Assembly (NCBI GenBank): GCA_963724185.1 | Contig: CAVRTN010000003.1 | Location: 261,085-325,084 of the forward strand | Reading direction: 5' to 3' | Source: Pyrinomonadaceae bacterium | GTDB lineage: Bacteria; Acidobacteriota; Blastocatellia; Pyrinomonadales; Pyrinomonadaceae | Length of the DNA: 64,000 nt | Shown here: positions 1 to 64,000 of the stretch, piece by piece | Numbering within the stretch: position 1 is the first letter of the stretch | Layout: every line of letters starts with the position of its first letter | Position numbers and translations under genes: made by a program | The notes under the pieces: generated by a model | What the model was told of the DNA's origin: nothing | What the model saw: only the letters and a program-made list of their open reading frames with translations | Database searches by the model: none

Positions 1-17
1 TCCCTTGTGAAAAGCAG

Positions 18-100
18 GTGAAGAGTGAAAAGTGAAAGGTGAAAAGAAAGACCCGGCGAGCGCAGGCCAAACTTTTCACTTGTCACCCTTCACTTTTCAC
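18..100. repeat. REP-like imperfect hairpin (GTGAAAAGTGAAAGG family)
   Basis: Arms 18-46 and 72-100 are imperfect reverse complements around a ~25-nt loop. A related arm recurs at 56017-56043. The right arm contains the acpP stop codon. Confidence 0.6.
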
Positions 101-347
101 TATTTCTTGCCTTGTGCTGGTCGATGTAGTTGTACGCGTCGCGCACGCTCTGGATCTTCTCGGCGTCTTCATCGGGAATCTCGATGCCAAACTCTTCTTC
201 AAAACGCATCACGAGTTCAACCGTATCCAATGAATCGGCGCCCAGATCGTCGATGAAGCGGGCATTTGGAGTAACTTCGTTTTCGTCCACACCTAATTCG
301 TCGACGATAATCTGCTTGACCTTATTCTCGATCTCTTGATCGGCCAT
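90..347 (-). CDS. acpP: acyl carrier protein
   Basis: 85-aa ORF with the phosphopantetheine-attachment motif [11 protein letters not shown]. It lies immediately downstream of fabD. Confidence 0.95.
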
Positions 348-386
348 TTGGTTTTGCTCCTCTGGAATGAAATATCAAATACTAAA

Positions 387-1326
387 CTAAGAAACACCAA
401 GGTTAGCAGCAGCACTCTTCAAGCTCGCTGTATCCTCGACATTAAAGCACTTAACTTCTCGACTAATTTGTCGCATCAAGCCGGTCAACACTTTTCCCGG
501 TCCGACTTCGACGAAGGTATCAACACCTTCTCGAATCAACAACTCGATAGACTGCAGCCAGCGCACCGGCGACGAAACCTGACGCACCAAAGACTCGCGC
601 GCCTGCTGCCCTCCTGTTATTTCAGCGGCATCAACATTTGTTACCAGCGGCGTCTTCAAATCCTGAAACACAACCGCGTCCAGATCCTCCGCTAAACGCT
701 CCTGCGCCGGCATCATCAAACTACAATGAAATGGCGCGCTGACGTTCAATTTAATCACTCGCTTTGCACCGCGCGCCGTTCAGTAGTTCACTTGCCCGAT
801 CTATTGCTTCCGTATGTCCGGCAATCACTACCTGGTTCGCCGAATTGATGTTGGCCGGAGCGCAAACCTGATTCTGCCTCGCTTCGGCGCAGGCGCTCTC
901 AATGTCCTTCAATTCAGCGCCCAATACAGCCGCCATCGCTCCCACTCCGGCCGGCACAGCTTCCTGCATGTAACGACCCCGCGCGCGCACCGTCTTGATT
1001 GCATCCGTGCGTGACAACGACTCCGCCGCGACCAGCGCTGAGTACTCACCCAGGCTGTGGCCTGCCACGTAATCAGGAGCAGGAAAACCTTCGGACTGCA
1101 ATACGCGCAGCACCGCGACTGACACGGCCAGAATTGCCGGCTGCGTATTCTCGGTCAGCTGCAAATCTTCGGGCGAACCTTCGAAACAAAGCCGCGACAC
1201 CGAAAAGTGGAGCGCATCATCAAGTTCTTCAAAGATCCGCGCAGCAACTGGAAAATTCTCAACCAGATTTTTTCCCATCCCCGGATGCTGCGAACCTTGC
1301 CCGGGGAAAATGTAAGCTAGTGACAT
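387..1326 (-). pseudogene. fabD: malonyl CoA-ACP transacylase, one frameshift as sequenced
   Basis: Fragments are 751-1326 (FPGQGSQ, active-site GHSLGEY) and 387-758 (NVSAPFHC, VGPGKVLTGL). Removing one base from the GC run at ~769-776 restores GAGAKRVIKLNVSAPFH, which matches the E. coli FabD region AGAKRALPLPVSVPSH (from memory). Confidence 0.9.
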
Positions 1327-1330
1327 AATC

Positions 1331-1417
1331 GGTAAATGGTAAATCGTAAATGGTAAATAGTTAACTTGCGCCTACGATCGGTTCCAACCTACTATTTACC
1401 ATTCACCATTTACTATT
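1331..1417. repeat. REP-like hairpin (GGTAAATGGTAAAT / 'VNGKW' family)
   Basis: The left arm (1331-1360) and right arm (1392-1417) are imperfect reverse complements. The same family occurs at 3878-3959 and 54816-54894, with a single arm at ~8376-8402 and a degenerate arm (several mismatches) at 51108-51140. Confidence 0.7.
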
Positions 1418-1428
1418 CAACCCGTCGT

Positions 1429-2415
1429 CTACCATCGCATCAACACGCCGCCCCAGGTAACGCCGCCGCCAAACGAGGCCATCAGCACGAGATCGCCCGG
1501 ACTGATTTTTCCGGCTTCAACTGACTCGTCCAGCCCAATCGGAATTGACGCAGACGAGGTATTTCCGTGTTGCGAGATACCCGAATAAACGCGCTCGCTT
1601 TCCACGTTCAGCTTGTTTGCCACCGCGTCAGTGATTCGCTGGTTCGCCTGATGCGGAATGAATAGCTTGACGTCTTCCGCGCTAAGACCGGCCTCTTCCA
1701 GCACTTCGCGCGAAATGTCGGCCATCGAACGGACTGCGACTTTAAACAGCTCGTTGCCCTTCATCTTGAAGAAGTGGTCGCCGGCTGCCAGAGTTTCAGC
1801 GGTTGGTTTCCGTCGCGTTCCGCCGCCGGGCGAATAGAGTTGTTCGAGGTATCTGCCGTCGGATCTGATTCGCGCAGCGAGAATTCCGCGATCGCCTTCA
1901 ACGGCTCCGAGCACAGCAGCGCCAGCGCCGTCACCAAACAACACGCAGGTCTGGCGATCGGTGTAGTCGACGTATCGCGTCAAGACTTCTGCGCCGATGA
2001 CCAGCGCGTACTTTGATTGGCCGGTGCGAATCATCGAATCGGCGAGGGTCAATCCATACAAAAAGCCGGAGCAGGCTGCAACGATGTCCATCGCCGCAGC
2101 TTTGTTGGCGCCGAGCTCGGCTTGAATGATGCAACCTGTAGAAGGAAGGATTTGATCCGGAGAAACGGTGGCGCAAAGGATCAGGTCGATATCTTCGGCC
2201 TGAAGACCGGCGCGCTCGATGGCTTGCCGCCCGGCGCGCACCGCAAACTGGGAAGTGTATTCCTCCGGCGCCGCCTTGCGCCGCTGCTTGATGCCGGTGC
2301 GCGTGGTGATCCACTCGTCAGACGTCTCCACGATCGTCGCCAGATCAGCATTCGTTAAAATGCCTTCGGGATAGGAATGCCCGGTGCCGAGTATGCCGGC
2401 TCGCTTAGTTACCAT
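1429..2415 (-). CDS. fabH: 3-oxoacyl-ACP synthase III
   Basis: 328 aa with catalytic-triad contexts AACSGFLYG (Cys), IPHQANQRI (His) and HGNTSSASIP (Asn). It lies between plsX and fabD. Confidence 0.93.
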   Translation of the reverse strand: MVTKRAGILGTGHSYPEGILTNADLATIVETSDEWITTRTGIKQRRKAAPEEYTSQFAVRAGRQAIERAGLQAEDIDLILCATVSPDQILPSTGCIIQAELGANKAAAMDIVAACSGFLYGLTLADSMIRTGQSKYALVIGAEVLTRYVDYTDRQTCVLFGDGAGAAVLGAVEGDRGILAARIRSDGRYLEQLYSPGGGTRRKPTAETLAAGDHFFKMKGNELFKVAVRSMADISREVLEEAGLSAEDVKLFIPHQANQRITDAVANKLNVESERVYSGISQHGNTSSASIPIGLDESVEAGKISPGDLVLMASFGGGVTWGGVLMRW

Positions 2416-2485
2416 TTATTCACTCAGTTGATGTTTGGCCGGTAATACTATCCACAAGCTCCAGGAAAACCAAGCACGTTGAAGG

Positions 2486-2607
2486 CTCAAGCAGTTCAGA
2501 GTTCAAACTTTAGTTTGCGTTTTTCACGGGTCCTGGCAAGCTAAAGCATGAACTCTGAACTGCTTGAATCAACTCTAAACTGCCCGCAAACTAACAGTTT
2601 GCGTTAC
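2486..2607. repeat. Composite REP-like palindromes (CGCAAACTnnnAGTTTGCG family plus a flanking inverted repeat)
   Basis: CTCAAGCAGTTCAGAGTTCA (2486-2505) pairs with TGAACTCTGAACTGCTTGA (~2549-2567). There are internal palindromes CAAACTTTAGTTTG (~2504-2517) and CGCAAACTAACAGTTTGCGTTAC (2585-2607). Confidence 0.7.
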
Positions 2608-2641
2608 CGCATGCCGCGCGTTGGTTTCTGCGATTCCACTT

Positions 2642-3661
2642 TCAATCGCCGCCGCCGGCCCGGCTTTCAGAAAACTCTTTCACGTTCCGAATCGCATTTC
2701 GGATTGCCCGCGAATTCGAACTGCCGTGCCCGATTATCACAATCTGTCTGACGCCAAGAAGCGGCGCTCCGCCATGTTCCGAGTAGTCGAGCCGTTTCTT
2801 AATATTTCGAAACGCAGGCTTCGCCAGCATTGCTCCTGCTTTTGTAACCGCCGATGCCGTGAGCTCGCGTTTAATCATCGAGAGCATAGCATCGGTCAAC
2901 CCTTCGGACAGCTTTAGCATCACGTTTCCGGTAAAGCCGTCGGTAACAATCACGTCAACCGCGCCGGAAAAAACATCACGTCCTTCGACGTTGCCCATGA
3001 AGTTAAGGCTCGACATTTCCCGCAGCAGAGGAAACGCTTCCTTCGTCAGATCGTTACCCTTTGCTTCTTCCTCGCCGATGCTCATCAAGCCGACTACCGG
3101 CCCGACCGTTCCGAGCACCGCGCGCGAATAAGCGTCGCCCATGATCGCAAACTGGACCAGATGCTGCGGCTTGCATTCAGAATTCGCGCCCACGTCGAGC
3201 AACAAAGTCGGCTTCGCAGACTTCGTCGGAATCAGCGCGGCCAGCGCCGGCCGGTCAACGCCCGGCAGCATGCCCAGCACCATTTTCGCCGTGGCCATCG
3301 CGGCGCCGGTATTACCGGCGGAAATAAAGCCGTCCGCCTTCCCTTCCTTAACCAGCCTCGTTCCGACTCTCAAAGAACTCTTCTTCTTGCGTCGGACAGA
3401 ACTCGCTACCGGCTCGCCCATGCCGATCACTTCGGCAGCTTCGACAAACTCGATACCGCGATCGCCGTCGCCTCTCCAGCCGCAGCGTTTGAGCTCCGGT
3501 ACGACCTTTTCCGGCTGGCCGACAAGAATCACCTGAACGCCGAAATCACGAGCGGCTGCAAGCGCTCCGTCAATCTCAGGGTGCGGCGCGTGGTCGCTTC
3601 CCATCGCGTCGAGAACTACTTTTCCCGTCAGTCGGGTTTCATTCTTCGACTGGTTTCGCAC
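2642..3661 (-). CDS. plsX: phosphate acyltransferase PlsX
   Basis: 339 aa with an N-terminal LDAMGSDHAP motif typical of PlsX. It sits in the conserved rpmF-plsX-fabH order. Confidence 0.92.
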   Translation of the reverse strand: MRNQSKNETRLTGKVVLDAMGSDHAPHPEIDGALAAARDFGVQVILVGQPEKVVPELKRCGWRGDGDRGIEFVEAAEVIGMGEPVASSVRRKKKSSLRVGTRLVKEGKADGFISAGNTGAAMATAKMVLGMLPGVDRPALAALIPTKSAKPTLLLDVGANSECKPQHLVQFAIMGDAYSRAVLGTVGPVVGLMSIGEEEAKGNDLTKEAFPLLREMSSLNFMGNVEGRDVFSGAVDVIVTDGFTGNVMLKLSEGLTDAMLSMIKRELTASAVTKAGAMLAKPAFRNIKKRLDYSEHGGAPLLGVRQIVIIGHGSSNSRAIRNAIRNVKEFSESRAGGGD

Positions 3662-3681
3662 AGACGATAGTTATTGTCGGT

Positions 3682-3864
3682 TTAGGTTTGCTCGACCTGC
3701 ACTACCTGGCGGCCCTTGTAATGGCCACACTTCGGGCAGACTCGGTGTTGCATGCGGGGCTCCTGGCAATTCGGGCAGAGAGTTGGCTGCGGAACTTGCA
3801 GGGCATCGTGCGCGCGTCGCTTGCCGCGGCGGGCTTTGGAATGTCGTCGTTTAGGATTTGGCAT
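3682..3864 (-). CDS. rpmF: 50S ribosomal protein L32
   Basis: 60 aa starting MPNPKRRHSKARRGKRRAH, with a CPNC...CPKC zinc-ribbon pair. Confidence 0.93.
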   Translation of the reverse strand: MPNPKRRHSKARRGKRRAHDALQVPQPTLCPNCQEPRMQHRVCPKCGHYKGRQVVQVEQT

Positions 3865-3877
3865 AATTACTCCGATT

Positions 3878-3959
3878 CGTAAATGGTTAATGGTAAATGG
3901 TCAATGGTAGAAACTGGAACGCTCGTTCTCTATTTACCATTCACGATTTACCATTCACC
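3878..3959. repeat. REP-like hairpin ('VNGKW' family)
   Basis: Arms 3878-3910 and 3930-3959. The right arm encodes the last residues (LVNGKS*) and the stop codon of the yceD ORF. Confidence 0.7.
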
Positions 3960-4471
3960 AGCTTCTTCAGTCCCGCCCAGCGCGGGTCAACGTATTCCTC
4001 GCCGCATCGGCAATCGGTTACGTTTCGGTCTGCACCACAGGTTGGGCAAACGCCTTTGCAGTTTTCCTGGCAGACCAGGTGGGTTGGCACTGCCAGCAGC
4101 AGTTCTTCCCTCACCAGTTCGTCAAGATCAATTTGCTTCCCCGTCGAAGACGGAAACATCGAGGTCTTCTTCAGTCAACTCTAACGTAGGCTCCGCTGCT
4201 TTCTGCGCCTGGTAATCCGCCCGCGTTATATATTTCAGGTCAAAGCCGAGTCGACCGGAAACTCTATCGGCTTCAAACAGCGATCACATTCAAGCTGCAG
4301 TTTCGCGGCCACTTTGCCGGTAACCTTTACGCGGTTGCCGTCACTGCGAACCTGTCCCGAAACTACGGGCGGCACGAGCAGCCGCACCCACTCATCCTGC
4401 AGATCCAGCTCGCCCGGTTCGTAAGTATGAGCAAACTTGCCCTTGCCACCTTCCAGACTTGCTAGTATCAA
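3941..4471 (-). pseudogene. yceD: YceD/DUF177 family protein, frame break as sequenced
   Basis: Fragments are 4235-4471 (ECDRCLKPIEF) and 3941-4159 (CKGVCPTCGADRN). Both Cys motifs are typical of DUF177. The gene sits in the canonical position upstream of rpmF, and the total span (~177 codons) fits the family. Confidence 0.8.
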
Positions 4472-4532
4472 TCCGCATCAAATCACACTCTAGCGCGAAC
4501 AGCGTAAAATATCGGCTAATGCGCAAAAGGTC

Positions 4533-4560
4533 ATTATAACTACAGGGACAGGAGTGTCAA
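4533..4560 (-). promoter_or_regulatory. candidate sigma-70 promoter of the yceD-rpmF-plsX-fab operon
   Basis: On the minus strand: TTGACA (4555-4560), 16 nt, TATAAT (4533-4538). It lies about 60 nt upstream of the yceD start. Confidence 0.45.
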
Positions 4561-4837
4561 CGACACGGCCAATGCAGTAATGCCCGCGAGTGCGTTGGTT
4601 AACGCCTTGAAGTCGCCGACCTCTCGGCGCTCTGGCCTCCCGTGAACCGTTGTACACTCTTGCTGCTTGAATAGTCCTAACAATGCGGCGTAATGCCGCC
4701 GCGGACTAAAGCACCGACTGGTCGGCGCACTCCAAGGAGTTAACGATCTTCAGCCTGAAAAGCCCTTGTTCCAGCGTGTCCAAGGCTTTGTTCAGGCGGA
4801 CTAGCCGCCTTCTTCCTAAGGGAAAACTTGCAAACTC

Positions 4838-6097
4838 CTACCGCCGCGCACTCCCCGCACCATCTGAGACGTTCTCACTGGGCCCGTGAGCGCTCAGGGC
4901 ATCCTCTCTCAGCGCGTTTACAAGACGCCGTTCGCCTTCTGTAATAAGCTTTCGCGACCTTGCGGTCGACACGCGAAAGGCATGGGTAACACCTGAGGCG
5001 CGAGTTTGGCTTGCCACTTTCGGCGAACTGGCCGACACGAAGCTCCCGGTCCCCGCCTTTTCAAAATATTTGTTGGCCAGCGTCGTCTGCCCGCCTCGCT
5101 CACAAACCAACCCCAGCAAGTGAAGAGCCTCGCTGTAATCCTGATCAAGCGCAACCGCCTTGCGCAGATGTCGTGCGGCGAGAGTATCGCTGCTGAGGCC
5201 ATAGTAGAGTCGTCCCAACGCGTAGTGGGCCTCCGGCGAAGCGCGTCGGGCAATCGCCAACTTAAACTCGCGGACGGCGTCCTCCCATCGTTCTTCGGCA
5301 ACAAAAAGCCTTGCCAACCCAAAATGCGCGGCAAACGATGAACGTCCGCTGCTGGTAGCTTTTTGCAGCAAGATCCTTGGCACGTTCTGCTTCGCCCTCA
5401 TCAGCGCACGTCAAACCAAGCAGCAACTGTAAACGCTCATCAGCCGGCTCAAGCTCATATGCCTGCGAGAGAAAACCACGAGCCTTGGCCGTTTTTCCGG
5501 ACTTATAAAAGAGTTCACCAAGGAACGAAAGCAAAGGAGCATTGTCTGGACTCAGGTCTGCCGCTCGCTGCAGAGCGCGGATGCCGCGCGGTAACTTGAT
5601 CATCCTCAATCAGCAGGAATCCCTGATTTAGCTGATTCTCAAAGGCGGAGCGATCACTGCCGGAGAACTTCGCCATTATCCTCAGACGCAACGCTTCCCG
5701 GCGTTCGCTCTCCAGTTGCTCCTCAGCGTCTCTCTGGCACCGTGTTGATCCACAGTCGTTCGAGCCGATCATTCTCGATAATTCCGTCATCAGTGAGAAG
5801 GCCCGCCAGCGCCTTCACCAGCGCGCGGTCAAAATGGGAATTCTGTGCCTGCCGCAGCAGCAGATCGAGGGCGCGCTCGAGTTTTTCCGTCAACCGCGCC
5901 TGGCGGTTCTCAAGTCCGGAAATCCGTTCCAGCAGGTGTTCCTCATTGGAGGGAGTTGGATCATAAGCTTCATACCGAGCGGCCGGCGGTTCAACCACGA
6001 TCATGAGTCGCATGCCGCAGCGCGCGCAAAACTCCCGGCCCAGGGCGTTCACCGCGAGGCACTTCTGACAATAATGAGAAACTGAAGTCATCTTCAT
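4838..6097 (-). pseudogene. zinc-ribbon plus coiled-coil plus TPR-repeat protein, about 3 frameshifts as sequenced
   Basis: Fragments 5723-6097 (CQKC...CARCG zinc ribbon), 5515-5790, 5262-5609 and 4838-5401 (TPR-like A..Y..LG repeats) read through as one ~420-codon gene. Confidence 0.6.
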
Positions 6098-6114
6098 AGG
6101 TAACGCAAAAACAT

Positions 6115-6198
6115 GTAACGCAAACTGTTAGTTTGCGATCTTCTGTTCGGTTGACACGTCGCGTTGTCGACTGCACGCAAACTAACAGTTTGCGTTAC
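6115..6198. repeat. REP-like pair (CGCAAACTnnnAGTTTGCG family)
   Basis: GTAACGCAAACTGTTAGTTTGCG (6115-6137) and CGCAAACTAACAGTTTGCGTTAC (6176-6198) are exact reverse complements. Each unit is also self-palindromic. Confidence 0.8.
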
Positions 6199-6205
6199 AA
6201 ACACT

Positions 6206-7053
6206 CTAGTACTCGTAAAATCCGCGTCCTGTTTTTCTACCCAACCAACCGGCATCAACATACTGCCTCAGCATTGGGCAGGCACGATACTTCGGATCAC
6301 CAAAACCATCGTACAAAACATTCATGATCGCCAGGCAAACGTCCAGCCCGATGAAGTCGGCGAGCGTGAGCGGGCCCATCGGATGGTTCATTCCCAGCTT
6401 CATGATTCCGTCAATACTCTCGCGCGTGGCCACGCCTTCGTAAAGTGTAAAGATTGCCTCGTTGATCATCGGCATGAGCACGCGGTTGGAAACAAATCCC
6501 GGCGAATCGTTGCAGTCAAGCGCCGTCTTGCCAAGTTTTTCCGTGAGCAGCCGCGACCTTTTCATACGTCGCATCTGACGTCGCAATTCCACGGATTACT
6601 TCCACCAGCTTCATCACCGGCACCGGATTCATGAAATGCATGCCGATGACTTTGTCCGGACGTCCGGTTGTCGCGCCCAGCTTTGTGATTGAAATAGACG
6701 AGGTGTTTGACGCGAGAATGCTTTCAGACGGCGTAATTCTGTCGAGTGACTTGAAGAGCTCGGTCTTCACCTTCAGATCTTCCGTTACAGCTTCGATCAC
6801 AAAGGAGGCTTCGCTCAGAGCCTCGAGTTCAGTCGTTGTCTTGATGCGTCCAACGACCGCCTGCTTTCTCCTCAGCAGTCAATCTCTCTTTGTCTACGTC
6901 ACGCTGCAGACTCTTATCGATGGCGGTCATCCCGCGCTGCAGAAACTCGTCCTGCACGTCGCGCATCATAACGCTGTAGCCTGCGCGCGCCGCCACCTGG
7001 GCAATCCCGTTGCCCATTGTTCCCGACCCAACTACGCCAATTGTTTCGTTCAT
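6206..7053 (-). pseudogene. 3-hydroxybutyryl-CoA dehydrogenase, 2 frameshifts as sequenced
   Basis: Fragments are 6829-7053 (Rossmann VGSGTMGNGIA), 6516-6800 and 6206-6592 (C-terminal dimerisation domain, [11 protein letters not shown]). The span of ~282 codons fits the family. Confidence 0.85.
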
Positions 7054-7055
7054 AA

Positions 7056-7127
7056 GTCAGAACCACCTGCGTAAGCGGGTGGCTATTGAGGTTTGCAAAT
7101 CCGCCCGCTTACGCAGGCGGTTCTGAC
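7056..7127. repeat. REP-like long GC-rich hairpin
   Basis: GTCAGAACCACCTGCGTAAGCGGGTGG (7056-7082) pairs with CCGCCCGCTTACGCAGGCGGTTCTGAC (7101-7127), giving a near-perfect 27-bp stem. Confidence 0.8.
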
Positions 7128-7136
7128 AGGACCTAC

Positions 7137-8332
7137 TTATCGCTCCACTGCCATCGCTACGGCGTTGCCACCGCCGAGGCAAAGTGAAATAACTCCTCGG
7201 TGCGCATCGCGGCGTTTCAACTCATAAAGCATCGTCGTCAACAATCGCGAACCTGACTGCCCAATCGCGTGTCCCAGCGCCACCGCTCCGCCGTTAACAT
7301 TTACTCGCGCAGGATCCAAACCAAGTTCCTTAATAATTGCGACTGCCTGCACGGAAAAGGCTTCATTGAGTTCAATTAGATCTACCTCGCCAATCGCCCA
7401 ACCTGCTTTCCGCAACACCTTCCGAATCGCTTCCACGGGCGCCATCATCACCATCGCGGGCTCAACACCGGAAGTGGCCTGGGCCACGATGCGCGCCATC
7501 GGCTCAACGCCCAGCGCCTTGCGCTCGATCACAGCGACGTAACGACGACCGCTGACGCGCCGTCATTCACACCTGGCGCATTACCCGCCGTAACAGTTCC
7601 GCCTTCTTTCTTAAACGCTGGTTTCAGTTTTCCCAGCGACTTCGAGCGACGTGTCTTCGCGCACCGTTTCATCAGTGTCGAAAATCAACAGCCGCGCCCT
7701 TCTTCTGCGGAATCTCGACCGGCAACTATCTCGTCCTTGAACTTCCTTCTTTGATTGCCGCCGCGGCTTTACGATGGGAATTCAGCGCATACTCATCCTG
7801 TTCGGCCGCGGCTCACGTCAAACTTCTCCGAAACGACTTCCCCAGTGCACCCCATGTGGTAGTCGTTGAACGCATCCCAAAGACCATCGTTGATCATTGC
7901 GTCGACCAGTACACCATTGCCGAGCCGGTATCCCTCCCGGCCCTTGGGAATCAGGTAGGGCGCGTTTGACATCGACTCCATTCCGCCCGCGACAACGATA
8001 TCGGTATCGCCAAGTTGGATGCCCTGTGCCGCCATCATCACCGCCTTGAGACCCGATCCACAAACCTTATTCACTGTCACCGCCGACACTGCCGGCAACA
8101 AGTCCGCCGCGCAACGCCGCTTGGCGGGCAGGGTTCTGGCCCAGCCCGGCCTGGATAACGCAACCCATGATCACTTCATCAACGTCTTCAACGGGCACAC
8201 CCGCGCGCTTGACGCTCTCGCGCACAACAATGGCCCCAGATCTGTCGCAGTAAATCCCTTCAACGAGCCGAGAAACTTCCCCACCGGAGTTCTGGCTGCG
8301 CTGATGATCACTGCTTCCCGCGTTTCACTCAT
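7137..8332 (-). pseudogene. acetyl-CoA acetyltransferase (thiolase II), several frameshifts as sequenced
   Basis: The N-terminus [20 protein letters not shown] starts at 8332. Fragment 7793-8101 carries [12 protein letters not shown] (active-site Cys). Fragment 7137-7532 carries [19 protein letters not shown] and CLGGGNAVA. Confidence 0.85.
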
Positions 8333-8430
8333 TCGTAACTCCAAACCGCTTCGAAAGAAATGTTCGATAAATATTATCTGTTTACGATTTACTATTTACC
8401 CGCAGGGGTGTCAAGGAAGCGACCTTGAAA

Positions 8431-8506
8431 CGCAAACTGTTACTTTGCGATCGCTCGCAACCAAGTTGCCGGTTAAGCTGTGACGCAGACCAACAGTTTG
8501 CGTTAC
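8431..8506. repeat. REP-like units (CGCAAACT family)
   Basis: CGCAAACTGTTACTTTGCG (8431-8449) and CAACAGTTTGCGTTAC (8491-8506), in the divergent thiolase / NTP-transferase spacer. Confidence 0.6.
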
Positions 8507-8592
8507 TTGATCGCTCAATTGATAAGCCGCACGACCGGATGTTAGACTCGAATCGCTATTCAACCTTCAAACCAAAATTCTAATAATCAAAC

Positions 8593-9649
8593 ATGCAAGC
8601 TCTAATTCTTGCCGGCGGCAAAGGCACGCGGCTGCGCCCGCTAACTGTCTACACTCCGAAGCCGATTGTGCCAATTTGCAATCGCCCTTTCCTGCTTTAT
8701 CAGATCGACACGCTCCGCCGCGCAGGTATCACCGACATCACGCTTTCGCTTTCGTACCAGCCCGACAAGATCGAGCAACTTCTCGGTGACGGTTCCGCAC
8801 ATGGCGTTAAGCTCAAATACACAGTGGAGCCGCAGCCAATGGGAACCGCGGGCGCATACAAGTTTGCAGAAGACCTGATTCGAGAGCCGACAGTAGTTTT
8901 CAACGGCGATATTTTGACCGACCTCGATCTGAAAGCTGTCATTCGCGAACACAGCGATCGGCAGGCGACCGCGACTGTAGTTTTAACGCCGGTTGAGAAT
9001 CCGTCTGCTTATGGTCTGGTGGAAACTGAAAGCGATGGCCGCATCCGCAGGTTTCTGGAGAAGCCAAAGGCGGATGAGATTACCTGCAACACAATTAATG
9101 CCGGCACATACATATTGGAGCCGAAAGTGCTCGACTTGATTCCAACCGGCGAAACTCATTCGTTTGAGTACGGACTGTTTCCGGAACTGTTGAAACGAAA
9201 TGAGACTTTCTATTGCGCACGTCTCACCTCGTACGTACTGGATCGATATCGGAACGCCGGAACGCTATCTTCAAGTTCATCAGGATCTGCTGGGAAACAA
9301 AGTCGGGCGCATTCATTTGAAAGACCGGCGCGGTGCATTCGATTCCGCAACCGCCGCCGAGCTCGACGAACTTTCGGTGATCGGTGACGACTGCCAGATC
9401 AAACCGGGCGCCCAGGTCATCAACTCAGTACTCGGAAAGGGTTGTTTTCTGGAAGAACAAGCTCGCGTGGAAAACTCGGTGGTTTGGCCGCACACGCGCG
9501 TCGGCACTGCCGCGGTGGTAACCGGCGCAATCATCGGTCGAGGCTGCCATATTGGACGCTCCGCGATCGTTGGCCCAGGCTCTGTCCTGGGCGACAAAAC
9601 TTCGCTGACTGACTACACAATCACCGGCCAACTGTCCGACAAACTTTAG
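8593..9649 (+). pseudogene. sugar-1-phosphate nucleotidyltransferase (mannose-1-P guanylyltransferase-like, N-terminal NTP-transferase plus C-terminal left-handed beta-helix), 1 frameshift
   Basis: Fragments are 8593-~9215 (LILAGGKGTRLRPLT signature) and 9200-9649 (YWIDIGTPERY, hexapeptide-repeat tail). It is followed by a phosphomannomutase gene. Confidence 0.8.
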
Positions 9650-9700
9650 TTTGTCGAGTTTTTCACAGCCAACCAAAATCGACACACTGAAGTTTGTCGG
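9637..9700. repeat. REP-like palindromes (CGACAAACTnnnAGTTTGTCG variant)
   Basis: CGACAAACTTTAGTTTGTCG (9637-9656) contains the stop codon of the upstream gene. The second unit is CGACACACTGAAGTTTGTCGG (9680-9700). A related unit lies at ~23189-23220. Confidence 0.65.
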
Positions 9701-9716
9701 ACACTTCTGATTCCAA

Positions 9717-11123
9717 ATGTCCAAACTCGCAACGATCAAATTCGGGACCGATGGTTGGCGCGCAGTCATCGCTCGCGACTACACGTTTGCCAACCTCGAA
9801 CGCGTGGCCCAGGCGTACGCTGATTACCTGATGGGCCAGACCCAATCCCCATTCGTAGTGGTTGGTTACGATCGACGATTCCTTTCGCAGGAATTCGCTG
9901 CACGTGCCGCTGGAGTTTTAGCCGGCAACGGGATCCAGGTCACCTGTTTCAATGAAGCAGTTCCCACGCCGTTGATCTCGTGGGCGGTGAAACAACTCAA
10001 GGCTGACGGCGGAGTGGTAATTACTGCGTCGCATAATCCCGCAGACTTCAACGGCTTCAAGATCAAGGCGCCCTGGGGCGGAAGCGCGGCGCCTGAAACG
10101 ACTGCCGCGGTCGAGAAACTGGTCGATGCAACTCCGCCTCGACGCGCGACGGTTCCCAATAACAGTCATGAACGTTTGATTCCGGTCGTTGTTAGTTACC
10201 GCACTCAAATCGCTTCCTACATAGATCTCGATCGCCTACGCATAGCAAACGGAACCGTGATTGTCGACCCGATGCACGGCGCCGGCGGCAACTGGGTTGA
10301 AAGTTTCCTTACGGGCGGCAAACTAAACGTCGAAACCATTCGCGGCTCTCGCGATCCACTCTTCGGCGGAGTCAATCCCGAGCCCATCGACAGTAATCTT
10401 GGCGCATTGAAGCAGCGCGTAATTGAAACGGGCGCGCTGCTCGGTGTGGCAACTGACGGTGATGCGGATCGCGTGGGCGCAGTTAACGAGCGCGGCGAAA
10501 CAATGACGATGCACGATGTGGTGCCGTTAATTCTTCTGCATCTGATACGCAATCGGAGCATGACTGGCGGCATCGTGCGCACCTTCTCACAGTCGGTACT
10601 GTTGAAACGGATCGCTGCTGCTCACAACCTTAAGCTTCACGAAACTGCCATCGGTTTTAAGTACATTGCCGATCTGATGCTTAACGACGACATTCTGATT
10701 GGTGCGGAAGAGTCAGGGGGGATTGGTGTGAAGAATCACATCCCCGAACGCGACGGCATTCTTAATTCTCTGCTCTTTCTCGAGGCTGTTATCACCGCGG
10801 GCAAGTCGCCGTCTGAAATGCTCGGCGAACTCCACCGTGAATTTGGCGGGTTCCAATTTCGACGTAGAGACTTGCGCGTTGAAACTGCGCGGGGTCAGGC
10901 ATTGATCGAGAGCCTCGGTGCCACTACTGGAGGAACATTTGCGGGCCACGCTGTAGCCGGAGTCGAGACGCTGGATGGCACAAAACTCCTTTTCGACGAT
11001 GAATCGTGGATATTGTTTCGGCAGTCTGGAACGGAGCCAATGCTCAGAATTTATTCCGAGGCGACGAGCGTCAAAAAAGCCAACGCGCTGCTGGATGCGG
11101 GCGAAACACTGGCACGCGAGTAG
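9717..11123 (+). CDS. phosphomannomutase/phosphoglucomutase (alpha-D-phosphohexomutase)
   Basis: 468 aa with the phosphoserine loop TASHNPADFNGFK, the metal loop ATDGDADR and the sugar loop GAEESGG. Confidence 0.9.
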   Translation: MSKLATIKFGTDGWRAVIARDYTFANLERVAQAYADYLMGQTQSPFVVVGYDRRFLSQEFAARAAGVLAGNGIQVTCFNEAVPTPLISWAVKQLKADGGVVITASHNPADFNGFKIKAPWGGSAAPETTAAVEKLVDATPPRRATVPNNSHERLIPVVVSYRTQIASYIDLDRLRIANGTVIVDPMHGAGGNWVESFLTGGKLNVETIRGSRDPLFGGVNPEPIDSNLGALKQRVIETGALLGVATDGDADRVGAVNERGETMTMHDVVPLILLHLIRNRSMTGGIVRTFSQSVLLKRIAAAHNLKLHETAIGFKYIADLMLNDDILIGAEESGGIGVKNHIPERDGILNSLLFLEAVITAGKSPSEMLGELHREFGGFQFRRRDLRVETARGQALIESLGATTGGTFAGHAVAGVETLDGTKLLFDDESWILFRQSGTEPMLRIYSEATSVKKANALLDAGETLARE

Positions 11124-11157
11124 ACAATGTTTGAGCAGCGTCCTAATTTCACTTTTG

Positions 11158-11255
11158 CTCAGCGCTTCCTCGGCGGCCTCTGCGCCTCAGCCGTGAATCA
11201 CAACGTGTGAAAAGACTCACCGCAGAGGCGCAGAGGCCGCTGAGAAGGCGCGGAG
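11158..11255. repeat. REP-like hairpin (GGCCTCTGCGCCTC / 'AEAQR' family)
   Basis: The arm CGGCGGCCTCTGCGCCTCAGCCGTGAA pairs with CACCGCAGAGGCGCAGAGGCCGCTGAG. A related element lies at 16534-16630. Confidence 0.7.
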
Positions 11256-11383
11256 AATTTCGGTATGGGGCCTACAAATGATTGACGCGCGCTCGGAAAA
11301 TCGTTAAGTTTTGCCAACCCCCTACAATCAATAATCAATTTGACGCCCGTGCTGCGAGCCGGCGTCTTACGGAGGTGGTCTAA

Positions 11384-11542
11384 ATGAGTTTAGGTCTGAT
11401 CCTGGTGATTATTCTGATCATCCTTTTGTTGGGCACCGTGCCACGATGGCCGCACAGCAGAAACTGGGGCTATGGACCAAGCGGTGGGCTGGGTCTGATT
11501 CTGGTGATAATCCTGATCCTGATTTTGTTGGGAAGGATCTAA
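11384..11542 (+). CDS. DUF3309-like small membrane protein (52 aa; below the ORF-track cutoff)
   Basis: ATG at 11384, preceded by GGAGGTG. The protein is MSLGLILVIILIILLLGTVPRWPHSRNWGYGPSGGLGLILVIILILILLGRI: two hydrophobic helices flanking the W-P-x-S-R-x-W-G-Y-G-P-S-G core I recall for DUF3309. Confidence 0.6.
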   Translation: MSLGLILVIILIILLLGTVPRWPHSRNWGYGPSGGLGLILVIILILILLGRI

Positions 11543-11543
11543 G

Positions 11544-11612
11544 GTAGGACAGGCATTCCTGCCTGTCTTGCAGCTGAGCATCACGATGGACAGGCAAGAA
11601 TGCCTGTCCTAC
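11544..11612. repeat. REP-like hairpin (GTAGGACAGGCATTCCTGCCTGTC family)
   Basis: Unit 11544-11567 and unit 11589-11612 are reverse complements with 1 mismatch. Each unit is itself a small hairpin. The element lies immediately after the DUF3309 stop, so it could act as a terminator. Confidence 0.75.
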
Positions 11613-11631
11613 GTCGGACATACGCGCGCGC

Positions 11632-12465
11632 ATGCCTGAACTACCTGAAGTCGAACATGTCGTGCGCGCATTGCGTCGCTCTGTAAACGGCAGCCGCATC
11701 GTCGCCAGCGAAGTCACTCTTCCGAAGCTCGTCGCGCCTTTAGCAACCGCCGTATTTAATCGAAAACTAAAGAACGCTCGCATCTCTGCGATCAAGCGCC
11801 GCGGCAAGTACATCCTTATCAATCTCGATAATGGCCTCACCCTGGCGGTCCATCTGCGAATGACGGGGCAGTTCCTGGTGCTCAAAACAGATGATGAGCT
11901 TCCACGTCACGCTCACGCCGTTTTCTATCTTGAGGACGAGCGGCGTCTGGTGTTTCGCGATCAAAGACAGTTTGGCGTGATGAAGCTGGTGCCAAGCTCA
12001 GACATCAACGAACTGAAAGGAATCGGCGAGCTTGCGCCCGAGCCCTTCTCCGGTGACTTTAGCCTGGCTTATCTAAAAGAAACTTTGGGCCGCTCGCGGC
12101 GAACGCTCAAAACGATCCTGCTGGATCAAACAAGGGTCCTCGGCCTTGGAAACATTTATGCCGCTGAGGCTCTCTTTCGCGCGCGCATCAATCCATTCAA
12201 AATCGCGGCGGAACTATCGAGCAAACGCGTTGAGCGATTACATCAGTCGATCCGCGATGTGCTGCGCGCAGCCGTATCTGGAAATTCGTCATCTCGAATC
12301 AGCCTGGAAAATTCAGAAGGCTTTTCTTACGGCGAGGCGTTTGGAAGGGTATGGCAGGTTTACGAACGCGAAGGCGAACCATGCTTCAAATGCGGCGCGC
12401 GCATTCGTCGGCTAACGCATGGCGGAAGATCGACCTACTGGTGCCCGACTTGTCAGCGAAGATAA
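11632..12465 (+). CDS. mutM: formamidopyrimidine-DNA glycosylase
   Basis: 277 aa with the N-terminal MPELPEVE catalytic motif and a C-terminal CFKCG...CPTCQ zinc finger. Confidence 0.93.
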   Translation: MPELPEVEHVVRALRRSVNGSRIVASEVTLPKLVAPLATAVFNRKLKNARISAIKRRGKYILINLDNGLTLAVHLRMTGQFLVLKTDDELPRHAHAVFYLEDERRLVFRDQRQFGVMKLVPSSDINELKGIGELAPEPFSGDFSLAYLKETLGRSRRTLKTILLDQTRVLGLGNIYAAEALFRARINPFKIAAELSSKRVERLHQSIRDVLRAAVSGNSSSRISLENSEGFSYGEAFGRVWQVYEREGEPCFKCGARIRRLTHGGRSTYWCPTCQRR

Positions 12466-12468
12466 CTA

Positions 12469-12549
12469 TCCGCGGATTACGCCGATTACACAGATTTGGC
12501 TGAGCGCACTTGCGTTGAAAAATCTGCGTAATCTGTGGAATCTGCGGAT
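12469..12549. repeat. REP-like hairpin (AATCTGCGTAATCTGTGGA family)
   Basis: ATCCGCGGATTACGCCGATTACACAGATT (12469-12497) pairs with AATCTGCGTAATCTGTGGAATCTGCGGAT (12521-12549) as imperfect reverse complements, between the convergent mutM and DPP-IV genes. Confidence 0.6.
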
Positions 12550-12557
12550 TCTCCCTT

Positions 12558-14767
12558 TTAGAGGTTCGTTACAATGTAGTCCGTCATCATCTGGCGCATA
12601 TGCTTGAGTAGCAGCGGATCCGTTATGCCGTGGCGCGATTTCGGATAAATCATCAACTCAAACTGCTTCCCTGCCTTCTGTAACTCGTAAACAAACTGCA
12701 CAGTGTTTTGCATGTGCACGTTGTCGTCAATTGCGCCATGAATCAGCAGCAACTTGCCGTGCAGGTTCTTCGCCGCATGCACCGGAGAGCTTTTCTTATA
12801 CCCTTCCGGATTGTTTTGCGGCGTCAGCATGTATCGCTCCGTATAGATCGAATCGTAGTCGCGCCAGTCAGCGACCGTGCCGCCCGCGATTCCCACTTTG
12901 AAACTCTGGCTGTGGGTCAACGCGTAGCTGGTCATGAAGCCACCGTAACTCCATCCCCACATACCGATGCGCGTTCCGTCCACATAAGGTTTGCGTCTTG
13001 AGCCAGACTACCCCATCTTCAATATCGCGGAGTTCAAGCTCGCCAAAATTCTTATAGACTGGCCACTCCGACTCCGCGCCCTTGCCGCTGGCTGTGCGGT
13101 TGTCGCAAACCCAGACGATGTAGCCCTTCTGGGCCAGGAGCTGGTGCCACATGTAAGTGACATTGCCCCAGCCGTTTTTCACCTGCGGCGCATGTGGACC
13201 AGCATAGGTAAACTGGAGCACCGGATATTTCTTGGTCGCGTCGAAATCCGGAGGCCTGATCATCATCGCTTCCATTTCAAACCCGTCGCGCGTTTTTACG
13301 GTCATGAGTTCGGCACTGCCGAGCTTGTACTGATTCAACGCTCCCACCTTGTTTTCATCGATCACGCGCACGAGTTTCCCGTCAGCGTCATAAAGCCGCG
13401 TTTGCGTTGGCGTGTTTAGGTCGCTCCAGCTATCGATGAAATGGTTTGAAGTGGGACTGAAAGAAACGCGATGTGAACCTTCCGTGGTTGTTAGGCGGGT
13501 CAGGCCAGTGCCGTCGAGTTTCACTCGATAAGCTTGCGGCGCGATGTGACTGTTGTTCGTTCCGGTGAAATAAATGAAGCCCTTATCTTCGTCAACGCTG
13601 TCGATCGATCGCGCTTCCCACTTGCCATCGGTCACCTGCCGGACCAGGGTGCCGTTCTGAGCATAGTGGTAAATGTGACGCCATCCGTTGCGTTCGCTCT
13701 GCCAGAGAAAAGAGCCATCTTTCAACCAGGTCGGATTATCGATTACTTCAACCCAGGCTTTTGTCGTATCGCGGAAGAGCGTATTCGACTTGCCATCGCG
13801 AGGATCGGCGACATTAAGGTCAAGGAATGTTTGCTCCCGGTTCTGCGCCTTGATAGACAACCTTCTTACTGTCAGGCGACCAGGTAACGCGCACAATTAA
13901 CAAATCAGTCGGGTGATACTTAAACGTATCCACCCAACGCGTCGCACCGCCCGCAGCGTTCACCACTCCAAGTTGAACGATTGGATTTGGATCTCCCGCT
14001 TTGGGATATGGAGTAACTTCAAGTTTTTGATGGTAAGGAATGTGATCGACGACGGTAAACTCAGGCACCGGATTGTCGTCAATGCGCAGATAAGCGATCG
14101 ACGTGGAATCCGGACTCCACCAATAAGCCTCAAAGTTTCCGCGACCATAAAGCTCCTCCTGGTAAACCCAGTTGAGCCGTCCGTTCAGAATCTTTGAACT
14201 CCCGTCGCTAGTTAACCGGCGCTCCTGTCGCGTGGCAATGTCGTAAACGAAAATATTTCCACCTCGCACGAAGCCGAGCATGCGCCCGTCAGGGCTAAAC
14301 GTCTCGCCGACCTCCTCTTCCGGATCATTTGTAACGCGCAGTGCTTTGTCGCTGCCGAGCTCGTAGTAGAAGAGGTCGTTGTTCCAATTGATCAGCACCG
14401 CAGACTCACTCTTATTCAAGTCATACGAAGCACGGCTGGCCAGCCGGGTCGCATCCGCCGCGGTTATTCCGCCCAGCGCATTGAAAGCTGCCTGCATCTT
14501 CGCGGTATCAAGAAAAGCCGTGGCTTTTCCGGTAACAGCGTCAACCCTTTGCAGCCTCGGCACGTCCTTCTTCATGGGATCGTTTGCGAGCAGATAGTGC
14601 TTGCCGTCTTTGAGCCAACGAATGCTGGGCGGCGTGCCGTTGAAATTAATCCGCTTTACTGGATCGAAGATGTCGTCAATGGTCAGCAGTTTCTGCTGCG
14701 CGAAAGCGCCAGGGGCCTGAAACACAATGAGTGCCAGGATGGCCAATAAGAAGCGGCGAAGTCTCAC
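12558..14767 (-). pseudogene. dipeptidyl-peptidase IV (S9B prolyl oligopeptidase family), secreted, 2 frameshifts
   Basis: Fragments are 13820-14767 (signal peptide, DPP-IV N-terminal propeller), 12868-13896 and 12558-12983 (GWSYGG nucleophile, DDNVH, SRHGI). Confidence 0.85.
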
Positions 14768-14796
14768 GTTGATCTCCTAACAGGCAAGTATGGTTC

Positions 14797-16350
<1,554 letters not shown>

Positions 16351-16533
16351 AAGTTGTTTCCTTATTCGAAGTTTTCAGCCGAGGAGAAATGGCCGAGAAC
16401 AGATCAGGGGAGACTTGCGACCCTGCGGACCAGGACAATTGGAAGAACGCGAGCATTCAGCCAAAATTACCAAACTCTGTCAAGGCGATGGGCCGAATCG
16501 AAAGGGGCATCCATTCTTTCCTAAGCCTTCAGT

Positions 16534-16630
16534 CTCTGCGCGATCTCGGCGTTCTCTGCGCGTCGGCGGTTAACAGCTTGAAAATGCACTCAACGCAGAG
16601 ACGCTGAGAACGCGAGGATTGCGCAGAGAG
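16534..16630. repeat. REP-like hairpin ('AEAQR' family)
   Basis: CTCTGCGCGATCTCGGCGTTCTCTGCGCG pairs with CGCAGAGACGCTGAGAACGCGAGGATTGCGCAGAGAG as imperfect inverted repeats. Confidence 0.6.
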
Positions 16631-16700
16631 TTGAAATCAGGTCACGTCACTACATGGAGGCGCCGTCCTCAAGTGAAGGGGTAAATGCGACCGCACTCGC

Positions 16701-16730
16701 TTGACAGCCGTCTTTCCACGGGCGTATAAG
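16701..16730 (+). promoter_or_regulatory. candidate sigma-70 promoter
   Basis: TTGACA (16701-16706), 18 nt, TATAAG (16725-16730). Confidence 0.4.
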
Positions 16731-16736
16731 CACAAT

Positions 16737-16873
16737 GGAAAACGTGGTGAGTTAAGGCGACTTGCGGCCACGTAAAACAACCGCTAAACAGCTCGGGCAA
16801 TCCTGAAAGGACGCACCCGAACAACTTCATTGATTGATGAAGTCCCGCGCTGTTTGGCGCGGGATTTTCTTTT
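16737..16873 (+). ncRNA. candidate ~135-nt small RNA or leader (class unknown)
   Basis: It is bounded by the promoter above and an intrinsic terminator. Predicted hairpins by eye are CGTGG...CCACG (16743-16773), TCGGG-caa-TCCT-gaa-AGGA-cgca-CCCGA, and CTTCAT-tgattg-ATGAAG. There is no ORF. Confidence 0.3.
16844..16873 (+). terminator. Rho-independent terminator
   Basis: CCCGCGC-tgtttg-GCGCGGG followed by ATTTTCTTTT. Confidence 0.6.
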
Positions 16874-17018
16874 GAGCACAGCAATCAGAGATCAGCAGTC
16901 AGTAATCAGCAGATAGCAAACAGCCGATCGCTATCATGATGAACTCCGCCACGCTCCAAAGGACACACAATCCCTTCCGGCTGTCTGCTGATCACTGTTT
17001 GCTGTTGACTATCTAAAG

Positions 17019-18911
17019 ATGAAAAACTTCCGCGATGCTCTCGACTCCGACACCATCCACGTCTTCGACGGCGCGATGGGCACGATGCTCTACGCCAAGG
17101 GCGTCTACATAAATCGCTGCTACGACGAAACGAACCTGAGCAATCCGGATCTCGTCCGCGAAGTCCATTCCGAATACTGCCGCGCCGGCGCCGACATTCT
17201 CGAAACAAACACCTTCGGCGCGACCGCACCTAAGCTCGCCCAATACGGTCTTGAAGGCAAGCCTGCGTGAAATCAACATCGCCGCCGCCCGGCTGGCTCG
17301 CGAAGGCGGCGGCGATAGTTGCTACGTTGCGGGTTCGGTCGGCCCGCTCGGATCTGCGCATCGAACCTTATGGCCCAACCTCGTTTGACGAAGCGAAGGA
17401 TCTTTTCAAAGAACAAGTCGCCGCGTTGCTCGAAGGCGGCGTGGATCTTTTTTCTCTCGAGACTTTCAACGACGTTTCGGAAATGCGGCAGGCGATTCGC
17501 GCCGTCCGCGAGTTATGCGATCTTCCCATCGTCGCCCAGATGACGATTCAGACAGACGGCAACACATCGTTTGGCACGACTCCCGAACTTCTCACCACCC
17601 AACTCGATGAATGGGGCGCAGACGTCATTGGACTCAACTGCGGCGTGGGTCCGGCGATAATTCTCAGCGCCCTCGAGAAGATGCGCGCGGTGACGAAGAA
17701 GAAACTTGCCGCGCAGCCAAACGCCGGCTTGCCGCGCGACGTGCAGGGCCGGCAGTTTTATATGTGCTCGCCTGAGTACATGTCGAAGTTTGCCAAGCGG
17801 TTTATTCAGTCAGGCGCGAAGTTCATCGGCGGTTGCTGCGGCACTACGCCGGCGCACATCAAGTTGATTTCTGACGCGGTGCGCGCCGCTTCCCCGCGGG
17901 CGCAACGGTCATCGCGAGACTCCGGTCCGCTGGCCCAGGTCAGGGAGATCGTTCCGGCTGATTTCAAAGTCGTTCCGCCCGAAGAGCGTTCGGCGTGGTC
18001 GCGCAAGATTGTTAACGGCGAATTTGTAACGTCGGTTGAGGTGTTGCCGCCGAAAGGCGTTGACGCCGAGAAAACGCTGAGCTCGATTCAACTGCTCAAA
18101 GATGCCGGCGTTGATGGCGTGAACATTCCTGATGGCGCGCGCGCGCAGTCGCGCATGAGTGCGCTCGCAACGGCAGTGCTCGTCGAACGCCAGATCGGTA
18201 TCGAGTCAGTACTTCATTACTGTTGCCGCGATCGAAATCTGCTGGGGATGATGTCTGATCTTGTTCGGCGCGGCGGCGCTTGGGCTGCGCAATCTGCTTT
18301 TGATAACTGGCGACCCGCCGAAGATGGGACCGTATCCCGATGCGACCGCGGTGTTTGATATCGACGCCATCGGCCTCACCAACATGGTGAACAAGCTCAA
18401 CCACGGGCTCGACCTCGGCAACAATCCGATCGGCCAGCCGACCGCTTTCTGCATCGGCGTCGGCGTGAATCCCGGCGCGATTAATCCCGAGGAAGAGATC
18501 CGGCGCTTTGAATACAAGGTCGAAGCGGGCGCGCAGTATGCGATTACCCAACCGGTGTTTGATACGGATCAGCTGCGCGACTTCATCAAGAGCATCGAGC
18601 ACGTGAAGATTCCGATCATCGCGGGCATCTGGCCGCTCGTCTCTTATCGCAACGCCGAGTTTCTGCATAACGAAGTGCCCGGAGTGCGGGTGACGCCTTC
18701 GATTATGGAACGCATGCGCGATGCCTCGGCGATTAGCAAGGAAGCCGGACGGGATGAAGGGTTGAAGATTGCGCGCGAGTCGTTGTTGGACGTGCGCGAC
18801 ATCATTCACGGCGTCCAGGTGTCCGCGCCGTTTGGGAATGTGAAGTATGCGTTGGAAGTTTTCGACGCCCTGCCTGAGTTTGCCAAACAAAAAGAAGCCG
18901 CTACGAGCTAA
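17019..18911 (+). pseudogene. bifunctional homocysteine S-methyltransferase / 5,10-methylenetetrahydrofolate reductase (YitJ-like), 2 frameshifts
   Basis: Fragments are 17019-17270 (ADILETNTF), 17267-18358 (GLNCGVGP, GGCCGTTPAHI zinc ligands; MTHFR part EVLPPKG, LHYCCRDRN) and 18261-18911 (LLITGDPPKMG, rest of MTHFR). The span is ~630 codons. Confidence 0.85.
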
Positions 18912-19594
18912 ATCGACTGCTCTTTAGACTCACCTATTACTTGGAACTTGGCCTCACGGGGATAGTTTACGACAACCAAAAACGGGCTTTGATTTACGAG
19001 GTAAAAGCTAAAGGTGGAATTGGGCTTGCCTATGGGTTGGAGAAAATCAACTAAAACAAGACGCCGATAAGAGTAAACTGGAATGGTGTCTTTGGTCATT
19101 GAACGACCCTCATAAAAAGCTATTTCGAAATTCAGCCTCAAGTTTTTCAATGCAATCTCACCGTGGTTCGTGACGTCACAGCGCGTAACCACCTCCACGT
19201 ACTGTTTTTTCTTTTGTTCTTCAGGTGTGAAGGGCCACGAAATATCCTTCTTTCCACCGTTAGTCGTCGTGGACAACCATTGCGTGACTCCGGGGTGCAG
19301 TTGAAGGACACGCAGCGTCGAACCAGCGGCGATAGAGACTGGCAAGGCGCTGACATCATATTTCGCACTTAGCGCAACCGGTCGGGGGTCACGGATCGGG
19401 AGCGGTTTACTGATCTCTTTGTCTTGATCAAGGTAGCGCTGTAGGGTGGACGCAAGGAATACAGTGAAAAATAGTAGCGCGATACCGAGCGAGATGCGTT
19501 GAATCCAATTAAAAGCCATCGGGTTCGTAGTAAGAGTCAAAACTAACAAGGCCACGCAAACAACGAGCAAGACCTTCTCAATGAAGATGCGCAC
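18908..19594 (-). CDS. hypothetical membrane-anchored protein (2 N-terminal TM helices plus a beta-rich domain)
   Basis: An intact 228-aa ORF in a visibly AT-richer segment, with no motif I recognise. Its stop overlaps the convergent MTHFR stop by 4 nt. Confidence 0.5.
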   Translation of the reverse strand: MRIFIEKVLLVVCVALLVLTLTTNPMAFNWIQRISLGIALLFFTVFLASTLQRYLDQDKEISKPLPIRDPRPVALSAKYDVSALPVSIAAGSTLRVLQLHPGVTQWLSTTTNGGKKDISWPFTPEEQKKKQYVEVVTRCDVTNHGEIALKNLRLNFEIAFYEGRSMTKDTIPVYSYRRLVLVDFLQPIGKPNSTFSFYLVNQSPFLVVVNYPREAKFQVIGESKEQSI

Positions 19595-20222
19595 GGGTTT
19601 TTATGCCACAAACATGCGTCGGTTACGAGCGGTGTGAGAGGGTAAAGCAGGAGAATAGGGTCAATGCAATCAAGCGGTGCCCTTTCCCTTTCGACACTGC
19701 GGCTCAACAGCTAACATTAAACGCATTAAACGCATTGACACGCGTCCATCATTTTGATATTCAATCCGCGCTCAAAAAGCAGCTTTAGGACTCACGAAGT
19801 TCGATCTCCTCCGCCGCGAACCTCGATCCCAGGCCCTGAAGCCATCCAAGGGAACGCTCATTCAGCAACGATAATTGAAATTTGCTCGTTTTTGGGCGGT
19901 ATTTCCGTGTCCGTGGTCCGCCGCAGAAGTTTCCTGCTGCTTAAGGTAGCGCACCCTGAGCTCAGTAGTAGCTCTGCTGGCGCCAGTGGGCCTCATCCTG
20001 ACGCCACGGTATGAGCTACCGGCGCCAGGACACCATACCCCGCCGCCGCTGGATCGTATTATGGCCTCGATGTAACTCATCCTGAGGCCAGGGTATGACA
20101 TCGGGGAGCCAAAGTACGACCTGCGTAAGCCAAAGTTTCATCTAGTTCTCGCCCACTTTTTCACTGGGAGTGGCGGCGGACTATTCTCTCACTCCAAACA
20201 CCGCGTAGTTAGCCAGCAGTAA

Positions 20223-20308
20223 GACAGAACCGGGAGCGACAGCGACCGGGTAATTCGTGAGCCTTCAACCCTGGCGTATACCCGGTCGCTACTGCTCGCG
20301 GTTCTGTC
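20223..20308. repeat. REP-like long hairpin (GACAGAACCGnGAGC...GACCGGGTA family)
   Basis: The 30-nt arms 20223-20252 and 20279-20308 are near-perfect reverse complements, just 3' of the adhesin gene. Confidence 0.75.
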
Positions 20309-20345
20309 TTTGTCGGGGACCGCGAACGGGCGATTTTTGCCGTCG

Positions 20346-22871
20346 TTACTGCTTCGGTCCCACCACTGGTCCATCGCCGACGACGTAGAAGCCGGCCGGT
20401 GGATTGTTTCCATTGCCCACAAAGCTACCACAGCCGCCGCCGCCTGAGCGTTGACCGAGTTAATCGCAGCCTTGCTCTGGTTCGCCGGCACAACCACCGT
20501 TACGTAGGTGACGCTTTGGTTATTCGACGCGTCTGTCGCGATGATGCGGATTATGTAGACGCGGCCATCGCCGCCTCCCTCGCGCTCCGCCCGCAAACGC
20601 AACGTCGTGGGCGCGATGTCTTTTGCGTCAGGCGACATGCCACCTCCGGCAGGCAGATGATCGTCCTCATCGCTGAACACGGCCACCGCGATCGTCGGCA
20701 CCATGCCATCGTTATCGGAGGCCGTAACCGACAACCCAACATTCACCAGATCGTGATTCGGCGGCCACAACATCGCGACGCGCAACCGAAGCATTTACCG
20801 TCGGCGCCTGCGTGTCGTTGATGGTGATCGTCACAGTGGCGACATTTGAATCGACGCTGCCATCGTTTGCCACGTAGTCAAACGTATCCAGCCCAGTGAA
20901 CCCTGCATCCGGCGTGTAACTGAAACTGCCGTCAGCATTGAGCGTCAGCATCCCATTATTTGGGCCATTGCCAACAACATAGGTTGCTGTCAGCGTGTCG
21001 CCGTCCGCATCCGTATCGTTGGTCAGCACGCCCGGCGCTGGTACGTTCAGCGTGGTGTCCTGGTTCATGTTGTAGTTATCGTTGTTGGCTATCGGCGTAT
21101 CGTTGATGTTTGCCACCGCGACATTCACCGTCGCTGTATCGAAACCGCCGTTGCCGTCTGAAATTGTGTAAGTGAAAGAGTCGTTACCGAAAAAGTCGGG
21201 GTTGGGCGTGTAGCTCACCGACGTTCCGTTGTTAGTCGACGGTGCCATTCGCGCCCTGCGTGACCGAGACAACTACGAGCGTATCGCCGTCGGCGTCGTT
21301 GTCATTTGCGAGCACGGTAGATGACATTCGCGCCGCTGTCTTCGAAAACTGCAGCGTTGTCGTCATTGGCAACTGGAGCGTCCGGCACAGGCGTTACCGT
21401 TACGGACACGGTGGCAGTGTCGAAACCACCATTGCCGTCGCCGACTGTGTAGGTGAACGAGTCGCCGCCAAAGAAATTTGCGATTCGGCGTGTAACTGAC
21501 GTTGGCGCCGGCGTTGGTAATAGCAACTGAGCCATTCGCGCCTTGCGTTACCGCCGTGACAGTCAGCGTGTCCATGTCGACATCCGTGTCGTTTGCGAGG
21601 ACATTGATAATGTTCGCGCCGCTGTCTTCAGCTACCACGGCCACATCGTCAACCGCATTTGGCGGAGAACCGACGACGCACATGACCTGCACTTCAAATG
21701 CGCCCACGTCTCCGCCGTCGCCACCAGGCGCATTCGGTGATCGCGCCGTCGTCGCATGGACGCGTCAGGCCGCGCTGGTCCGTTGATGAGCCGCTGCTGT
21801 GTCCTTTGTCGATGGCGATGCTGCCGGCTTGAAGCGCGCGCGTCGGCGTTGGCCCACCGTTGTTTTGCAGTGGACCGAGATTTACCAGGGCGTCGTTGAC
21901 ATTGATCTGATCTGCCGTGCCCGGCGCTGGAATGATCGTTGGATTGAGCGGCAGGTTGTCGCCTAAGTCGCCGATGATGTTGTAGCCAAGGCTGTTGAAT
22001 GTTCCGTCCAGGTTCGGGAGAGAGCCGCCGGGATTGTTGCCGGCCACAATCGTGTTGCGGAGGTTCACGATTCCAGTGTTTCTTATTCCGCCAGTCAGGT
22101 TTTGGAATCCGGGGCCGGTGTTGTTGTTTGTGATCGTGCTGTTGGTGATGTTGGCAACGCCGCTTTCGACAAGGATCGCGCCGGCATGGATGGCTGCGAA
22201 ATTGCCGGTCACGGTGGTGTTGGTCATGTTCAGCGTCGCGTTGTCCCACATGTAGATTCGCGCCGGCGTCGTTGACTGTGGCGACGCTGTTGGAGATGGT
22301 GCAGTTTTCGAGAATGAGCGTCGCACCGCGCAGCTGGATCGCTCCCGCGCCGCCGGGGCCGGTGCCGTTGGTGATGTGAATATTTCGCAGAGTGACGACG
22401 ATGCCGGGGGCGCCTGCAGGATTGATATCGAAGATGCGATCAAGATCGGCAGCGTCAATGGTGGTGCCGTCGGGATGTCCGATAATAGTGAGCGAGTCGG
22501 TGATATCAAGATCGCCGGTCTCGCCGCCGTTTTCCCCACTTCCAGCCAGAGCGAACGTGATCGTTCCCGGCACGTTGAATACGATGGTGTCGTTGCCCGG
22601 GATCGCCGCCCTGACATTGAGGATAGCTGGTGAAGTTGTCGTTGGCATTATTGACCGCCTTGCGAAGCGTGCAGACGTTTGATAGCGGCGCGGGCGGCTG
22701 CGCCAGACTGTCGATTAGAATCTCGACTTGAATTTCGACCGCGCGGGCTGGCGATGCAAAAGCCAACATTGCAAGGCCAATGCAAAGTGTTATGAGCAGG
22801 CGCGAGGCTGCGGAAAGAGCTGGATTCGTTAGAAAAGATGCAGGGGTTGCAAAGTGAACATTCGGGGTCAT
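20346..22871 (-). pseudogene. large secreted adhesin-like protein: CSLREA-type/choice-of-anchor-Q parallel beta-helix, cadherin/VCBS-like repeats and an LWPPNH C-terminal domain; at least 6 frameshifts
   Basis: Fragments:
- 22506-22871: signal peptide, CTLRKAVNNAN.
- 21632-22648 and 21694-22617: GNDTIVFNVPGTITF, LRNTIVAGN, NNGGPTPT.
- 21363-21707, 21302-21535 and 20712-21272: repeats NDTDADGDTLT...GFTG.D.F.Y.
- 20189-20794: LWPPNHDLV.
A frame switch near 20400 gives the tail FVGNGNNPPAGFYVVGDGPVVGPKQ*, ending at 20346. Confidence 0.7.
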
Positions 22872-23228
22872 GATCAGGAAGCCTCCTTCGAGTCGTGAGA
22901 TATTGTTGTTATTACGTAATTTGTTGGTTGCGATTGCCGCAGCGAGAGGGGAGCGCTGTGCTTTGCTATTTAAAGGATCAGGATAAGGACATGGTCAACC
23001 CACTTCAAATACGAAACTAATTTACCCCTTGATAGATTGATGGTAGAGAGTTTCAGCCGAAACAGTGTTGCGGGGCTGAAGTCAATGTGATCAATGTCCC
23101 GGAATTCTACAGGATTCCTGGCCGTCATAAAACGGTTTTCTTAGCGTGCGTCCGTCAAGCTTTAGCTTGTCGTTGAACTCGGCGTCGGTGAACTGCGACA
23201 AACTGAAGCTTGTCGGACAGCGGGCCGG

Positions 23229-24086
23229 CTATTTCGCGCCTTTCAGCCGGCGGTTGAAGAAATCTATCGTGAGTGGCAGCATTTCGGCGCGCGGGACACC
23301 GTGCTCGGCGTTTGGCCAAAGCTTGATCTCAAAATCCTTCTTGAGTTCCTTGAGCCGATCCCGCAGGAGCAAAGCCTGGCTCACGGGAACGTTCGCGTCC
23401 TTCTCGCCATGCAGAATTAACACCGGAGCTTGCAGCCGTTCCATTTGCAAAACGGAGGAGCGCTCCTTGATGGCCGCTTCGGTCATCCCGCTTTCGGCTT
23501 TCATGTTTGCAGTGATGCCTTCGATTTTGATCTCGTCGTACGCTCGTTTGAAATCGTAGATGCCTGCGCCGAGCACCACAGCCTTCAAGTCTTTGAGTTT
23601 GATTGCGAGAAGCGACGCGGCCATGCCCCCGCGTGAATAACCAAAGATTCCCATCCGCTTTGCGTCAACGTAAGTCTCGCGTTTGAATCTATCGAATCCG
23701 GCGGTGAGCGCCTCAATCGTTTTCGGTCCAACGTAGTCAGCTTTGCCGGTTGACTTTCCAAAACCAGGTTGGGTGACGGCAACACTGGCAATACCTTCGT
23801 CCGCCAGGATCCGGCCGAGATAGATGTAATCGGTGGCGCTGCGCTGATAACCGGGAATCAGCATGACGCCCGGATATTTACCGTCAGCTTCGGGGCGAAA
23901 GGTGATGGCTTCGACGTTCGCTCCAACGGAAGGGTAGTCGTATTTGCATATCCTGACCTTCTCGAGCGTGACACAGCCGTCCTTCTCCAGGGTGTCGAGC
24001 AGGGCCCTTTGATCTGGCCGTTGAGCTGAAGCTGTGATGCCGCAAAGTATGCAGGTGATTAAAAGAAGAAGGCTGTCGATTTTCAT
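23229..24086 (-). CDS. secreted alpha/beta hydrolase (S9 / dienelactone-hydrolase-like)
   Basis: Nucleophile elbow GYSRGG, with ILHGEKDANVP (Asp) and NAEHGV (His). I prefer the start at MKIDSLLLLITCILCGITASAQ (24086), because the longer ORF-track N-terminus (to 24242) is a translated REP. Confidence 0.8.
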   Translation of the reverse strand: MKIDSLLLLITCILCGITASAQRPDQRALLDTLEKDGCVTLEKVRICKYDYPSVGANVEAITFRPEADGKYPGVMLIPGYQRSATDYIYLGRILADEGIASVAVTQPGFGKSTGKADYVGPKTIEALTAGFDRFKRETYVDAKRMGIFGYSRGGMAASLLAIKLKDLKAVVLGAGIYDFKRAYDEIKIEGITANMKAESGMTEAAIKERSSVLQMERLQAPVLILHGEKDANVPVSQALLLRDRLKELKKDFEIKLWPNAEHGVPRAEMLPLTIDFFNRRLKGAK

Positions 24087-24125
24087 ATCTTTCTTATTAC
24101 TGTTTAATGGATTTGTTTTCGCCAT

Positions 24126-24232
24126 TCCTCCCCTTCCCTTTGAGAAGGGGATCGAGGGGAAGGGCTTGAGCGACGTCATGCTCTTTCCCCCAACCCTCTC
24201 CCGGTACGTACACTCGCAGAGGGAGACGGAGA
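24126..24232. repeat. short GC palindromes (CCCCTTCCC...GGGGAAGGG and CCCTCTC...GAGGGAG)
   Basis: CTCCCCTTCCC (24128-24138) pairs with GGGGAAGGG (24156-24164). A second pair lies at ~24193-24225. Confidence 0.45.
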
Positions 24233-24329
24233 TAAGAATCACTTACAATAGATCCGACGTTGCCATCCGTGTTGCCGTTCAAATTCATTTCGCCACCTTC
24301 AAAGGTCGCCAGTGAATTTGGTGCGAAGG

Positions 24330-25223
24330 CTACTCAAGCACGTGGCGAAGCGCCGCCTCGAGCTGCGCAAACTTAAACGGGTAGTCTGCCGTTTTCAATC
24401 GCTCAGGCTCAACCCTCTGGCCCGAAAGCAACAGCGCATCTCCCATCTCACCAAATAGGAGACGAACGCCGAAAGCAGGAATCGGAAATATAGTCGGACG
24501 CGACAGCGCATGGCCCAACGTTTTTGTAAACTCCGCATTTGTCACCGGATTTGGCGCGACGAAGTTAACGGGTCCGCTCAGGCTTTCGTTTATCAGCGCA
24601 AACTTCAGCGCGCCGATCACATCATCGAGCGCGATCCAACTCATCCATTGCTTGCCGCTACCGATTTTGCCACCGACGCCCATACGAAATGGCGTCAACA
24701 TTTTTGCCAGCGCGCCGCCTTCTTTGTCGAGAATGATTCCAAAGCGGGCGTTTACCGTGCGGATTCCCTTCTCCTTCGCGTGCGACGTAGCTTTTTCCCA
24801 TTGAACGCAAACATCCGCCAGAAAACTCTTCGCCGGGCGCGCTCGCTTCGGTCAGAAGCTCATCGCCCCGATTTCCGTAGTAACCGATTGCCGAGGCGGA
24901 AATCAGGACCTTTGGCGGACTCGAAAGATTTGCAAGCGCATCGCTTAGTAGTTGCGTTCCACGCGTGCGGCTTTCCAGGATCCGTTTCTTCTTTTCGTCC
25001 GTCCAGCGTCCTTCGGCAATGCTCTCGCCAGCCAGGTGCACTGCGGCATCAAAACCTTCCAGACGCGCCAGGGCGATACTGTAACGGTCGGGGCTCCATT
25101 CAACTTCAGCCTCATCGCGCGGCGCGTAGCGCACCAGACGAAAGATTTCGTGCCCGTCAATTTGGAGCGACTCGATTAATGCTTTGCCGAAAGTCCATGT
25201 GATCCGCTGATTAAGATTCGCAT
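24330..25223 (-). pseudogene. TIGR01777/YfcH-type NAD-dependent epimerase family protein with a DUF1731 C-terminus, 2 frameshifts
   Basis: MRILISGS... begins at 25223. Fragments are 24658-25134 and 24330-24701 (the C-terminus RVEPERLKTADYPFKFAQLEAALRHVL is typical of DUF1731). Confidence 0.8.
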
Positions 25224-25611
25224 TTATATTTACACCAATTACTGCCGGTCAGTGGCAGCCCAAGTTGCGCGTAAGCTCACTGGCGGGACGCCGTGCCACT
25301 CCTGAAGTTGGAGACCAATACCATTCAATCCGAGTACTCCCCTACGGTCGAGCCAAAGCCCCTCTCCGACCCCGACTACTGCCCCCGCGCGGCTGACTGC
25401 CAAGTTTGAGTTTCTCTTTCTCAGCGAACGCGGTAGAATCTCGCCGACTCAGGTCATCAACAGTTCAGCAGAAGCGAAAGCCAGCGCTTTCCAAAAGTTA
25501 TATTCTGACATTTATATTAGCAGACTGTCGTCATCATCTCCCTTGACCGGTCAGCTCCTTTCGTTCGACATAATTCAGGTCGGCATCTCAACGACGGATC
25601 GTAAACCCTAA

Positions 25612-28600
25612 GTGCTTCGCTTTCGACGTTATCTCTTCGTTCTCCTGGCGGTCGCGGCCCTCTGCGCCATCGGCTGGCAGAGCGCGCGTATGCAGAGCCC
25701 CCTGCGGCGAATCACCAACACCACCGAAGAAGGCAAGAGCCTCAGCCCGACAATCAGTGGCGATGGTCGCATCATCGCCTTTGAGTCAACTAAAGACATC
25801 GCTAATGCCGGGGGCCCCGAAGGGTTCCGCGCCATGCGCGCAAACGTCTCCATCGATCCGCCGACCTTCCTGCAAATGGGTGCAGCTCGCGCGCCGGCGC
25901 CGGCGATTTCGCAGGACGGCTCGCGCATCGCTTTCGCAGCTAAAGAAAACCCGCTCGGCACCAACAGCGATTCCAACTCTGAGATCTTCCTCTACGACGG
26001 GGCGAAGCTAAACCAAATTACTAATACTTCACCGGGCGATGCCTCGCTGCGCGGTGTTAATGGAAACTTCCTTCCCTCCATCTCGGACGACGGGCGATAC
26101 ATCGCTTTTTCCTCAAATCGAAACCTGACCAGCCAAAACGCCGACGGAAACTTCGAAATCTTTGTTTACGATTCGGTCGCTGCGAGTTTTGTCCAGGCCA
26201 CAAACTCGAACAATATCGTCGGTTTCACGGATGCAAAAATCAGCGGTGACGGCGCCAGCCTTTTTTATATTCGCGACACAGGCCTTACGCCGAGCAACAA
26301 TCGCGACCTGGTTAGACAAAACCGTCAAACTCTCTTCGTGGTCGGGCTGCTCGCAACCCAAGCCCCCAAACTCAGTCTGACTTACGGCCGCTCGGTGAGC
26401 GACGATGGACTGCGCGTCGTCTGGTCAGCAGAAACCTCACCCGATGGCAGCCAGGTGTTTCTCTGGGATGGCCGCAATAGTGTAACGCGTCAAATCACAA
26501 ACGCTTGCCGAACGCGTCACTGACGTGCCGCTCCATCCTTCAATCAGCGGCGACGGTTCTCGCATATCCTTTGCCACCCGGCGCACAGTCATGCCGGGCA
26601 ATTCGGATAACAGCATCGAGGTTTACACTTTTGAGATTTCCAGCGGCTCACTCTCGCGAGTAACAAACGCGCCCATCACGGCTGATGGTTTTGAAGGCAG
26701 CCGACGCGACGTAGAAGTCGTCACGTCGCTAAGCGACGACGGCTCGATTATCGCCTTTAACTTTCCGCGCATTATTTCAGGGGCCGTGGTTAACGCGGAT
26801 TTCGTCAACAACTCTGAAATCTATGTCACCGGCACTGCCCCTCGACCGTCATCAGGGACCCTGACGATTCTCAATGGCGCGTCGTTTGGACATGAACCGG
26901 CAACTACGGAGGCAGTCGCGCCCGACAGCGTTGCCGTAGCGCGCGGAGGCGCGTTAGCGTTTCGCTCCGAACAGTCTCAGCCAACTGCCGGCGTTTATCC
27001 GACAACAGTGGCCGGCACGACTGTAACTGTTAACGGTCGTAGCGCTCAGATCTTTTTCGTTTCTCCGACTCAGGTCAATTTCCACGTCCCCGCTGCCACT
27101 GAATTGGGGATCGCCGAAGTTGTCGTCACCAACTCCGACGGCTTCCAGAGTCGCGGCACTATCTCCGTTCTCACCGGCGCGCCCGGCGTTTTCACCAGGA
27201 GCGGCGATGGACTCGGCGAAGGCGTGATTCTCGATGCCAACACGCTGATGCCCGGCCCGTTTGATCCAACCAGCGGAAATCTCCGTTTGATAATTTTCGC
27301 CACCGGCACACGCCGCGCTGCGACAGTCTCAGTGACAGCAGGAAGCCGCGCACTCACCGTTGAATCGAGAATGGAAAACCCGGAGATGCCGGGCATGGAT
27401 GAGATTCATGTGCTGGTGCCTGCCGACCTGCGCGGTGTTGGGAAGGTGGACCTGATCGTTACGGCGGATGGCCGCGACAGCAATCCTGTGATTGTCGAAT
27501 TTATCGGAGACGCTCGCCGCGACGTGTTGATTAACGAATTCCTGGCGGATCCGGCTGCCAGCGATACCGACCCGACGGTGGGCGACGCTAACCGTGACGG
27601 GGTGCGGAGCGCTTCTCAGGATGAATTCATCGAGTTGGTTAACACCACCACTAACGACATCGATATCAGCGGCTATCGAATTTTCACTCGCGGCACCGGC
27701 TCCGACGTCCAACGCCACGTATTCCCATGCGGGCACAGTGCTGCAGATCGTGCAGTGCAATCGTTGTCTTCGGTGGCGGTAATACAAACTTCAATCCAAA
27801 CGATCCCGCATTCGGTGGCGCGCAGGTGGTCAAGGCTTCGTCGGGTGGTATCTCACTCGGTAACGCCGAGGGTGCAATCACTCTGCAGGATCAGACTGGG
27901 GCGATCGTCAATCTCGTGGCTTACGGCGGTTCGTCCGGCATCGAAGCCGACAATGATCAATCGGTAACCCGTTCACCGGACATCACCGGCAGCTTCGCGC
28001 AACATTTAGCTGCCAGCGGCGGTGCGCGTCCCTATAGTCCGGGCACGCAGATTAATGGCTTGCCATTCACTTCATGCACGCCGGCAGTCGCTCGCGTCGA
28101 AGTATTGCCCGCCGCCGCGACCATTGACGCTGGCGCGCAGCAGCAGTTCACCGCTAAGGCGTACGACGCAGCAAACAATGAAATTCCCGGGGTGATTTTT
28201 AGCTGGCAGTCGAGTAACACCGCGGTGGCCACAATTGATCAAAATGGATTGGCCACTGGAATCTCCGCGGGCACAGTCGAGATTCGCGCTACCGGTCGGG
28301 GCGTTCAATCGCCTCCCGCATCGCTGACGGTTAATCCCGTCGCGCCGCCAAACGTGGTAATCAACGAAGTTGACTCTGATCAGACTGGGACAGACACCGC
28401 GGAGTTCGTCGAGATCTTCGACGGCGGTACGGGCAACACTTCGCTGACCAGGCTGGTAGTCGTTTTCTATAACGGCGGCGACGATCAGTCGTACGCCGCG
28501 TTCGATCTCGACGGCTTCAGCACGAACGGCAGCGGCTACTTCACCCTCGGAAGCGCCGCTGTTCCTGGCGTGGACCTCGTCTTCGCTGACGGCTTGATGC

Positions 28601-31600
28601 AAAACGGCCCGGACGCCGTCGCCGTCTATGTAGGCAACGCCACGGATTTCCCCAACGGCACGCCAGTCACCACGACGAATCTTATCGACGCCCTGGTTTA
28701 CGACACGAATGACGCGGACGATGCGGGCTTGCTTACGCTGCTCAACCCCAGCGAGCCGCAGGTCAACGAAGACGCCGGCGGCAATGGCATTACAAACTCA
28801 AATCAGCGTTGCCCGAACGGTTCAGGTGGCCCACGCAACACGTCCACCTATAACCAGTTTGCGCCTACCGCTGACATGGCAAACATTTGCTCGGTCGTCA
28901 CACCCGTTCCCACGCTTTCAATTGACGACGTGTCTGCCAATGAAGGCAACGCCGGCACGACGGTATTCACGTTCACCGTCAGTCTGTCGTCTCCTGCCCC
29001 CGCGGGTGGTGTCACGTTTGATATTGCGACTGCCGATAACACGGCAACTGTTGCCGACAACGATTACGTGGCGAAGAGCCTGACAGCCCAAACGATCGCG
29101 GCCGGCGCGCAGACGTATCAGTTTACCGTCACAGTCAATGGCGACCCGACCGTCGAGCCGAACGAAAGTTTCCTGGTTAACGTGACCAATGTCGCGGGTG
29201 CAACGATGGCGGACGGCCAGGGCGTCGGTACAATTCAGAACGACGACAGTCCGACGCTGAGTATCAACGATGTGTCCGCCAGTGAAGGCAACAGCGGCAC
29301 TACAACGTTCACTTTCACCGTAACGTCAACCTTGCCTGCGCCCGCGGGCGGCATAACCTTCGACATAGCCACCGCCGACGGTACGGCGACTGTCGCCGAC
29401 AATGATTACGTGGCCCGCAGTCTGACCGCGCAAACCATTCCAGCTGGAAATACCACTTACACGTTTGACGTCAGCGTAAACGGCGACGCGCTCGTTGAGG
29501 CAAACGATACGTTCTTCGTAAACCTCAGCAACGTTGCCGGCGCAACTGCACTCGATGGCCAGGGTCAGGGAACAATTCAAAACGACGATGGCGCATTGCT
29601 AGTGATTAGTCAGGTCTATGCCGGGGGCGGAAACGCAGGTGCGCAGTTCACCAACGACTTCGTCGAGATATTCAACCGCGGCACCACGACGGTTAACTTC
29701 GCCAGCACACCTTTCTCAGTTCAGTATGCCGGCGCTACGTCGAGCTTTAGTTCCAACAAAGTGGATCTGACCACGGGCTCAGTCGCTCCCGGACAATACT
29801 TCCTGGTTCAACTGTCAGGCGGCGTGAATGGCGTGGCCTTGCCCACTCCAGATGCGACCGGCAGCATTACGATGGCGGCTACGGCAGGCAAAGTCGCGCT
29901 CGTAAACGGAACCACAGCGCTCAGCGGCAGCGGCTGTCCGTTGGCGCCTTCGGTGGCGGATTTTGTGGGGTACGGTACGACGGCAGACTGTTTTGAGGGA
30001 TCCGGCCGCGCGCCGGCGCCGAGCAACACCACAGCTGATTTCCGAAAGGCCGGCGGCTGTACAGACACGAATGACAACGCGGCAGATTTTCTCGTCTCGG
30101 CGCCCTTCCCGCGCAACACCGGTTCGCCGTTCAACAATTGCGCGGTAGGCACTCCCCCCAATCTGACGATCAATGACGTTACTGTTGTCGAGGGCAACAG
30201 TGGAACTACGACGGCGACATTCACCGTCAGCCTTTCCGCTCCGGCGCCGTCCACCGATGTCATCTTCGATATCGCCACCCAGGACAACACGGCGACGACT
30301 GCGAACAGCGACTACGCTACGAAGACGCTGGCCACCCAGGTAATCCCTGCCGGCCAGCAAACCTACACATTCACTGTCAACGTCAACGGCGATACAGCGG
30401 TCGAACCGGACGAGTCGTTCTTTGTAAACGTCACCAACGTTTCAGGCGCAACGGTGACAGATGGTCAGGGCACGGGAACAATTCAGAATGATGATCTGCC
30501 GGGTTTGACCATCAACGATGTTTCGCAGAACGAAGGCAACAGCGGCGCCTCGGTCTTTACGTTTACCGTTAGCCTTTCCATCGCGGCCCCCACAGGCGGG
30601 GTTACTTTTGACATCGGCACCCAGGACAACACCGCGACGACCGCGGATAACGACTACGTGTTGCGCAGCCTGACGTCGCAAACGATCCCGGCCGGAAGCA
30701 GTACGTATACTTTCGACGTCACAGTCAACGGCGACGCTGTCATCGAAAATAATGAAACCTTCTTCGTTAATGTGACCAACGTTTCCGGCGCTACAGTCCT
30801 GGACGGACAGGGCCAGGGCACAATTCAAAACGACGACAGTCCGAACCTCAACATCAATGACGTCTCGGCCAACGAAACCAACAGCGGCACCACGGTGTTC
30901 ACGTTTACCGTAACTTCTACGCTGCCGGCACCGGCGGGCGGAATCACGTTTGACATCGCTACGGCCGATGGCACCGCACAGGACGATAATCCGGTAACTG
31001 AAGACAACGACTACGTGGCGCGCGCGCTGACTAGTCAAACGATTCCGGCAACGCAAACCACTTATACCTTTGACGTCACCGTAAACGGCGACACCACGAT
31101 CGAGCCGGACGAAACGTTCTTCGTAAATATCAGTAACGCCACCGGCGCCACTATCAGCGACGGTTCGGGCATCGGCACAATTCTTAACGACGACACTCCG
31201 GATTTAGTGATCAGCCAACTCTACGCCGGCGGTGGAAACACAGGCGCACAATTCACCAACGACTTCGTCGAGATCTTTAATCAGGGAACAACGACAGTTG
31301 ATTTCGCCACCACACCTTTCTCAGTTCAGTATGCCGGCGCCACCGCCACGTTCGGATCAAGCAAAGTTGATCTAATCTCTGGCTCAATCGCACCGGGTCA
31401 ATACTTCCTGGTGCAACTGAGCGGCGGGGCGAATGGTTCACCATTGCCGACTCCGGATGCGACTGGATCAATTCCGATGGCTGCGACTGCCGGCAAGGTG
31501 GCGTTAGTTCTCGGAACAACTGCACTAAGCGGCTCGGCCTGTCCCCTGACGACAAACGTCGTCGATTTTGTCGGGTACGGCACGACGGCAGACTGTTTTG

Positions 31601-34600
31601 AGGGTTCTGGTCGCGCTCCGGCGCCAAGCAATACCACGGCTGATTTCCGCAGGAATGGCGGCTGCACCGACACCAACGACAATGCGGCTGACTTCCTCGT
31701 GTCGGCGCCCTTCCCGCGCAACACAAGTTCGCCGCTGAACAACTGCGTGGCCGGTGCTGCTCCTAATCTGACAATTGCCGACGTTTCGTTTGCCGAAGGC
31801 AACACTGGCACAACGATCGCAACCTTCACCGTTAGTCTTTCTGCTCCTGCGACTGCGTCCGATATCACCTTCGATATCGCCACGGCTGACGGCACTGCGC
31901 AGGATGACAATCCGACAACTGAAGACAACGATTACGTCGCGCGCACATTGACCAGCCAGGTGATTCCCGCCGGCCAGACAACGCTACACGTTCACGGTCA
32001 ACGTTAATGGCGATGTGGTAGTTGAAAATGATGAAACGTTCTTCGTAAACGTTACTAACGCTACCGGCGCCACGATCACTGACGGTCAGGCAGTAGGCAC
32101 TATCCAAAACGATGATGCACCCGCGTTAACAATTAACGACGTCTCCCAGAATGAAGGCAACGCCGGGACGAGCATATTTACCTTTACGGTGAATCTTTCC
32201 GCGCCTGCGCCAACCGGCGGCGTGACTTTTGATATCGCGACTGCTGACGGTACGGCGCAGGACGACACTCCCGCAACTGAAGACAACGATTACGTGGCCC
32301 GTTCGCTTACGTCGCAGACCATTGCTGCCGGTAATTCAACGTTCACGTTCGACGTCACCGTTAATGGCGACGTGAATATCGAGCCAGGCGAAACTTTCTT
32401 CGTCAACGTTACCAACGTCACCGGCGCTACTGTCGCCGATGGCCAGGGCCAGGGCACGATTCTCAACGACGATAGTCCATCCTTGAGCATCGCTGATGTC
32501 TCGGCAAATGAAACCAACAGCGGCACTACGATCTTTACTTTCACTGTCACGTCATCGCTACCTGCTCCCGCCGGTGGCATCACCTTCGACATCGCGACCG
32601 CCGACGTCACGGCGCAGGACGATAACCCGATAACCGAAGATAACGACTACGTGGCAAAGAGCCTGACGGGTCAGACGATCCCGGCCACGCAAACAACTTA
32701 CACTTTCGACGTTACCGTCAACGGAGACACTTTCGTCGAGCCGGATGAAACATTCGTCGTCAACATTACCAATGCTTCCGGCGCCGACGTCGCAGACGGT
32801 TCGGCAACCGGGACAATCGTGAACGACGACGTCGCTAATGTGGTGATTAGCCAGATCTATGGCGCTGGTGGCAATGCCGGGGCGACGCATCAAAACGATT
32901 TCATCGAAATCTTCAATCGCGGAACCACTACAGTGAATCTCGCCGGCTGGTCCGTGCAATACGTCGCAGCAACCGGAACCGGCACATGGTCTGTGACAGG
33001 TCTCACCGGAACGCTTGTGCCAGGCCAGTACTATCTGGTTCAGGAGGCCGGCGGCGCCAACGGTAGCCCTTTACCTACTCCGGACGCGACTGGTTCAATA
33101 TCGATGGCCGCCACCGCTGGCAAGGTCGCGCTCGTCAGTAACGGCACCGCTCTAACGGGGGGATGCCCCACCAGCGTCAACATCATCGACCTCGTAGGTT
33201 ACGGAACCACCGCGACTTGCTTCGAAGGAACCGGACCAGCGCCGGCGCCTGGCACCACTACCGCTGACCTCCGGAAGGTCGGAGGCTGCACCGACACCAA
33301 CGACAACGCGACGGACTTTTTGACCGCGACGCCAACGCCACGGAACACTGCTTCGCCATTAAACGACTGCAATGCGCCGCCCAATCTGACTATCGATAAC
33401 GTCTCGATAACCGAGGGCAACGCGGGAACTGTAGTCGCAAACTTTACCGTCAGCCTGTCGTCTGCTGCCCCGGTTGGCGGCGTCACGTTTGACATTGCTA
33501 CCGCCGACGACACTGCGCAGGATGATAATCCGGCCACCGAAGACAACGACTACGTTGCGAACTCCCTGACAACGCAAACGATCACGGCCGGAAATTCAAG
33601 CTATAACTTCGCCGTCACTATTAATGGCGACGTTATCGTCGAACCAAATGAAACATTTTTCGTCAACGTGACCAATGTCACGGGTGCGACGGTAGTTGAC
33701 GGGCAGGGCGTGGGTACTATTCAGAATGATGACAGCGCGGTAGTTCCAACGTTGTCTGTGAATGACGTCTCGCTAAGCGAGGGCAACACAGGAACCACGA
33801 CTTTCGCGTTCACAGTCAGTCTTACTGCAGCAGCGCCGGTAGGGGGCGTCACCTTCGATATCGCAACCGCTGACGGCACAGCGCAGGATGATAATCCTGC
33901 CACCGAAGACAACGACTACGTCGCTCAAAGCCTGACGACGCAAACGATCACCGCCGGGAATACTTCATACACGTTCAACGTTACGGTCAACGGCGACGCC
34001 GTGGTCGAACCAAACGAAACCTTCTTCGTTAACGTCACCAATGTATCGGGAGCCACGCCGGGCGACGGCCAGGGCCAGGGGACGATTCAAAACGACGACT
34101 CGGCTGCATCTCCAGGCGCCATCCTGATCAGCCAGGTCTACGGCGGCGGCGGCAATGCCGGCGCGCCGTTTACGCACGATTTCATCGAATTGTTTAATCG
34201 AGGCGGGACTGCCGTTGATGTGACGGGATGGTCCGTTCAGTACAACTCGGCTACCGGAACCGGCGCGTTCCAAGTCACACCGATATGCCCGACTGGTCCA
34301 TGTCTGATCCAACCAGGACAATATTTCCTGGTGCAGGAAGCTTCGAATGCTGCCGTCGGGAGTGCCTTGCCGACTCCGAACGCGACTGGAACAATCATCA
34401 TGGCCGCGACGGCAGGCAGAGTGGCCGTCGTTTCCAGTACCACCGCAATCGCAGCCAGTGCCACCTGCGGCACCCAATTGTCCTCCGCGGTTGATTTCGT
34501 TGGTTATGGTGGCACGGCAATCTGCTTCGAAGGCGCCGCCGCGGCTCCTGCACCCAGCGCCACCAACTCCGACCAACGCGCCGCGGGCGGGTGCACAGAC

Positions 34601-34804
34601 ACCAACGTAAATTCTGCAGACTTCGCCACCGGCGCGCCGAATCCGCGCAACAGCAGTTCACCATTAAACGTTTGCGCCGGCCCCGAACCCCAGCCCGAAA
34701 AACCGTCCCGTGCCATAGACGCAAGCGATATGGGCTTTGTCATCACAGGCTTCATCGGTCCTCCAAATTACCGGGCCTTCGGTCGTCGATTCCCTGTCCG
34801 CTGA
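25612..34804 (+). pseudogene. giant (~3,060-codon) secreted multidomain protein: signal peptide, PD40 propeller, TIGR03437-like Ig, LTD, Big_2, LTD, then 10 Calx-beta units interleaved with 4 LTDs; about 4 frameshifts
   Basis: Same-strand fragments 25612-26523, 26525-27967, 27727-32007 and 32015-34804 read through without loss of similarity at the junctions (~26500, ~27728, ~27755, ~32000). Motifs are listed in the findings. Confidence 0.8.
28909..34680 (+). repeat. intragenic tandem array of Calx-beta-like (~115 codons) and lamin-tail-domain (~185 codons) modules
   Basis: Calx-beta unit ends (I/L-x-NDD) fall at 29247, 29589, 30495, 30837, 31194, 32116, 32473, 32830, 33733 and 34099. LTDs are at ~29590-30150, 31195-31760, 32831-33376 and 34100-34680. 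Confidence 0.85.
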
Positions 34805-34845
34805 GCGCGCCAGGTAGCAACCGAGCAATCCACGAATTACACTAA

Positions 34846-35904
<1,059 letters not shown>

Positions 35905-35918
35905 GAGAGACTTTCAAA

Positions 35919-37427
35919 GTGAACCACGTAAAACTCAAAAGCCTTTCACTGCTCGCTGCTTTTCTGATCATTGTTATCAGCGCCCAGACGCTATCAGGCC
36001 ACGCGCTCGCGGGTCAGCGCGCCGGTCGTGCCCAAAATGCGGCATTGCTGACGCCAGCCCGCGTTCGCGAGGAGTTTCTTCACGCGTGGAATGGTTACAA
36101 GAAATACGCGTGGGGCCACGACGATCTAAAACCCTTAAGCAAGACCCATCACGACTGGCATGCCGAGCCACTCCTAATGACGCCGGTCGATGCCCTCGAC
36201 ACGATGATTCTCATGGGCTTGAACGACGAGGCGAGGAAGACGCGTAAATACATCACAGCGAATCTTAGTTTCGACAAAGACATCTACGTTCAGAATTTCG
36301 AGATCACTATTCGGCTGCTGGGCGGATTGCTTTCAAGTTATCAAATGACCGGCGATAAGCGACTGCTGGCCCTCGCGGAAGATCTGGGCAACCGCTTGCT
36401 CCCCGTTTTTGAGTCGCCCACCGGGCTTCCTTATCGCTACGTGAATCTGAAGACCGGCAAGGTGCGCGACGCCCGCACCAATCCCGCCGAAGCGGGCACA
36501 TTACTGGTCGAGTTTGGCACCTTGAGCAAACTTACCCGTCGTCCCGTGTTCTACGACAAGGCAAAACGCGCCCTGGTTGAGATTTACAAACGCCGCTCGA
36601 CGATCGGTTTAGTCGGCACCTGGATCAATGTGGAGACAGGTGAATGGGTTAATACCGATAGCCACATCAGCGGCGCCATCGATAGCTACTACGAGTATTT
36701 GCTGAAGTGCTGGTTGTTGTTTGATGACCAGGATTGCAAACGCATGTGGACCGACAGCATCGCAGCGATCCACCGTTATCTTTCTGACAACGTCGACCGC
36801 GGCCAGCGAGTTCTAAAACGAGAGCTTTGGTATGGCCACGCCGACATGAATACCGGCGTCCGGAAGGCGACTACCTACGGGGCGCTGGATGCATTTTTCC
36901 CCGCGGTGCTGGCGCTTTCGGGCGACTATCATAGCGCCGCACTTTTGCAGAAATCGTCAGTGAAGATGTGGGACCAATGGGGCATCGAGCCTGAGGAGAT
37001 TAACTATAAGACCCTGGAAGTGGTTTCGCCTGGATATCCGCTCAGGCCTGAAATTATCGAGTCCACTTACTATCTCTATCATTACGCATCGATGGATCCG
37101 GTGACTCTAAGTAGACGTCCCTCACTGGGACCGCGAGCGTCTCGACCGCAATCTACCGGGAGAAGACTTTTACCGCATGCATCGACGTACCGCCGGGAAG
37201 GCGAACAAATGTTTGCAGACTTCGTCAAGCACTGTCGCGTGGACGCCGGTTATGCCGCACTCGAGAGTGTCGTCACCAGGAAGCACTCCGACTCAATGCC
37301 GAGCTTTCTCTTTGCCGAAACTTTCAAATACTTCTACCTGCTGAGCGCACCGCCTACTACGCTCGACTTCGAGAAGGTCATCTTCAACACCGAGGCTCAT
37401 CCGATTCGCCGCACGTGGCGAAACTGA
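35919..37427 (+). CDS. glycoside hydrolase family 47 (class I alpha-1,2-mannosidase-like), secreted
   Basis: A signal peptide is present. GH47 hallmarks are FEITIRLLGGLLSSY, TLLVEFGTLSKLT, GAIDSYYEYLLK, LRPEIIESTYYLY, FAETFKYFYLL and FNTEAHP. Confidence 0.85.
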   Translation: MNHVKLKSLSLLAAFLIIVISAQTLSGHALAGQRAGRAQNAALLTPARVREEFLHAWNGYKKYAWGHDDLKPLSKTHHDWHAEPLLMTPVDALDTMILMGLNDEARKTRKYITANLSFDKDIYVQNFEITIRLLGGLLSSYQMTGDKRLLALAEDLGNRLLPVFESPTGLPYRYVNLKTGKVRDARTNPAEAGTLLVEFGTLSKLTRRPVFYDKAKRALVEIYKRRSTIGLVGTWINVETGEWVNTDSHISGAIDSYYEYLLKCWLLFDDQDCKRMWTDSIAAIHRYLSDNVDRGQRVLKRELWYGHADMNTGVRKATTYGALDAFFPAVLALSGDYHSAALLQKSSVKMWDQWGIEPEEINYKTLEVVSPGYPLRPEIIESTYYLYHYASMDPVTLSRRPSLGPRASRPQSTGRRLLPHASTYRREGEQMFADFVKHCRVDAGYAALESVVTRKHSDSMPSFLFAETFKYFYLLSAPPTTLDFEKVIFNTEAHPIRRTWRN

Positions 37428-37495
37428 CTGTCGCCCGGTCGCCATGAACGCGTGTCGAACGAGCCCTTCCGGTTCGTCGTTCCCGACATCCAGAT

Positions 37496-39085
37496 TCAGC
37501 CCACTCGACCCTTAACGAGACCTTCGTGCGCATCGAATGCTCTCATAGCGTCATCGGTGGTCGAGATGGAATTCAGATCAATGACCGCGCCGGTGTGTTG
37601 TTTCAAACGGTCGGCGGCGGCGGCGATCAAGTGGCGATGCATATCCGAGAGCGGGTGCGCGCCACATCCTTTGAAGGCTGGCGGCGGAATCGGTTTGATG
37701 TCAGGTACGTCATCGCGTGGCTTGTCTCGGGACAACACTTCACTCACGTCGTGTCGCGCCTTTGTCTCGTCTCCGTCAGATGCTCACCACGTAGCCAGCG
37801 CTCCGACGCGGTCTTAATAATAGAAGTGTGATCGAAGACTCTGCTGCAAACAGTTCCCTCCTCGATCAAAGGTGAAACCAGAATCGCGGGCACGCGAACG
37901 CCATAACGCTTGAAGTCGAATCCACTGTAGCCGGGATGACCTGGCGGAGGAAATCTGTCGTCGGGAGCAACCGCGAACGGCGGCGGCGTGGGCACGTGAT
38001 CGTAGCACCCGCCGTGCTCATCAAAAGTTATCACCAGCAACGTGCTCTTCCAGTCTGGTCCACGACGCAGCGCATCGTAGACTCTGTAAACGAAATCCTC
38101 GCCATTCAAAACATTTGTGGCCGTTCCGGTCTCGGTAACTGCGAAGGCCGGGTGCATGTCGTTTTCAGGACCATACGTGCTGCTGCACAACATGTTAGGC
38201 TCAATGAACGTGTAGCTCGGCAGTCCACCCGGGGTCGCAGCGTCGGCGAAAAACTCCGCAATGGGTGTGAAGTGACGACCCAGCGGCGCAAATTCCCATA
38301 GCCTTTCCTGGATCATCAAAGCGTTGCACAAGAGTAGCGGGCCGCTGTGATAGATCCGCCAATCGATTCCGGCCCTCGAGAGGAGGTTGTAAATTGTGTC
38401 GGTGTTGTTTAGCAGGTAGCCAATGTCCCAGGGATGCGGCCCGGTTTTCCAGCCGTTGACGACGTAGCCGGAAGAGGTTGCCGCATGGACAAACGACCGA
38501 TTAGGGAAGGTTTGAGTGGGCACGGAACTGAACCAGTGATCACAAACTGCGTAAGCGCGCGCCAGGCCATTCATCACCGGCAAGCGATCGGGCGTAAAAC
38601 AATTCATGATGATGCCCGGATCCGTCGCCATCGGACTGTTGCCGCGAAACAGACGAAGCGAGAATTCGGCTGCAGCCTTTTTTCGCCACACCCGCGGCTT
38701 CGATAGCCTCGGCATAATTGATCACGAAACCTTCCATACTCGGCGAGGTCGTAGGGTTAGGAACTGGATTCGGATTCGACTGATCGTTGTACATCTGCGC
38801 GTAGACATCGGCATAAGGCTCGTTGGGATCTGGATAGGGATCGATGTTTGAGGTTCCTTTACCGACGCAGGCTTTGTTAACTGAAACATCTCCGCCGCCA
38901 GGCCGTGGATTGCATAAGACTTTCCCAGAGACCCCGTCGAACTTCTGATCCCGCGGCACTTTATCGAATGGGGGTTTGTTGTCCGGGTCGTAGAGCCAAC
39001 CCAGAACGTTGTCAAACGATCGGTTCTCGAGCATCAGCACCACAATATGGTCGATGCGATTCAAAGCATTTTGATCAGTTGCCAT
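37496..39085 (-). pseudogene. phosphoesterase family protein (phospholipase C / AcpA-like acid phosphatase), at least 2 frameshifts
   Basis: Fragments are 38540-39085 (IDHIVVLMLENRSFDN), 37744-38715 (FIEPN...NDMHP, ITFDEHGGCYDHV) and 37496-37747 (C-terminal continuation in another frame). Confidence 0.8.
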
Positions 39086-39386
39086 GAGATTGTTCCTGAA
39101 AGTTGCTTGAGACTTCAGCCGATGGAACTGGCCCGGCGAATATTGCAGCGGTTTCGTTTACTACTTTCCGAGCCGGTAATGCAACGGACTTCGCACCGGG
39201 AGGACGACGTGTATCCTCCATTTGCTTCGCGATACAACGCATCGCACAACTTCAATCGCAGAATTCCTGTTCGCACTTCACTGCTAACGCCAGCGGACGC
39301 TCGCAGTCTCCGTTAAACGCTTAACATTGTTTGATGTGGACAGCCAGCTTGCTCGCCTTGATTCGCACCGCTTAGACTGAGCGCCG

Positions 39387-41408
39387 ATGCATTCCATTGC
39401 CGACGCCCTCACATCTTTGCGCGAACATTTCGGTTTCTCCGATTTTCGTGAAGGTCAGCGTGAAGTTGTCACCGCCATTCTCGAGGGTAAAGATGCCGTG
39501 GTTGTAATGCCTACGGGCAGCGGCAAGTCTCTCTGTTATCAGCTTCCTGCCTTGATGCTCGACGGCGCCACCGTCGTAGTTTCCCCGCTGATCGCGCTGA
39601 TGAAAGATCAGGTCGACGCGCTTCACGCGCGCGGCCTACCCGCCACGTTCATCAACAGTTCGATCGACGCGTCGGAACAGGGAAAACGGATTCATGGGCT
39701 GCGTCGCGGCGAGTTCAAGCTGGTGTATGTCGCGCCTGAACGCTTTCGCAGTGGCAGGTTTCTCGAGGCGCTCCAGTCGCTGCACATTTCTCTGTTTGCA
39801 GTTGACGAGGCCCACTGCATTTCCACCTGGGGTCACGACTTCCGTCCTGATTATCTCGCGCCTGAAGAAAGTGGTCCAGTCGCTCAATAGCGGTGACGCG
39901 CGCGCCCGCAAACTCTCGCGCTTACAGCCACCGCCACGCCCTATGTGCGTTCAGACATCATCGAACAACTTGGATTGATCGCGCACCCGAGCACTTTTGT
40001 CAGCGGCTTTGACCGACCAAACCTGACCATCGACGTGGTCCATACTGAAAAGGATCGAGAGAAGGTCGGGAGGATCAAGCGACTCGCGAAAACCACGTGA
40101 TGGCGGCTCAGGAATTATTTACGCATCTACTCGCAAAGCGGTGGAGCAAGTAACCAATCACTTAGCGCCGAGGGGCTGAGCGTGACTGCCTATCACGCCG
40201 GCCTGGGTGATGCATCGCGTGTGAAGGCGCAGAACGAATTCATGTCGGGTGCGGCCCAGATGATCGTGGCCACCAACGCATTCGGCATGGGCATCGACAA
40301 GCCGGACATCCGATTTGTTGCTCATTATCAAATGCCCGGGTCGATTGAAGCCTACTATCAGGAGATTGGCCGCGCCGGACGTGACGGCCTTCCTTCTTCA
40401 TGCGTTTTGCTTGTTCAACTACGCCGACAAAAACACGCACGACTTTTTCATCGAGGGTTCTTATCCAGGACCGGAACTGGTCAAAGAAGTTTACGCTTCG
40501 CTTACTGGCGACCGGCTTGAAGCGGATAGAACTCTCGGCGTCCGAAATAGCGAAGCGCGCCGGCGCTCGTAACGAGATGGCGGTTCAATCTGTTCTCTAC
40601 CTGCTCGAACGCGCCGGTCACATCGCCAGGAGTTCCTACGACCAACGCACTGCCCGATGAACCCCCTCCATGGGAAACCGCGGCCAGAATCAAATCAGAA
40701 GGAGCGGTGGTCTCGAAGGGATCGGGCGCGACTGCGTCTTCTGGCAAGAGTCAGCCGCGCCGCGGTCGTAGCATCATCATGTTGGACCAGGCGCCGTTGA
40801 CAGCTCTCCGCGTCGAGTCTGGTGATGTTGCTCGCCGGGCAGCGCTTGAGCGTCGAAAGCTGCGAGAGATTATCGAGTTTTGTTATACGGAGCACTGCTA
40901 TCGCGCTCATATCCTTGACTACTTCGGCGACCGTCATCATGCACGCAGGTGCGGCACGTGTGGAAATTGTGCGCCAACTTCTCCTGCACGAACTCCGTTA
41001 ATCGGTGACGAGTTAGTGTCTGCCACTGTACCGTCCAGCCGAAAGTTAAAAGGCACAAAAGCTGCATCGGTCCCGTCGCTTCGTGCACTCACTACTGCGG
41101 AACATCTACGCGTGCGAAAGATACTCGCCTGTGCCGCCCGCTTGAAGGGACGATTTGGCAAAACAATTCTGGCGAACACGCTGCGCGGCTCAGCGGCCAA
41201 GGCCATAATGCAATCCCACCTGAACGAGCTGTCGACCTATGGGATTCTGAAAGAAATGCGACTTGAGGAGTTGCTCATCCTGATTGATTCGCTGGTCGCG
41301 GCAGAGTGTCTCAAGCTGAGTGGCGGAAACTATCCAACGGTTTCCATTACTGACCTGGGGGAACGGGTAATGCGCGAGCAGGCGCAGGTAGAGTTGAGAC
41401 TAGATTAG
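39387..41408 (+). pseudogene. recQ: ATP-dependent DNA helicase RecQ, at least 4 frameshifts
   Basis: 39387-39890 carries FREGQREV, MPTGSGKSLCYQLPAL and DEAHCISTWGHDFRPDY. 40182-40520 carries ATNAFGMGIDKPDIRFV and QEIGRAGRDG. 40707-41408 carries the CGTCGNC zinc motif, the RQC domain and the C-terminal domain. Confidence 0.85.
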
Positions 41409-41766
41409 CAGGAAGAAGTCATCGTTCTGATCACGCTTTGCAGTGACTTGACCGTACCGACCTTCGTCGACCGCAACGCTCACAAGCTCCAACTATCGGC
41501 TGGTTCCTCCGCTGCTGGAACTTTTGTATTTCTCATCAACAAGGGCACTTGCGAAACGCTATTGTGTCCCGCTGGAGACTCATCTTAGACTTGCGACTCG
41601 ACAACCTCGGTGACACGTCACACTTACCTGAGTCGCCTGGAAGACTTTCATTGTCCAAACGACCTCAGCCCGGATCAGGAAGCAGAGGTTCCTTATCATC
41701 GATTCGACAACAGCGACAGCGACCGGAGAAGCCGGCACGGCTCGGCGAATTGTTTGGCGCGACCTG

Positions 41767-42387
41767 ATGGATGCTTTGGGCTGCGCGGATTCGCATGTTT
41801 ACCCAGCCGGCGTTGAACTCTTTCGCCAGGATTCCAGTCCCGGTCAGATCTATTTCGTAGAGACCGGCGTCACCAAGTTGACTCGTTACGAAGAAAATGG
41901 CGGCGAGTTTATTCTGGACATTCGGTTTCCGGGTTCGCTTCTGGGTTCGGAAGCACTTATACGTCAAAGGCCCCACTCGTTTTCCGCCGCGACAGCTACT
42001 CCCTGCCGTCTGATGCCTCTTTCAGCATCGCACTTTCTTCGTCTACTGAAGACCGAATCGATATTGGCAACGTTTCTTCAGGACAGCCTTTGCGCAGCGG
42101 TGTTGAGCCAGGCCGCTCGTATGTCCGAGATTGCCTGTTTGCCTGCTCGTCAACGTCTGGAGCAATTGCTCTGGATGCTGGCCCACGAGCGCTTTGAAGG
42201 CGGCAAGCGAGGCTTCAAGTTTCAATTACCACTCAAGCATTGGGAGGCTGCGCAGTTACTCGCAATTACTCCTACCTACCTTTCTCGTCTGTTGGGTGAA
42301 CTGGAGACGGAAGAAATAATTAGCCGGCGAGGTGGCTGGATAGTACTCCGAGAGCCGGCGAGTCTCTGGCATCGAGTTGATGAGTGA
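41767..42387 (+). CDS. Crp/Fnr family transcriptional regulator
   Basis: 206 aa with a cNMP-binding-like beta-barrel (YPAGVELFRQDSSPGQIYFVETG) and a C-terminal HTH (EAAQLLAITPTYLSRLLGELE). Confidence 0.85.
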   Translation: MDALGCADSHVYPAGVELFRQDSSPGQIYFVETGVTKLTRYEENGGEFILDIRFPGSLLGSEALIRQRPHSFSAATATPCRLMPLSASHFLRLLKTESILATFLQDSLCAAVLSQAARMSEIACLPARQRLEQLLWMLAHERFEGGKRGFKFQLPLKHWEAAQLLAITPTYLSRLLGELETEEIISRRGGWIVLREPASLWHRVDE

Positions 42388-42486
42388 GAGCCGACTATTG
42401 CGTTTCAAAGTAGTTCGATCACGGGGTCATACCAGTTGAACGACAATCTACAAGGGGAGTCTTTAAGATGCGGGAGGTTGAAATCA

Positions 42487-42750
42487 ATGACAGATGAAGT
42501 GCCCGGCACTCGGGATGACTTGGCAGTAAGGGCCGTTCTTCTCCTTGTTCCAGTCACGTTGACGGCGCGATTGCTTGAACTCTGGGCGCCGAAGCCGTTG
42601 TCATGGCCGGTGAGCGCTCTGGCTTGGATGCTCTTGATTTACTGGCTGCCTACTAGAGCGGACTTTAGCTTCCGGCGTTGGATAATCATAGTATCGGTCT
42701 CAGTACTGCTGGTCCTCATCGTCGCGATTCTGCAACCAGACTTGCTTTAA
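42487..42750 (+). CDS. hypothetical 87-aa membrane protein (about 3 TM helices)
   Basis: ATG at 42487, 8 nt after GGGAGG. The sequence is hydrophobic and Trp-rich, with no recognisable family. Confidence 0.4.
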   Translation: MTDEVPGTRDDLAVRAVLLLVPVTLTARLLELWAPKPLSWPVSALAWMLLIYWLPTRADFSFRRWIIIVSVSVLLVLIVAILQPDLL

Positions 42751-42840
42751 CGACTTGGGCTGGTCTTCACGAATCCCTTTTAGCAGCGCTTCACTTTGGC
42801 GCTCATCGACCACTGCACTCTAACTACCTGGAGGACCCCT

Positions 42841-43428
42841 ATGCAACGCACTATCGTCATATCACTGATCTGTAAACGATTCCTAATCACCCTGGCAACT
42901 CTCGCTCTTCCGCTCGTTTTAGTCACTCAGACAGAGGCGAAGGCTCTTAAGGACGCGGCGGTCGCCAAAATAGCGTTAGTCTCTCTCGCGGAAATGAAAG
43001 GAGCCAACCTCAAGAATACGAATGAAGTTAAGGCCCGGCTCCTATACCTGATGAAACACAATCCGAAAGCAGTCAAACTACTTTCTAAGGAATCTCTTTG
43101 TGCGACGCTGGCACTCGAAGAAAGAGTTGGTTTTGGGAGTTGCGTCAAGAACTGTCTGAAGGATGTCGGAATTAGTGCTTTTGCACTGATCGGGTGCGGG
43201 GTTTCGTGCGCTATGGCTTGGACTGGAGCTGCAGCGCTGCCATGCGCCGTTTGTCTTGGTGTGAGTATCACTGTCCTCAATACTTGCGCCCTCGGATGCT
43301 CGTTATATGGCCGAGAAGAGATTCTTATTGAGGAAAGTTTGACGCGCAACCAGCGCAAATCCCGCGCGCCTACGCGCTCACTGCAGGCAAAGCTCAGGCT
43401 TAAACCGGCGATTGCGCAGGCGAACTGA
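42841..43428 (+). CDS. secreted or membrane Cys-rich protein of unknown function
   Basis: ATG at 42841 after GGAGGA, with a signal-peptide-like N-terminus (…LALPLVLVTQTEAKA). There are 9 Cys within 67 residues (nt 43099-43299) in a Gly/Ala/hydrophobic context, followed by a basic tail. Confidence 0.55.
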   Translation: MQRTIVISLICKRFLITLATLALPLVLVTQTEAKALKDAAVAKIALVSLAEMKGANLKNTNEVKARLLYLMKHNPKAVKLLSKESLCATLALEERVGFGSCVKNCLKDVGISAFALIGCGVSCAMAWTGAAALPCAVCLGVSITVLNTCALGCSLYGREEILIEESLTRNQRKSRAPTRSLQAKLRLKPAIAQAN

Positions 43429-43575
43429 ACTTTCAGTCTAATGTGAGTGCTCATTATTTATTTAATGAGGACGGTGCGCGCAGTCGCGTCGGCCCAAGAG
43501 CTCGAATTTGCCCGACGTGAAAGTCGACTGCCGCGACTGCGCTCACCACGCTTTTCCTACGAAGGGGAGAAACTC

Positions 43576-45261
43576 ATGAGAATTAAGTCACTCATTGCTT
43601 TGGCGATATTAACTGGGCCTCTTCAGGTTGTGGCCCAAACAACGTCAGGCCCGCCGCCATTGACGGCGGTTATGAAGGTTACTGCTTCTGCAGAGCTGGA
43701 GGCGGTACTCGCGGAGGTGGGCAAACTGGACGATAAGCTGGCGATAGTAACTGTTAAAGCCCGAACGGCAGGTTTAATTGCGTTGTCCGACCCCATCCGA
43801 TCAGAAATTATCTTTCGTGAAGTTTGGAAATTCAGCAGAGAACAAACTGATGAGGACTTCGAGAAAGGAACAGCACTGGCCGTGATTGTGAACGAGCTGC
43901 TTCCGCGAAACCCCAAGCTCGCCAAACAGTTCTTAAGCGAAGACGCCACGCGCGGATCCAGTCAGGATCTTGAAGTTAATCGCAGGGCGAAATTGGCTTC
44001 GCGGCTGGTCGATGAAAATCCTCGGGCTGCTTCAGGAATTTTGGAGGATACATTGACCAGAGGAGTAACGCCGGCTGGATTAGCTGCGCTGTTACGACTG
44101 CGGGACAAGAATGCTCTGCTCGCAGATTTCGTTGTTGGGAAGTCGATGGAAGGACTAAGAATTCAACCGGATTTGGTGTCGTTAAGTAGCCTGCACCTGC
44201 TGTCGGTCTACCTTTTTCCCGAAGGCAACAACGTGGATCTTAGTTTATCGCTCGAGGGACTGCAGTTCCAATACTTTGCCACCAGCTACGAGGCTCTGCG
44301 GGCTTCACTGGCTAAGAGTGAAGAAAACCAGCTGAAAGAAAAGGCGTACACGAAAACCGAATTGCAGCGTCGCGGTCTGCATCAAGCGCAATTGTCGATG
44401 GTATTAGCAGCGCTGGCGCCGCGACTAGCGCCTAACCTCATCGGTGAGTTAAATGCCCTCGCGGACAAGCTTGGGGCGCAATTGCCACCCAATCTCGCAC
44501 ACTTGGCTAAACTTACTAGTTCCAGATTGGCTGGCGATAGGACTCTTCCGGAAGATCCAGATCATGCGATACCGCTGGCGATCCAGGGTGGCGACTATGA
44601 CGAGGCGACTCGCCTAATCGACGCTCTGAAAAGTGAGGAGATGAGGAAGCTCTATTCGCAACTTCTGTTAAAGACGGAGGCCAGATCCCTCTTGAGTACG
44701 GGAGACGTGGCCAAAGCTTTGACACGGATTAGGAAAGTGGAAGACGAAAATGCGCGGCTGGTGTTTTACCTCGAAGCGCTAAAAGCCGCGGAAAAGAAAA
44801 ATGATCCTTCGCTTTCCAGCGTAGTCATAAATGAAGTTCGAGGCTTCATTCCGCAGGTCGACCGGAATGGGCTGCACGTGAGAACGCTGCTGGCCTTCGC
44901 TTCTCAGCCTGCCGCCCTGGCGTCCACTGATGAAGCTCTGGGGTTTCTGAATTCAGCAGTCGGGTCGATTAATTCCCTCGCGAAGTCCACCAAGGATGAC
45001 ACGCGAGGAAAATCTGCTCTCGATCAGGCGTGGGCGGAGGTCAATGATCCGCGCAGCTTTCTGGATTCGCCGGAGTTTGCACATGCGTTCTCTACAATCG
45101 GGTTGCTTGATCTGGAGCGGACGATTATTGAAGCGAGGAAGATAGAAATTAAGTCGCTGCAACTCGTCGCGCGGCTCGAAGCGGCCGGTGAGGTCTTGCG
45201 AGCAGATGCTCGCAGGCCCAAACTGAAAACCACAACCAAAACCGTCAACGCTTCCCGCTGA
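43576..45261 (+). CDS. secreted all-alpha (HEAT/TPR-like) protein of unknown function
   Basis: The ATG at 43576 (after GAAGGGGAG) gives the signal peptide MRIKSLIALAILTGPLQVVAQ. The protein is 561 aa, Leu/Ala/Glu-rich, with no motif I recognise. The ORF track begins at 43447. Confidence 0.5.
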   Translation: MRIKSLIALAILTGPLQVVAQTTSGPPPLTAVMKVTASAELEAVLAEVGKLDDKLAIVTVKARTAGLIALSDPIRSEIIFREVWKFSREQTDEDFEKGTALAVIVNELLPRNPKLAKQFLSEDATRGSSQDLEVNRRAKLASRLVDENPRAASGILEDTLTRGVTPAGLAALLRLRDKNALLADFVVGKSMEGLRIQPDLVSLSSLHLLSVYLFPEGNNVDLSLSLEGLQFQYFATSYEALRASLAKSEENQLKEKAYTKTELQRRGLHQAQLSMVLAALAPRLAPNLIGELNALADKLGAQLPPNLAHLAKLTSSRLAGDRTLPEDPDHAIPLAIQGGDYDEATRLIDALKSEEMRKLYSQLLLKTEARSLLSTGDVAKALTRIRKVEDENARLVFYLEALKAAEKKNDPSLSSVVINEVRGFIPQVDRNGLHVRTLLAFASQPAALASTDEALGFLNSAVGSINSLAKSTKDDTRGKSALDQAWAEVNDPRSFLDSPEFAHAFSTIGLLDLERTIIEARKIEIKSLQLVARLEAAGEVLRADARRPKLKTTTKTVNASR

Positions 45262-45301
45262 TCGTGGTCCAGCTATTTCAGCGAGATGCGCATCTTGCGG
45301 C

Positions 45302-46093
45302 TCAGCGCACAACGCCCGTTAAGGGGCTGGAAGCGCTCGCATAGAGCCGCTTGGGCATCCGGCCGGCCAGGTAAGCAAGCCGGCCAGCCTGGATCGCCAG
45401 TTTCATGGCGGTTGCCATCGTTGCTGAGTCGCGCGCTTCGGCTATCGCAGTATTCATCAGCACGGCATCTGCACCCAATTCCATCGCAATTGCAGCATCA
45501 CTCGCAGTGCCGACTCCGGCATCGACAATGATAGTCGCATCGGGAAGTTGTTCGCGCATGATGGCGAGGTTGGCGGGATTCTGGATTCCCAGTCCCGAGC
45601 CTATCGGCGCCGCGAGAGGCATCACCGCAGGACAACCTGCGTCCAACAATTTCCTGGCCATGATCAAATCGTCGGTGAAGTAGGGCAAAACGACAAAGCC
45701 TTCCTTAACCAGGACACGCGCCGCTTCCAGTGTCTGCTCATTATCCGGGAACAACGTGGTTTGATCGCCGATAACTTCAAGCTTGATCAGATCTGTCTCC
45801 AGGGCTTCTCGCGCAAGGCGGGCAGTGCGAATTGCCTCCTCGGCCGTATAGCAGCCGGCAGTGTTCGGAAGAATTGCCAGTGACGGATCGAGATGGTCAA
45901 GAAATGATTCACTGCTTCGATCCAAAGGCACGCGTCTGACGGCGACAGTCACCATTTCCGCCCCCGAAGCAGCGTGCGCCGACTTCATTTCACTAAAGGT
46001 TCGATACTTTCCGGTCCCGATAATTAGCCGCGACTTAAATTCGCGCGCTCCGATTTTGAACACATCCGTTTCTGCTGCAAGTGCTGTTGACAT
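45302..46093 (-). CDS. thiG: thiazole synthase
   Basis: 263 aa containing [20 protein letters not shown] and [12 protein letters not shown], all typical of ThiG. Confidence 0.93.
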
Positions 46094-46138
46094 GATTTCG
46101 ATTATATTGCGGCGCCGGCCCGATGCCTATTGCTGACG

Positions 46139-46342
46139 TCAGCAGCCACCACCTACGAAATGCACGATCTCAATCTTGTCGTTCGAGTTGAGTATTGTGT
46201 GGGCCCAGTCTATGCGACGAATCACCGTGCCATTAACCTCGATCGCGAGACGCTCTAACTGCAAATCCAGGACGCCGATCAGATCCTGTATTGATAACGG
46301 CAGATCAAATTCTCGAAACTGACCGTTGACCTGGATTCGCAT
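46139..46342 (-). CDS. thiS: sulfur-carrier protein ThiS
   Basis: 67 aa with a ubiquitin-like fold pattern and a C-terminal ...HFVGGG(C). It lies directly upstream of thiG. Confidence 0.8.
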   Translation of the reverse strand: MRIQVNGQFREFDLPLSIQDLIGVLDLQLERLAIEVNGTVIRRIDWAHTILNSNDKIEIVHFVGGGC

Positions 46343-46355
46343 GGACTGGCAATCC

Positions 46356-46769
46356 TCAACCGGCAGGGTGAATCACGCGACGCAGCTCAGCAGTTTCGCC
46401 CTGGGCCTCTGCCCGAACAACAACCGCAGCGCGTCCGGATGAAAAGGTCGGCAGAACAATGGAAACTACGCCGACGCCATCGCGTTGAGTTTTCACAGAA
46501 TAGATTTGAGGTCGAAAAGTGGCGCCCAGGACTTTAATAGAGAGTGATGCGCCACCGACAGGCTTTTCGTCATCCCCCACTCGACGTTGCAGCAGGATCC
46601 GTATGGTTGTGCTTTGTCCGGCGACAAATTCCTCATCATCAAGAATGCTCAACTTGAGAACGTCTTCGGCTTTCGCCTTGTCCTTCTTCTTTGGCCGCGA
46701 AGGGCGACGCGAATCATAAACTGTATAAGCCTGTTCCTTCGTTGCGGAAAAAATCGGCTTTACCGGCAT
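46356..46769 (-). CDS. hypothetical protein (Ig-like C-terminal part; probably the 3' half of one gene with 46810-47250)
   Basis: The reading frame stays open upstream of its Met (…AVKTQPESEIVNRPTPPISDRPM…) into the end of the upstream ORF, consistent with one frameshift at ~46815-46850. Confidence 0.45.
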   Translation of the reverse strand: MPVKPIFSATKEQAYTVYDSRRPSRPKKKDKAKAEDVLKLSILDDEEFVAGQSTTIRILLQRRVGDDEKPVGGASLSIKVLGATFRPQIYSVKTQRDGVGVVSIVLPTFSSGRAAVVVRAEAQGETAELRRVIHPAG

Positions 46770-46809
46770 TGGCCGGTCTGAAATCGGCGGCGTCGGACGA
46801 TTGACGATC

Positions 46810-47250
46810 TCACTTTCCGGCTGCGTCTTGACCGCCGGGGTCCCAGTCGGTTGTTGGCCGAGCCGAAGAGTTCTCGATCACAAACCCCTGGGTGGCTGCA
46901 GACGGTGACGGTGGTGGCGGTTCGACCGTAGGTTCTGTCGCCTTCGGAGTTGAAATTTTGGCCCGCCCGCCCTCTTCCCGGCGAGCGCTCATTTGCTTCA
47001 GTTCCTCGATGCGTCCCGCATTGATGGCCGCGCAGATAAGACGATGTTGCCGCTTCAAACGTTCCGCGAGTGCCTGGTCGCTAAAACCATCGGCTATCAG
47101 GTCCTCATATGGAGTTCGCTTCGCGGCGAGAATTTCTCCACCGGAATAGACCAGCGAAAGTATGAGTGGCGTTTCGAGACCCTTGTCTTCTGTTTGCACG
47201 TGATAGACAACTCCATCACGCTCGATGTCAGTATTGAATCCTGTTATCAC
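46810..47250 (-). CDS. hypothetical protein with an N-terminal 'GVVYHVQTEDKG' domain and a Pro-rich linker
   Basis: An intact 146-aa ORF. I recall this N-terminal motif from uncharacterised myxobacterial and acidobacterial proteins but cannot name a family. Confidence 0.45.
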   Translation of the reverse strand: MITGFNTDIERDGVVYHVQTEDKGLETPLILSLVYSGGEILAAKRTPYEDLIADGFSDQALAERLKRQHRLICAAINAGRIEELKQMSARREEGGRAKISTPKATEPTVEPPPPSPSAATQGFVIENSSARPTTDWDPGGQDAAGK

Positions 47251-47399
47251 AATTTTTTAAATCACCGCGTGTTCGAATCGCCTCGTCGAACACCTCGCGC
47301 GACAATTGCCACGAAGGTCAACTGAATCGAAGTTAACACAGCAAATTTTGCAGGGTCAATTCACTATTTCTGAAACGTAATCGGCTTTAACAGACGTGC

Positions 47400-47428
47400 T
47401 TGACACCCCAGATCACTTGAACTAGGAT
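47400..47428 (+). promoter_or_regulatory. candidate sigma-70 promoter of the nuo operon
   Basis: TTGACA (47400-47405), 17 nt, TAGGAT (47423-47428). It lies ~90 nt upstream of nuoA. Confidence 0.4.
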
Positions 47429-47518
47429 TCGGCTTGTACAATGATTCCCAATCTAAGAATGGTTCATCAGTCCCGTCGGCGCTGATGCGCAGCAGTCTAG
47501 TTAGAGCCGGGTTTAGGA

Positions 47519-47992
47519 ATGTCATTTCGTCTCATTGACTATTTGCCAGTGCTCCTGGTTTTTGTCGTGGCCGCCGGTTTCGCCGTCGGCAATGTCTTCA
47601 TTTCGCAGTTTATCGGACAGCGAAAGCAGACGCGGACCAAGATGATGCCTTACGAATGCGGTAAGGACCCGGTGGGCACGGCGCGCGAACGTTTCTCCGT
47701 AAAATTTTATCTGATCGCGATGATCTTCATCTTGTTTGATATTGAGGTCATCTTCCTGGTTCCGTGGGCTGTGGTCTTCAAGACCCTCTCCGGTCCAGCA
47801 TATGGTTTAGGGACGCTGGTTTACGTGGAGATGATGGTGTTTGTAGTTCTTCTGCTCGCCGGTTATGTCTACGTGATCAAGAAGGGCGCGCTTGATTGGA
47901 GCGATCGTGCGCGTCGCGAGGCAGAGGCTGAAGGCCGGCTGCTGGCCGACATGGAAAAGCGGCAATTGGACATGAAGCGCACGGCTGCGTAG
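47519..47992 (+). CDS. nuoA: NADH-quinone oxidoreductase subunit A
   Basis: Three TM helices and the PYECG motif, with a charged C-terminal extension. Confidence 0.9.
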
Positions 47993-48000
47993 GAAAATTA

Positions 48001-48630
48001 ATGGGACTCGAAAATATCATCGCCGAAGCTCTGCCCGAAGTACTGACCACGCGACTCGATTCGTTAATCAACTGGGCGCGTAAATCTTCGCTGTGGCCTG
48101 CAACGTTCGGCCTTGCCTGTTGCGCGATCGAGATGATGAACGCCACCTCATCGCGAAACGACCTCGCGCGTTTTGGCTCTGAAGTATTTCGCGCCAGTCC
48201 CCGGCAAGCCGACGTCATGATTGTTTCGGGACGAGTGTCGCGCAAGATGGCCCCCGTGTTGAGACGCATTTACGATCAGATGCCGGAGCCGAAGTGGGTT
48301 ATTTCGATGGGCGCCTGCGCTACGTCCGGCGGAGTTTTTGATAATTACGCCATTGTGCAGGGCGTAGACAAGATTGTTCCCGTGGACGTTTACATTCCCG
48401 GATGCCCCCCGCGCCCCGAGATGCTGATTCATGCAGTGATGATGCTGCAGGACAAAGTCATGAAGGAATCGTCGCGCGATCGCCGCGACATTCCCGAGGC
48501 CGAGGCTCGCACTGCCGTCGTTCCCGGAACATTGCCGATCACGGATGGCTCAACAGCCCTGAACAATGCATTACCGGAATCCAGGCCGTATTCAATTGCA
48601 TCGCGACACGAGCGCCGTCGCTCTTCGTAG
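48001..48630 (+). CDS. nuoB: NADH-quinone oxidoreductase subunit B
   Basis: N2 cluster ligand contexts [18 protein letters not shown] and PGCPPRPE. There is a long C-terminal tail. Confidence 0.92.
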
Positions 48631-48651
48631 TTTAGCTGCGAGTAATCCTTC

Positions 48652-49197
48652 ATGAGCACAGGGACAAACAGCGGGAACATCTTGCCTGAATCGGCTGATC
48701 AGGATGTGAATCAAAGATCGACGCCGTCCCAGTTGGTGGCGGCGTTGCAGCGTCAACATCCGGATTGGGTCGGTGAGATAGTTGAGGCGCTGGGCGAAGT
48801 GACCGTCACCATCCCCGCGGTTCATATCGCAGATGTTTGCGCGGAACTAAAAACTGGGCCCGATACGCGGTTTGATTTCCTGTCGGATATTTGCGGCGCG
48901 GACCGCGGCGTAGAAGAAGAGCCTCGCTTCGAAGTTAATTACCATTTATTTTCAACCATCATCCATCATCGCCTCCGTTTGAAAGTTTTACTTAACGAAG
49001 GCGAAGCACACGTGCCGACTGTGACAGGCGTATGGCGCACGGCAAATTGGCATGAGCGCGAGACTTTCGACCTGATGGGCGTGGTGTTCGATGGCCATCC
49101 TGATTTGCGCCGGATACTTCTGCCTGACGATTGGCAGGGACACGCGTTGCGTAAGGATTTCCCGTTGCGAGGTTACGAACCGTATTCGTTGAAATAG
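48652..49197 (+). CDS. nuoC: NADH-quinone oxidoreductase subunit C
   Basis: Contains NWHERETFDLMGVVFDGHPDLRRILL. Confidence 0.9.
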   Translation: MSTGTNSGNILPESADQDVNQRSTPSQLVAALQRQHPDWVGEIVEALGEVTVTIPAVHIADVCAELKTGPDTRFDFLSDICGADRGVEEEPRFEVNYHLFSTIIHHRLRLKVLLNEGEAHVPTVTGVWRTANWHERETFDLMGVVFDGHPDLRRILLPDDWQGHALRKDFPLRGYEPYSLK

Positions 49198-49272
49198 TCC
49201 AATGTCCGGAGTCCAACGTCCCAACTGTTAACCGGACGTGAGACGCCGACTTTGGACTTTTGACAGTGGACT

Positions 49273-50493
49273 TTGAACATGAGCGCAGTAAACATTCCGC
49301 CTCAATTCGAGATTGTCGATCGGCCGCTCGACACGCAGATGACCATCTCGATGGGACCGCAGCACCCATCGACGCATGGTGTGCTTCGTCTCGAGCTGGT
49401 CCTCGATGGCGAAATGGTAGTCAAGGCGACGCCGGACATCGGCTATCTCCACACGGGGATGGAAAAGCTCTTTGAGTATAAGAAGTATCAGCAGGGGATC
49501 GTGATCACCGACCGGATGGATTATCTGAATCCGTTGGGGAATAACCTGGCCTACGTGATGGCGGTCGAGAAACTCCTCGAACTGGAGATTCCCGAGCGCG
49601 CTCAAACGATTCGCGTGCTGATGTGTGAACTGCAGCGGATCGCGTCTCACCTCGTCTGGCTGGGCACTCATGCGCTCGACATCGGCGCCATGTCCGTCTT
49701 TTTCTATTGCTTCCGCGAACGCGAAAAGATTTTAAATTTGATAGAGGCAGCGTCGGGCGGACGTTTAACGCCCTCCTATTTCAGAATCGGCGGTCTGATG
49801 ATGGATCTGCCGTCGGGTTTTGAACGGCGCGTAAGCCAATTTCAGGATGGGTTCATCAAGGCTGTCGATGAGTTTCATGTCCTGCTTACCGGCAACAGAA
49901 TTTTCCGGAATCGCACGCAGGGCGTTGGCGTAATTACTGCTGAAGATGCGATCGACTGGGGCTTGTCTGGTCCATGCCTGCGCGGTAGCGGTGTGAATCT
50001 CGATATTCGGCGTGTGAATCCGTATTGCAGTTACGAAACTTACGATTTTGAAACTCCGGTCGAGCAGGACTGCGACGTGTGGGCCAGGTATATGGTGCGC
50101 ATGCGCGAGATGAAGGAGTCGCACAAAATTGTGGCGCAGGCTCTGGGAAGATTAAGACCGGGACCAGTCAAAGCCGACGCACCTAAAGTAGTCTTGCCGG
50201 ACCGTGAAGCCATGAAGACGCACATGGATGCGTTGATTCACCACTTCCTGATCGTGGCCGAAGGATTCGATGTGCCGGCGGGTGAGGTGTATCACCCGAT
50301 TGAAGCTTCAAAGGGCGAGCTAGGCGTCTACGTTAAGTCTGACGGAGGACCAAAACCGGCGCGTGTACATTTCCGCGGACCGAGTTTTGTAAACTTGTCC
50401 GCATTGCCGCATATGTCAGAAGGCGCGATGGTAGCGGACATAGTAGCGATCATCGGATCGCTCGATATCGTTTTAGGCGAAATTGATCGCTAG
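49273..50493 (+). CDS. nuoD: NADH-quinone oxidoreductase subunit D
   Basis: Contains MGPQHPSTHGVLRL. The C-terminus IIGSLDIVLGEIDR is typical of NuoD. Confidence 0.93.
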   Translation: MNMSAVNIPPQFEIVDRPLDTQMTISMGPQHPSTHGVLRLELVLDGEMVVKATPDIGYLHTGMEKLFEYKKYQQGIVITDRMDYLNPLGNNLAYVMAVEKLLELEIPERAQTIRVLMCELQRIASHLVWLGTHALDIGAMSVFFYCFREREKILNLIEAASGGRLTPSYFRIGGLMMDLPSGFERRVSQFQDGFIKAVDEFHVLLTGNRIFRNRTQGVGVITAEDAIDWGLSGPCLRGSGVNLDIRRVNPYCSYETYDFETPVEQDCDVWARYMVRMREMKESHKIVAQALGRLRPGPVKADAPKVVLPDREAMKTHMDALIHHFLIVAEGFDVPAGEVYHPIEASKGELGVYVKSDGGPKPARVHFRGPSFVNLSALPHMSEGAMVADIVAIIGSLDIVLGEIDR

Positions 50494-50577
50494 TTTGTTG
50501 GTCGTTCGACGGCAGTGCCAATTGCTTCAACTGCAAAGAGCCACTAACAACGGACTACTAACTACTACAGATAAATA

Positions 50578-51108
50578 ATGAGTACACAACTCATCAACAT
50601 TCAGCCAATGTCGCAGCCGGTGGATATCGGCGACGAGGTCGCTTCATTTTCCGCCGAAGTGGAAGCTGAGATTGATCGACATCTGGCTAAGTATCCGGTG
50701 ATGCGGTCCGCCATTCTGCCGCTGATGTTTATTGTCCAGCGAGAGCGTGGATATCTGGATGCTCCGGGAGTTGCGTATCTTGCCAGGCGTCTGCATTTGC
50801 GGATAACGGACATTTGGGAAGTCGCCACGTTTTATTCAATGTTGAATACAACGCCGGTTGGCAAATATCACATTCAGGTTTGCAAGACCCTTTCATGCAA
50901 GATCATGGGCGAACCGGGGATCACCGAACACATCTGCAGCAAGCTGGGCATTCGGCCCGGCGAAACGACTGCCGACGGTCGTTTCACGATTTCGCTGGTC
51001 GAGTGTCTCGGGTCATGTGGCACAGCGCCCATGCTTCAGATTGGTTTTGATTACCACGAGAATCTGACGCCGGCGAAGGTCGATCAGATTCTCGACGCGT
51101 TGCCTTAA
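50578..51108 (+). CDS. nuoE: NADH-quinone oxidoreductase subunit E
   Basis: [2Fe-2S] ligand contexts VCKTLSCKIMG and ECLGSCGTAPM. Confidence 0.92.
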   Translation: MSTQLINIQPMSQPVDIGDEVASFSAEVEAEIDRHLAKYPVMRSAILPLMFIVQRERGYLDAPGVAYLARRLHLRITDIWEVATFYSMLNTTPVGKYHIQVCKTLSCKIMGEPGITEHICSKLGIRPGETTADGRFTISLVECLGSCGTAPMLQIGFDYHENLTPAKVDQILDALP

Positions 51109-51143
51109 CTATTTACTTTTCGGTATTCACTATTCACTGATTA

Positions 51144-52448
51144 ATGTTTATCGGCGCCATCGGATGTGAACCACTTCAGCTCGCGCGAGTCCACCTGGAA
51201 AACTCGCACAGCCTGGAAGTCTATCGCCGGCACGGCGGCTACGAGTCGCTGCGCAAAGTCTTGACTTCAATGTCTCCCGACGACGTTATCAATGAAGTTA
51301 AGAAGTCGGCGTTGCGCGGACGCGGGGGTGCGGGTTTTCCGACCGGCATGAAGTGGAGCTTTGTTCCCAAAGACTCGCCGAAGCCCAAGTACGTCGTCTG
51401 CAACGCCGACGAGTCCGAGCCTGGAACATTCAAGGACCGATATTTGATGGAGCGTGATCCGCACCTTCTAATCGAAGGAATGCTGATCGCTGCCTACGCA
51501 CTCGGCGCCAAGACAAACTACATCTACACGCGCGGCGAGTATCGCTATCTTATTGACATCATGGACCGCGCGCTTGATGAGGCGCGGGCCGCCGGCTTGC
51601 TGGGTGAAAAGATCCTCGGCACAGACTTTTCCAGTGAGGTGTACACGCACACCGGCGCCGGAGCTTATATTTGCGGCGAAGAAACGGCGCTGCTGAGTTC
51701 CCTCGAAGGCTTGCGCGGTCATCCGCGCATGAAGCCTCCCTTCCCTGCTGTCTCTGGCCTATACGCCAGCCCAACCGTCGTTAACAACGTCGAGACGCTT
51801 ACCGCGGTGCCTGACATCATCAGGATGGGTGGCGAGGCTTACCAAAAACTGGGTACCGAAAAAAGCGGCGGTACAAAGCTGTGGTCCGTTTCCGGTCATA
51901 TAAATCGTCCCGGCGTTTACGAACTGCCGATGGGTTACGACGACATGGAAAAGTTCATCATGGAAGACTGCGGTGGAATGCTGGGCGGGAGGCAACTGAA
52001 AGCGGTGATCCCTGGTGGCTCGTCCGTTTACATCATGCGCGCTGATCAGATCATCGGCAAAGACGTGCGCATGGACTACGAAGGACTGGTCGCCGGCGGC
52101 TCATCAGTTGGTTCAGGTGGGTTCATCGTCATGGACGAGACCGTCGACATCTTCGAGTCGACCAAAAATCTGACCGAGTTTTACAAACACGAGTCGTGTG
52201 GCTGGTGCACGCCATGCCGCGAGGGCACGGATTGGCTGGTAAAAGTATTCAAGCGCATCGCTAATGGCGGCGGCCGCCCTGAAGATGTTCAGCTGATGTT
52301 GGACCTCTGCGATAACATCGAGGGCAAATCGTTTTGTCCGCTCGGTGACGCTGCATCGTGGCCGATTCAATCGGCGATCAAGAGGTTTCCCGAAGATTTT
52401 AGAAAGCATCTCGTTAATGCGAACGGCGGGTCAGCTACCAATGTTTAG
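51144..52448 (+). CDS. nuoF: NADH-quinone oxidoreductase subunit F
   Basis: FMN/NADH site [16 protein letters not shown]3 cluster context [12 protein letters not shown]. Confidence 0.93.
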
Positions 52449-52532
52449 CGGCGGGCATTGGCTGCCGAACATATGTCGAAACCGCGGGCGATGCCCGCTC
52501 CTAAACGGGTGGGTCTTGTCTCGAGTGTGATC

Positions 52533-54824
52533 ATGTCCACTGAAGCAATCAAAGTTAACGTCGATGGAACGGACTATGAGGTACCCAAAGGTGCGCGTCT
52601 GATCGACGTGTGCCGCGACAAGGGTTACGACATCCCGTCATTCTGTTATTACGCCGACCTCGCGCTACAGGCGTCGTGCCGGATGTGTCTCGTGCGAATC
52701 GAGAAGATGCCGAAGCTGCAAACCTCCTGCACTATTACCTGTACCGACGGCATGATCGTCACCACGCAGAGCGAGGAAATCGAAAAGGCCCAGCGCGCGA
52801 TGATGGAGTTTCTGCTCGCAAATCATCCGCTCGACTGCCCGGTCTGCGATCGCGGCGGCGAATGTGAACTGCAGGAAATGGCGTTTGACTGGGGCGGACT
52901 CGAAGAACGTTTCACCGAAAAGAAAAATTATCGCCCGGAGAAGTATCTCTCGCCAATGGTGGCAAACGATCCGCAACGCTGCATTCTCTGCAAGCGGTGC
53001 ACTCGCGTTTGCGACGAATGGATGGGCGAGGACGCGATTGAAGCTGGCGGACGCGGCGCGAATACTGTTATCGGAACCTACGGCGGCTGGCTCGACTGTT
53101 CGCAATGCGGAAACTGTATCGAGGTATGTCCCACCGGCACGCTTCTCGATGCGACGTACCGGCACCAGGCGCGACCCTGGGAGCAGGAGCAAACCATTTC
53201 CACGTGCACCTATTGCTCGGACGGCTGTCAGATGTCGCTCGGCGCGCGTGGCGGCGAGCTGATGCGTATCGTTGCGCGCGATCGCTACGTTAACGGACTC
53301 AATGGCGAGTTTCTCTGTATCAAAGGACGTTTCGGTCATCCTTTTGTTAACCACGAAGAGCGCATCCGCACGCCGTTGATTCGTTACAAGAAGGGCGGCA
53401 AGCTGATTCCTGCTACTTGGGATGAAGCGATACGCCATGTGGCGCGCAAGCTCGATGAAGTGGTGGACGCGCATGGGCCAGACGCGCTTGGCGTCGTCGG
53501 CAGCCCTCGCCTTACCAACGAAGCGAATTATCTGCTGTACAAATTCGCAACGGAGTTAGTGGGGACCAAGAGCTACACCACGACGGAATCATTTAATCTG
53601 ACACCGTTCTTCGCGAATCTGGGCGCGCCCCTGGCCACTCACCGGGATATTCGCTACGCGAAAACGATCCTGCTCATCGGCGGCGAACCTGAAGAGCTCC
53701 AACCCCTGACCGGGAAACAAATCCGTCAGGCAGTCAGAAATGGTGGCGCAAAATTAATTGTCATCAATAGCGTGCCGATTAGGCTGGTCGAGCAATCTTC
53801 TCAGTTCATTCACATTCGGCCGGGGACTGAAGATGCGGCCGTACTTGCGCTGGCAGACGCAGGCTCGGTCAACACTGCCGCGGGAAAGATGGGCGTAGAA
53901 GGATCAGACTTTGAAACGCTGAAAAAAGCGATTGATGAGACGACGGGTGATCTGGTGATCATGTTTGGGACTGAACTTAGCGCCGGTGCGCTGGCCGCTA
54001 TTGCCCAGCTACCGAACATGCTGAGTCGCGCCGGATTGCGGGTATTGCTTCACCCACTGCCTTTGCATAACAACAGCATTGGCGCTCACGACATGGGAAT
54101 GATGAGCGGGCAAAAAAGCGCTACCCAAATTCTTGACGCCGCCGGTGAGGCGATTAAGGCAATTTATCTTGCTGGAAGCTTTTCATCCGATCAGTTGCGC
54201 GGCCGCGAAACCGCGCTCGACAAGCTGGATTTTTTGGTAGTTCAGGAACTCTTCGAGACCGAGACAACTGCCTTTGCCGATGTCGTGCTGCCGGCTGCCT
54301 CATTTGCCGAAGTTGACGGCACGTTTACTAACAACGACGGGTTTGTGCAGCGCGTGCGGCAGTCGATACCTCCGGTAAATCAGGCAAAGGCCGATTGGAT
54401 AATCACCGCCCAACTAGCGACCGAACTGGAAATGGATTTCGGCTTCAACCTCTCTGCCAGTGCCGTGTTTCTCGAGATCGCTGAACAAGTGCCAGCATAT
54501 TCCGGGCTGCGCTACCCGTTGTTGAAGGATGAATCGAGTCCGGTGCAGGCGAAATATGGGGTTGTCGAATCGAGGGACCTGACGGCGGAATTGAACTCGC
54601 TCCGCGCAGCCGTCGATGCGCTGCCGGAAAGCCGCGAAAAGATAAACGCAACACCGAAGGTTGGTCACGAGCTCTTCAAGATTGGAACGCTTACTGACAA
54701 GGTTGCGCAATTTCATTTGCTGGCTGCTGGAAATCCGCGCCCTGAAACTGTGAGAGTTTCGCCACTTTATCAGATTACGGTTGACGAAAGCCTGCGCCAG
54801 GAGGCGGTAGGTACAGGTAAATAG
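52533..54824 (+). CDS. nuoG: NADH-quinone oxidoreductase subunit G
   Basis: CRMCLVRIE, HPLDCPVCDRGGECELQ, RCILCKRCTRVC and CSQCGNCIEVCPTG, plus a molybdopterin-like domain. The ATG at 52533 (MSTEAIKVNVDG) fits family N-termini. The ORF track starts at a non-ATG codon at 52458. Confidence 0.9.
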   Translation: MSTEAIKVNVDGTDYEVPKGARLIDVCRDKGYDIPSFCYYADLALQASCRMCLVRIEKMPKLQTSCTITCTDGMIVTTQSEEIEKAQRAMMEFLLANHPLDCPVCDRGGECELQEMAFDWGGLEERFTEKKNYRPEKYLSPMVANDPQRCILCKRCTRVCDEWMGEDAIEAGGRGANTVIGTYGGWLDCSQCGNCIEVCPTGTLLDATYRHQARPWEQEQTISTCTYCSDGCQMSLGARGGELMRIVARDRYVNGLNGEFLCIKGRFGHPFVNHEERIRTPLIRYKKGGKLIPATWDEAIRHVARKLDEVVDAHGPDALGVVGSPRLTNEANYLLYKFATELVGTKSYTTTESFNLTPFFANLGAPLATHRDIRYAKTILLIGGEPEELQPLTGKQIRQAVRNGGAKLIVINSVPIRLVEQSSQFIHIRPGTEDAAVLALADAGSVNTAAGKMGVEGSDFETLKKAIDETTGDLVIMFGTELSAGALAAIAQLPNMLSRAGLRVLLHPLPLHNNSIGAHDMGMMSGQKSATQILDAAGEAIKAIYLAGSFSSDQLRGRETALDKLDFLVVQELFETETTAFADVVLPAASFAEVDGTFTNNDGFVQRVRQSIPPVNQAKADWIITAQLATELEMDFGFNLSASAVFLEIAEQVPAYSGLRYPLLKDESSPVQAKYGVVESRDLTAELNSLRAAVDALPESREKINATPKVGHELFKIGTLTDKVAQFHLLAAGNPRPETVRVSPLYQITVDESLRQEAVGTGK

Positions 54825-54894
54825 TGAATCGTAAATAGTCAATGGCCGACCTGTCCCTGGGCCATCTATTTACCATTCACCATTTACTATTCAC
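54816..54894. repeat. REP-like hairpin ('VNGKW' family) in the nuoG-nuoH spacer
   Basis: Arms 54816-54845 and 54862-54894. The left arm contains the nuoG stop codon (…GTGK*). Confidence 0.7.
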
Positions 54895-54903
54895 TAACAA
54901 AAG

Positions 54904-55968
54904 ATGGACCTTAGTAATCCATACATTCACGCTGCGTTGATCATCGTAGCGATTACGATCGCTTTTTTGACCATCATGTTGGTGGTGGCAGCCACGGTGT
55001 TGGGCGAGCGTCGTGTACTCGCGTTTATTCAAGGCCGGGTGGGCCCAAACCGGGTGGGCTATTTTGGTGTGCTGCAACCGTTCGCCGACTTCATCAAGAC
55101 AATGATGAAGGAGGATCTGGTTCCCGATCAGTCCACCAGATTTGTCTTCCTGCTGGCGCCGATGATTGCTGTCGTCACCGCTATCATGGCCATCATCGTC
55201 TATCCCTTTGGCCCAACTATTACGCTTCCCTTTCTTGGTACCTTTCCCCTCGTCATTGCCCAGTTTGATGTGGCGTTGCTGTACGTCCTGGGAGTTACGT
55301 CGGTCGGAGTCTACGGCATTGCACTGGCGGGCTGGTCGTCAAATAACAAGTACAGCTTGCTCGGCGGTTTGCGCTCAGCGGCCCAGATGATTTCCTACGA
55401 ACTCGCTCTGGGGTTGTCCCTGATCGGAGTCGTACTCCTGGCTGGAACGCTCAATCTCTATGAAATTGTCGAACAACAGTCGGGTTGGTACGGCTCGCAA
55501 TGGAACATCATTTACCAGCCGCTTGGCTTCATCCTGTATTTGATTGCGGCGATTGCTGAGACTAACCGCGTACCATTCGATTTACCCGAGGCCGAGACGG
55601 AACTAGTAGCGGGCTTTCACACGGAATACAGCTCCATCAAGTTTCTGCTTTTTTTCAACGCCGAATATATCAACATGATCACGGTGTCGATGCTGGCGAC
55701 GACGCTGTTTCTCGGCGGCTGGAACGTGCCTTTTGCGGAATATCTTTTCGGCCGGGGCACGCTACTGTTTGCCTTTGTTTCTGTCATCGGATTTTTCGCC
55801 AAGATCGTCTTCTTTCTTTTCCTTTACATTTGGTTGCGTGGGACGTTGCCGCGCTTTCGTTTCGATCAGTTGATGGATTTCGGCTGGAAGTTTCTCCTGC
55901 CGGTGGCGTTACTGAATATTGTTTTGACCGCGACGGTATTGTTTGTCAAAGGGAGTTTGGGAGGCTGA
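54904..55968 (+). CDS. nuoH: NADH-quinone oxidoreductase subunit H
   Basis: 354 aa, polytopic. Contains GERRVLAFIQGRVGPNRVG and AETNRVPFDLPEAETELVAGFHTEYS. Confidence 0.93.
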   Translation: MDLSNPYIHAALIIVAITIAFLTIMLVVAATVLGERRVLAFIQGRVGPNRVGYFGVLQPFADFIKTMMKEDLVPDQSTRFVFLLAPMIAVVTAIMAIIVYPFGPTITLPFLGTFPLVIAQFDVALLYVLGVTSVGVYGIALAGWSSNNKYSLLGGLRSAAQMISYELALGLSLIGVVLLAGTLNLYEIVEQQSGWYGSQWNIIYQPLGFILYLIAAIAETNRVPFDLPEAETELVAGFHTEYSSIKFLLFFNAEYINMITVSMLATTLFLGGWNVPFAEYLFGRGTLLFAFVSVIGFFAKIVFFLFLYIWLRGTLPRFRFDQLMDFGWKFLLPVALLNIVLTATVLFVKGSLGG

Positions 55969-56052
55969 GGTCGTTAAGAGGTGGAGAGTAAAAAGCAAAA
56001 CTCAGTCTTTCAGTGACTCTTCACTTTTCACCTTTCACTCTTCGCGTATTGA

Positions 56053-56729
56053 TTGATTCACATGAGCGCTGTCCTTTTCATTTTGTTTGCCGGTTTGGCC
56101 ATCGGTTGCGCGGTTGCAGTCGTGGCGCAGCGCAATCCGCTTTATAGCGCCATCTCTCTGATCGGAGTTTTTGTTGCGCTCGCGGCAATTTACGTAACGC
56201 TCGCTGCGCCCTTTATCGCGGCGGTTCAGGTAATCGTCTACGCCGGCGCGATCATGGTGCTCGTAATATTTGTAATCATGCTGCTCAACGTTGAGCATGA
56301 GGAACCGCGGCGGAAACGCCTGGGTTTTCTGGTGCCCGTGGCGATCGGTATGGCTGCGATCCTGATTGCAGAAACGGCCTTCATCCTATATTCGGTGCAG
56401 GCCTCGGGCGTGAAGCCCGCAGGCCCAACGTCAGATGTGGGATTGACTCATTCCATCGGCGTAAATCTCTTTACGGCTTACCTCCTTCCGTTTGAAGTCA
56501 CCTCGATTCTGCTTGTTGATGGCAATCGTCGGAGCCATGTCGTTGGCCCGTCAGGGAAAACTGCTGTCCCCAACCGCGCGGGTAGTGCCCGGGTCACAGG
56601 TTTTGGCAATGGATATCGTTAGACCACGCGGCGAAGAAGATTTGACTGCGGTGGAAACAGACTACTACCGCGGAGGCGGCGCAGTTAATGGGCGTAGAGT
56701 TTCAGAGCGATCCGGAGGAACGGGAGTAA
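56053..56729 (+). pseudogene. nuoJ: NADH-quinone oxidoreductase subunit J, frameshift(s) in the 3' third; end uncertain
   Basis: 56053-~56510 is NuoJ-like (AVQVIVYAGAIMVLVIFVIMLLN). The expected …SILLLMAIVGAMSLA continues in the frame of ORF 56492-56812. A third frame ends …FQSDPEERE* at 56729, just before the nuoK RBS. Confidence 0.75.
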
Positions 56730-56735
56730 AAGACT

Positions 56736-57041
56736 ATGGAGCCACAACTCTCATGGTATCTCGCGCTCTCCGCCGTTCTGTTTACGATCGGCGCGGCCGG
56801 CGTAATTATTAAGCGGAACGCGATTGCGATGTTCATGTGCATTGAGCTGATGCTAAATGCGGTGAACCTGACCTTTGTTGCTTTCTCGAGTTTTTTTCAG
56901 GATGTGAACGGGCAGCTTTTTGTTTTCATCGTCATGACGGTAGCTGCGGCCGAGGCAGCGGTGGGACTTGGCATCATCATCGCCATCTTCCGGAATCGCG
57001 AATCGCTTGACGTTGATGAGGCCAGCATTTTGAAAATGTAG
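56736..57041 (+). CDS. nuoK: NADH-quinone oxidoreductase subunit K
   Basis: 101 aa with 3 TM helices. Contains [14 protein letters not shown] and [17 protein letters not shown]. Confidence 0.92.
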
Positions 57042-57045
57042 CTAC

Positions 57046-57157
57046 TGGGAGCGCGGGCGTCCCGCCCGCAATGAGCGCGACGGAACGCGATACAGCGCAG
57101 AATTGGTTGCCAGTGAGTTGAATGGACAAGGAATGCGGGCGAGACGCCCGCGCTCCA
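57046..57157. repeat. REP-like hairpin (TGGGAGCGCGGGCGTCCCGCCCGCA family) in the nuoK-nuoL spacer
   Basis: The arm at 57046-70 (25 nt) and the arm at 57134-57 (24 nt) pair over 24 bp with 1 mismatch, and the extra left-arm base forms a 1-nt bulge. Each arm is also internally self-complementary. Confidence 0.75.
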
Positions 57158-57170
57158 AGTAAAGAGTCGG

Positions 57171-59413
57171 ATGGACAACAATCTCTTAAGTTTAATCATT
57201 TTTGCGCCGCTGGCCGGTGCGGCCATCAATTGGTTTGTTGGCCGCCGCTTGCGCAATGAAAAGTTTATCGGGTTCGTCGCCTGTTCTTCGGTAGGAATCT
57301 CAGCCCTCGTCGCTTTCTATCTCGCCCTAAAACCAGGCGGCGCGCTTCATCTGGGCGAACCCGGCGTCACTACTCCCGTTGTCGATCATCTCTGGACCTG
57401 GATTCAAGTGGGCCAGTTTCGCGCAGACTTCGGTCTCGCAATGGACCGCCTGAGTGGCACCTACGCGCTCTTCGTTACCTTCATCGGTTTCCTTATCCAC
57501 CTCTTTGCCGTTGGTTACATGCAAAAAGACAGCGGCTTCTATCGCTTCTTTGCGTACCTGAATCTGTTCATGTTTGCGATGCTGACGCTTGTCCTCGCAG
57601 ACAATTTCCTGCTGATGTTTGTCGGATGGGAAGGTGTCGGGCTCTGCTCCTACCTGTTGATTGGATACTACACCGATAAACAGGAAGCCGGCGACGCTGC
57701 CAAGAAGGCGTTCATTACAAACCGTGTCGGCGATTGGGGTTTCGTAATGGGCTTGATGCTCATCTTTGCGATTACTGCAGGAATGGGCGAAGGCACGATC
57801 AGTTTCTTTGATAATCCGGACACTCAGCGTGAAGAGCGTCTTCAGCGTAATCAGCAGCCTGCCGGTCGAGGCGTTCTCCTGGAAAGCAATCTTTGCAGGT
57901 GGCCTGACTTCAGTGGCGGTCTTGCTTTTCATCGGAGCGGCAGGCAAGAGCGCACAGATTCCGCTTTATGTCTGGTTGCCTGACGCGATGGCCGGCCCCA
58001 CTCCCGTATCCGCTTTGATCCACGCGGCCACCATGGTGACTGCCGGCGTCTACATGATCGTTCGCTGTTCAGAGATCTACGTGCACGCCCCGACGGCAAT
58101 GTTCATCGTCGCGATCATCGGCGCTGCGACCGCATTGTTCGCGGCCACCATCGGCATTGCTCAAAACGACATCAAGAAAGTGCTCGCGTATTCGACGGTT
58201 TCCCAACTTGGCTACATGTTTCTGGCGTGTGGCCTGGGGGCGTTTGGCGCAGCGATATTCCATGTGATCACGCACGCGTTTTTCAAAGCGCTTCTCTTCC
58301 TCGGTTCCGGTTCAGTTATTCACGGCATGCATCACGAGCAGGACATGCGACGCATGGGCGGACTCCGGAAATACATGCCGATTACCTTCGCGACCATGTT
58401 GACAGGCTGGCTGGCGATCTCGGGAATACCGATCTTCGCGGGCTTCTTTTCCAAGGACGAAATCCTTTGGAAGGCATGGAGCGCGGGAACATTTGCCTTG
58501 CCGAGTCCTGCGTGGAGCAAGGCGCTCTGGTTTGTCGGCGCCCTGACGGCTTTGATCACTGCGGTCTACATGACCCGCATGATGGTCATGACTTTTTGGG
58601 GGACAGAACGCTTTCGGGAAACGCACAGCAGTCACAGCGACGACAGTCATGCCGTGGATGCTAATGCGCACGCCTCGGATCATGGCGCTGCGCACGTTCA
58701 TGTTCCACACGAGTCACCATGGACGATGACTGTGCCGCTTAATCGTGCTCGCAGTTCTTTCAACTTTCGGCGGATTGATTGGCGTTCCTTATGCGCTGGG
58801 TTCATTCTTCAGTGACCATCCAACAAATTACATCGAGCAAACTTTAGGACCAGTGATCAGCGAACTGCCTTCCGCCGGCCACGGGGAGAGTGGCGATCCG
58901 CTCCGACTGAACACGTGGAGTGGTTGTCACCCAAACCGCAGGAAACGGATGCTGCGCCGCCAATCCACTCGCTTGAGAAAACCGCGTCCGCCACTACTGA
59001 ACATCCACACTCGCCTGAGGAAATCAGGGCTGAGCGTCTGCTTGCAGTGACTGTCAGTGATAATCGCGGCGCTGGGAATTGCTTTTGGTTGGATGGTCTT
59101 TAAGAAGCGGCCCCTGCTTGAGATGCCGCGCTTGCTGGAAAACAAATACTACGTCGATGAGATTTATGAAAAGACGATCATCAACCCAATCACCGTTGGA
59201 TCACGCGAAGGTCTTTGGAAGCTGTTCGATATCGGAGTGATCGACGGTTTTCTACACGCGATTGGTGACGTAGTAACGGAAACGGGTGGACTTTTGCGCC
59301 GGTTGCAGGCTGGGTTTGTGCGCGGCTATGCCGCAATTATCCTTCTCGGCGCTTTGGCAGTCATCGGGTTTTTTGCATATTCGGCAGTGCGGGGTTCGGG
59401 GCTGATTCCGTAA
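57171..59413 (+). pseudogene. nuoL: NADH-quinone oxidoreductase subunit L, about 4 frameshifts
   Basis: Fragments are 57171-~57825, 57766-58815 ([38 protein letters not shown]), 58745-~58900, 58915-~59060 and 59057-59413. Confidence 0.88.
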
Positions 59414-59431
59414 CGAGCAGCGCCTAAATTT

Positions 59432-61010
59432 ATGCAGCAATATCTTCTAACTATCATCATTCTGTTGCCGGTCATCGGCGCTCTGGCTACGGTCGGCTAC
59501 AGCCTGCTGCCCGGCAAGCGTGAATCAAACTACAAATGGATTGCGCTTGGATTCAGTCTGGTTGATTTCGCCCTCTCACTTCTCTTGATTCGAGGTTCGC
59601 AATCATCCGCGTCTGGATTCCGGTTCGTCGAAGATGTGCTTGTGGATCGGATCGATCGGCGCTCATTATCACGTGGGAGTTGATGGCATCAGCCTTTGGT
59701 TAGTAATTCTCACAACGCTGTTAATGCCCATTGCGATCATTTCAAGTTGGACGGCCATACATAAACGTCAGCTAGCCTACTACGTCTTCCTGGGTCTATT
59801 AGCGGGCGCGATGATCGGTGTCTTCGTTTCACTCGATCTGCTGCTTTTCTACTTGTTCTTCGAAGCATCGCTCGTGCCGATGTTTTTCCTGATTGGAATT
59901 TGGGGCGGAGAGCGAAGAATTTATGCGGCCGTCAAATTCTTTATTTACACAGCGGTCGGCAGTTTACTCATGCTGGTCGCGATCATCGCTCTCTTCTATA
60001 TCTACGGCACGTTTGACTACACCACGATTCTCGCCGCGATGACTGCCGGTGGCACCACGCTCTCATCTCAGGCGCAGTTTTGGTTATTCCTGGCTTTCGC
60101 TTTTGCTTTTTGCATCAAGATTCCGCTGTTTCCGCTGCACACCTGGTTGCCCGACGCGCACACTGAAGCGCCTACTGCAGGTTCGGTTATTCTCGCCGGC
60201 GTTTTATTGAAGATGGGAACCTATGGCCTGCTGCGGTTTAACCTTGGCCTCTTCCCCGAAATGGCGCGAGAGTTTGCGCCGGTGATGATTACCCTTGCGG
60301 TCATCGGAATTATCTATGGCGCTCTGGTCGCCATGGTTCAGCCGGACGTGAAACGGCTGGTTGCATATTCTTCAGTAAGCCACATGGGGTTTGTCGTGTT
60401 GGGCCTCTTCTCATTCACTGAAATGGGCATTCAGGGCGCTCTATTTCAGATGCTGGCGCATGGGGTCTCGACCGGAGCGCTCTTCCTCTTCGTCGGATTT
60501 ATCTACGAACGCCGGCACACGCGAATGATCAGCGAATTTGGTGGGCTATCCACGCCGATGCCATGGTTTGCCACTCTCTTTGTGATCGCTTCCCTTTCGT
60601 CGATCGGCCTGCCGTTTTTGAATGGTTTCGTTGGCGAGTTTCTAATCATGATTGGCAGTTGGACTTCAAACGCAATTCAGTACCCGCGCATCGCGACTAT
60701 GTTCGCCGGCACCGGCGTGATTTGGGCGGCAGTCTACATGCTATGGATGCTGCAACGCGTGGTGTTTGGCAAAGTAACGAACCCTGAAAATGCGAACCTG
60801 CAAGATCTAAACGGCCGTGAGATCGGACTGATACTTCCCCTGTTGGCGTTGATGCTTTTCATGGGCGTTTACCCAGGCGTGTTTCTGAATCGGTCGAGGG
60901 CCAGTGTTGAGGAGATTCGCGTTCGGGTGGGAGAGCCGAGAACAGGCGGGTCATTTGAGACGGCGTCCGCAAATGAAAAAAGGAAAGCCAGCGAGCCCGG
61001 GGCACATTAA
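59432..61010 (+). pseudogene. nuoM: NADH-quinone oxidoreductase subunit M, 1 frameshift near 59640
   Basis: Fragments are 59432-59683 and 59634-61010 (KIPLFPLHTWLPDAHTEAPTAGSVILAGVLLKMGTYG). The junction reads …RFVEDV / WIGSIGAHYHVGVDGIS. Confidence 0.9.
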
Positions 61011-61018
61011 ACAACACG

Positions 61019-62578
61019 ATGAATTTCTTTGCGCTACAGTCAGTCCTGCCCGACGTTAGCTTCGCGCTAATTCTGCCCGAGCTGATCGTGTGCATCGTAG
61101 GCGTGATTGTGATGCTCCTGGATGCCTTCGCAAAGCCGGCTCAACGGTGGGTTACAGGCAGTGTTTCACTGGCCGGTCTAATTGCAGCTGCTATTGGCGC
61201 AGCCTGGCTTTGGATCGGATGGAACGGGACGGCTGAAGCTTTCAACGGCATGATCCTTTTGGACGGCCTTCGTTTAGGGTTCACTTTTGTTTTCCTGATC
61301 GTCTCAGCGTTAACACTTCTTATTTCGATGGTTTGGGTCGAAAGCGAACGGCTGCCGGCCGGCGAGTTTCATTCGTTGCTGATGTTTGCCACAGCGGGAA
61401 TGATGTTCATGGCTTCAGCCGGTGACCTCGTAATCGTTTTTCTGGGCCTCGAAATCCTGTCGATCGCCACTTATGTGATGTGCGGCTTCCGTCGCACGGA
61501 CGTGCGCGCCAATGAATCCTCGATGAAGTATTTCATCCTCGGATCCTTTTCGTCAGCATTTCTGCTTTACGGCATTGCGTTAATCTACGGCGCTACTTCC
61601 ACCGTCGCCGGCTTGCCCGGCACTACCAACATCGCTGAGATAGCCCGCCGACTTCCTGAGGCGCAGTTTCCACTTCTGCTGTTTGCAGGCGCGGCAATGA
61701 TGCTGGTTGGATTTGGTTTCAAGATCGCCACCGCGCCATTTCACGTTTGGACCCCGGACGTCTATGAAGGCGCGCCGACTCCCGTTACTGCATTCATGGC
61801 CGCCGGGCCGAAGGCGGCAGGCTTCGCCTCATTCATCCGAGTCTTTGTCTTCGCTTTCCCATTCGTGGTGGCGGGCTCCGCGACGGTTGGAAGCCAGATT
61901 CATCAGGCGTGGATATGGGCGATGGTAGCGCTCGCGATTGCTACGATGACCGTAGGCAACGTGGTGGCGATCACCCAGAATAATGTGAAGCGGATGCTCG
62001 CCTATTCTTCAATCGCACATGCGGGCTATGCAGTGGTGGGATTTATTGCTGCGGGCGCGGCGGCGGACTTTGCCCAACGCGACGCTGCGATTAGCGCAGT
62101 CCTCTTTTATCTGCTTACCTATGCGGTGATGAACCTGGGCGCTTTTGCTGTCGTGCAGATGATCGCGCGCTCAGGCGATCGCCGCACCGAGGTGGAAGAC
62201 TACAGCGGTATTGGGTTTCAGTCGCCCTGGCTGGCATTTGCTTTGTCGCTGTTTCTGCTGAGCCTGCTCGGCATGCCGCTCACTGCGGGTTTCATGGGCA
62301 AGGTAATGGTGTTTCGCGCCGCCCTCGATCAGGGTTACTTCGTGCTGGTAGTGATTGGCGTATTAAACACCGCCGTGTCGGCTTACTATTATTTGCGGCT
62401 AATCATCGTGATGTTCTTCCGTGAACGAACTACCGCATGGGAGGCCCCACGCATTCCGGCGAGTATCGGCATCGTATTGGTGTTGACGATTCTCGGCGTG
62501 TTCTACCTCGGTCTGTTCCCCGGCCGAGTAATCAATGCCATCCAAACCAAACCGTCTATTTCCGTATCGGTTCGCTAG
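61019..62578 (+). CDS. nuoN: NADH-quinone oxidoreductase subunit N
   Basis: 519 aa containing FKIATAPFHVWTPDVYEGAPTPVTAFMAAGPKAAGF. Confidence 0.9.
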   Translation: MNFFALQSVLPDVSFALILPELIVCIVGVIVMLLDAFAKPAQRWVTGSVSLAGLIAAAIGAAWLWIGWNGTAEAFNGMILLDGLRLGFTFVFLIVSALTLLISMVWVESERLPAGEFHSLLMFATAGMMFMASAGDLVIVFLGLEILSIATYVMCGFRRTDVRANESSMKYFILGSFSSAFLLYGIALIYGATSTVAGLPGTTNIAEIARRLPEAQFPLLLFAGAAMMLVGFGFKIATAPFHVWTPDVYEGAPTPVTAFMAAGPKAAGFASFIRVFVFAFPFVVAGSATVGSQIHQAWIWAMVALAIATMTVGNVVAITQNNVKRMLAYSSIAHAGYAVVGFIAAGAAADFAQRDAAISAVLFYLLTYAVMNLGAFAVVQMIARSGDRRTEVEDYSGIGFQSPWLAFALSLFLLSLLGMPLTAGFMGKVMVFRAALDQGYFVLVVIGVLNTAVSAYYYLRLIIVMFFRERTTAWEAPRIPASIGIVLVLTILGVFYLGLFPGRVINAIQTKPSISVSVR

Positions 62579-62617
62579 CTCGCCCTCGTTTCAAACTGAC
62601 TTTAGGCTGACCCGGAA

Positions 62618-63169
62618 ATGACTGCTGAAGAACACGCTGCGCAAGTCAAACGCGAGCTGGGAGACGCCTGGTTGCCGAATATTTATCGCGACCGCATTCG
62701 TAAGCTTCGCACCCGTTCATACACCTTACCTGCAGTAACGCCAAAGACGCGTATAGAGATCCATCACACTTTGCTCGGAGTGGAATTAAAGGCCGGACGC
62801 AAGCGACTGCTGTGTCCCGATCTCGCGACCGCGCGATATCTTTCGGTCTTTGCCCGAGCTGGTTGCGAAGATGTGGCGTTGCCTTACGACATCACGCGGA
62901 TTTCACAACTTGCGGACGAGATCGAGTCGTCCTGGCATCGGATGATTCTGCTCGCGGAGCACTATGCGCATGAAGAATCGGAGACTTTCAAGTCGCGAAT
63001 CAGGCGTTTATTGATCAGCAAGATAAGAGCGGAAGTGTTCGACGCAGGCGCCGGCAGCTCCATTCCGGAATTCAAGCAGACCACGCGACAGCGCAAGACT
63101 ATGAGCGTGGGAAGCTTTCCACTTGCTTTAGAGCAGAGTTCGAAGTTTAATACTCGACAACATGATTGA
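62618..63169 (+). CDS. hypothetical protein
   Basis: An intact 183-aa ORF 40 nt after nuoN, with no motif recognised. Its TGA overlaps the ATG of the next gene (ATGATTGA at 63163-63170). Confidence 0.45.
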   Translation: MTAEEHAAQVKRELGDAWLPNIYRDRIRKLRTRSYTLPAVTPKTRIEIHHTLLGVELKAGRKRLLCPDLATARYLSVFARAGCEDVALPYDITRISQLADEIESSWHRMILLAEHYAHEESETFKSRIRRLLISKIRAEVFDAGAGSSIPEFKQTTRQRKTMSVGSFPLALEQSSKFNTRQHD

Positions 63170-64000
63170 AGAGCTCAGGGAAGTATCGACCGAAACCGCC
63201 GCCATCTGATCCAGTCGCCACGTTGCCGTTTCCTTTTAACCAACACACCTTCTGCCGTTACGAGCCGATCGAGCAACGCGTTGAGAAAGCGCGAGTACTG
63301 GTCGTTGATAGCTTGTTGCGCGATGAAGATGATCTCTCAGATGTCGCCCGCACGCGAGTGGGGCAGCACCATGGCGATCGAGATCAAGCGCGAGCGGAAG
63401 ATTGCCGGAATGGCGATCGAAAATATCCTCAGCAACATTGAACGGTTGGTCAAGGATCCCACCACGGAAGTAACCCATCTGGCTTTGATAGCGGAGGCTG
63501 CGGCGAAGTTTAACCCGGATGCGATCGTGATCAGCGGAACGCTGCGCGACTTCGACTACTACAACCCTAAAGTGATCGAGACCTTCGGCGAATTTATTCG
63601 CGCGACGAAGATTCCAGTCCTGGCGATCTGTGGCGGGCATCAATTGGTCGGGATGAGTTTCGGCGCTCGTGTAATTACGCTCGACCGGCTCGAGCAACAC
63701 GAGCAACGGCTGAATCGGCCTCTCGAATACCAGTATCGCTTCATCCGTATAACGGATTCAAAGGATGCCATCTTCAAGGGCATGGCTAATCCCAGCTCAG
63801 GTCTTTGGCAGGATTACACTACCGAAGCGCGCGTGCTGCGCGTCTGGCAGAATCACGGCCTCCAACTCGATCGGCTGCCCGAAGGCTTCAGTCTCCTGGC
63901 GACTTCATACCTTTGCCGGAATCAGATGATGGTCAAACGCAACGAGGGCCAATTGATTTACGCGGTGCAGTTTCACCTCGAAAAGTCGTTTGAAGACTGG
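63163..64000 (+). pseudogene. class I glutamine amidotransferase-like protein, 5' frameshifts, 3' end outside the window
   Basis: The downstream frame reads …AIVISGTLRDFDYYNPK…IPVLAICGGHQLVG (nucleophile elbow) …YAVQFHLEKS (His-Glu). The N-terminal ~90 codons are spread over three frames. Confidence 0.7.

Follow-up and report, generated by a model that had tools for sequence, protein, structure and literature searches.

A giant Calx-beta/LTD repeat protein of Pyrinomonadaceae, probably an adhesin-like scaffold, and its family in Acidobacteriota

In a 64,000-nucleotide stretch of a Pyrinomonadaceae genome (contig CAVRTN010000003.1; here, the window), we identified a single giant gene whose product combines an N-terminal propeller and Ig region with ten Calx-beta units and six LTDs or LTD-like units, arranged largely as repeated (Calx-beta)n-LTD supermodules (Table 1). 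It belongs to a position-conserved, fast-remodeling family of Pyrinomonadaceae and Blastocatellia. We favor, with a probability of roughly 60%, the interpretation that the protein is an exported, probably calcium-stiffened, adhesin-like scaffold of the cell surface or matrix in which the LTDs serve as tethering or binding nodes.

Table 1. Features of the giant gene and its downstream neighbors in the window (positions are those of the window)
Feature	Position	Strand	Basis or remark
Giant gene, 3,062 codons + stop	25612..34804	+	Corrected frame; collinear with the 2,950-aa ORF of L001
Signal peptide or signal anchor, MLRFRRYLFVLLAVAALCAIGWQSARM, GTG start	25612..25692	+	By eye from translation
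PD40/TolB-like beta-propeller, aa 28-415	25693..26857	+	PF07676; frameshift 26503 inside
TIGR03437 (Soli_cterm) Ig-like module, aa 416-633	26858..27511	+	Profile match
LTD a, aa 634-815, VLINEF...DEFIELVN	27512..28059	+	PF00932, 54.2 bits; frameshifts 27728 and 27743 inside
Big_2, aa 816-907	28060..28335	+	PF02368, E = 1.3e-10
LTD b, LTD-like, aa 908-1097, VVINEV...AEFVEIFD	28336..28905	+	PF00932, 25.8 bits
Supermodule 1: Calx-beta 1-2 (28906-29589), LTD 3 (29590-30150)	28906..30150	+	Profiles, motifs, repeats
Supermodule 2: Calx-beta 3-5 (30151-31194), LTD 4 (31195-31755)	30151..31755	+	Profiles, motifs, repeats
Supermodule 3: Calx-beta 6-8 (31756-32830), LTD 5 (32831-33379)	31756..33379	+	Motifs, self-built HMMs; frameshift 31984 inside Calx 6
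Supermodule 4: Calx-beta 9-10 (33380-34099), LTD 6 (34100-34681)	33380..34681	+	AF2 models, Foldseek
C-terminal tail, basic, 40 aa, GPEPQPEKPSRAIDASDMGFVITGFIGPPNYRAFGRRFPVR + stop	34682..34804	+	No known sorting signal found
Aldo/keto reductase, between giant gene and GH47	34858-35904
GH47 alpha-mannosidase-family gene, N-terminal hydrophobic signal	35919..37427	+	PF01532, E = 4e-113; N terminus from translation

One continuous gene interrupted by assembly errors

The locus appears in the window as four plus-strand ORFs (25612-26523, 26525-27967, 27727-32007, and 32015-34804), which the initial annotation had read as one gene. This reading holds: removal of four single extra bases (+1), at 26503, 27728, 27743, and 31984, joins the ORFs into a frame of 9,189 nt without internal stops, and the orthologs are single ORFs. 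The shifts number four rather than three, as the second ORF junction contains two of them 15 nt apart. The public ortholog in another Pyrinomonadaceae metagenome-assembled genome (MAG; L001, DATMDU010000171.1), which shows 95% identity over the N-terminal 1,095 aa, is uninterrupted and collinear across junctions 1 and 2, which contain three of the frameshift sites, and both extra bases in LTD a are visible in the DNA alignment to it; the fourth site lies within a segment missing from L001, where other homologs span it. Between 12.6 and 39 kb of the window, at least 13 +1 shifts and 2 further ambiguous ones strike the neighboring metH-like, DPPIV, epimerase, and PF04185 genes and, further on, nuoL; their density in these genes (about 1 per 2 kb) is about equal to that in the giant gene. 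Against L001, dN/dS is 0.05 to 0.09 along the whole length of the gene. On the strength of the shifts in the neighbors, the uninterrupted ortholog, and the low dN/dS, we conclude that the gene is intact, continuous, and under purifying selection and that each of the four interruptions results from the erroneous insertion of a single base in the assembly.

Were the locus a true pseudogene decaying in this strain, the four frameshifts would be real mutations, in keeping with the position of all four extra bases outside homopolymers and with the public record, where the last fragment is entered as an independent protein of 929 aa. We regard this as very improbable given the comparable shifts in nuoL and the metH-like gene, the freedom of the corrected frame from both stops and deletions, the selection evident from dN/dS, and the similar splitting of the ortholog in another long-contig MAG (L002). 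The likelihood that the ORFs are several independent genes is close to nil: each could begin with its own GTG or ATG, but the junctions cut domains mid-fold (a PD40 blade, LTD a, and Calx 6), and comparison with the single-ORF orthologs refutes separate starts. Programmed frameshifting was also rejected, as none of the four sites has a slippery sequence, the reading frame of the orthologs runs straight through the three sites that can be compared, and errors of this type occur throughout the window. The locus illustrates how systematic insertion errors can break up a large gene, and because its last piece is filed publicly as a protein of its own, it needs frame-aware annotation.

Domain architecture

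Profile searches, motif positions, self-built HMMs, and DNA repeats agree with the domain order and unit counts proposed initially, namely, signal peptide, PD40 propeller, TIGR03437 Ig module, LTD, Big_2, LTD-like unit, and then Calx-beta units and LTDs (L) in the pattern 2-L-3-L-3-L-2-L. The hydrophobic N-terminal signal is also kept in L001 and in three intact database proteins of 2,472 to 2,583 aa (P0001, P0002, and P0004). PD40 (PF07676) scores 67 to 75 bits (cutoff, 20.9), the propeller region shows partial matches to the TolB and Dpp5 propellers, and homologs of the giant protein carry PF26549 Tricorn_N. The TolB model (TIGR02800) reaches only 29 to 32 bits, on the propeller part alone, against 343 bits for the full-length equivalog; as judged from sequence, the propeller has PD40 repeats in common with TolB, but the protein is not a TolB. 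The TIGR03437 module is recognized over profile positions 3 to 222 of 225 with 101 bits (98 bits on the corrected sequence; cutoff, 29.05) and is internal, with about 2,400 of the 3,062 residues following it, rather than C-terminal as the name of the model implies.

Searches of the translation likewise support the LTD and Calx-beta assignments. Calx-beta (PF03160; cutoff, 27 bits) is matched with scores of 117 and 72 bits. When the units of the corrected sequence are scored singly with PF00932 (cutoff, 34.3), LTD 4, LTD 5, and LTD 6 reach 39.6, 55.9, and 55.4 bits, respectively, in addition to LTD a (Table 1), whereas LTD 3 alone (33.7 bits) is just below the cutoff. LTD b had been counted as a full LTD; the resemblance stands, but because its score lies below the cutoff and only its N-terminal half matches (profile positions 4 to 52), it is a partial, subthreshold match. 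The ten Calx-beta units and their alternation with LTDs are recovered concordantly from motif positions, self-built HMMs, and ten-copy DNA repeat families. The four ISQ(V/I/L)Y-type LTDs had been described as having four Cys each; four conserved Cys are indeed present in every one, with LTD 6 having six in total.

No catalytic family was matched in Pfam or NCBIfam searches of the protein, and PEP-CTERM, T9SS Por_Secre_tail, LPXTG, autotransporter, and T1SS/RTX signals are lacking in ORF4 (Pfam/NCBIfam, E ≤ 0.01), which bears out the earlier description of a protein with neither an enzyme domain nor a recognizable sorting signal. A hidden catalytic domain was considered and rejected, since the self-built HMMs leave no unassigned interdomain segment of >70 aa in the window protein. 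The C-terminal 72-aa stretch matches nothing in NCBIfam at E ≤ 10, and the 41-aa tail matches nothing in Pfam at E ≤ 0.01. This tail is present in L001 and absent from P0001, P0002, and P0004, which stop right after the last LTD; its dN/dS is 0.4, calculated over only 40 codons. Its "PEP...hydrophobic...RR" pattern was dismissed as a degenerate PEP-CTERM, as the hydrophobic stretch spans only about 10 residues, the model gives no matches, and the tail is absent from most family members.

Predicted folds, calcium-type motifs, and charge

The profile matches and structural models together establish the domain identities and predicted folds of the protein. An AF2 model of supermodule 4 (pLDDT, 81.6) contains a Calx-beta pair that matches NCX1 CBD12 in Foldseek (E = 8e-13), and a single modeled Calx domain superimposes on NCX1 CBD1 with a TM score of 0.79. 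The LTD 6 model (pLDDT, 90.5; pTM, 0.90) matches the Ig tails of lamin A/C and lamin B1 (probability, 1.0; TM, about 0.6) and has an additional Cys-rich C-terminal extension of about 70 aa. Modeling of a Calx-Calx-LTD unit, which had been proposed as a check of the assignments, thus predicts the expected folds. Neither a single LTD nor profiles built for LTD and Calx recovered anything significant in sequence searches of the PDB; matches to an astrovirus spike and to malectin (E > 0.3) were set aside as chance.

The acidic, calcium-type motifs EGN, DxDY, NGD..E..E.F, and NDD are invariant in nine aligned Calx units and align to the acidic segments of NCX1 CBD1, the sequence match itself being weak (E about 0.03). 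Two of the classical Asp ligand positions are occupied by N or G in the window units. Judging from these motifs, the Calx-beta units probably bind calcium. The 309-kDa protein as a whole carries a strong negative charge, with a pI of about 4; its mature form contains 312 acidic and 100 basic residues, and every LTD unit is itself acidic (pI 4.1 to 4.4; D+E > K+R).

A large family with conserved position and variable repeats

The initial annotation knew of no described architecture like this one. This was not borne out: MAGs of Pyrinomonadaceae, Blastocatellia, and Acidobacteriota encode at least 120 intact proteins in the databases that obey this grammar, their (Calx)n-LTD supermodules numbering from one to four. 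The architecture is already annotated in related genomes, albeit under generic names ("lamin tail domain-containing protein" and "uncharacterized protein (TIGR03437 family)") rather than with a known function, and our survey of the literature on TIGR03437 and on Pyrinomonadaceae or LTDs with Calx-beta found no published experiment on any family member. The window protein is joined to this family by the same grammar, collinear alignment, and the same neighborhood (synteny), with identities of 56 to 95% over the N-terminal 900 to 1,095 aa for the fetched loci; for the listed proteins, the best local alignments give 51 to 83%. Architecture strings place an LTD in the terminal position in every intact member.

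The window copy is the longest seen and has the most supermodules. L001 lacks Calx-beta 6 to 8 and instead has one Calx unit and an unmatched segment of about 125 aa that reads by eye as DUF11-like. The family is conserved in position and remodels fast. It is of interest for being large and strongly conserved (dN/dS about 0.05) and for occupying the same genomic site throughout a group of soil bacteria that is itself widespread.

Genomic neighborhood and the link to GH47

The giant gene lies in a syntenic block comprising metH-like, epimerase, giant, GH47, PNPOx, recQ, thiG, and nuo genes. GH47 is found downstream of the ortholog in L001, L002, L006, L010, L012, and L013/14, and its start overlaps the stop of the giant gene in L010, L012, and L013. 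It is thus a conserved downstream neighbor and is possibly cotranscribed with the giant gene; a scan for promoters and terminators found no more sites than in shuffled sequence.

This arrangement raises the prospect that the giant protein is a glycan-binding partner of GH47: it would bind polymers rich in mannose (glycans of fungi or plants, or exopolysaccharide of the cell itself), and the cotranscribed, exported GH47 would trim them. The recurrence of GH47 after the ortholog in seven genomes (65 to 95% identity), the start/stop overlaps, the hydrophobic N-terminal signal of GH47, and the occurrence of LTDs beside oligosaccharide-binding domains (Mans et al. 2004, as cited in PMC6085458) are consistent with it. 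However, the whole block is syntenic, so the adjacency may reflect only vertical inheritance; the aldo/keto reductase separates the two genes in both the window and L001; a 57%-identical ortholog in L011 has no GH47 neighbor; and no carbohydrate-binding module family was detected with Pfam. We consider this partnership unlikely.

The LTD subtype and extracellular DNA

The LTD subtype of the window protein is very widespread, occurring in about 13,700 proteins, and had been thought normally to accompany ExeM/NucH-like nucleases. Among 42 randomly sampled proteins carrying an ISQ(V/I/L)Y-type LTD, 6 have a nuclease or phosphoesterase domain, i.e., Endonuclease_NS (3), Exo_endo_phos_3 (2), or PLDc_2 (1), so that the association exists, but most of the sample consists of multi-LTD proteins without an enzyme; T9SS tails occur in 5 of the 42. 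The ExeM model (NF033680) yields a negligible 11 bits (cutoff, 1300; E = 0.069) on one LTD unit only, with nothing else recovered from NCBIfam by single LTD units at E ≤ 10, and neither an EEP nuclease nor an OB/YhcR-like domain was found with Pfam/NCBIfam.

These associations bear on the possibility that the LTDs bind extracellular DNA (eDNA) and that the protein captures or organizes matrix eDNA, which it may pass on to nucleases and phosphatases close by. In addition to the six enzyme-linked cases, a PF04185 phosphoesterase is encoded nearby in the window, the ortholog in L011 is flanked by an S1-P1 nuclease and a PF04185 gene, LTD-nuclease fusions have been reported from DNA-degrading bacteria and haloarchaea, and ExeM without its LTD degrades DNA more slowly in vitro (PMC6085458). 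The same LTD is nevertheless dispensable for DNA degradation in vivo (PMC6085458), 36 of the 42 sampled proteins have no nuclease, and the ExeM match is negligible. The strong acidity of the protein and of all its LTD units argues against direct DNA binding, as a polyanion is unlikely to be bound unless bridged by cations. Overall, a role in eDNA binding appears improbable.

Proposed role

We return to the calcium-stiffened scaffold as the preferred interpretation. The protein would be exported through Sec; the hydrophobic N terminus, the four invariant Cys per LTD, and the T9SS tails on some proteins with this LTD subtype speak for an exported location. The Calx-beta pairs and triplets would be rigid, calcium-binding spacers. 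The LTDs, disulfide bonded, recurring at intervals along the rod, and invariably closing it, would be the nodes that tether or bind a polymer of the cell envelope or matrix, and the N-terminal propeller and Ig region may form a separate ligand-binding head. It is this combination of spacer arrays, nodes, and head that suggests an adhesin-like surface or matrix scaffold, whose length would be tuned by the number of supermodules. With no nameable outer-membrane route and no anchor motif, the protein may alternatively be located in the periplasm.

A bolder extension, to which we assign little likelihood, sees in the (Calx-beta)n-LTD supermodule a new kind of module from which extracellular fibers are built. 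The disulfide-locked LTD that always ends the protein would itself bind a polymer of the outer membrane or matrix and so take the place of a classical sorting or anchoring signal. If true, these Acidobacteriota would make surface rods that depend on calcium and can be adjusted in length, with no need for PEP-CTERM, T9SS, or T1SS signals. Carrying six LTDs but no enzyme domain, the window protein offers a clean system for examining LTD ligands. A function as a membrane or surface tether has been proposed for the LTD and is still hypothetical (PMC6085458, PMC6461901, PMC12021427).

Comparison with known systems

The window protein agrees with its database family in domain order, genomic position, and terminal LTD and differs in having four supermodules with ten Calx units, the most seen; its basic tail is common only to its closest relative, L001, from which it differs in the composition of supermodule 3.

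Its LTDs open with a motif similar to that of ExeM/NucH, I-S-x-x-Y/V...N..[IV]E[IL][FY]N. ExeM/NucH proteins are extracellular, as is probable for the window protein, and have an N-terminal LTD directly after the signal peptide. Unlike them, the window protein has six LTDs instead of one and has no YhcR/OB or EEP nuclease domains.

The tandem Calx-beta fold predicted here resembles that of NCX1/CALX CBD12, with aligned acidic motif segments. In NCX1/CALX, however, the domains lie in the cytosolic loop of an ion exchanger, whereas the ten window units, in which some ligand positions are substituted, probably function in an extracellular bacterial context.

LapA and MpIBP are giant calcium-dependent repeat adhesins of Gram-negative bacteria, i.e., very long, acidic, presumably Ca2+-stiffened arrays of beta-sandwiches with ligand-binding modules and a strain-variable repeat number. 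The window protein is comparable in its great length, acidity, and beta-sandwich repeat arrays and probably also in calcium stiffening, ligand-binding modules, and variation of repeat number, but it has an N-terminal Sec signal instead of a C-terminal T1SS signal, its repeats are Calx-beta/LTD rather than BIg, and neither RTX repeats nor a retention module was found in it with Pfam/NCBIfam.

Finally, the planctomycete "planctosome" protein (2,210 aa, with a signal peptide) is likewise large, exported, and LTD bearing, and in a model that is itself hypothetical, its LTD has been proposed to be an outer-membrane tether (PMC6461901). It carries P-domains and has cohesin/dockerin partners, in contrast to the window protein, which has none of these and is built instead from Calx-beta/LTD supermodules.

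A single giant gene carrying insertion errors

The large gene (25612-34804, plus strand), read in the initial annotation as one gene in four open reading frames (ORFs), holds together as such: three-frame translation of the junctions keeps protein sense across every ORF break, the corrected frame is free of stops, and orthologs are intact. At ~26503, a PD40 blade ending in RQITN runs on as AERVTDVPLHPSISGDG, and at 31984, a Calx-beta strand ending in QTT runs on as YTFTVNVNGDVVVENDETFFVN. A lamin tail domain (LTD) motif at 27725-27751 uses all three frames in turn (RHVFP/AGTVL/SCSAIVVFGGG), and the second junction thus contains two shifts. Taking out bases 26503, 27728, 27743, and 31984, none of which lies in a homopolymer (0/4), gives a frame of 9,189 nt, 3,062 codons, and 0 internal stops.

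A scan with one genome per species recovered an ortholog, L001, from a Pyrinomonadaceae metagenome-assembled genome (MAG; DATMDU010000171.1) as a single 2,950-aa ORF that shares 95% identity with the window protein across the N-terminal 1,095 residues and is collinear with the corrected protein from first to last residue, one supermodule (a run of Calx-beta units followed by an LTD) excepted. DNA alignment with L001 places one surplus base in the window at each of three comparable sites, and in other intact homologs (2,472 to 2,583 aa), matching residues bridge all of the junctions. The dN/dS between the window gene and L001 is 0.05 to 0.09 in each part of the gene, and the ortholog in a second, long-contig MAG (L002) is split similarly. 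Single-base +1 shifts are pervasive at 12600-39100 and 57171-58815 (~1 per 2 kb); at least 13 of those in neighboring genes consist of one extra base and 2 are ambiguous, a density equal to that in the large gene. The fragmented recQ is one gene of 674 to 788 aa in the orthologous loci. On the basis of the intact orthologs, the shifts in neighboring genes, purifying selection, and the L002 split, we attribute the frameshifts to insertion errors; the same observations make it very unlikely that the gene is a real pseudogene. The window looks like an unpolished, insertion-prone assembly, and every ORF call in it therefore needs a frame-aware check. The last fragment (32015-34804) is represented in the public collection (NCBI/ENA, 452,274-bp contig) by its exact 929-aa product as a protein in its own right; thus, the deposited annotation appears to split the gene.

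Features of the large gene (nucleotides, then residues of the corrected product) and of its surroundings
Feature	Position	Strand	Remarks
ORF 1	25612-26523	+	Frame 1
ORF 2	26525-27967	+	Frame 2
ORF 3	27727-32007	+	Frame 1
ORF 4	32015-34804	+	Frame 2
Signal peptide or signal anchor	Residues 1-27	+	Read by eye; kept in orthologs
PD40 propeller	Residues 28-415	+	67-75 bits
TIGR03437 Ig module	Residues 416-633	+	101 bits
LTD a	Residues 634-815	+	54 bits after frame correction
Big_2	Residues 816-907	+	E = 1.3e-10
LTD b	Residues 908-1097	+	25.8 bits, partial, under cutoff
Calx1-2, LTD3, Calx3-5, LTD4, Calx6-8, LTD5, Calx9-10, LTD6	Residues 1098-3022	+	
Basic tail	Residues 3023-3062	+	
DPPIV gene	~12991 and 13850		Two shifts
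metH-like/MTHFR gene	~17255, 17353, 18263		Three shifts
Big_9/cadherin gene	20189-21272	-	One shift (20712-20794 overlap)
Epimerase, NAD-dependent	24333-25191	-	One or two shifts (~24835); in all orthologous loci
Aldo/keto reductase	34858-35904		Inserted between large gene and GH47 in window and L001
GH47-family (alpha-mannosidase) gene	35919-37427	+	N-terminal hydrophobic signal; conserved downstream neighbor
PF04185 phosphoesterase (acid phosphatase/phospholipase C family)	37499-39040	-	Two genes downstream of large gene; two shifts (~37760, 38670)
recQ in pieces	39387-41408	+	DEAD-domain piece 39387-39890; RecQ_Zn_bind/RQC piece 40707-41408
nuoL	57766-57983 overlap		One shift
L011 PF04185 and S1-P1 nuclease genes	3570-4487 and 15169-16746 (L011)		

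Domain architecture and family

Profile matches and unit counts agree with the domain order first read from the translation. Pairwise protein identity is 60 to 82% among the Calx units and 59 to 83% among the four ISQxY-type LTDs (LTD3 to LTD6); because their identity in DNA is just 63 to 77%, we regard the repeats as old, maintained duplications and rule out an assembly artifact. Units 3/4/5 find their best partners in units 6/7/8, which indicates duplication of a three-unit Calx block. Profile searches against Pfam and NCBIfam matched no catalytic family, the sole enzyme-named hits being noncatalytic propeller parts of TolB and Dpp5, and domain HMMs built from the protein itself left no unassigned interdomain segment of >70 aa. 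Models for PEP-CTERM, T9SS, LPXTG, autotransporter, and RTX signals gave no match, with the tail tried up to E ≤ 10. The initial reading of a protein with neither an enzyme domain nor a recognizable sorting signal was thereby confirmed. Most intact relatives stop a few residues past the last LTD (...SCP), and the 40-aa tail is common to the window protein and L001 only.

The view that this architecture was undescribed did not survive, since public databases contain many members of the family, filed under generic names. With the N-terminal half as the query, 680 proteins were recovered. Nearly all of the best 120 come from MAGs of Pyrinomonadaceae, Blastocatellia, or Acidobacteriota, and those of the 120 that bear a name are called "lamin tail domain-containing protein" or "uncharacterized protein (TIGR03437 family)." Annotated with HMMs built from the window protein's own units, these 120 share one grammar, propeller-TIGR03437-LTD a-Big_2-LTD b-(Calx n-LTD) m, with m = 1 to 4. 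Variants have extra Big_2/LTD units or a ~125-aa segment outside the unit HMMs, and proteins with the latter carry PF01345 (DUF11) in precomputed Pfam lists. Among these 120, an LTD is the last domain in every intact member, and the supermodule count is highest in the window protein. This is also the longest protein seen in the family, which is known but uncharacterized.

L001 is the closest relative of the window protein, and the two differ by a module swap: three Calx-beta units at window positions 31756-32830 are replaced at ~16100-17100 of L001 by an unmatched ~125-aa segment, DUF11-like by eye, and one Calx unit. The dS between the two is 1.19 in the C-terminal third versus ~0.5 elsewhere. 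Thus, modules are rapidly exchanged or remodeled, each under purifying selection, and the swap, with the ~2-fold-higher C-terminal dS, is suggestive of recombination, either among repeats or among alleles.

A search of 1.84 billion representative proteins with a profile built on the 185-residue ISQxY-type LTD matched 13,748 of them at E ≤ 1e-3 (4,127 at E ≤ 1e-30). Many of these proteins have two to six copies, and in many a unit comes straight after the N terminus. In a random sample of 42 of the top 149, Pfam recorded an LTD in 42/42, Calx-beta in 7, a T9SS tail (Por_Secre_tail) in 5, Endonuclease_NS in 3, Exo_endo_phos_3 in 2, PLDc_2 in 1, and otherwise several kinds of Ig-like domains; these fractions are rough because the top-scoring set favors multicopy proteins. 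The proposed association of this LTD with nucleases therefore exists, but in a minority only, and multi-LTD proteins without an enzyme are common in the sample.

Genomic neighborhood

The gene order is fixed: metH-like, epimerase (opposite strand), large gene, GH47, PNPOx, recQ, thiG, and nuo. GH47 is downstream of the large gene in seven genomes, its start overlapping the large-gene stop in three (L010, L012, and L013). In the more distant ortholog locus L011, PF04185 directly downstream and an S1-P1 nuclease upstream are found instead. Together with the PF04185 gene two genes downstream in the window, this hints weakly at a neighborhood for scavenging phosphate or nucleic acids. A 230-aa ORF upstream of the large gene (24510-25202, plus strand) is spurious, the real gene being the minus-strand epimerase. 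The window lacks a 460-aa membrane protein that is encoded ahead of the large gene in L001 and L012. A second, frameshifted repeat gene (Big_9/Cadherin_5/Cadherin_4) lies between the metH-like gene and an esterase; it may be a strain-specific insertion, as the gene tables of L010 and L013 list no counterpart at that position.

Predicted function and comparison with known structures

The mature product (309 kDa, pI 4.05, 312 D+E versus 100 K+R) is an exported (signal read by eye), disulfide-containing, strongly acidic protein built solely from beta-sandwich and propeller modules. Each Calx unit has 13 to 18 acidic and 0 to 1 basic residues. We infer that these units bind Ca2+ because their EGN, DxDY, NGD..E..E.F, and NDD positions are invariant in the alignment and correspond to acidic stretches of NCX1 CBD1. 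Ca2+-bound units would then serve as stiff spacers and the LTDs as binding or tethering nodes. Because the last domain of every family member is an LTD and no member has a sorting signal, the terminal LTD may take the role of an anchor. In the literature, a membrane or surface tether is the usual hypothesis for bacterial LTDs (PMC6085458, PMC6461901, PMC12021427), and an LTD has a modest in vitro effect on ExeM nuclease activity (PMC6085458). Binding of extracellular DNA by the LTDs is made less likely by their acidic character (pI 4.1 to 4.4 per unit) but may occur if cations bridge the two. Glycan binding with a GH47 partner is suggested by gene adjacency, but this adjacency sits inside a generally syntenic block.

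The structure prediction proposed in the initial annotation was run on Calx9-Calx10-LTD6 with AlphaFold2 and an alignment of 21 homologous supermodules (mean pLDDT, 81.6). In Foldseek, the Calx pair resembles the CBD12 structures of NCX1 and CALX (E down to 8e-13), and a single Calx domain matches CBD1 with a TM of 0.79. LTD6, modeled alone (pLDDT, 90.5; pTM, 0.90), has ~70 additional residues with four invariant Cys after the sandwich; its matches are a Bacteroides DUF4876 protein and, at a probability of 1.0 and a TM of ~0.6, the Ig-fold tails of lamins A/C and B1. The predicted folds thus agree with the NCX1/CALX CBD12 and lamin tail structures.

Follow-up and report, generated by a model that had tools for sequence, protein, structure and literature searches.

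A candidate vertically inherited gene module beside thiG in soil Acidobacteria and its putative bacteriocin-like product

The window analyzed here, a stretch of 64,000 nucleotides from a Pyrinomonadaceae bacterium, contains a block of four genes, all of them real and intact (Table 1), which, judging from sequence comparisons, appear to represent a previously undescribed module inherited vertically within the soil Acidobacteria. The invariant core of the module is the gene of a Cys-rich exported protein immediately upstream of that of a large exported protein, Big561, while the regulator and the small membrane protein TM3 are accessory parts. The product is most likely a putative bacteriocin-like, membrane-active peptide. 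The fuller reading, in which a secreted peptide of this type has a partner that binds it and the producer protects its own membrane, is plausible, and is advanced here tentatively.

Table 1. Features of the module and of its flanks in the window.
Feature	Coordinates	Strand	Remarks
recQ remnant, upstream flank	39387..41408	+	in three ORFs; outside the module
Non-coding leader, 5' of the regulator gene	41409..41766	+	358 nt
Crp/Fnr-family regulator	41767..42387	+	206 aa
Small membrane protein TM3	42487..42750	+	87 aa from ATG; ORF opens at TTG 42436
Exported Cys-rich protein	42841..43428	+	195 aa
Signal peptide of Cys-rich protein			aa 1-33
Variable basic N-region			aa 34-86
Conserved Cys domain			aa 87-156
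Eight-Cys core of Cys domain	43141..43299	+	C101 to C153
Cationic tail			aa 157-195, net +5
Big561, exported, predicted all-alpha solenoid	43576..45261	+	561 aa
Convergent thiG, downstream flank	45302..46093	-	conserved chromosomal anchor of the module

The ORF map bears out the first-pass annotation in placing four co-directional ORFs between recQ, here a remnant, and the convergent thiG, and in finding the block free of the frameshifts that affect its neighbors. In comparison with the intact ortholog of locus L001, the frame of recQ is broken by seven indels of 1 nt and one of 2 nt, with longer gaps in addition, and the phospholipase C gene upstream of the block is split. The REPs ascribed to these neighbors were not recovered, given that no REP-like repeats were found in 36000-48500. 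The spacers, described as short, measure 90-147 nt, which is nothing unusually short, and the Shine-Dalgarno sequence attributed to every gene is of the GGAGG type before the last three, but is absent before the regulator. The block had been taken to start at the first base of what is a non-coding leader. Beyond thiG are found thiS, two conserved ORFs, and nuoA/nuoB.

The block is found beside the convergent thiG in nine of the 11 Pyrinomonadaceae/Blastocatellia genome loci, as well as in many soil-metagenome loci. The thiG gene is 83-97% identical, with its relative position unchanged, in L001-L003, L005-L009, and L011, as well as in L022, L026-L030, L033, L038, L046, L049, L054, and L055, while the upstream neighbor of the module varies by lineage. 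The order Crp, TM3, Cys, Big, and convergent thiG is kept in 8-10 of the 11 genome loci (Big identity 39-76%), and the Cys gene lies directly 5' of Big in approximately 30/30 of the metagenome loci with enough upstream DNA. The pair also occurs in the distant loci L014, L017, L018, L020, and L021, with a Big identity of no more than 33-44%, and the two genes are adjacent in all evaluable loci. In three independent sequences (P0173, P0174, and P0179), a single ORF encodes Big, a linker, and the Cys domain, in this order. The gene-neighborhood search proposed in the first-pass annotation recovered a shared order in dozens of loci, at identities as low as 35-40%, with two genes fused in some lineages, rather than scattered homologs lacking synteny. 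This co-occurrence in the same order, together with the fusions, indicates that the genes form one functional unit, in which Big561 appears to be the obligate partner of the Cys-domain protein and, given the adjacency and the fusions, probably binds to the Cys domain.

The block had also been described as a lower-GC island, and it might, on this basis, be a horizontally acquired segment of functionally unrelated genes that are adjacent by chance. Its GC content is slightly lower (53.1% versus 55.2%, approximately 1.5 SD), and GC3 is 1.5-2.1 SD below that of the neighboring genes in three of the four genes. This shift of some two points relative to the rest of the window is marginal, however, and other 4-kb windows are equally low, while the profile comparison suggested earlier places the codon-usage distance of the module genes inside the range of the neighboring genes. 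No tRNAs, integrase-like ORFs, or flanking repeats were found at the locus, and the gene order and the position on the thiG side are kept across many genomes. An island of unrelated genes is refuted by the synteny and the fusion proteins, and its probability is negligible. The fixed position of the locus beside thiG across the bacterial family indicates vertical inheritance. A chromosomal position fixed family-wide is unusual for a bacteriocin locus. The module proteins diverge far faster than those of the flanking genes, with Big of L001 being 76% identical, versus 97% for thiG and 100% for nuoB. The module is lost or has decayed in some genomes (L010 deletion), and is thus dispensable.

The Cys-rich protein and the 561-aa helical protein, described as secreted in the first-pass annotation, both carry Sec-type signal peptides, as read from the sequence. 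The mature Cys-rich protein of the window has a net charge of +12 and a pI of 9.5, with an uncharged core. Its eight Cys follow the pattern C-x3-C-x13-C-x3-C-x11-C-x2-C-x10-C-x3-C. The protein has no match in Pfam, NCBIfam, or PADLOC, and 10 family members have none in Pfam. The domain appears, from its sequences, to define a new family, for which an exhaustive HMM search recovered 135 clusters. All eight Cys are invariant in the family alignments, and the full pattern is present in 127 of the 143 members, with C2-C3 spacing of 13 in 113 of these, a C6-C7 spacing that is always 10, and indels confined to the C4-C5 loop, the length of which ranges from 6 to 15. In the composition of the domain, Cys accounts for 16%, Ala for 14%, Gly for 13.5%, and Val for 12%. 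In 92 of the 127 full-pattern members, the domain continues into a tail (25-70 aa) with a mean charge of +5.4, whereas 34 family members stop straight after it. The AF2 model of a homologous fusion protein has three helices in the Cys domain (pLDDT 71-87). In the fusion proteins, this is followed by a C-terminal domain that is predicted, at low confidence, to be beta-rich and that matches the EF-hand model below threshold.

Taken together, this model and the alignments suggest that the Cys domain forms a hydrophobic hairpin of helices, with four nested disulfides as its staples. Motifs of the CX3C-Xn-CX3C type on antiparallel helices, with nested disulfides, are known from the alpha-hairpinin antimicrobial peptides of plants and from twin-CX3C proteins, such as the small Tim chaperones (PMC7191063). 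The symmetric spacing and the variable central loop suggest that the Cys domain follows the same principle, doubled to four staples, and its cationic flanks recall those of many antimicrobial peptides. The analogy concerns the motif alone, and the disulfide connectivity of the Cys domain is a predicted one. Unlike these peptides, which have four Cys over approximately 30-40 residues, the bacterial domain has eight over some 55-70, one pair is CX2C, the core is far more hydrophobic (Ala, Gly, and Val), and there is a dedicated solenoid partner. The long hydrophobic third helix and the basic tail also fit a membrane anchor under the positive-inside rule.

The same cysteines may be interpreted in terms of a redox or metal-handling membrane module, in which Cys-lined helices in or on the inner membrane would serve either to ligate a metal or cluster or to pass on thiol-disulfide equivalents, with the solenoid acting as a periplasmic scaffold and the Crp/Fnr-type regulator sensing a redox-related signal. 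The invariant CxxxC and CxxC pairs all map to the same side of hydrophobic helices, hydropathy reaches peaks of 1.8-1.9 over 19 residues, which would be compatible with a membrane span, the last helix precedes a basic tail, and the family of the regulator includes redox sensors. Helices 1 and 2, however, are predicted to have only some 12 residues, too short for a membrane span, and contain polar residues in several homologs (L006), while the 34 tail-less members lack the basic tail. His and other classical metal ligands are not conserved (0.3% His), and the regulator has no N-terminal cysteine cluster of the FNR type and no match among the redox equivalogs. With a single transmembrane pass, the beta-rich domain of the fusion proteins would, in addition, end up in the cytoplasm, which seems unlikely if this domain binds calcium outside the cytoplasm. 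Overall, a redox or metal function appears rather improbable.

The Cys-rich protein might also belong, as a divergent member, to the halocin C8 family, the haloarchaeal precursor of which, ProC8, combines an N-terminal immunity part (HalI) with a C-terminal toxin (HalC8). The design is similar, with a signal peptide, a variable N-terminal part, and a small, very hydrophobic, multi-disulfide C-terminal domain, at which 34 family members end, as ProC8 does. In the fusion proteins, the large partner is N-terminal to the Cys domain, the place that HalI has relative to HalC8, and regulator and ABC transporter genes are found close by in both, the latter in the distant loci here and near halC8 (bioRxiv 10.64898/2026.07.27.741052). 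No sequence relationship is detectable, however. TIGR04449 matches neither the window protein nor 10 distant members, and Pfam matches were nil for the window protein and the 10 members scanned, which includes both halocin models (PF22862 among them). HalC8 receives a score of -7.4 bits from the family HMM, which is to be taken as a lead only. There are eight paired Cys here, versus 10 in HalC8, with a different spacing, the export is of the Sec rather than the Tat type, most members have a cationic tail, and the partner is a 560-aa solenoid that is usually encoded separately. A GTDB-wide survey of C8 homologs recovered mainly Bacillota, plus Nitrolancea hollandica and one WOR-3 member, and no Acidobacteriota. 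Membership of this family was set aside on the TIGR04449 and Pfam negatives and the Cys pattern, and is very unlikely.

Big561 starts with a signal peptide (aa 1-20), which is followed by an invariant Gln21, ends in a cationic tail, and is essentially Cys-free. The AF2 model is all-helical, with 29 helices (pLDDT 81), and none of the 51 homologs (39-76% identity) contains a Pfam domain. Foldseek recovered only generic TPR/HEAT-like solenoids (TM-score 0.13-0.23), among them LbcA, which partners the CtpA protease, and a periplasmic scaffold of the flagellum. Big561 is likewise an exported all-alpha solenoid, but no TPR Pfam model exceeded the threshold, and the window has no protease gene linked to it.

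These neighbors, despite their low scores, are consistent with an envelope-trafficking or structural module, in which the Cys-rich protein would be a component of the cell surface or outer membrane, such as a hydrophobin-like or coat-like layer, with the solenoid serving as its chaperone or carrier in the periplasm. The ABC transporter of other lineages would extract the Cys-rich protein from the inner membrane, as in the Lol or Lpt systems, and the cationic tails may tie both proteins to anionic envelope polymers. Such a role would suit a single, vertically inherited locus fixed beside housekeeping genes, the obligate presence of Big when the putative immunity parts are optional, the similar low-complexity tails (approximately +5) at the end of both proteins, and the interleaving of ABC genes with the pair. 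By contrast, there is no similarity to known carrier or surface proteins, the module is dispensable, the fast evolution of Big and the N-region of the Cys-rich protein fits conflict proteins better, and a stand-alone copy in locus L019 has no carrier. This alternative is possible, albeit less probable than not by some distance.

The L019 copy is located on a contig of a spore-former, probably a member of the Firmicutes, and is followed by a 53-aa ORF with two TM segments, with a divergent S8 protease gene adjoining. In L014, L018, and L020, the genes of an ABC ATPase and of a polytopic protein of 250-290 aa are interleaved with the pair, in the order Cys, permease, Big, ATPase, while in L048 they come after it; no Cys gene was detected in L050 by tblastn. 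The permease assignment rests on adjacency and a sub-threshold ABC2_membrane_4 hit in one of five polytopic proteins. The window has no ABC transporter genes.

TM3, described previously as having three TM segments, has two strongly hydrophobic segments and a weaker middle one in the hydropathy profile. It has no family match in Pfam or NCBIfam, and is unrelated to the permease-like proteins of the distant loci. It is conserved in L001-L007 and L011, and is 41% identical to an 86-aa ORF of L017 (E 1e-11). It was not detected in approximately 40% of the related loci (including L009, L023, L046, and L049), and in L009, L023, and L046 the regulator and the Cys gene lie too close together to accommodate it. 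The earlier suggestion of a toxin or bacteriocin plus immunity receives circumstantial support from the cationic Cys domain, the ABC genes, and the L019 copy, but TM3 cannot be an obligatory immunity factor, given its distribution. With no ABC genes in the window either, many genomes would have no candidate for self-protection, unless it is supplied by Big.

Bacteriocin and lantibiotic loci, with their small membrane immunity proteins and ABC-2 transporters of the LanFEG/BcrAB type, are similarly composed of a regulator, a small membrane protein, and an exported hydrophobic peptide, and the ABC genes of the other lineages and the two-TM ORF of L019 extend this likeness. The module differs in the absence of a double-glycine leader, a C39 peptidase exporter, and a modification enzyme, as well as in its Sec export, optional membrane protein, and chromosomally fixed, vertically inherited locus. 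No component matches the bacteriocin, immunity, or toxin models of Pfam, NCBIfam, or PADLOC.

The bacteriocin-like reading is favored by the synteny, the pairing and fusions, the features and charge of the Cys domain, the ABC genes, the L019 copy, and the fast divergence. The obligate core would comprise two Sec-exported proteins, a precursor of some 190 aa, with a hydrophobic, four-disulfide helical hairpin of approximately 70 aa flanked by strongly cationic regions, and an alpha-solenoid of some 560 aa that binds it. Once exported and disulfide-bonded, the Cys domain may function as a bacteriocin-like or antimicrobial peptide that targets membranes, while the solenoid would hold it as a carrier, a pro-domain-like chaperone, or a neutralizer, comparable with the HalI part of the halocin C8 precursor. 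The inner membrane of the producer would be guarded by TM3 here, and by the ABC-type ATPase and permease in other lineages, with the Crp/Fnr regulator turning the genes on upon a small-molecule signal.

The regulator is the only protein of the block with a recognizable family, as noted in the first-pass annotation, and the only one that matches Pfam, NCBIfam, or PADLOC models. It has a cNMP-binding domain (PF00027, E 4.5e-16) and a Crp-type HTH (PF13545, E 2.2e-10), with every NCBIfam equivalog scoring far below the cut-off, and most Pyrinomonadaceae-type loci have an ortholog in the matching position. The leader contains no canonical CRP or FNR box, and no Crp/Fnr operator was found. None of the leader frames has a third-codon-position bias, the predicted fold is no more stable than that of shuffled sequence (z = -0.36), and there is no match in Rfam. 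The leader motifs are confined to the window and to L001 and L011, the two closest relatives, with which a block at approximately 41616-41705 is nearly identical in the alignment, including 52 consecutive identical bases at 41653-41704.

The Cys-rich gene and the adjacent gene coding for a 561-residue protein (Big561, or Big) constitute an undescribed but conserved pair, in which a predicted cysteine hairpin is combined with a solenoid, and would define two new protein families. This pair is the principal finding of the analysis. With roughly even confidence, the two genes are interpreted as an unrecognised, mainly acidobacterial two-protein system, in which a Sec-exported hairpin with four disulfides (a new fold family) would be matched by a dedicated binding solenoid of roughly 560 aa; this pair, sometimes coupled to an ABC transporter, would be unrelated to the described bacteriocin, toxin, chaperone, or envelope systems. 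Both belong to a module of four co-directional genes, identified through ORF listing and direct reading, which also contains a Crp/Fnr regulator and a small membrane protein (TM3).

Coordinates of the module, its flanks, and the smaller features of the region (window positions).
Feature	Position	Length	Remarks
Phospholipase C gene	37744-39085		upstream; two overlapping ORFs
recQ	39387-41408		broken, in three ORFs; intact ortholog of 677 aa in L001
Palindrome	41610-41621		GTGACACGTCAC; conserved leader block
Conserved leader block	41616-41705
Run of identical bases in the leader block	41653-41704	52 nt
Crp/Fnr regulator	41767-42387	206 aa
TM3	42487-42750	87 aa	hydrophobic; ATG at 42487, ORF opens at TTG 42436
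Cys-rich protein	42841-43428	195 aa
Cationic tail, Cys-rich protein	43309-43425		RNQRKSRAPTRSLQAKLRLKP...
Big561	43576-45261	561 aa
Cationic tail, Big561	45172-45258		RADARRPKLKTTTKTVNASR
thiG	45302-46093		convergent
ORF of unknown function	46356-46769		between thiS and nuoA
ORF of unknown function	46810-47250		between thiS and nuoA

The intergenic spacers of the block measure 99, 90, and 147 nt, in that order. The first-pass annotation had assigned a Shine-Dalgarno sequence to each gene, and GGAGG-like ribosome-binding sites do precede the last three (TM3, Cys-rich, and Big561), the regulator not being among these. It had also noted that the block is intact, unlike its neighbours, and this is confirmed: recQ is frame-broken and the phospholipase C gene is split, while the module has no frameshift. 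Relative to the ortholog of L001, one of the two closest related loci, the recQ frame is broken by seven indels of 1 nt and one of 2 nt, most of the indels lying off homopolymers, and longer gaps are present as well. The two damaged genes look like either real pseudogenes or the product of a locally error-rich assembly, next to a 3.5-kb module that is free of frameshifts.

This earlier reading was largely right, except for the composition and the REPs. The block was described as AT-rich, and its GC content is 53.1%, versus 55.2% elsewhere, a difference of approximately 1.5 SD that is equalled by other 4-kb windows. The GC3 z-scores of three of the four genes range from -1.5 to -2.1 in comparison with 40 neighbouring ORFs, and the codon-usage distance of the block genes falls inside the local range. 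No flanking repeats or REP-like elements were found in 36000-48500, in the neighbours or the block, where the repeats are at chance level only, and the window contains no tRNA. In many genomes and metagenome contigs, the module occupies the same place beside thiG. A horizontally acquired island was thus rejected, given the lack of mobility marks, the constant location beside thiG, and the marginal compositional shift, and the label “island” is wrong for this block.

A scan with the Big profile, using one genome per species, recovered 11 loci, all from Pyrinomonadaceae, Blastocatellia, or Acidobacteriota MAGs. The taxonomic names of the closest homologs and loci likewise place the source organism in the Pyrinomonadaceae (Blastocatellia, Acidobacteriota). 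In most of these loci, tblastn and the inspection of ORFs revealed the same order of regulator, TM3, Cys-rich gene, Big, and convergent thiG, with Big identities of 39-76%. Beyond thiG, the order continues with thiS, two ORFs, and nuoA/nuoB wherever the contig extends far enough, and the upstream neighbour differs between loci, being recQ, phospholipase C, or other genes. The two ORFs are conserved, and are found between thiS and nuoA in all the related loci; no TPP riboswitch or other Rfam family was found around thiS/thiG (46094-47518) at E <= 1. In L001, the identities are 76% for Big, 82% for the Cys-rich protein, and 80% for TM3, versus 97% for thiG and 100% for nuoB, so the module proteins diverge far faster than the products of the flanking genes.

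With a broader Big alignment as the seed, a scan of metagenomes added 38 further loci. Where enough upstream DNA is available, a Cys-domain gene lies directly upstream of Big in approximately 30 of 30 metagenome loci, a count that includes the divergent version of L050, spotted by eye. TM3 is detectable in approximately 60% of the related loci, and the regulator in most of the loci of the Pyrinomonadaceae type. In several lineages, the interval that separates the regulator from the Cys gene could not accommodate TM3 (L009 7223-7350, L023 1213-1339, and L046 6082-6238), and in L010 (7578-8000), a deletion has taken the C-terminus of the regulator, TM3, and the Cys-rich gene, with Big being kept. 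The conserved order and the Cys-Big pairing thus run against scattered, unrelated homologues, the outcome that the first-pass annotation had named as refuting its reading. The module genes are one unit, with the Cys-rich and Big genes as its strict core, and chance adjacency, or an island of functionally unrelated genes, is effectively excluded.

In three independent sequences (P0174, P0173, and P0179), Big continues within a single ORF, through a basic linker, into the Cys domain, that is, the conserved eight-cysteine region of the exported protein. The first has 912 aa (L012 2372-5110), the second has 699 aa and is truncated, and the third is a fragment. Fusion in some lineages, together with strict adjacency elsewhere, argues for the physical or functional coupling of Big and the Cys domain. 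P0174 and P0173 each have, after the Cys domain, an additional C-terminal domain of approximately 200 aa, whose DRNGNGAIDNGxELFG-type motifs look, from their sequence, to be calcium-binding. A precomputed annotation of P0174 as PF26745 (“SPM”) was not reproduced by the Pfam scan conducted here, and the literature makes no mention of it. The metagenome contig L059 (1-6359) contains fragmented, inverted copies of Big and one ORF that runs from the Cys domain into the N-terminus of Big; either the locus has decayed or been rearranged, or the contig is misassembled.

For the Cys family, the word-index homology search falls short, with only 5 hits, and an exhaustive HMM search was therefore needed; this search, over 1.84 billion representatives at a threshold of E <= 1e-3, defined a family of 135 clusters. 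A typical member has approximately 184 aa, with a signal peptide, a variable N-region, the conserved domain, and a tail. The domain has eight invariant cysteines and no extra Cys, arranged in the window protein as C101-x3-C105-x13-C119-x3-C123, and then C135-x2-C138-x10-C149-x3-C153. The full pattern, C-x3-C-x(12-15)-C-x3-C-x(6-15)-C-x2-C-x10-C-x3-C, is found in 127 of the 143 family sequences, with a C2-C3 spacing of 13 in 113 cases and a C6-C7 spacing that is always 10, while length variation is confined to the central C4-C5 segment. In composition, the domain has 16% Cys, 14% Ala, 13.5% Gly, and 12% Val; charged residues are nearly absent.

In the AF2 model of the homologous fusion P0174, the Cys region forms helices of 12, 12, and 25 residues (653-664, 669-680, and 684-708; pLDDT 71-87), a model that gives the helices and not their packing. 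The domain would fold into a long helical hairpin, with helices 1 and 2 antiparallel to helix 3, held together by four nested disulfides, as suggested by a spacing that is symmetric, a middle that tolerates indels, and four Cys that share a face of the long helix. A tail of 25-70 aa, with a mean net charge of +5.4 and often a QAKL-like end, is present in 92 members, and 34 members stop at the domain. The mature window protein has a net charge of +12 and a pI of 9.5, with an uncharged core, and its signal peptide is of the Sec type, without a twin-arginine motif. Sequence profiles of the domain found no significant match in the PDB.

The first-pass annotation recognised a family only in the regulator, which was upheld, given that the Cys-rich protein, TM3, and Big have no match in Pfam or NCBIfam, and none of the four proteins has a PADLOC match. 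The regulator combines an N-terminal cNMP-binding beta-barrel (PF00027, E 4.5e-16, 59 bits, cut-off 27.5) with a C-terminal Crp-type HTH (PF13545, E 2.2e-10, 40.8 bits, cut-off 27), the two domains that would be expected of a Crp/Fnr regulator. It was not placed in any characterised subfamily (CRP, FNR, NtcA, FixK, and others), the best NCBIfam score being 46.5 bits against cut-offs of 245-300, and the N-terminal Cys cluster of FNR is absent, with only one Cys in the first 30 residues. A Crp/Fnr neighbour, a basic tail, and hydrophobic helices lined with Cys would also suit a redox or metal-binding membrane protein. This possibility is quite improbable, however, in that the helices are short, some family members are tail-less, the fusion proteins have an extra domain C-terminal to the Cys domain, and the regulator is not an FNR.

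Big has 51 homologs of approximately 567 aa, none of them with a Pfam domain. In the sequence, an invariant Gln comes after the signal peptide, many Arg, Trp, Pro, and Tyr residues are likewise invariant, and Cys is essentially absent. The AF2 model contains 29 helices and zero strands (pLDDT 81), which places Big among the all-alpha repeat superhelices; this predicted solenoid represents a fold class rather than a family, since no TPR Pfam model matched at threshold. Foldseek against the PDB recovered only generic solenoids of the TPR/HEAT type, with TM-scores of 0.13-0.23, and sequence profiles found nothing in the same database. In L014, one of the distant loci, a second solenoid of 572 aa (178-1896) is a remote Big paralog, approximately 27% identical over the C-terminal half, which indicates that the Big family has diversified within loci.

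Both exported proteins of the window end in low-complexity cationic tails of approximately +5 each. The body of Big has a net charge of -6 and its last 30 residues a net charge of +5, a cationic tail much like that of the Cys protein, and similar C-terminal tails are found across both families. This shared type of tail could be a common signal for sorting, anchoring, or recognition. The tails common to the two proteins, as well as the vertical inheritance of the module, would also fit an envelope-trafficking or structural module, in which Big acts as a periplasmic carrier and the ABC system as an extractor, although this interpretation is considered rather unlikely.

The more distant loci, found on the contigs of diverse Cys-domain representatives, present other combinations of genes. 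In L014, L018, and L020, the order is Cys gene, polytopic protein of 250-290 aa, Big (33-36% identical to that of the window), and ABC ATPase. In L048, it is Cys gene, Big, polytopic protein, and ATPase, and in L050, the polytopic protein, Big, and ATPase follow the divergent Cys ORF. An ABC ATPase and a permease-like protein are thus present in all five of these loci and absent from the window. The polytopic proteins of the distant loci are mutually homologous, and one has a sub-threshold match to ABC2_membrane_4 (23.1 bits vs 27). The possibility that TM3 is a remnant of such a protein was rejected (hhalign probability 0.4%). A second trio, formed by an ABC-2 permease, a TPR protein, and an ATPase, lies upstream in L017 and L020, and L017 also encodes a TM3 homolog of 86 aa (41% identity, E 1e-11). 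The Cys gene and Big adjoin a response regulator in L021, and in L012, the fusion locus, an AraC-type HTH gene and a polytopic protein lie upstream. In L019 (6924-8963), a contig from a spore-forming organism (it encodes SspP), probably of the Firmicutes, a distant stand-alone Cys-domain protein of 257 aa (P0177) occurs without Big, preceded by a divergent S8 protease gene and followed by a 53-aa ORF with two TM segments. This arrangement is a bacteriocin-like layout of the classic kind, without the solenoid partner.

Considering the mini-domain, its partner, the membrane and ABC genes, the varied regulators, and the fast divergence, the closest likeness of the module is to a bacteriocin, or ribosomal antimicrobial peptide, system with self-protection. 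In such a mechanism, an exported, cationic, hydrophobic, and disulfide-stapled mini-domain would act as the antimicrobial peptide, with Big as its dedicated binding partner, sometimes fused N-terminally to it. Self-protection would be provided by the optional small membrane proteins or by ABC transporters interleaved with the pair, under local regulators that vary between loci. This analogy is tentative; speaking against it are a chromosomal position that is fixed throughout the family, a TM3 that is only optional, and a window that has no ABC transporter. The initial suggestion of a toxin or bacteriocin with immunity is plausible but unproven. For the dedicated immunity gene that lies beside the peptide gene in bacteriocin clusters, TM3 would be a candidate; it is adjacent in the window and in approximately 60% of the related loci, with no TM3 detected in the others.

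Mature halocin C8 is a 76-aa peptide with ten cysteines, a pattern that appears to differ from that of the module family. Its precursor is the nearest described parallel to the module, in that the N-terminal immunity part holds a small, hydrophobic toxin with multiple disulfides, and its homologs are defined by a match to TIGR04449, halocin_C8_dom (bioRxiv 10.64898/2026.07.27.741052). In NCBIfam, TIGR04449 was matched neither by the window protein (E <= 1) nor by 10 distant members of the family (E <= 0.1). The HalI-like N-terminal part (PF22862) and the Tat signal are halocin traits, and Pfam did not match PF22862 in the window protein or the distant members. A HalC8 sequence, used as a provisional reference, scored -7.4 bits against the family HMM and did not match the family regular expression. 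Membership of the halocin C8 family was rejected on the basis of the negative TIGR04449 and Pfam results, the Sec-type signal, and the apparently different Cys pattern.

Twin-CX3C proteins share a CX3C-Xn-CX3C helix-loop-helix design. The same helix-loop-helix, C-X3-C-Xn-C-X3-C, is the motif of the plant alpha-hairpinin antimicrobial peptides (PMC7191063). The window Cys-rich protein contains the Cys motif, and its domain would represent a doubled version of the design. However, the alpha-hairpinins are short, four-Cys peptides of plant origin, with C1-C4/C2-C3 pairing, whereas the Cys domain is bacterial and has eight Cys, so the likeness is one of analogy, with no claim to homology or membership.

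The Acidobacteria are among the most abundant bacteria of the soil and, to our knowledge, very little is known of their means of competition or of the assembly of their envelope; hardly any antagonism factors have been characterised in the phylum. The module is conserved across the Pyrinomonadaceae and recurs in more distant loci, and the 135 Cys-domain clusters have no Pfam or NCBIfam annotation; two new protein families can be defined from the present alignments. If the hairpin is antimicrobial, its scaffold would be new, being stapled by disulfides, probably highly stable, and made ribosomally with no modification enzymes, and would be supplied ready-made with its partner or neutraliser; the hairpin would then form a new class of antimicrobial protein. 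If it is a component of the envelope, the two proteins would constitute a carrier-and-cargo system of a new kind. The natural fusions and the strict gene pairing lead to clear hypotheses that can be tested cheaply.

The control of the module by the Crp/Fnr protein is putative, and is based on adjacency. Neither a CRP box (TGTGA-N6-TCACA) nor an FNR box (TTGAT-N4-ATCAA) is conserved in the eight loci compared, and the promoter and terminator scan gave results at chance level. A small ORF was rejected for the conserved block of the 358-nt leader, which has no codon-position bias, as was a structured RNA (fold z-score -0.36, no Rfam match); Rfam found nothing over 39000-48000 at E <= 1. This block is nearly identical in L001 and largely kept in L011, the other close relative, and includes 52 consecutive identical bases, where the nearby coding DNA is approximately 86% identical. 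It is a possible candidate for an operator or promoter region.

Follow-up and report, generated by a model that had tools for sequence, protein, structure and literature searches.

What does an exported protein do that packs nine Cys into 67 residues of otherwise hydrophobic sequence, and what holds it outside the cytoplasm? The question is raised by an open reading frame (ORF) on the forward strand, 42841-43428 in the window (the whole 64,000-nucleotide stretch of Pyrinomonadaceae DNA that was analysed), which encodes 195 amino acids from an ATG lying 8 nt past a GGAGG. A previous, sequence-only reading had offered two affiliations, one with halocin C8-like bacteriocin domains and one with MerT/MerC-like membrane hairpins. 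Its general idea, an exported Cys-rich hydrophobic domain that is possibly a bacteriocin, survives, while both named affiliations fail.

Cysteine signature and family

The protein falls into four parts. Residues 1-34 (42942 being the last nucleotide of this segment, 42841..42942, forward strand) read as a Sec-type signal peptide by which the protein would be exported: K12-R13 precede a hydrophobic core, T-x-A precedes a Lys, and at least 90% of the relatives in a 66-sequence alignment retain A33. A variable segment follows (residues 35-96, 42943..43128, forward strand), poorly conserved and of low pLDDT, which includes the putatively unpaired C87; its residues 35-86 are Lys-rich, as had been claimed, but the helix claimed with them appears only in part, and with low confidence, in the AF2 model. 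Most relatives have CxC at the site of the query clade's single C87, and in one variant (g47) a long acidic Ala/Pro-rich linker replaces the Lys-rich segment; one variant of the protein has a lipobox. Next comes the Cys domain (residues 97-157, 43129..43311, forward strand), patterned CX3C-X13-CX3C-X11-CX2C-X10-CX3C, and last a basic tail (residues 158-195 and the stop codon, 43312..43428, forward strand) with low pLDDT and a recurring motif. Taken as 42 residues, the tail has a net charge of +5, bearing out the basic character first ascribed to it; in most full-length family members the tail charge is +4 to +8, and a QAKLxLK-like motif recurs, 27/73 tails carrying it as a loose pattern.

The translation between C87 and C153 contains nine Cys within 67 residues, with exactly the spacing first written down. 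Such density is far above chance: Cys makes up 1.0% of the crude proteome of the source genome, where 25/5218 crude ORFs reach at least nine Cys in a 67-residue window, several of these being repeat artefacts or Fe-S proteins.

Conservation of the pattern had been set beforehand as the check on which the reading could fall, and the pattern was kept in all 73 full-domain sequences of the (uncurated) family, which comprises 73 clusters at 50% identity. All nine Cys are retained in 4/4 close homologues; the eight core Cys with the spacing CX3C-X13-CX3C-X(6-14)-CX2C-X10-CX3C are kept in 73/73 full-domain sequences, query included, and in the 66-row alignment 7/8 core Cys columns are invariant, the remaining one being conserved in at least 90% of rows. 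Substitution in the domain is constrained, with a dN/dS of 0.036 against the nearest relative (L002) and 0.23 against a more distant one. In the G050 homologue, an in-frame TGA was considered and rejected as selenocysteine; it is a nonsense mutation or base error, because relatives have Trp (TGG) at the same site.

The family is present in 16/401 Pyrinomonadaceae genomes and in 0/374 genomes from elsewhere in the phylum. Pfam, NCBIfam, PADLOC and PHROGs returned nothing for the protein, and Pfam/NCBIfam scans of the 66 alignment members gave nothing consistent, no Pfam family occurring in more than one of the 66. Searches of the PDB by single sequence and by profile returned no match, nor did Foldseek comparison of the AF2 model with the PDB (zero matches). 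A profile search of a 5.8-billion-protein set recovered only the same unnamed family, and the names met in cluster look-ups were just 'hypothetical protein' and Pyrinomonadaceae. The query has the combination by which the new family is defined, namely a signal peptide, the Cys pattern and an adjacent or fused solenoid of the P560 type described below. This protein and its relatives are a previously undescribed family confined to Pyrinomonadaceae.

The island and the solenoid partner

The Cys gene lies in a 3.9-kb island of four genes between recQ and thiG. The first gene (41767..42387, forward strand) encodes a Crp/Fnr-family transcription regulator of 206 aa (Pfam cNMP_binding 4.5e-16, HTH_Crp_2 2.2e-10), conserved upstream of the module in 11/16 related loci at 49-88% identity. 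The second (42487..42750, forward strand) encodes the hydrophobic neighbour seen before, an 87-aa membrane protein with 2-3 predicted membrane helices and no family match in Pfam, NCBIfam, PADLOC or PHROGs, homologues of which (34-80% identity) lie upstream of the Cys gene in most loci. Downstream of the Cys gene is that of P560 (43576..45261, forward strand; 561 aa), which is Cys-free and, by its sequence and AF2 model, a secreted alpha-helical solenoid.

The island is accessory. Three congeners lacking the module have a recQ-thiG gap of 96-440 bp, and most genomes in this genus are without it. Where present it occurs in single copy, at a chromosomal site conserved in two genera, and no mobile element was observed. 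Purifying selection acts on each of the four genes (dN/dS 0.04-0.29; 0.24-0.29 for the 87-aa gene), and diversification was not seen. Scans of the locus for promoters, terminators and a Crp-site consensus did no better than on shuffled sequence, inverted repeats were unremarkable, and Rfam gave no match over 41380-43600.

Composition of the module varies around a fixed pair. The regulator may be of Crp, AraC or ECF sigma type, while the Cys/P560 pair is constant. Unrelated membrane proteins take the place of the 87-aa protein in variant modules; among the 87-aa, 142-aa and 250-aa membrane proteins no kinship was detectable, except between the two of 250 aa. ABC ATPases occur in the g47 variant locus. 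The main module has neither a leader-cleaving peptidase nor a dedicated exporter, and the island contains no redoxin and no metal-resistance or transport genes. The 87-aa protein may be an immunity factor, as had been proposed, but need not be: G667 has a module that is intact except for lacking it, and in the variants it is replaced. In G661 the regulator is truncated and the two middle genes are deleted, P560 being kept without a Cys gene.

The association with P560 is close. Its orthologue adjoins the Cys gene in 15/16 Cys-positive genomes, the contig of the 16th ending at the gene, and in G609 the Cys domain is fused to P560 in a secreted 991-aa protein, with a Cys-rich segment bearing EF-hand-like loops after the Cys domain. 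This linkage suggests that the Cys domain binds to P560. The AF2 model of P560 is all-alpha (pLDDT 84, pTM 0.73), and Foldseek against the PDB found only generic TPR/ARM-type solenoids at low TM-scores (best E 1.6e-3); Pfam, NCBIfam, PADLOC and PHROGs gave no match, with nothing consistent across 40 alignment members and no signalling output domain in Pfam. Distant P560 paralogues adjoin other exported Cys-rich proteins, some together with a membrane-anchored TlpA-like redoxin, and other paralogues lie beside msrPQ. P0148, the Cys-rich protein beside the P560 orthologue of G716, has no detectable homology to the Cys-hairpin family.

A probable helical hairpin and its relation to the membrane

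The Cys domain is modelled by AF2 at a pLDDT of ~86, with helices at 98-109, 113-126 and 132-171, such that C135, C138, C149 and C153 all lie on one continuous helix opposite two shorter ones. By sequence geometry, each arm has its four Cys on one side of a helix, in an arc of 40-60 degrees, and 18 residues, or exactly 5 turns, separate C101 from C119 and likewise C135 from C153. The proposed turn is the only segment of variable length (6-14 residues). Divergent (type B) homologues, related to the family by hhalign (96%, E 4.5e-9), have extra Cys that come as matched arm pairs, equidistant from the turn or from the open end. In an analysis of mutual information (MI) between the arms, the predicted antiparallel register accounted for 12/20 top pairs, where 29% would be expected (p=0.003), an enrichment that falls to p=0.06 without turn-proximal pairs. 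The covariation is weak, and phylogeny confounds it; the majority of the top pairs run from one arm to the other. One intra-arm pair, 102/125, agrees with a model of two independent hairpins.

Since the AF2 model, the helical-face geometry, the matched extra Cys and the weak covariation all fit, the domain is probably a single antiparallel helical hairpin with four disulfide rungs. The predicted rungs are probably C123-C135 and C119-C138 near the turn, and C105-C149 and C101-C153 at the open end, a pairing under which C87 is probably unpaired in the query clade. Two independent hairpins (C101-C123 and C135-C153) are disfavoured because 132-171 is one helix in the AF2 model and the top covarying pairs mostly cross arms. 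A VKOR gene with an adjacent DsbA-like gene is present in the source genome, and oxidative folding of the domain outside the cytoplasm by this pair is possible.

Such a hairpin might instead be embedded in the membrane. Insertion was gauged on the translocon (Hessa) scale as the best 19-mer dGapp for each arm of the 73 members, with a mark at +1 kcal/mol. Arm A had a median of +4.8 kcal/mol with 0/73 at or below the mark; arm B had a median of +2.3 kcal/mol, like the family's own signal peptides, and came close to the insertion threshold in 11/73. In none of the 73 members were both arms at or below +1 kcal/mol. For comparison, a genuine transmembrane helix, in the 87-aa neighbour, came out at -2.3 kcal/mol. 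On the Kyte-Doolittle scale, by contrast, the 19-residue maximum was at least 1.6, the range of membrane segments, in 68/73 members, and for this reason, and with arm B near threshold in some members, the query protein itself might yet be embedded.

A Cys-lined hairpin in the inner membrane, working like MerT/MerF/MerC or CcdA as thiol/metal relay or redox sensor, would accord with these Kyte-Doolittle values, with arms of ~20 residues each, with the richness of arm B in beta-branched residues and the aromatic residue that follows it, with the one acidic residue conserved in arm B of most members, and with an arm A in the query clade that is the most hydrophobic of the family (+1.6 kcal/mol); having both flanks outside the cell, it would also be compatible with the secreted fusion. 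Nevertheless we consider it quite unlikely. The translocon scale, the plainly polar arm A of the homologous type B proteins and the secreted fusion argue, at the level of sequence, against a membrane hairpin. One variant is a lipoprotein, for which none is needed, and the turn carries no positive charges. The basic tail, once placed in the cytoplasm, would lie outside the cell because a two-helix hairpin comes after a cleaved signal peptide, so that the positive-inside argument fails. In exported domains rich in disulfides, Cys are typically the sole invariant residues. Models of Mer, DsbD and CcdA gave no match (for MerT, MerC, MerF and MerE, in Pfam/NCBIfam with the protein and 66 relatives), and the surroundings are not those of a mer operon: merR, merP, merA and other metal genes were not found at the locus, the neighbours being recQ, the Crp regulator, the 87-aa protein, P560 and thiG. 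Mer transporters, moreover, have their Cys pairs in true membrane-spanning helices, which the arms of the Cys domain are not on the Hessa scale. The protein is not of the Mer type, the second affiliation offered by the sequence-only reading. Also disfavoured is a type I topology, in which the chain would span the membrane once and leave its tail in the cytoplasm, since a disulfide ladder requires both arms on the same side and the secreted fusion carries its Cys-rich segment after the domain.

Function and comparison with known systems

The account we tentatively favour, at somewhat short of an even chance, is that of an exported four-rung hairpin held by P560 in an accessory, possibly bacteriocin-like, module. 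The conserved unit of the exported protein would be a hydrophobic domain of ~55 residues with two antiparallel helical arms, locked by four disulfide rungs that the DsbA-like/VKOR pair would form outside the cytoplasm. Such a domain, presumably too greasy for stability alone in water, would be bound and kept soluble by the secreted alpha-solenoid P560 in a CcmI-like way, and the two proteins would make up a conditionally expressed accessory module under the Crp/Fnr-type regulator. The most likely role for the hairpin with its cationic tail would be membrane-active, bacteriocin-like antagonism, with the small 87-aa membrane protein conferring self-protection.

Taken by itself, an antimicrobial role for the hairpin is speculative and doubtful. 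Hints of one are the patchy distribution, the cationic tail, the adjacent small membrane proteins, the ABC ATPases of the g47 locus and a locus logic resembling halR-halC8-halT. Against a toxin stand the purifying selection, the single copy, the conserved site and the lack of a peptidase or exporter in the main module, as well as the loss of the 87-aa protein from the intact G667 module and the retention of P560 without a Cys gene in G661; we know of no bacteriocin system with a 560-aa solenoid partner. Some of the same observations fit a non-toxic envelope component (surface-active and hydrophobin-like, or structural in the outer envelope) or a peptide ligand sensed via P560: selection is purifying across all four genes, the chromosomal site is conserved in two genera, the Cys/P560 pair is constant while the regulator changes, and TPR-type proteins commonly bind peptide ligands. 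This reading seems unlikely, however, for the island is not a core part of the envelope, most genomes of the same genus being without the module; P560 has no signalling output domain, and a surface-layer role has no specific support.

Were the Cys reduced, they might bind soft metals, as Cu(I) thiolate clusters, or buffer periplasmic redox stress, with P560 as carrier or scaffold. Csp copper-storage proteins, soluble four-helix bundles whose Cys lie in the core, bind Cu(I) by CX3C/CX2C on facing helices, and the domain likewise has CX3C and CX2C, on helices predicted to face each other. TlpA-like redoxins, found in some distant P560-paralogue modules, are enzymes of the kind that maintain Cys in reduced form so that metal or haem can be inserted, and msrPQ, adjoined by other paralogues, is an envelope oxidative-repair system. 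We nonetheless regard this as very unlikely: the Csp family (Pfam DUF326) was matched neither by the protein nor by the 66 members, nor was any other metal-binding family in Pfam; His or Met ligands are lacking; the island is without metal genes or a redoxin; the outer, non-Cys faces of the helices are hydrophobic, unlike those of soluble storage bundles; and the periplasm has an oxidising DsbA/VKOR system.

The favoured account, an exported hairpin held by P560, can be extended into a bolder claim, possible although the chances lean clearly against it. The Cys-hairpin protein and P560 would be a new two-component system expanded in Pyrinomonadaceae. Its periplasmic alpha-solenoid would serve as the dedicated holdase of exported Cys-rich clients, namely the four-rung hairpin, relatives of it with 12-16 Cys, and unrelated mini-peptides of 6-9 Cys that bring a TlpA-like redoxin of their own. 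The hairpin itself would represent a new class of structure among bacterial toxins or effectors, membrane-length and laddered with disulfides. Soils are rich in Acidobacteria, yet to our knowledge almost nothing is known of how these bacteria compete or build their envelopes. Here is a family without annotation in the databases searched, whose Cys signature is unusually rigid and whose fold Foldseek could match to nothing in the PDB; its helical-repeat partner is obligate and sometimes fused, and belongs to a wider family that repeatedly adjoins other exported Cys-rich peptides. Should the hairpin be a membrane-active peptide with a disulfide ladder and its own holdase, the few known helical antimicrobials stabilised by Cys would gain a new scaffold, and a new type of accessory factor would come with it; as part of the envelope or of redox chemistry, the hairpin would still mark a lineage-specific periplasmic system.

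Among known systems, halocin C8 shares with this locus a hydrophobic, Gly/Ala/Cys-rich exported domain of ~60-75 residues and a regulator gene upstream, with ABC genes in one variant locus, as in halR-halC8-halT1-3. The protein might on these grounds be a divergent member, its precursor cleaved to a Cys-rich archaeocin-type peptide with the immunity part in the same polypeptide, yet we give this next to no likelihood. The Cys spacing of halocin C8 is different. TIGR04449 (halocin_C8_dom, cut-off 24 bits) was matched neither by the protein (P0001, E<=1) nor by the relatives (0/66), nor in a six-frame translation of the source genome at E<=10, a search to which control genomes respond, and Hac8_like_N/HalI (PF22862) was unmatched in Pfam by the protein and its 66 relatives. 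ProC8 has a Tat signal, an N-terminal HalI immunity domain (PF22862) and a C-terminal mature peptide (preprint), whereas the present protein has a Sec signal with a K-R n-region, no twin-arginine (Tat) motif and no HalI N-domain, and its Cys domain is not C-terminal because the 42-residue tail comes after it. In a GTDB-wide survey of C8 homologues, bacterial matches were confined to Bacillota, Nitrolancea and WOR-3. Membership of the halocin C8 family is effectively refuted at the sequence level.

Other parallels would be architectural. In the alpha-hairpinins, which are plant antimicrobial peptides, the motif C1X3C2X4-20C3X3C4 forms a helix-loop-helix bridged by the disulfides C1-C4 and C2-C3, and sometimes nothing but the Cys is conserved. 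C101X3C105X13C119X3C123 fits it literally, although the AF2 model and covariation favour pairing of arm A with arm B, and the present protein is bacterial with eight core Cys; alpha-hairpinins, like the twin-CX3C small Tim proteins, would be structural analogies only. Glycocins (sublancin 168, glycocin F, thermoglycocin) are helix-loop-helix bacteriocins with nested disulfides and a glycosylated loop residue, a three-disulfide variant being known, and their loci encode a small immunity protein and dedicated thiol-disulfide oxidoreductases. They too are bacterial exported peptides of two antiparallel alpha-helices with nested disulfides (here predicted), and their oxidoreductases are echoed by the redoxin of distant P560-paralogue modules. 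No sequence relationship was detected, and the differences are many: the island has no SunS-type glycosyltransferase and no C39-peptidase ABC exporter; the Cys-hairpin protein has a Sec signal peptide where glycocins have a leader, four predicted rungs to their two, much more hydrophobic arms, further segments at both termini and, as partner, a solenoid of 560 aa; and its host is a diderm acidobacterium.

The partner has its own parallel in cytochrome c maturation, where CcmI is a TPR holdase for exported clients such as apocytochrome c. Homology of P560 to CcmI/CcmH was not detected in Pfam, and the CxxCH haem motif and ccm genes are absent. The likeness to CcmI/CcmG is one of logic alone: in the periplasm a holdase of TPR type binds an exported Cys client, and a TlpA-like redoxin anchored in the membrane acts on the Cys. 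It is this arrangement that the P560/Cys pair, together with the P560-paralogue modules that include a redoxin, would resemble.

The Cys-rich protein and its family

The ORF at 42841–43428 (+), which has GGAGG 8 nt upstream of its ATG, encodes 195 residues: a signal-like hydrophobic N-terminus (residues 1–34; K12-R13, a hydrophobic core, and T-x-A before K), a Lys-rich segment (residues 35–86) that is only partly helical in a low-confidence AlphaFold model, a Cys-rich stretch running from C87 to C153 with nine Cys in 67 residues, and a 42-residue C-terminal tail of net charge +5. This matches the layout (signal segment, Lys-rich part, nine Cys in 67 residues, basic tail) described in a sequence-only reading. 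The Cys density is unusual within the organism's own genome: Cys accounts for 1.0% of residues in its crude ORF set, and only 25/5218 crude ORFs have at least nine Cys within any 67-residue window, several of them being Fe-S proteins or repeat artefacts. The gene is real and constrained. All nine Cys are kept in four homologues sharing 73–82% identity with it, whole-gene dN/dS is 0.2–0.28, and the Cys domain taken alone gives 0.036 in comparison with the nearest relative and 0.23 with one farther away.

Searches with the protein gave no match in Pfam, NCBIfam, PADLOC, PHROGs or PDB sequences, nor did the family profile match PDB; when 66 aligned relatives were scanned singly, any Pfam family was matched by at most one member and any NCBIfam family by at most two. 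When 1.84 billion cluster representatives were searched exhaustively with phmmer, 73 relatives were recovered at E≤1e-3, few of which carry names (all ‘hypothetical protein’), the sole organism named being Pyrinomonadaceae. Across whole genomes, the profile matched 16/401 species of Pyrinomonadaceae, spread over four genera, and 0/374 genomes from other families of the phylum. Judged by these searches, the family is uncurated and lineage-restricted and, to our knowledge, undescribed in the literature as searched.

Conservation of Cys spacing had been set beforehand as a check on the protein, and the pattern was kept in 73/73 full-domain homologues, all sharing CX3C-X13-CX3C-X(6–14)-CX2C-X10-CX3C with the middle spacer as its sole variable length. 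Seven core Cys are the only invariant columns of the 66-sequence alignment, the eighth being at least 90% conserved. Most members also carry a CxC 10–15 residues upstream, of which the protein's own clade keeps only C87, hence its odd Cys count. One homologue (G050, L018:1500–1950), near which lies an ECF-type sigma factor gene, has an in-frame TGA just before the first CX3C, at a position that is TGG (Trp) in relatives; selenocysteine was rejected on account of that Trp, and a pseudogene or base error is probable.

A four-gene island and the predicted partner solenoid

In a run of four co-directional (+) genes the Cys gene stands third, preceded by a Crp/Fnr-type regulator (41767–42387) and an 87-aa membrane protein (42487–42750), and followed by P560 (43576–45261), a secreted, Cys-free protein of 561 aa. 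The block stands between recQ and convergent thiG, which are separated by only 96–440 bp in three congeners without it, and is an accessory island. Purifying selection acts on each of its four genes (dN/dS 0.04–0.29). Another genome of the genus (G661, L035:4139–6271) carries a decayed island: a truncated Crp gene (126 aa) stands after recQ, with an intact P560 orthologue immediately behind it, and neither the 87-aa gene nor the Cys gene is present. A module in another genus (G667) again abuts thiG, without the 87-aa gene. Upstream of the Crp gene, at 41600–41720, two non-coding blocks (~14 and ~22 nt) are identical across loci whose proteins are only ~72–75% identical, and so are more conserved than coding DNA; they have no Rfam match and may be an operator or leader element. 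The g47 variant (L031:5428–11068 in G604, and L028 in G698) has the order ABC ATPase, Cys protein, 250-aa membrane protein, P560, second ABC ATPase, its Cys protein, of 270 aa, being a putative lipoprotein whose Ala/Pro linker is acidic.

The strongest functional clue is the recurring pairing, and in one case fusion, of P560-type proteins with exported Cys-rich ones. Full-length P560 orthologues were found in 17/401 family genomes, including 15 of the 16 that are Cys-positive; in the sixteenth, the Cys gene lies at the end of its contig. P560 is confidently modelled by AlphaFold as an all-alpha solenoid (pLDDT 84, pTM 0.73) that matched only generic TPR/ARM-type repeat proteins in Foldseek (best E 1.6e-3, low TM-scores), and members of its alignment showed no consistent Pfam match. 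In G609, of the same genus, one secreted protein of 991 aa (L032:1739–4714) unites a P560-like solenoid with a Cys-hairpin domain and also contains another stretch rich in Trp and Cys and two DxNxNG loops resembling EF-hands; upstream lie genes for an AraC-type regulator and for a multi-pass membrane protein of 250 aa.

Distant P560 paralogues occur in ~57 further genomes, and several adjoin exported Cys-rich proteins. At two loci, here called type B (L042:5303–8156 in G733; L040:4965–7848 in G658), a 187–197-aa exported protein with 13–17 Cys, whose C-terminal domain is homologous to that of the island's Cys protein (hhalign 96%) but has extra matched Cys pairs, precedes two others, one P560-like and one an unrelated membrane protein of 142 aa. 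Five other modules (L037:4125–7781 in G192, L038:3599–6924 in G145, L046, L053 and L054) are headed by unrelated signal-peptide mini-proteins (61–99 aa, 6–9 Cys). In L037 and L038, which the family scan covered, the genes that come next encode a TlpA-like AhpC/TSA-Redoxin protein anchored in the membrane, a secreted protein of ~220 aa and a P560-like solenoid of 600–680 aa; the other three have the same layout by ORF size, with a similarly sized membrane-anchored ORF after the mini-protein. A P560 orthologue in G716 (E 6e-82; L036:4127–7200) comes after a secreted protein of 287 aa whose hydrophobic C-terminal domain has six Cys, symmetric as C-x6-C ... C-x7-C ... C-x6-C. That protein has no detectable homology to the Cys family. 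From these gene neighbourhoods and the G609 fusion, there appears to be physical cooperation between P560-type solenoids and exported Cys-rich clients.

Other P560 paralogues have no exported Cys-rich neighbour. Seven distant ones (L039, L043, L044, L045, L048, L051 and L052) are divergent to an msrP/msrQ-like pair (named by eye; MsrPQ is a periplasmic methionine sulfoxide reductase) and a ~200-aa protein, and convergent with a zinc-ribbon protein. Three further small ORFs in the island's own genome (C4:1551865–1552188, C1:389166–389495 and C4:1747628–1747873; 81–109 aa, 9–13 Cys, signal-like N-termini) have no P560-type gene nearby.

Predicted fold and location of the Cys domain

AlphaFold, supplied with the 66-sequence alignment, modelled residues 100–155 at pLDDT ~86, with helices at 98–109, 113–126 and 132–171; Foldseek of the model against PDB gave no match at E≤10. 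Several observations fit a single long hairpin of antiparallel arms, joined by four disulfide rungs (123–135, 119–138, 105–149 and 101–153). C135, C138, C149 and C153 (arm B) lie on one unbroken predicted helix and share a single face of it, judging from helical periodicity; C101, C105, C119 and C123 share one face of the other arm (arm A). C101 to C119 and C135 to C153 each span 18 residues, exactly five turns, and three non-helical residues (110–112) would take up the difference in arm length. The turn between the arms is the only segment of variable length in the hairpin. In the type B proteins P0149 and P0150 (homologous to the domain at hhalign probability 96%, E 4.5e-9), the extra Cys form matched pairs across the arms, equidistant from the turn and from the open end, as added rungs would be expected to look. 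Covariation (MI-APC on 81 non-redundant domains aligned without gaps) is suggestive only of the antiparallel register: residue-number sums fell within the predicted 253–261 in 12 of the 20 strongest inter-arm pairs (29% by chance; p=0.003), and in 8/14 once turn-proximal pairs were removed (p=0.06). The organism, in whose genome DsbB was not found, probably uses a VKOR-based disulfide-forming system, a DsbA-like Thioredoxin_4 gene standing directly upstream of a VKOR homologue (C4:453650–454673); the presence of this pair makes extracytoplasmic disulfide formation plausible.

Embedding of the domain in the membrane would accord with its Kyte-Doolittle hydrophobicity (GRAVY 0.7–1.8; 19-residue maximum at least 1.6 in 68/73 members), by which it resembles membrane helices, although Cys, Ala and Gly are rated too highly by it. 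On the translocon scale (Hessa values of 2005; best 19-mer per arm), arm A had a median of +4.8 kcal/mol (range 1.6–10.8, none ≤+1) and arm B +2.3, against +2.4 for the family's own signal peptides and −2.3 for a true membrane helix of the 87-aa neighbour, and none of 73 members had both arms ≤+1. The clade of the island's Cys protein has the greasiest arm A of the family, which explains the sequence-only impression of a possible membrane hairpin. Moreover, Glu, Ser, Gly, Thr and Asn abound in arm A of the type B proteins, the lipoprotein-like variant has a lipobox and long acidic linker ahead of the domain, and in G609 the domain sits within a secreted protein, followed by the Cys-rich stretch and EF-hand-like loops. 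Membrane embedding of the island's own Cys protein is, on balance, improbable, and the domain is probably exported and non-spanning. A Mer-type transporter, as had been proposed, was rejected given the lack of a Pfam match and the translocon-scale values; nor does the suggested cytoplasmic tail follow, since a two-span hairpin would put the tail outside the cell, and a single span with a cytoplasmic tail is at odds with the secreted fusion and the disulfide ladder.

Possible role and known systems

We infer that the Cys protein would be exported via Sec and its signal peptide cleaved, and that the DsbA-like/VKOR system would oxidise the eight core Cys to form the four rungs of a ladder. The product would be a rigid, hydrophobic rod of two helices, roughly equal in length to the thickness of a membrane and bearing a cationic tail that is flexible. 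Less firmly, P560 may bind the greasy rod, keeping it soluble or delivering it; TPR holdases serve exported clients, for example CcmI for apocytochrome c. These structural and partner proposals we regard as reasonably likely. More speculatively, rod and tail might be membrane-active and serve antagonism in the manner of a bacteriocin, with self-protection by the small membrane protein or, in variant modules, by the 250-aa membrane protein with ABC ATPases. Taken on its own, an antimicrobial role is doubtful: purifying selection throughout the island, its fixed chromosomal site, the main module's lack of a leader peptidase or exporter, the absence of the 87-aa gene from one intact module (G667) and the retention of P560 alone in G661 all count against the toxin reading.

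Membership of the halocin C8 family, suggested earlier, was dismissed when family-model searches of the protein, its relatives and the genome proved negative; the likeness lies in the regulator-precursor-ABC order of the halocin C8 locus, whose logic the module shares. Glycocins, which have two or three disulfides and clusters holding oxidoreductase and immunity genes, share the predicted fold principle, but membership was rejected, their defining glycosyltransferase and peptidase-exporter being absent. The plant alpha-hairpinin motif, C1X3C2XnC3X3C4, is literally present in C101–C123, although its Cys are predicted to pair otherwise and homology cannot be claimed. Through glycocins and plant alpha-hairpinins, an antimicrobial precedent exists for disulfide-stapled helical hairpins.
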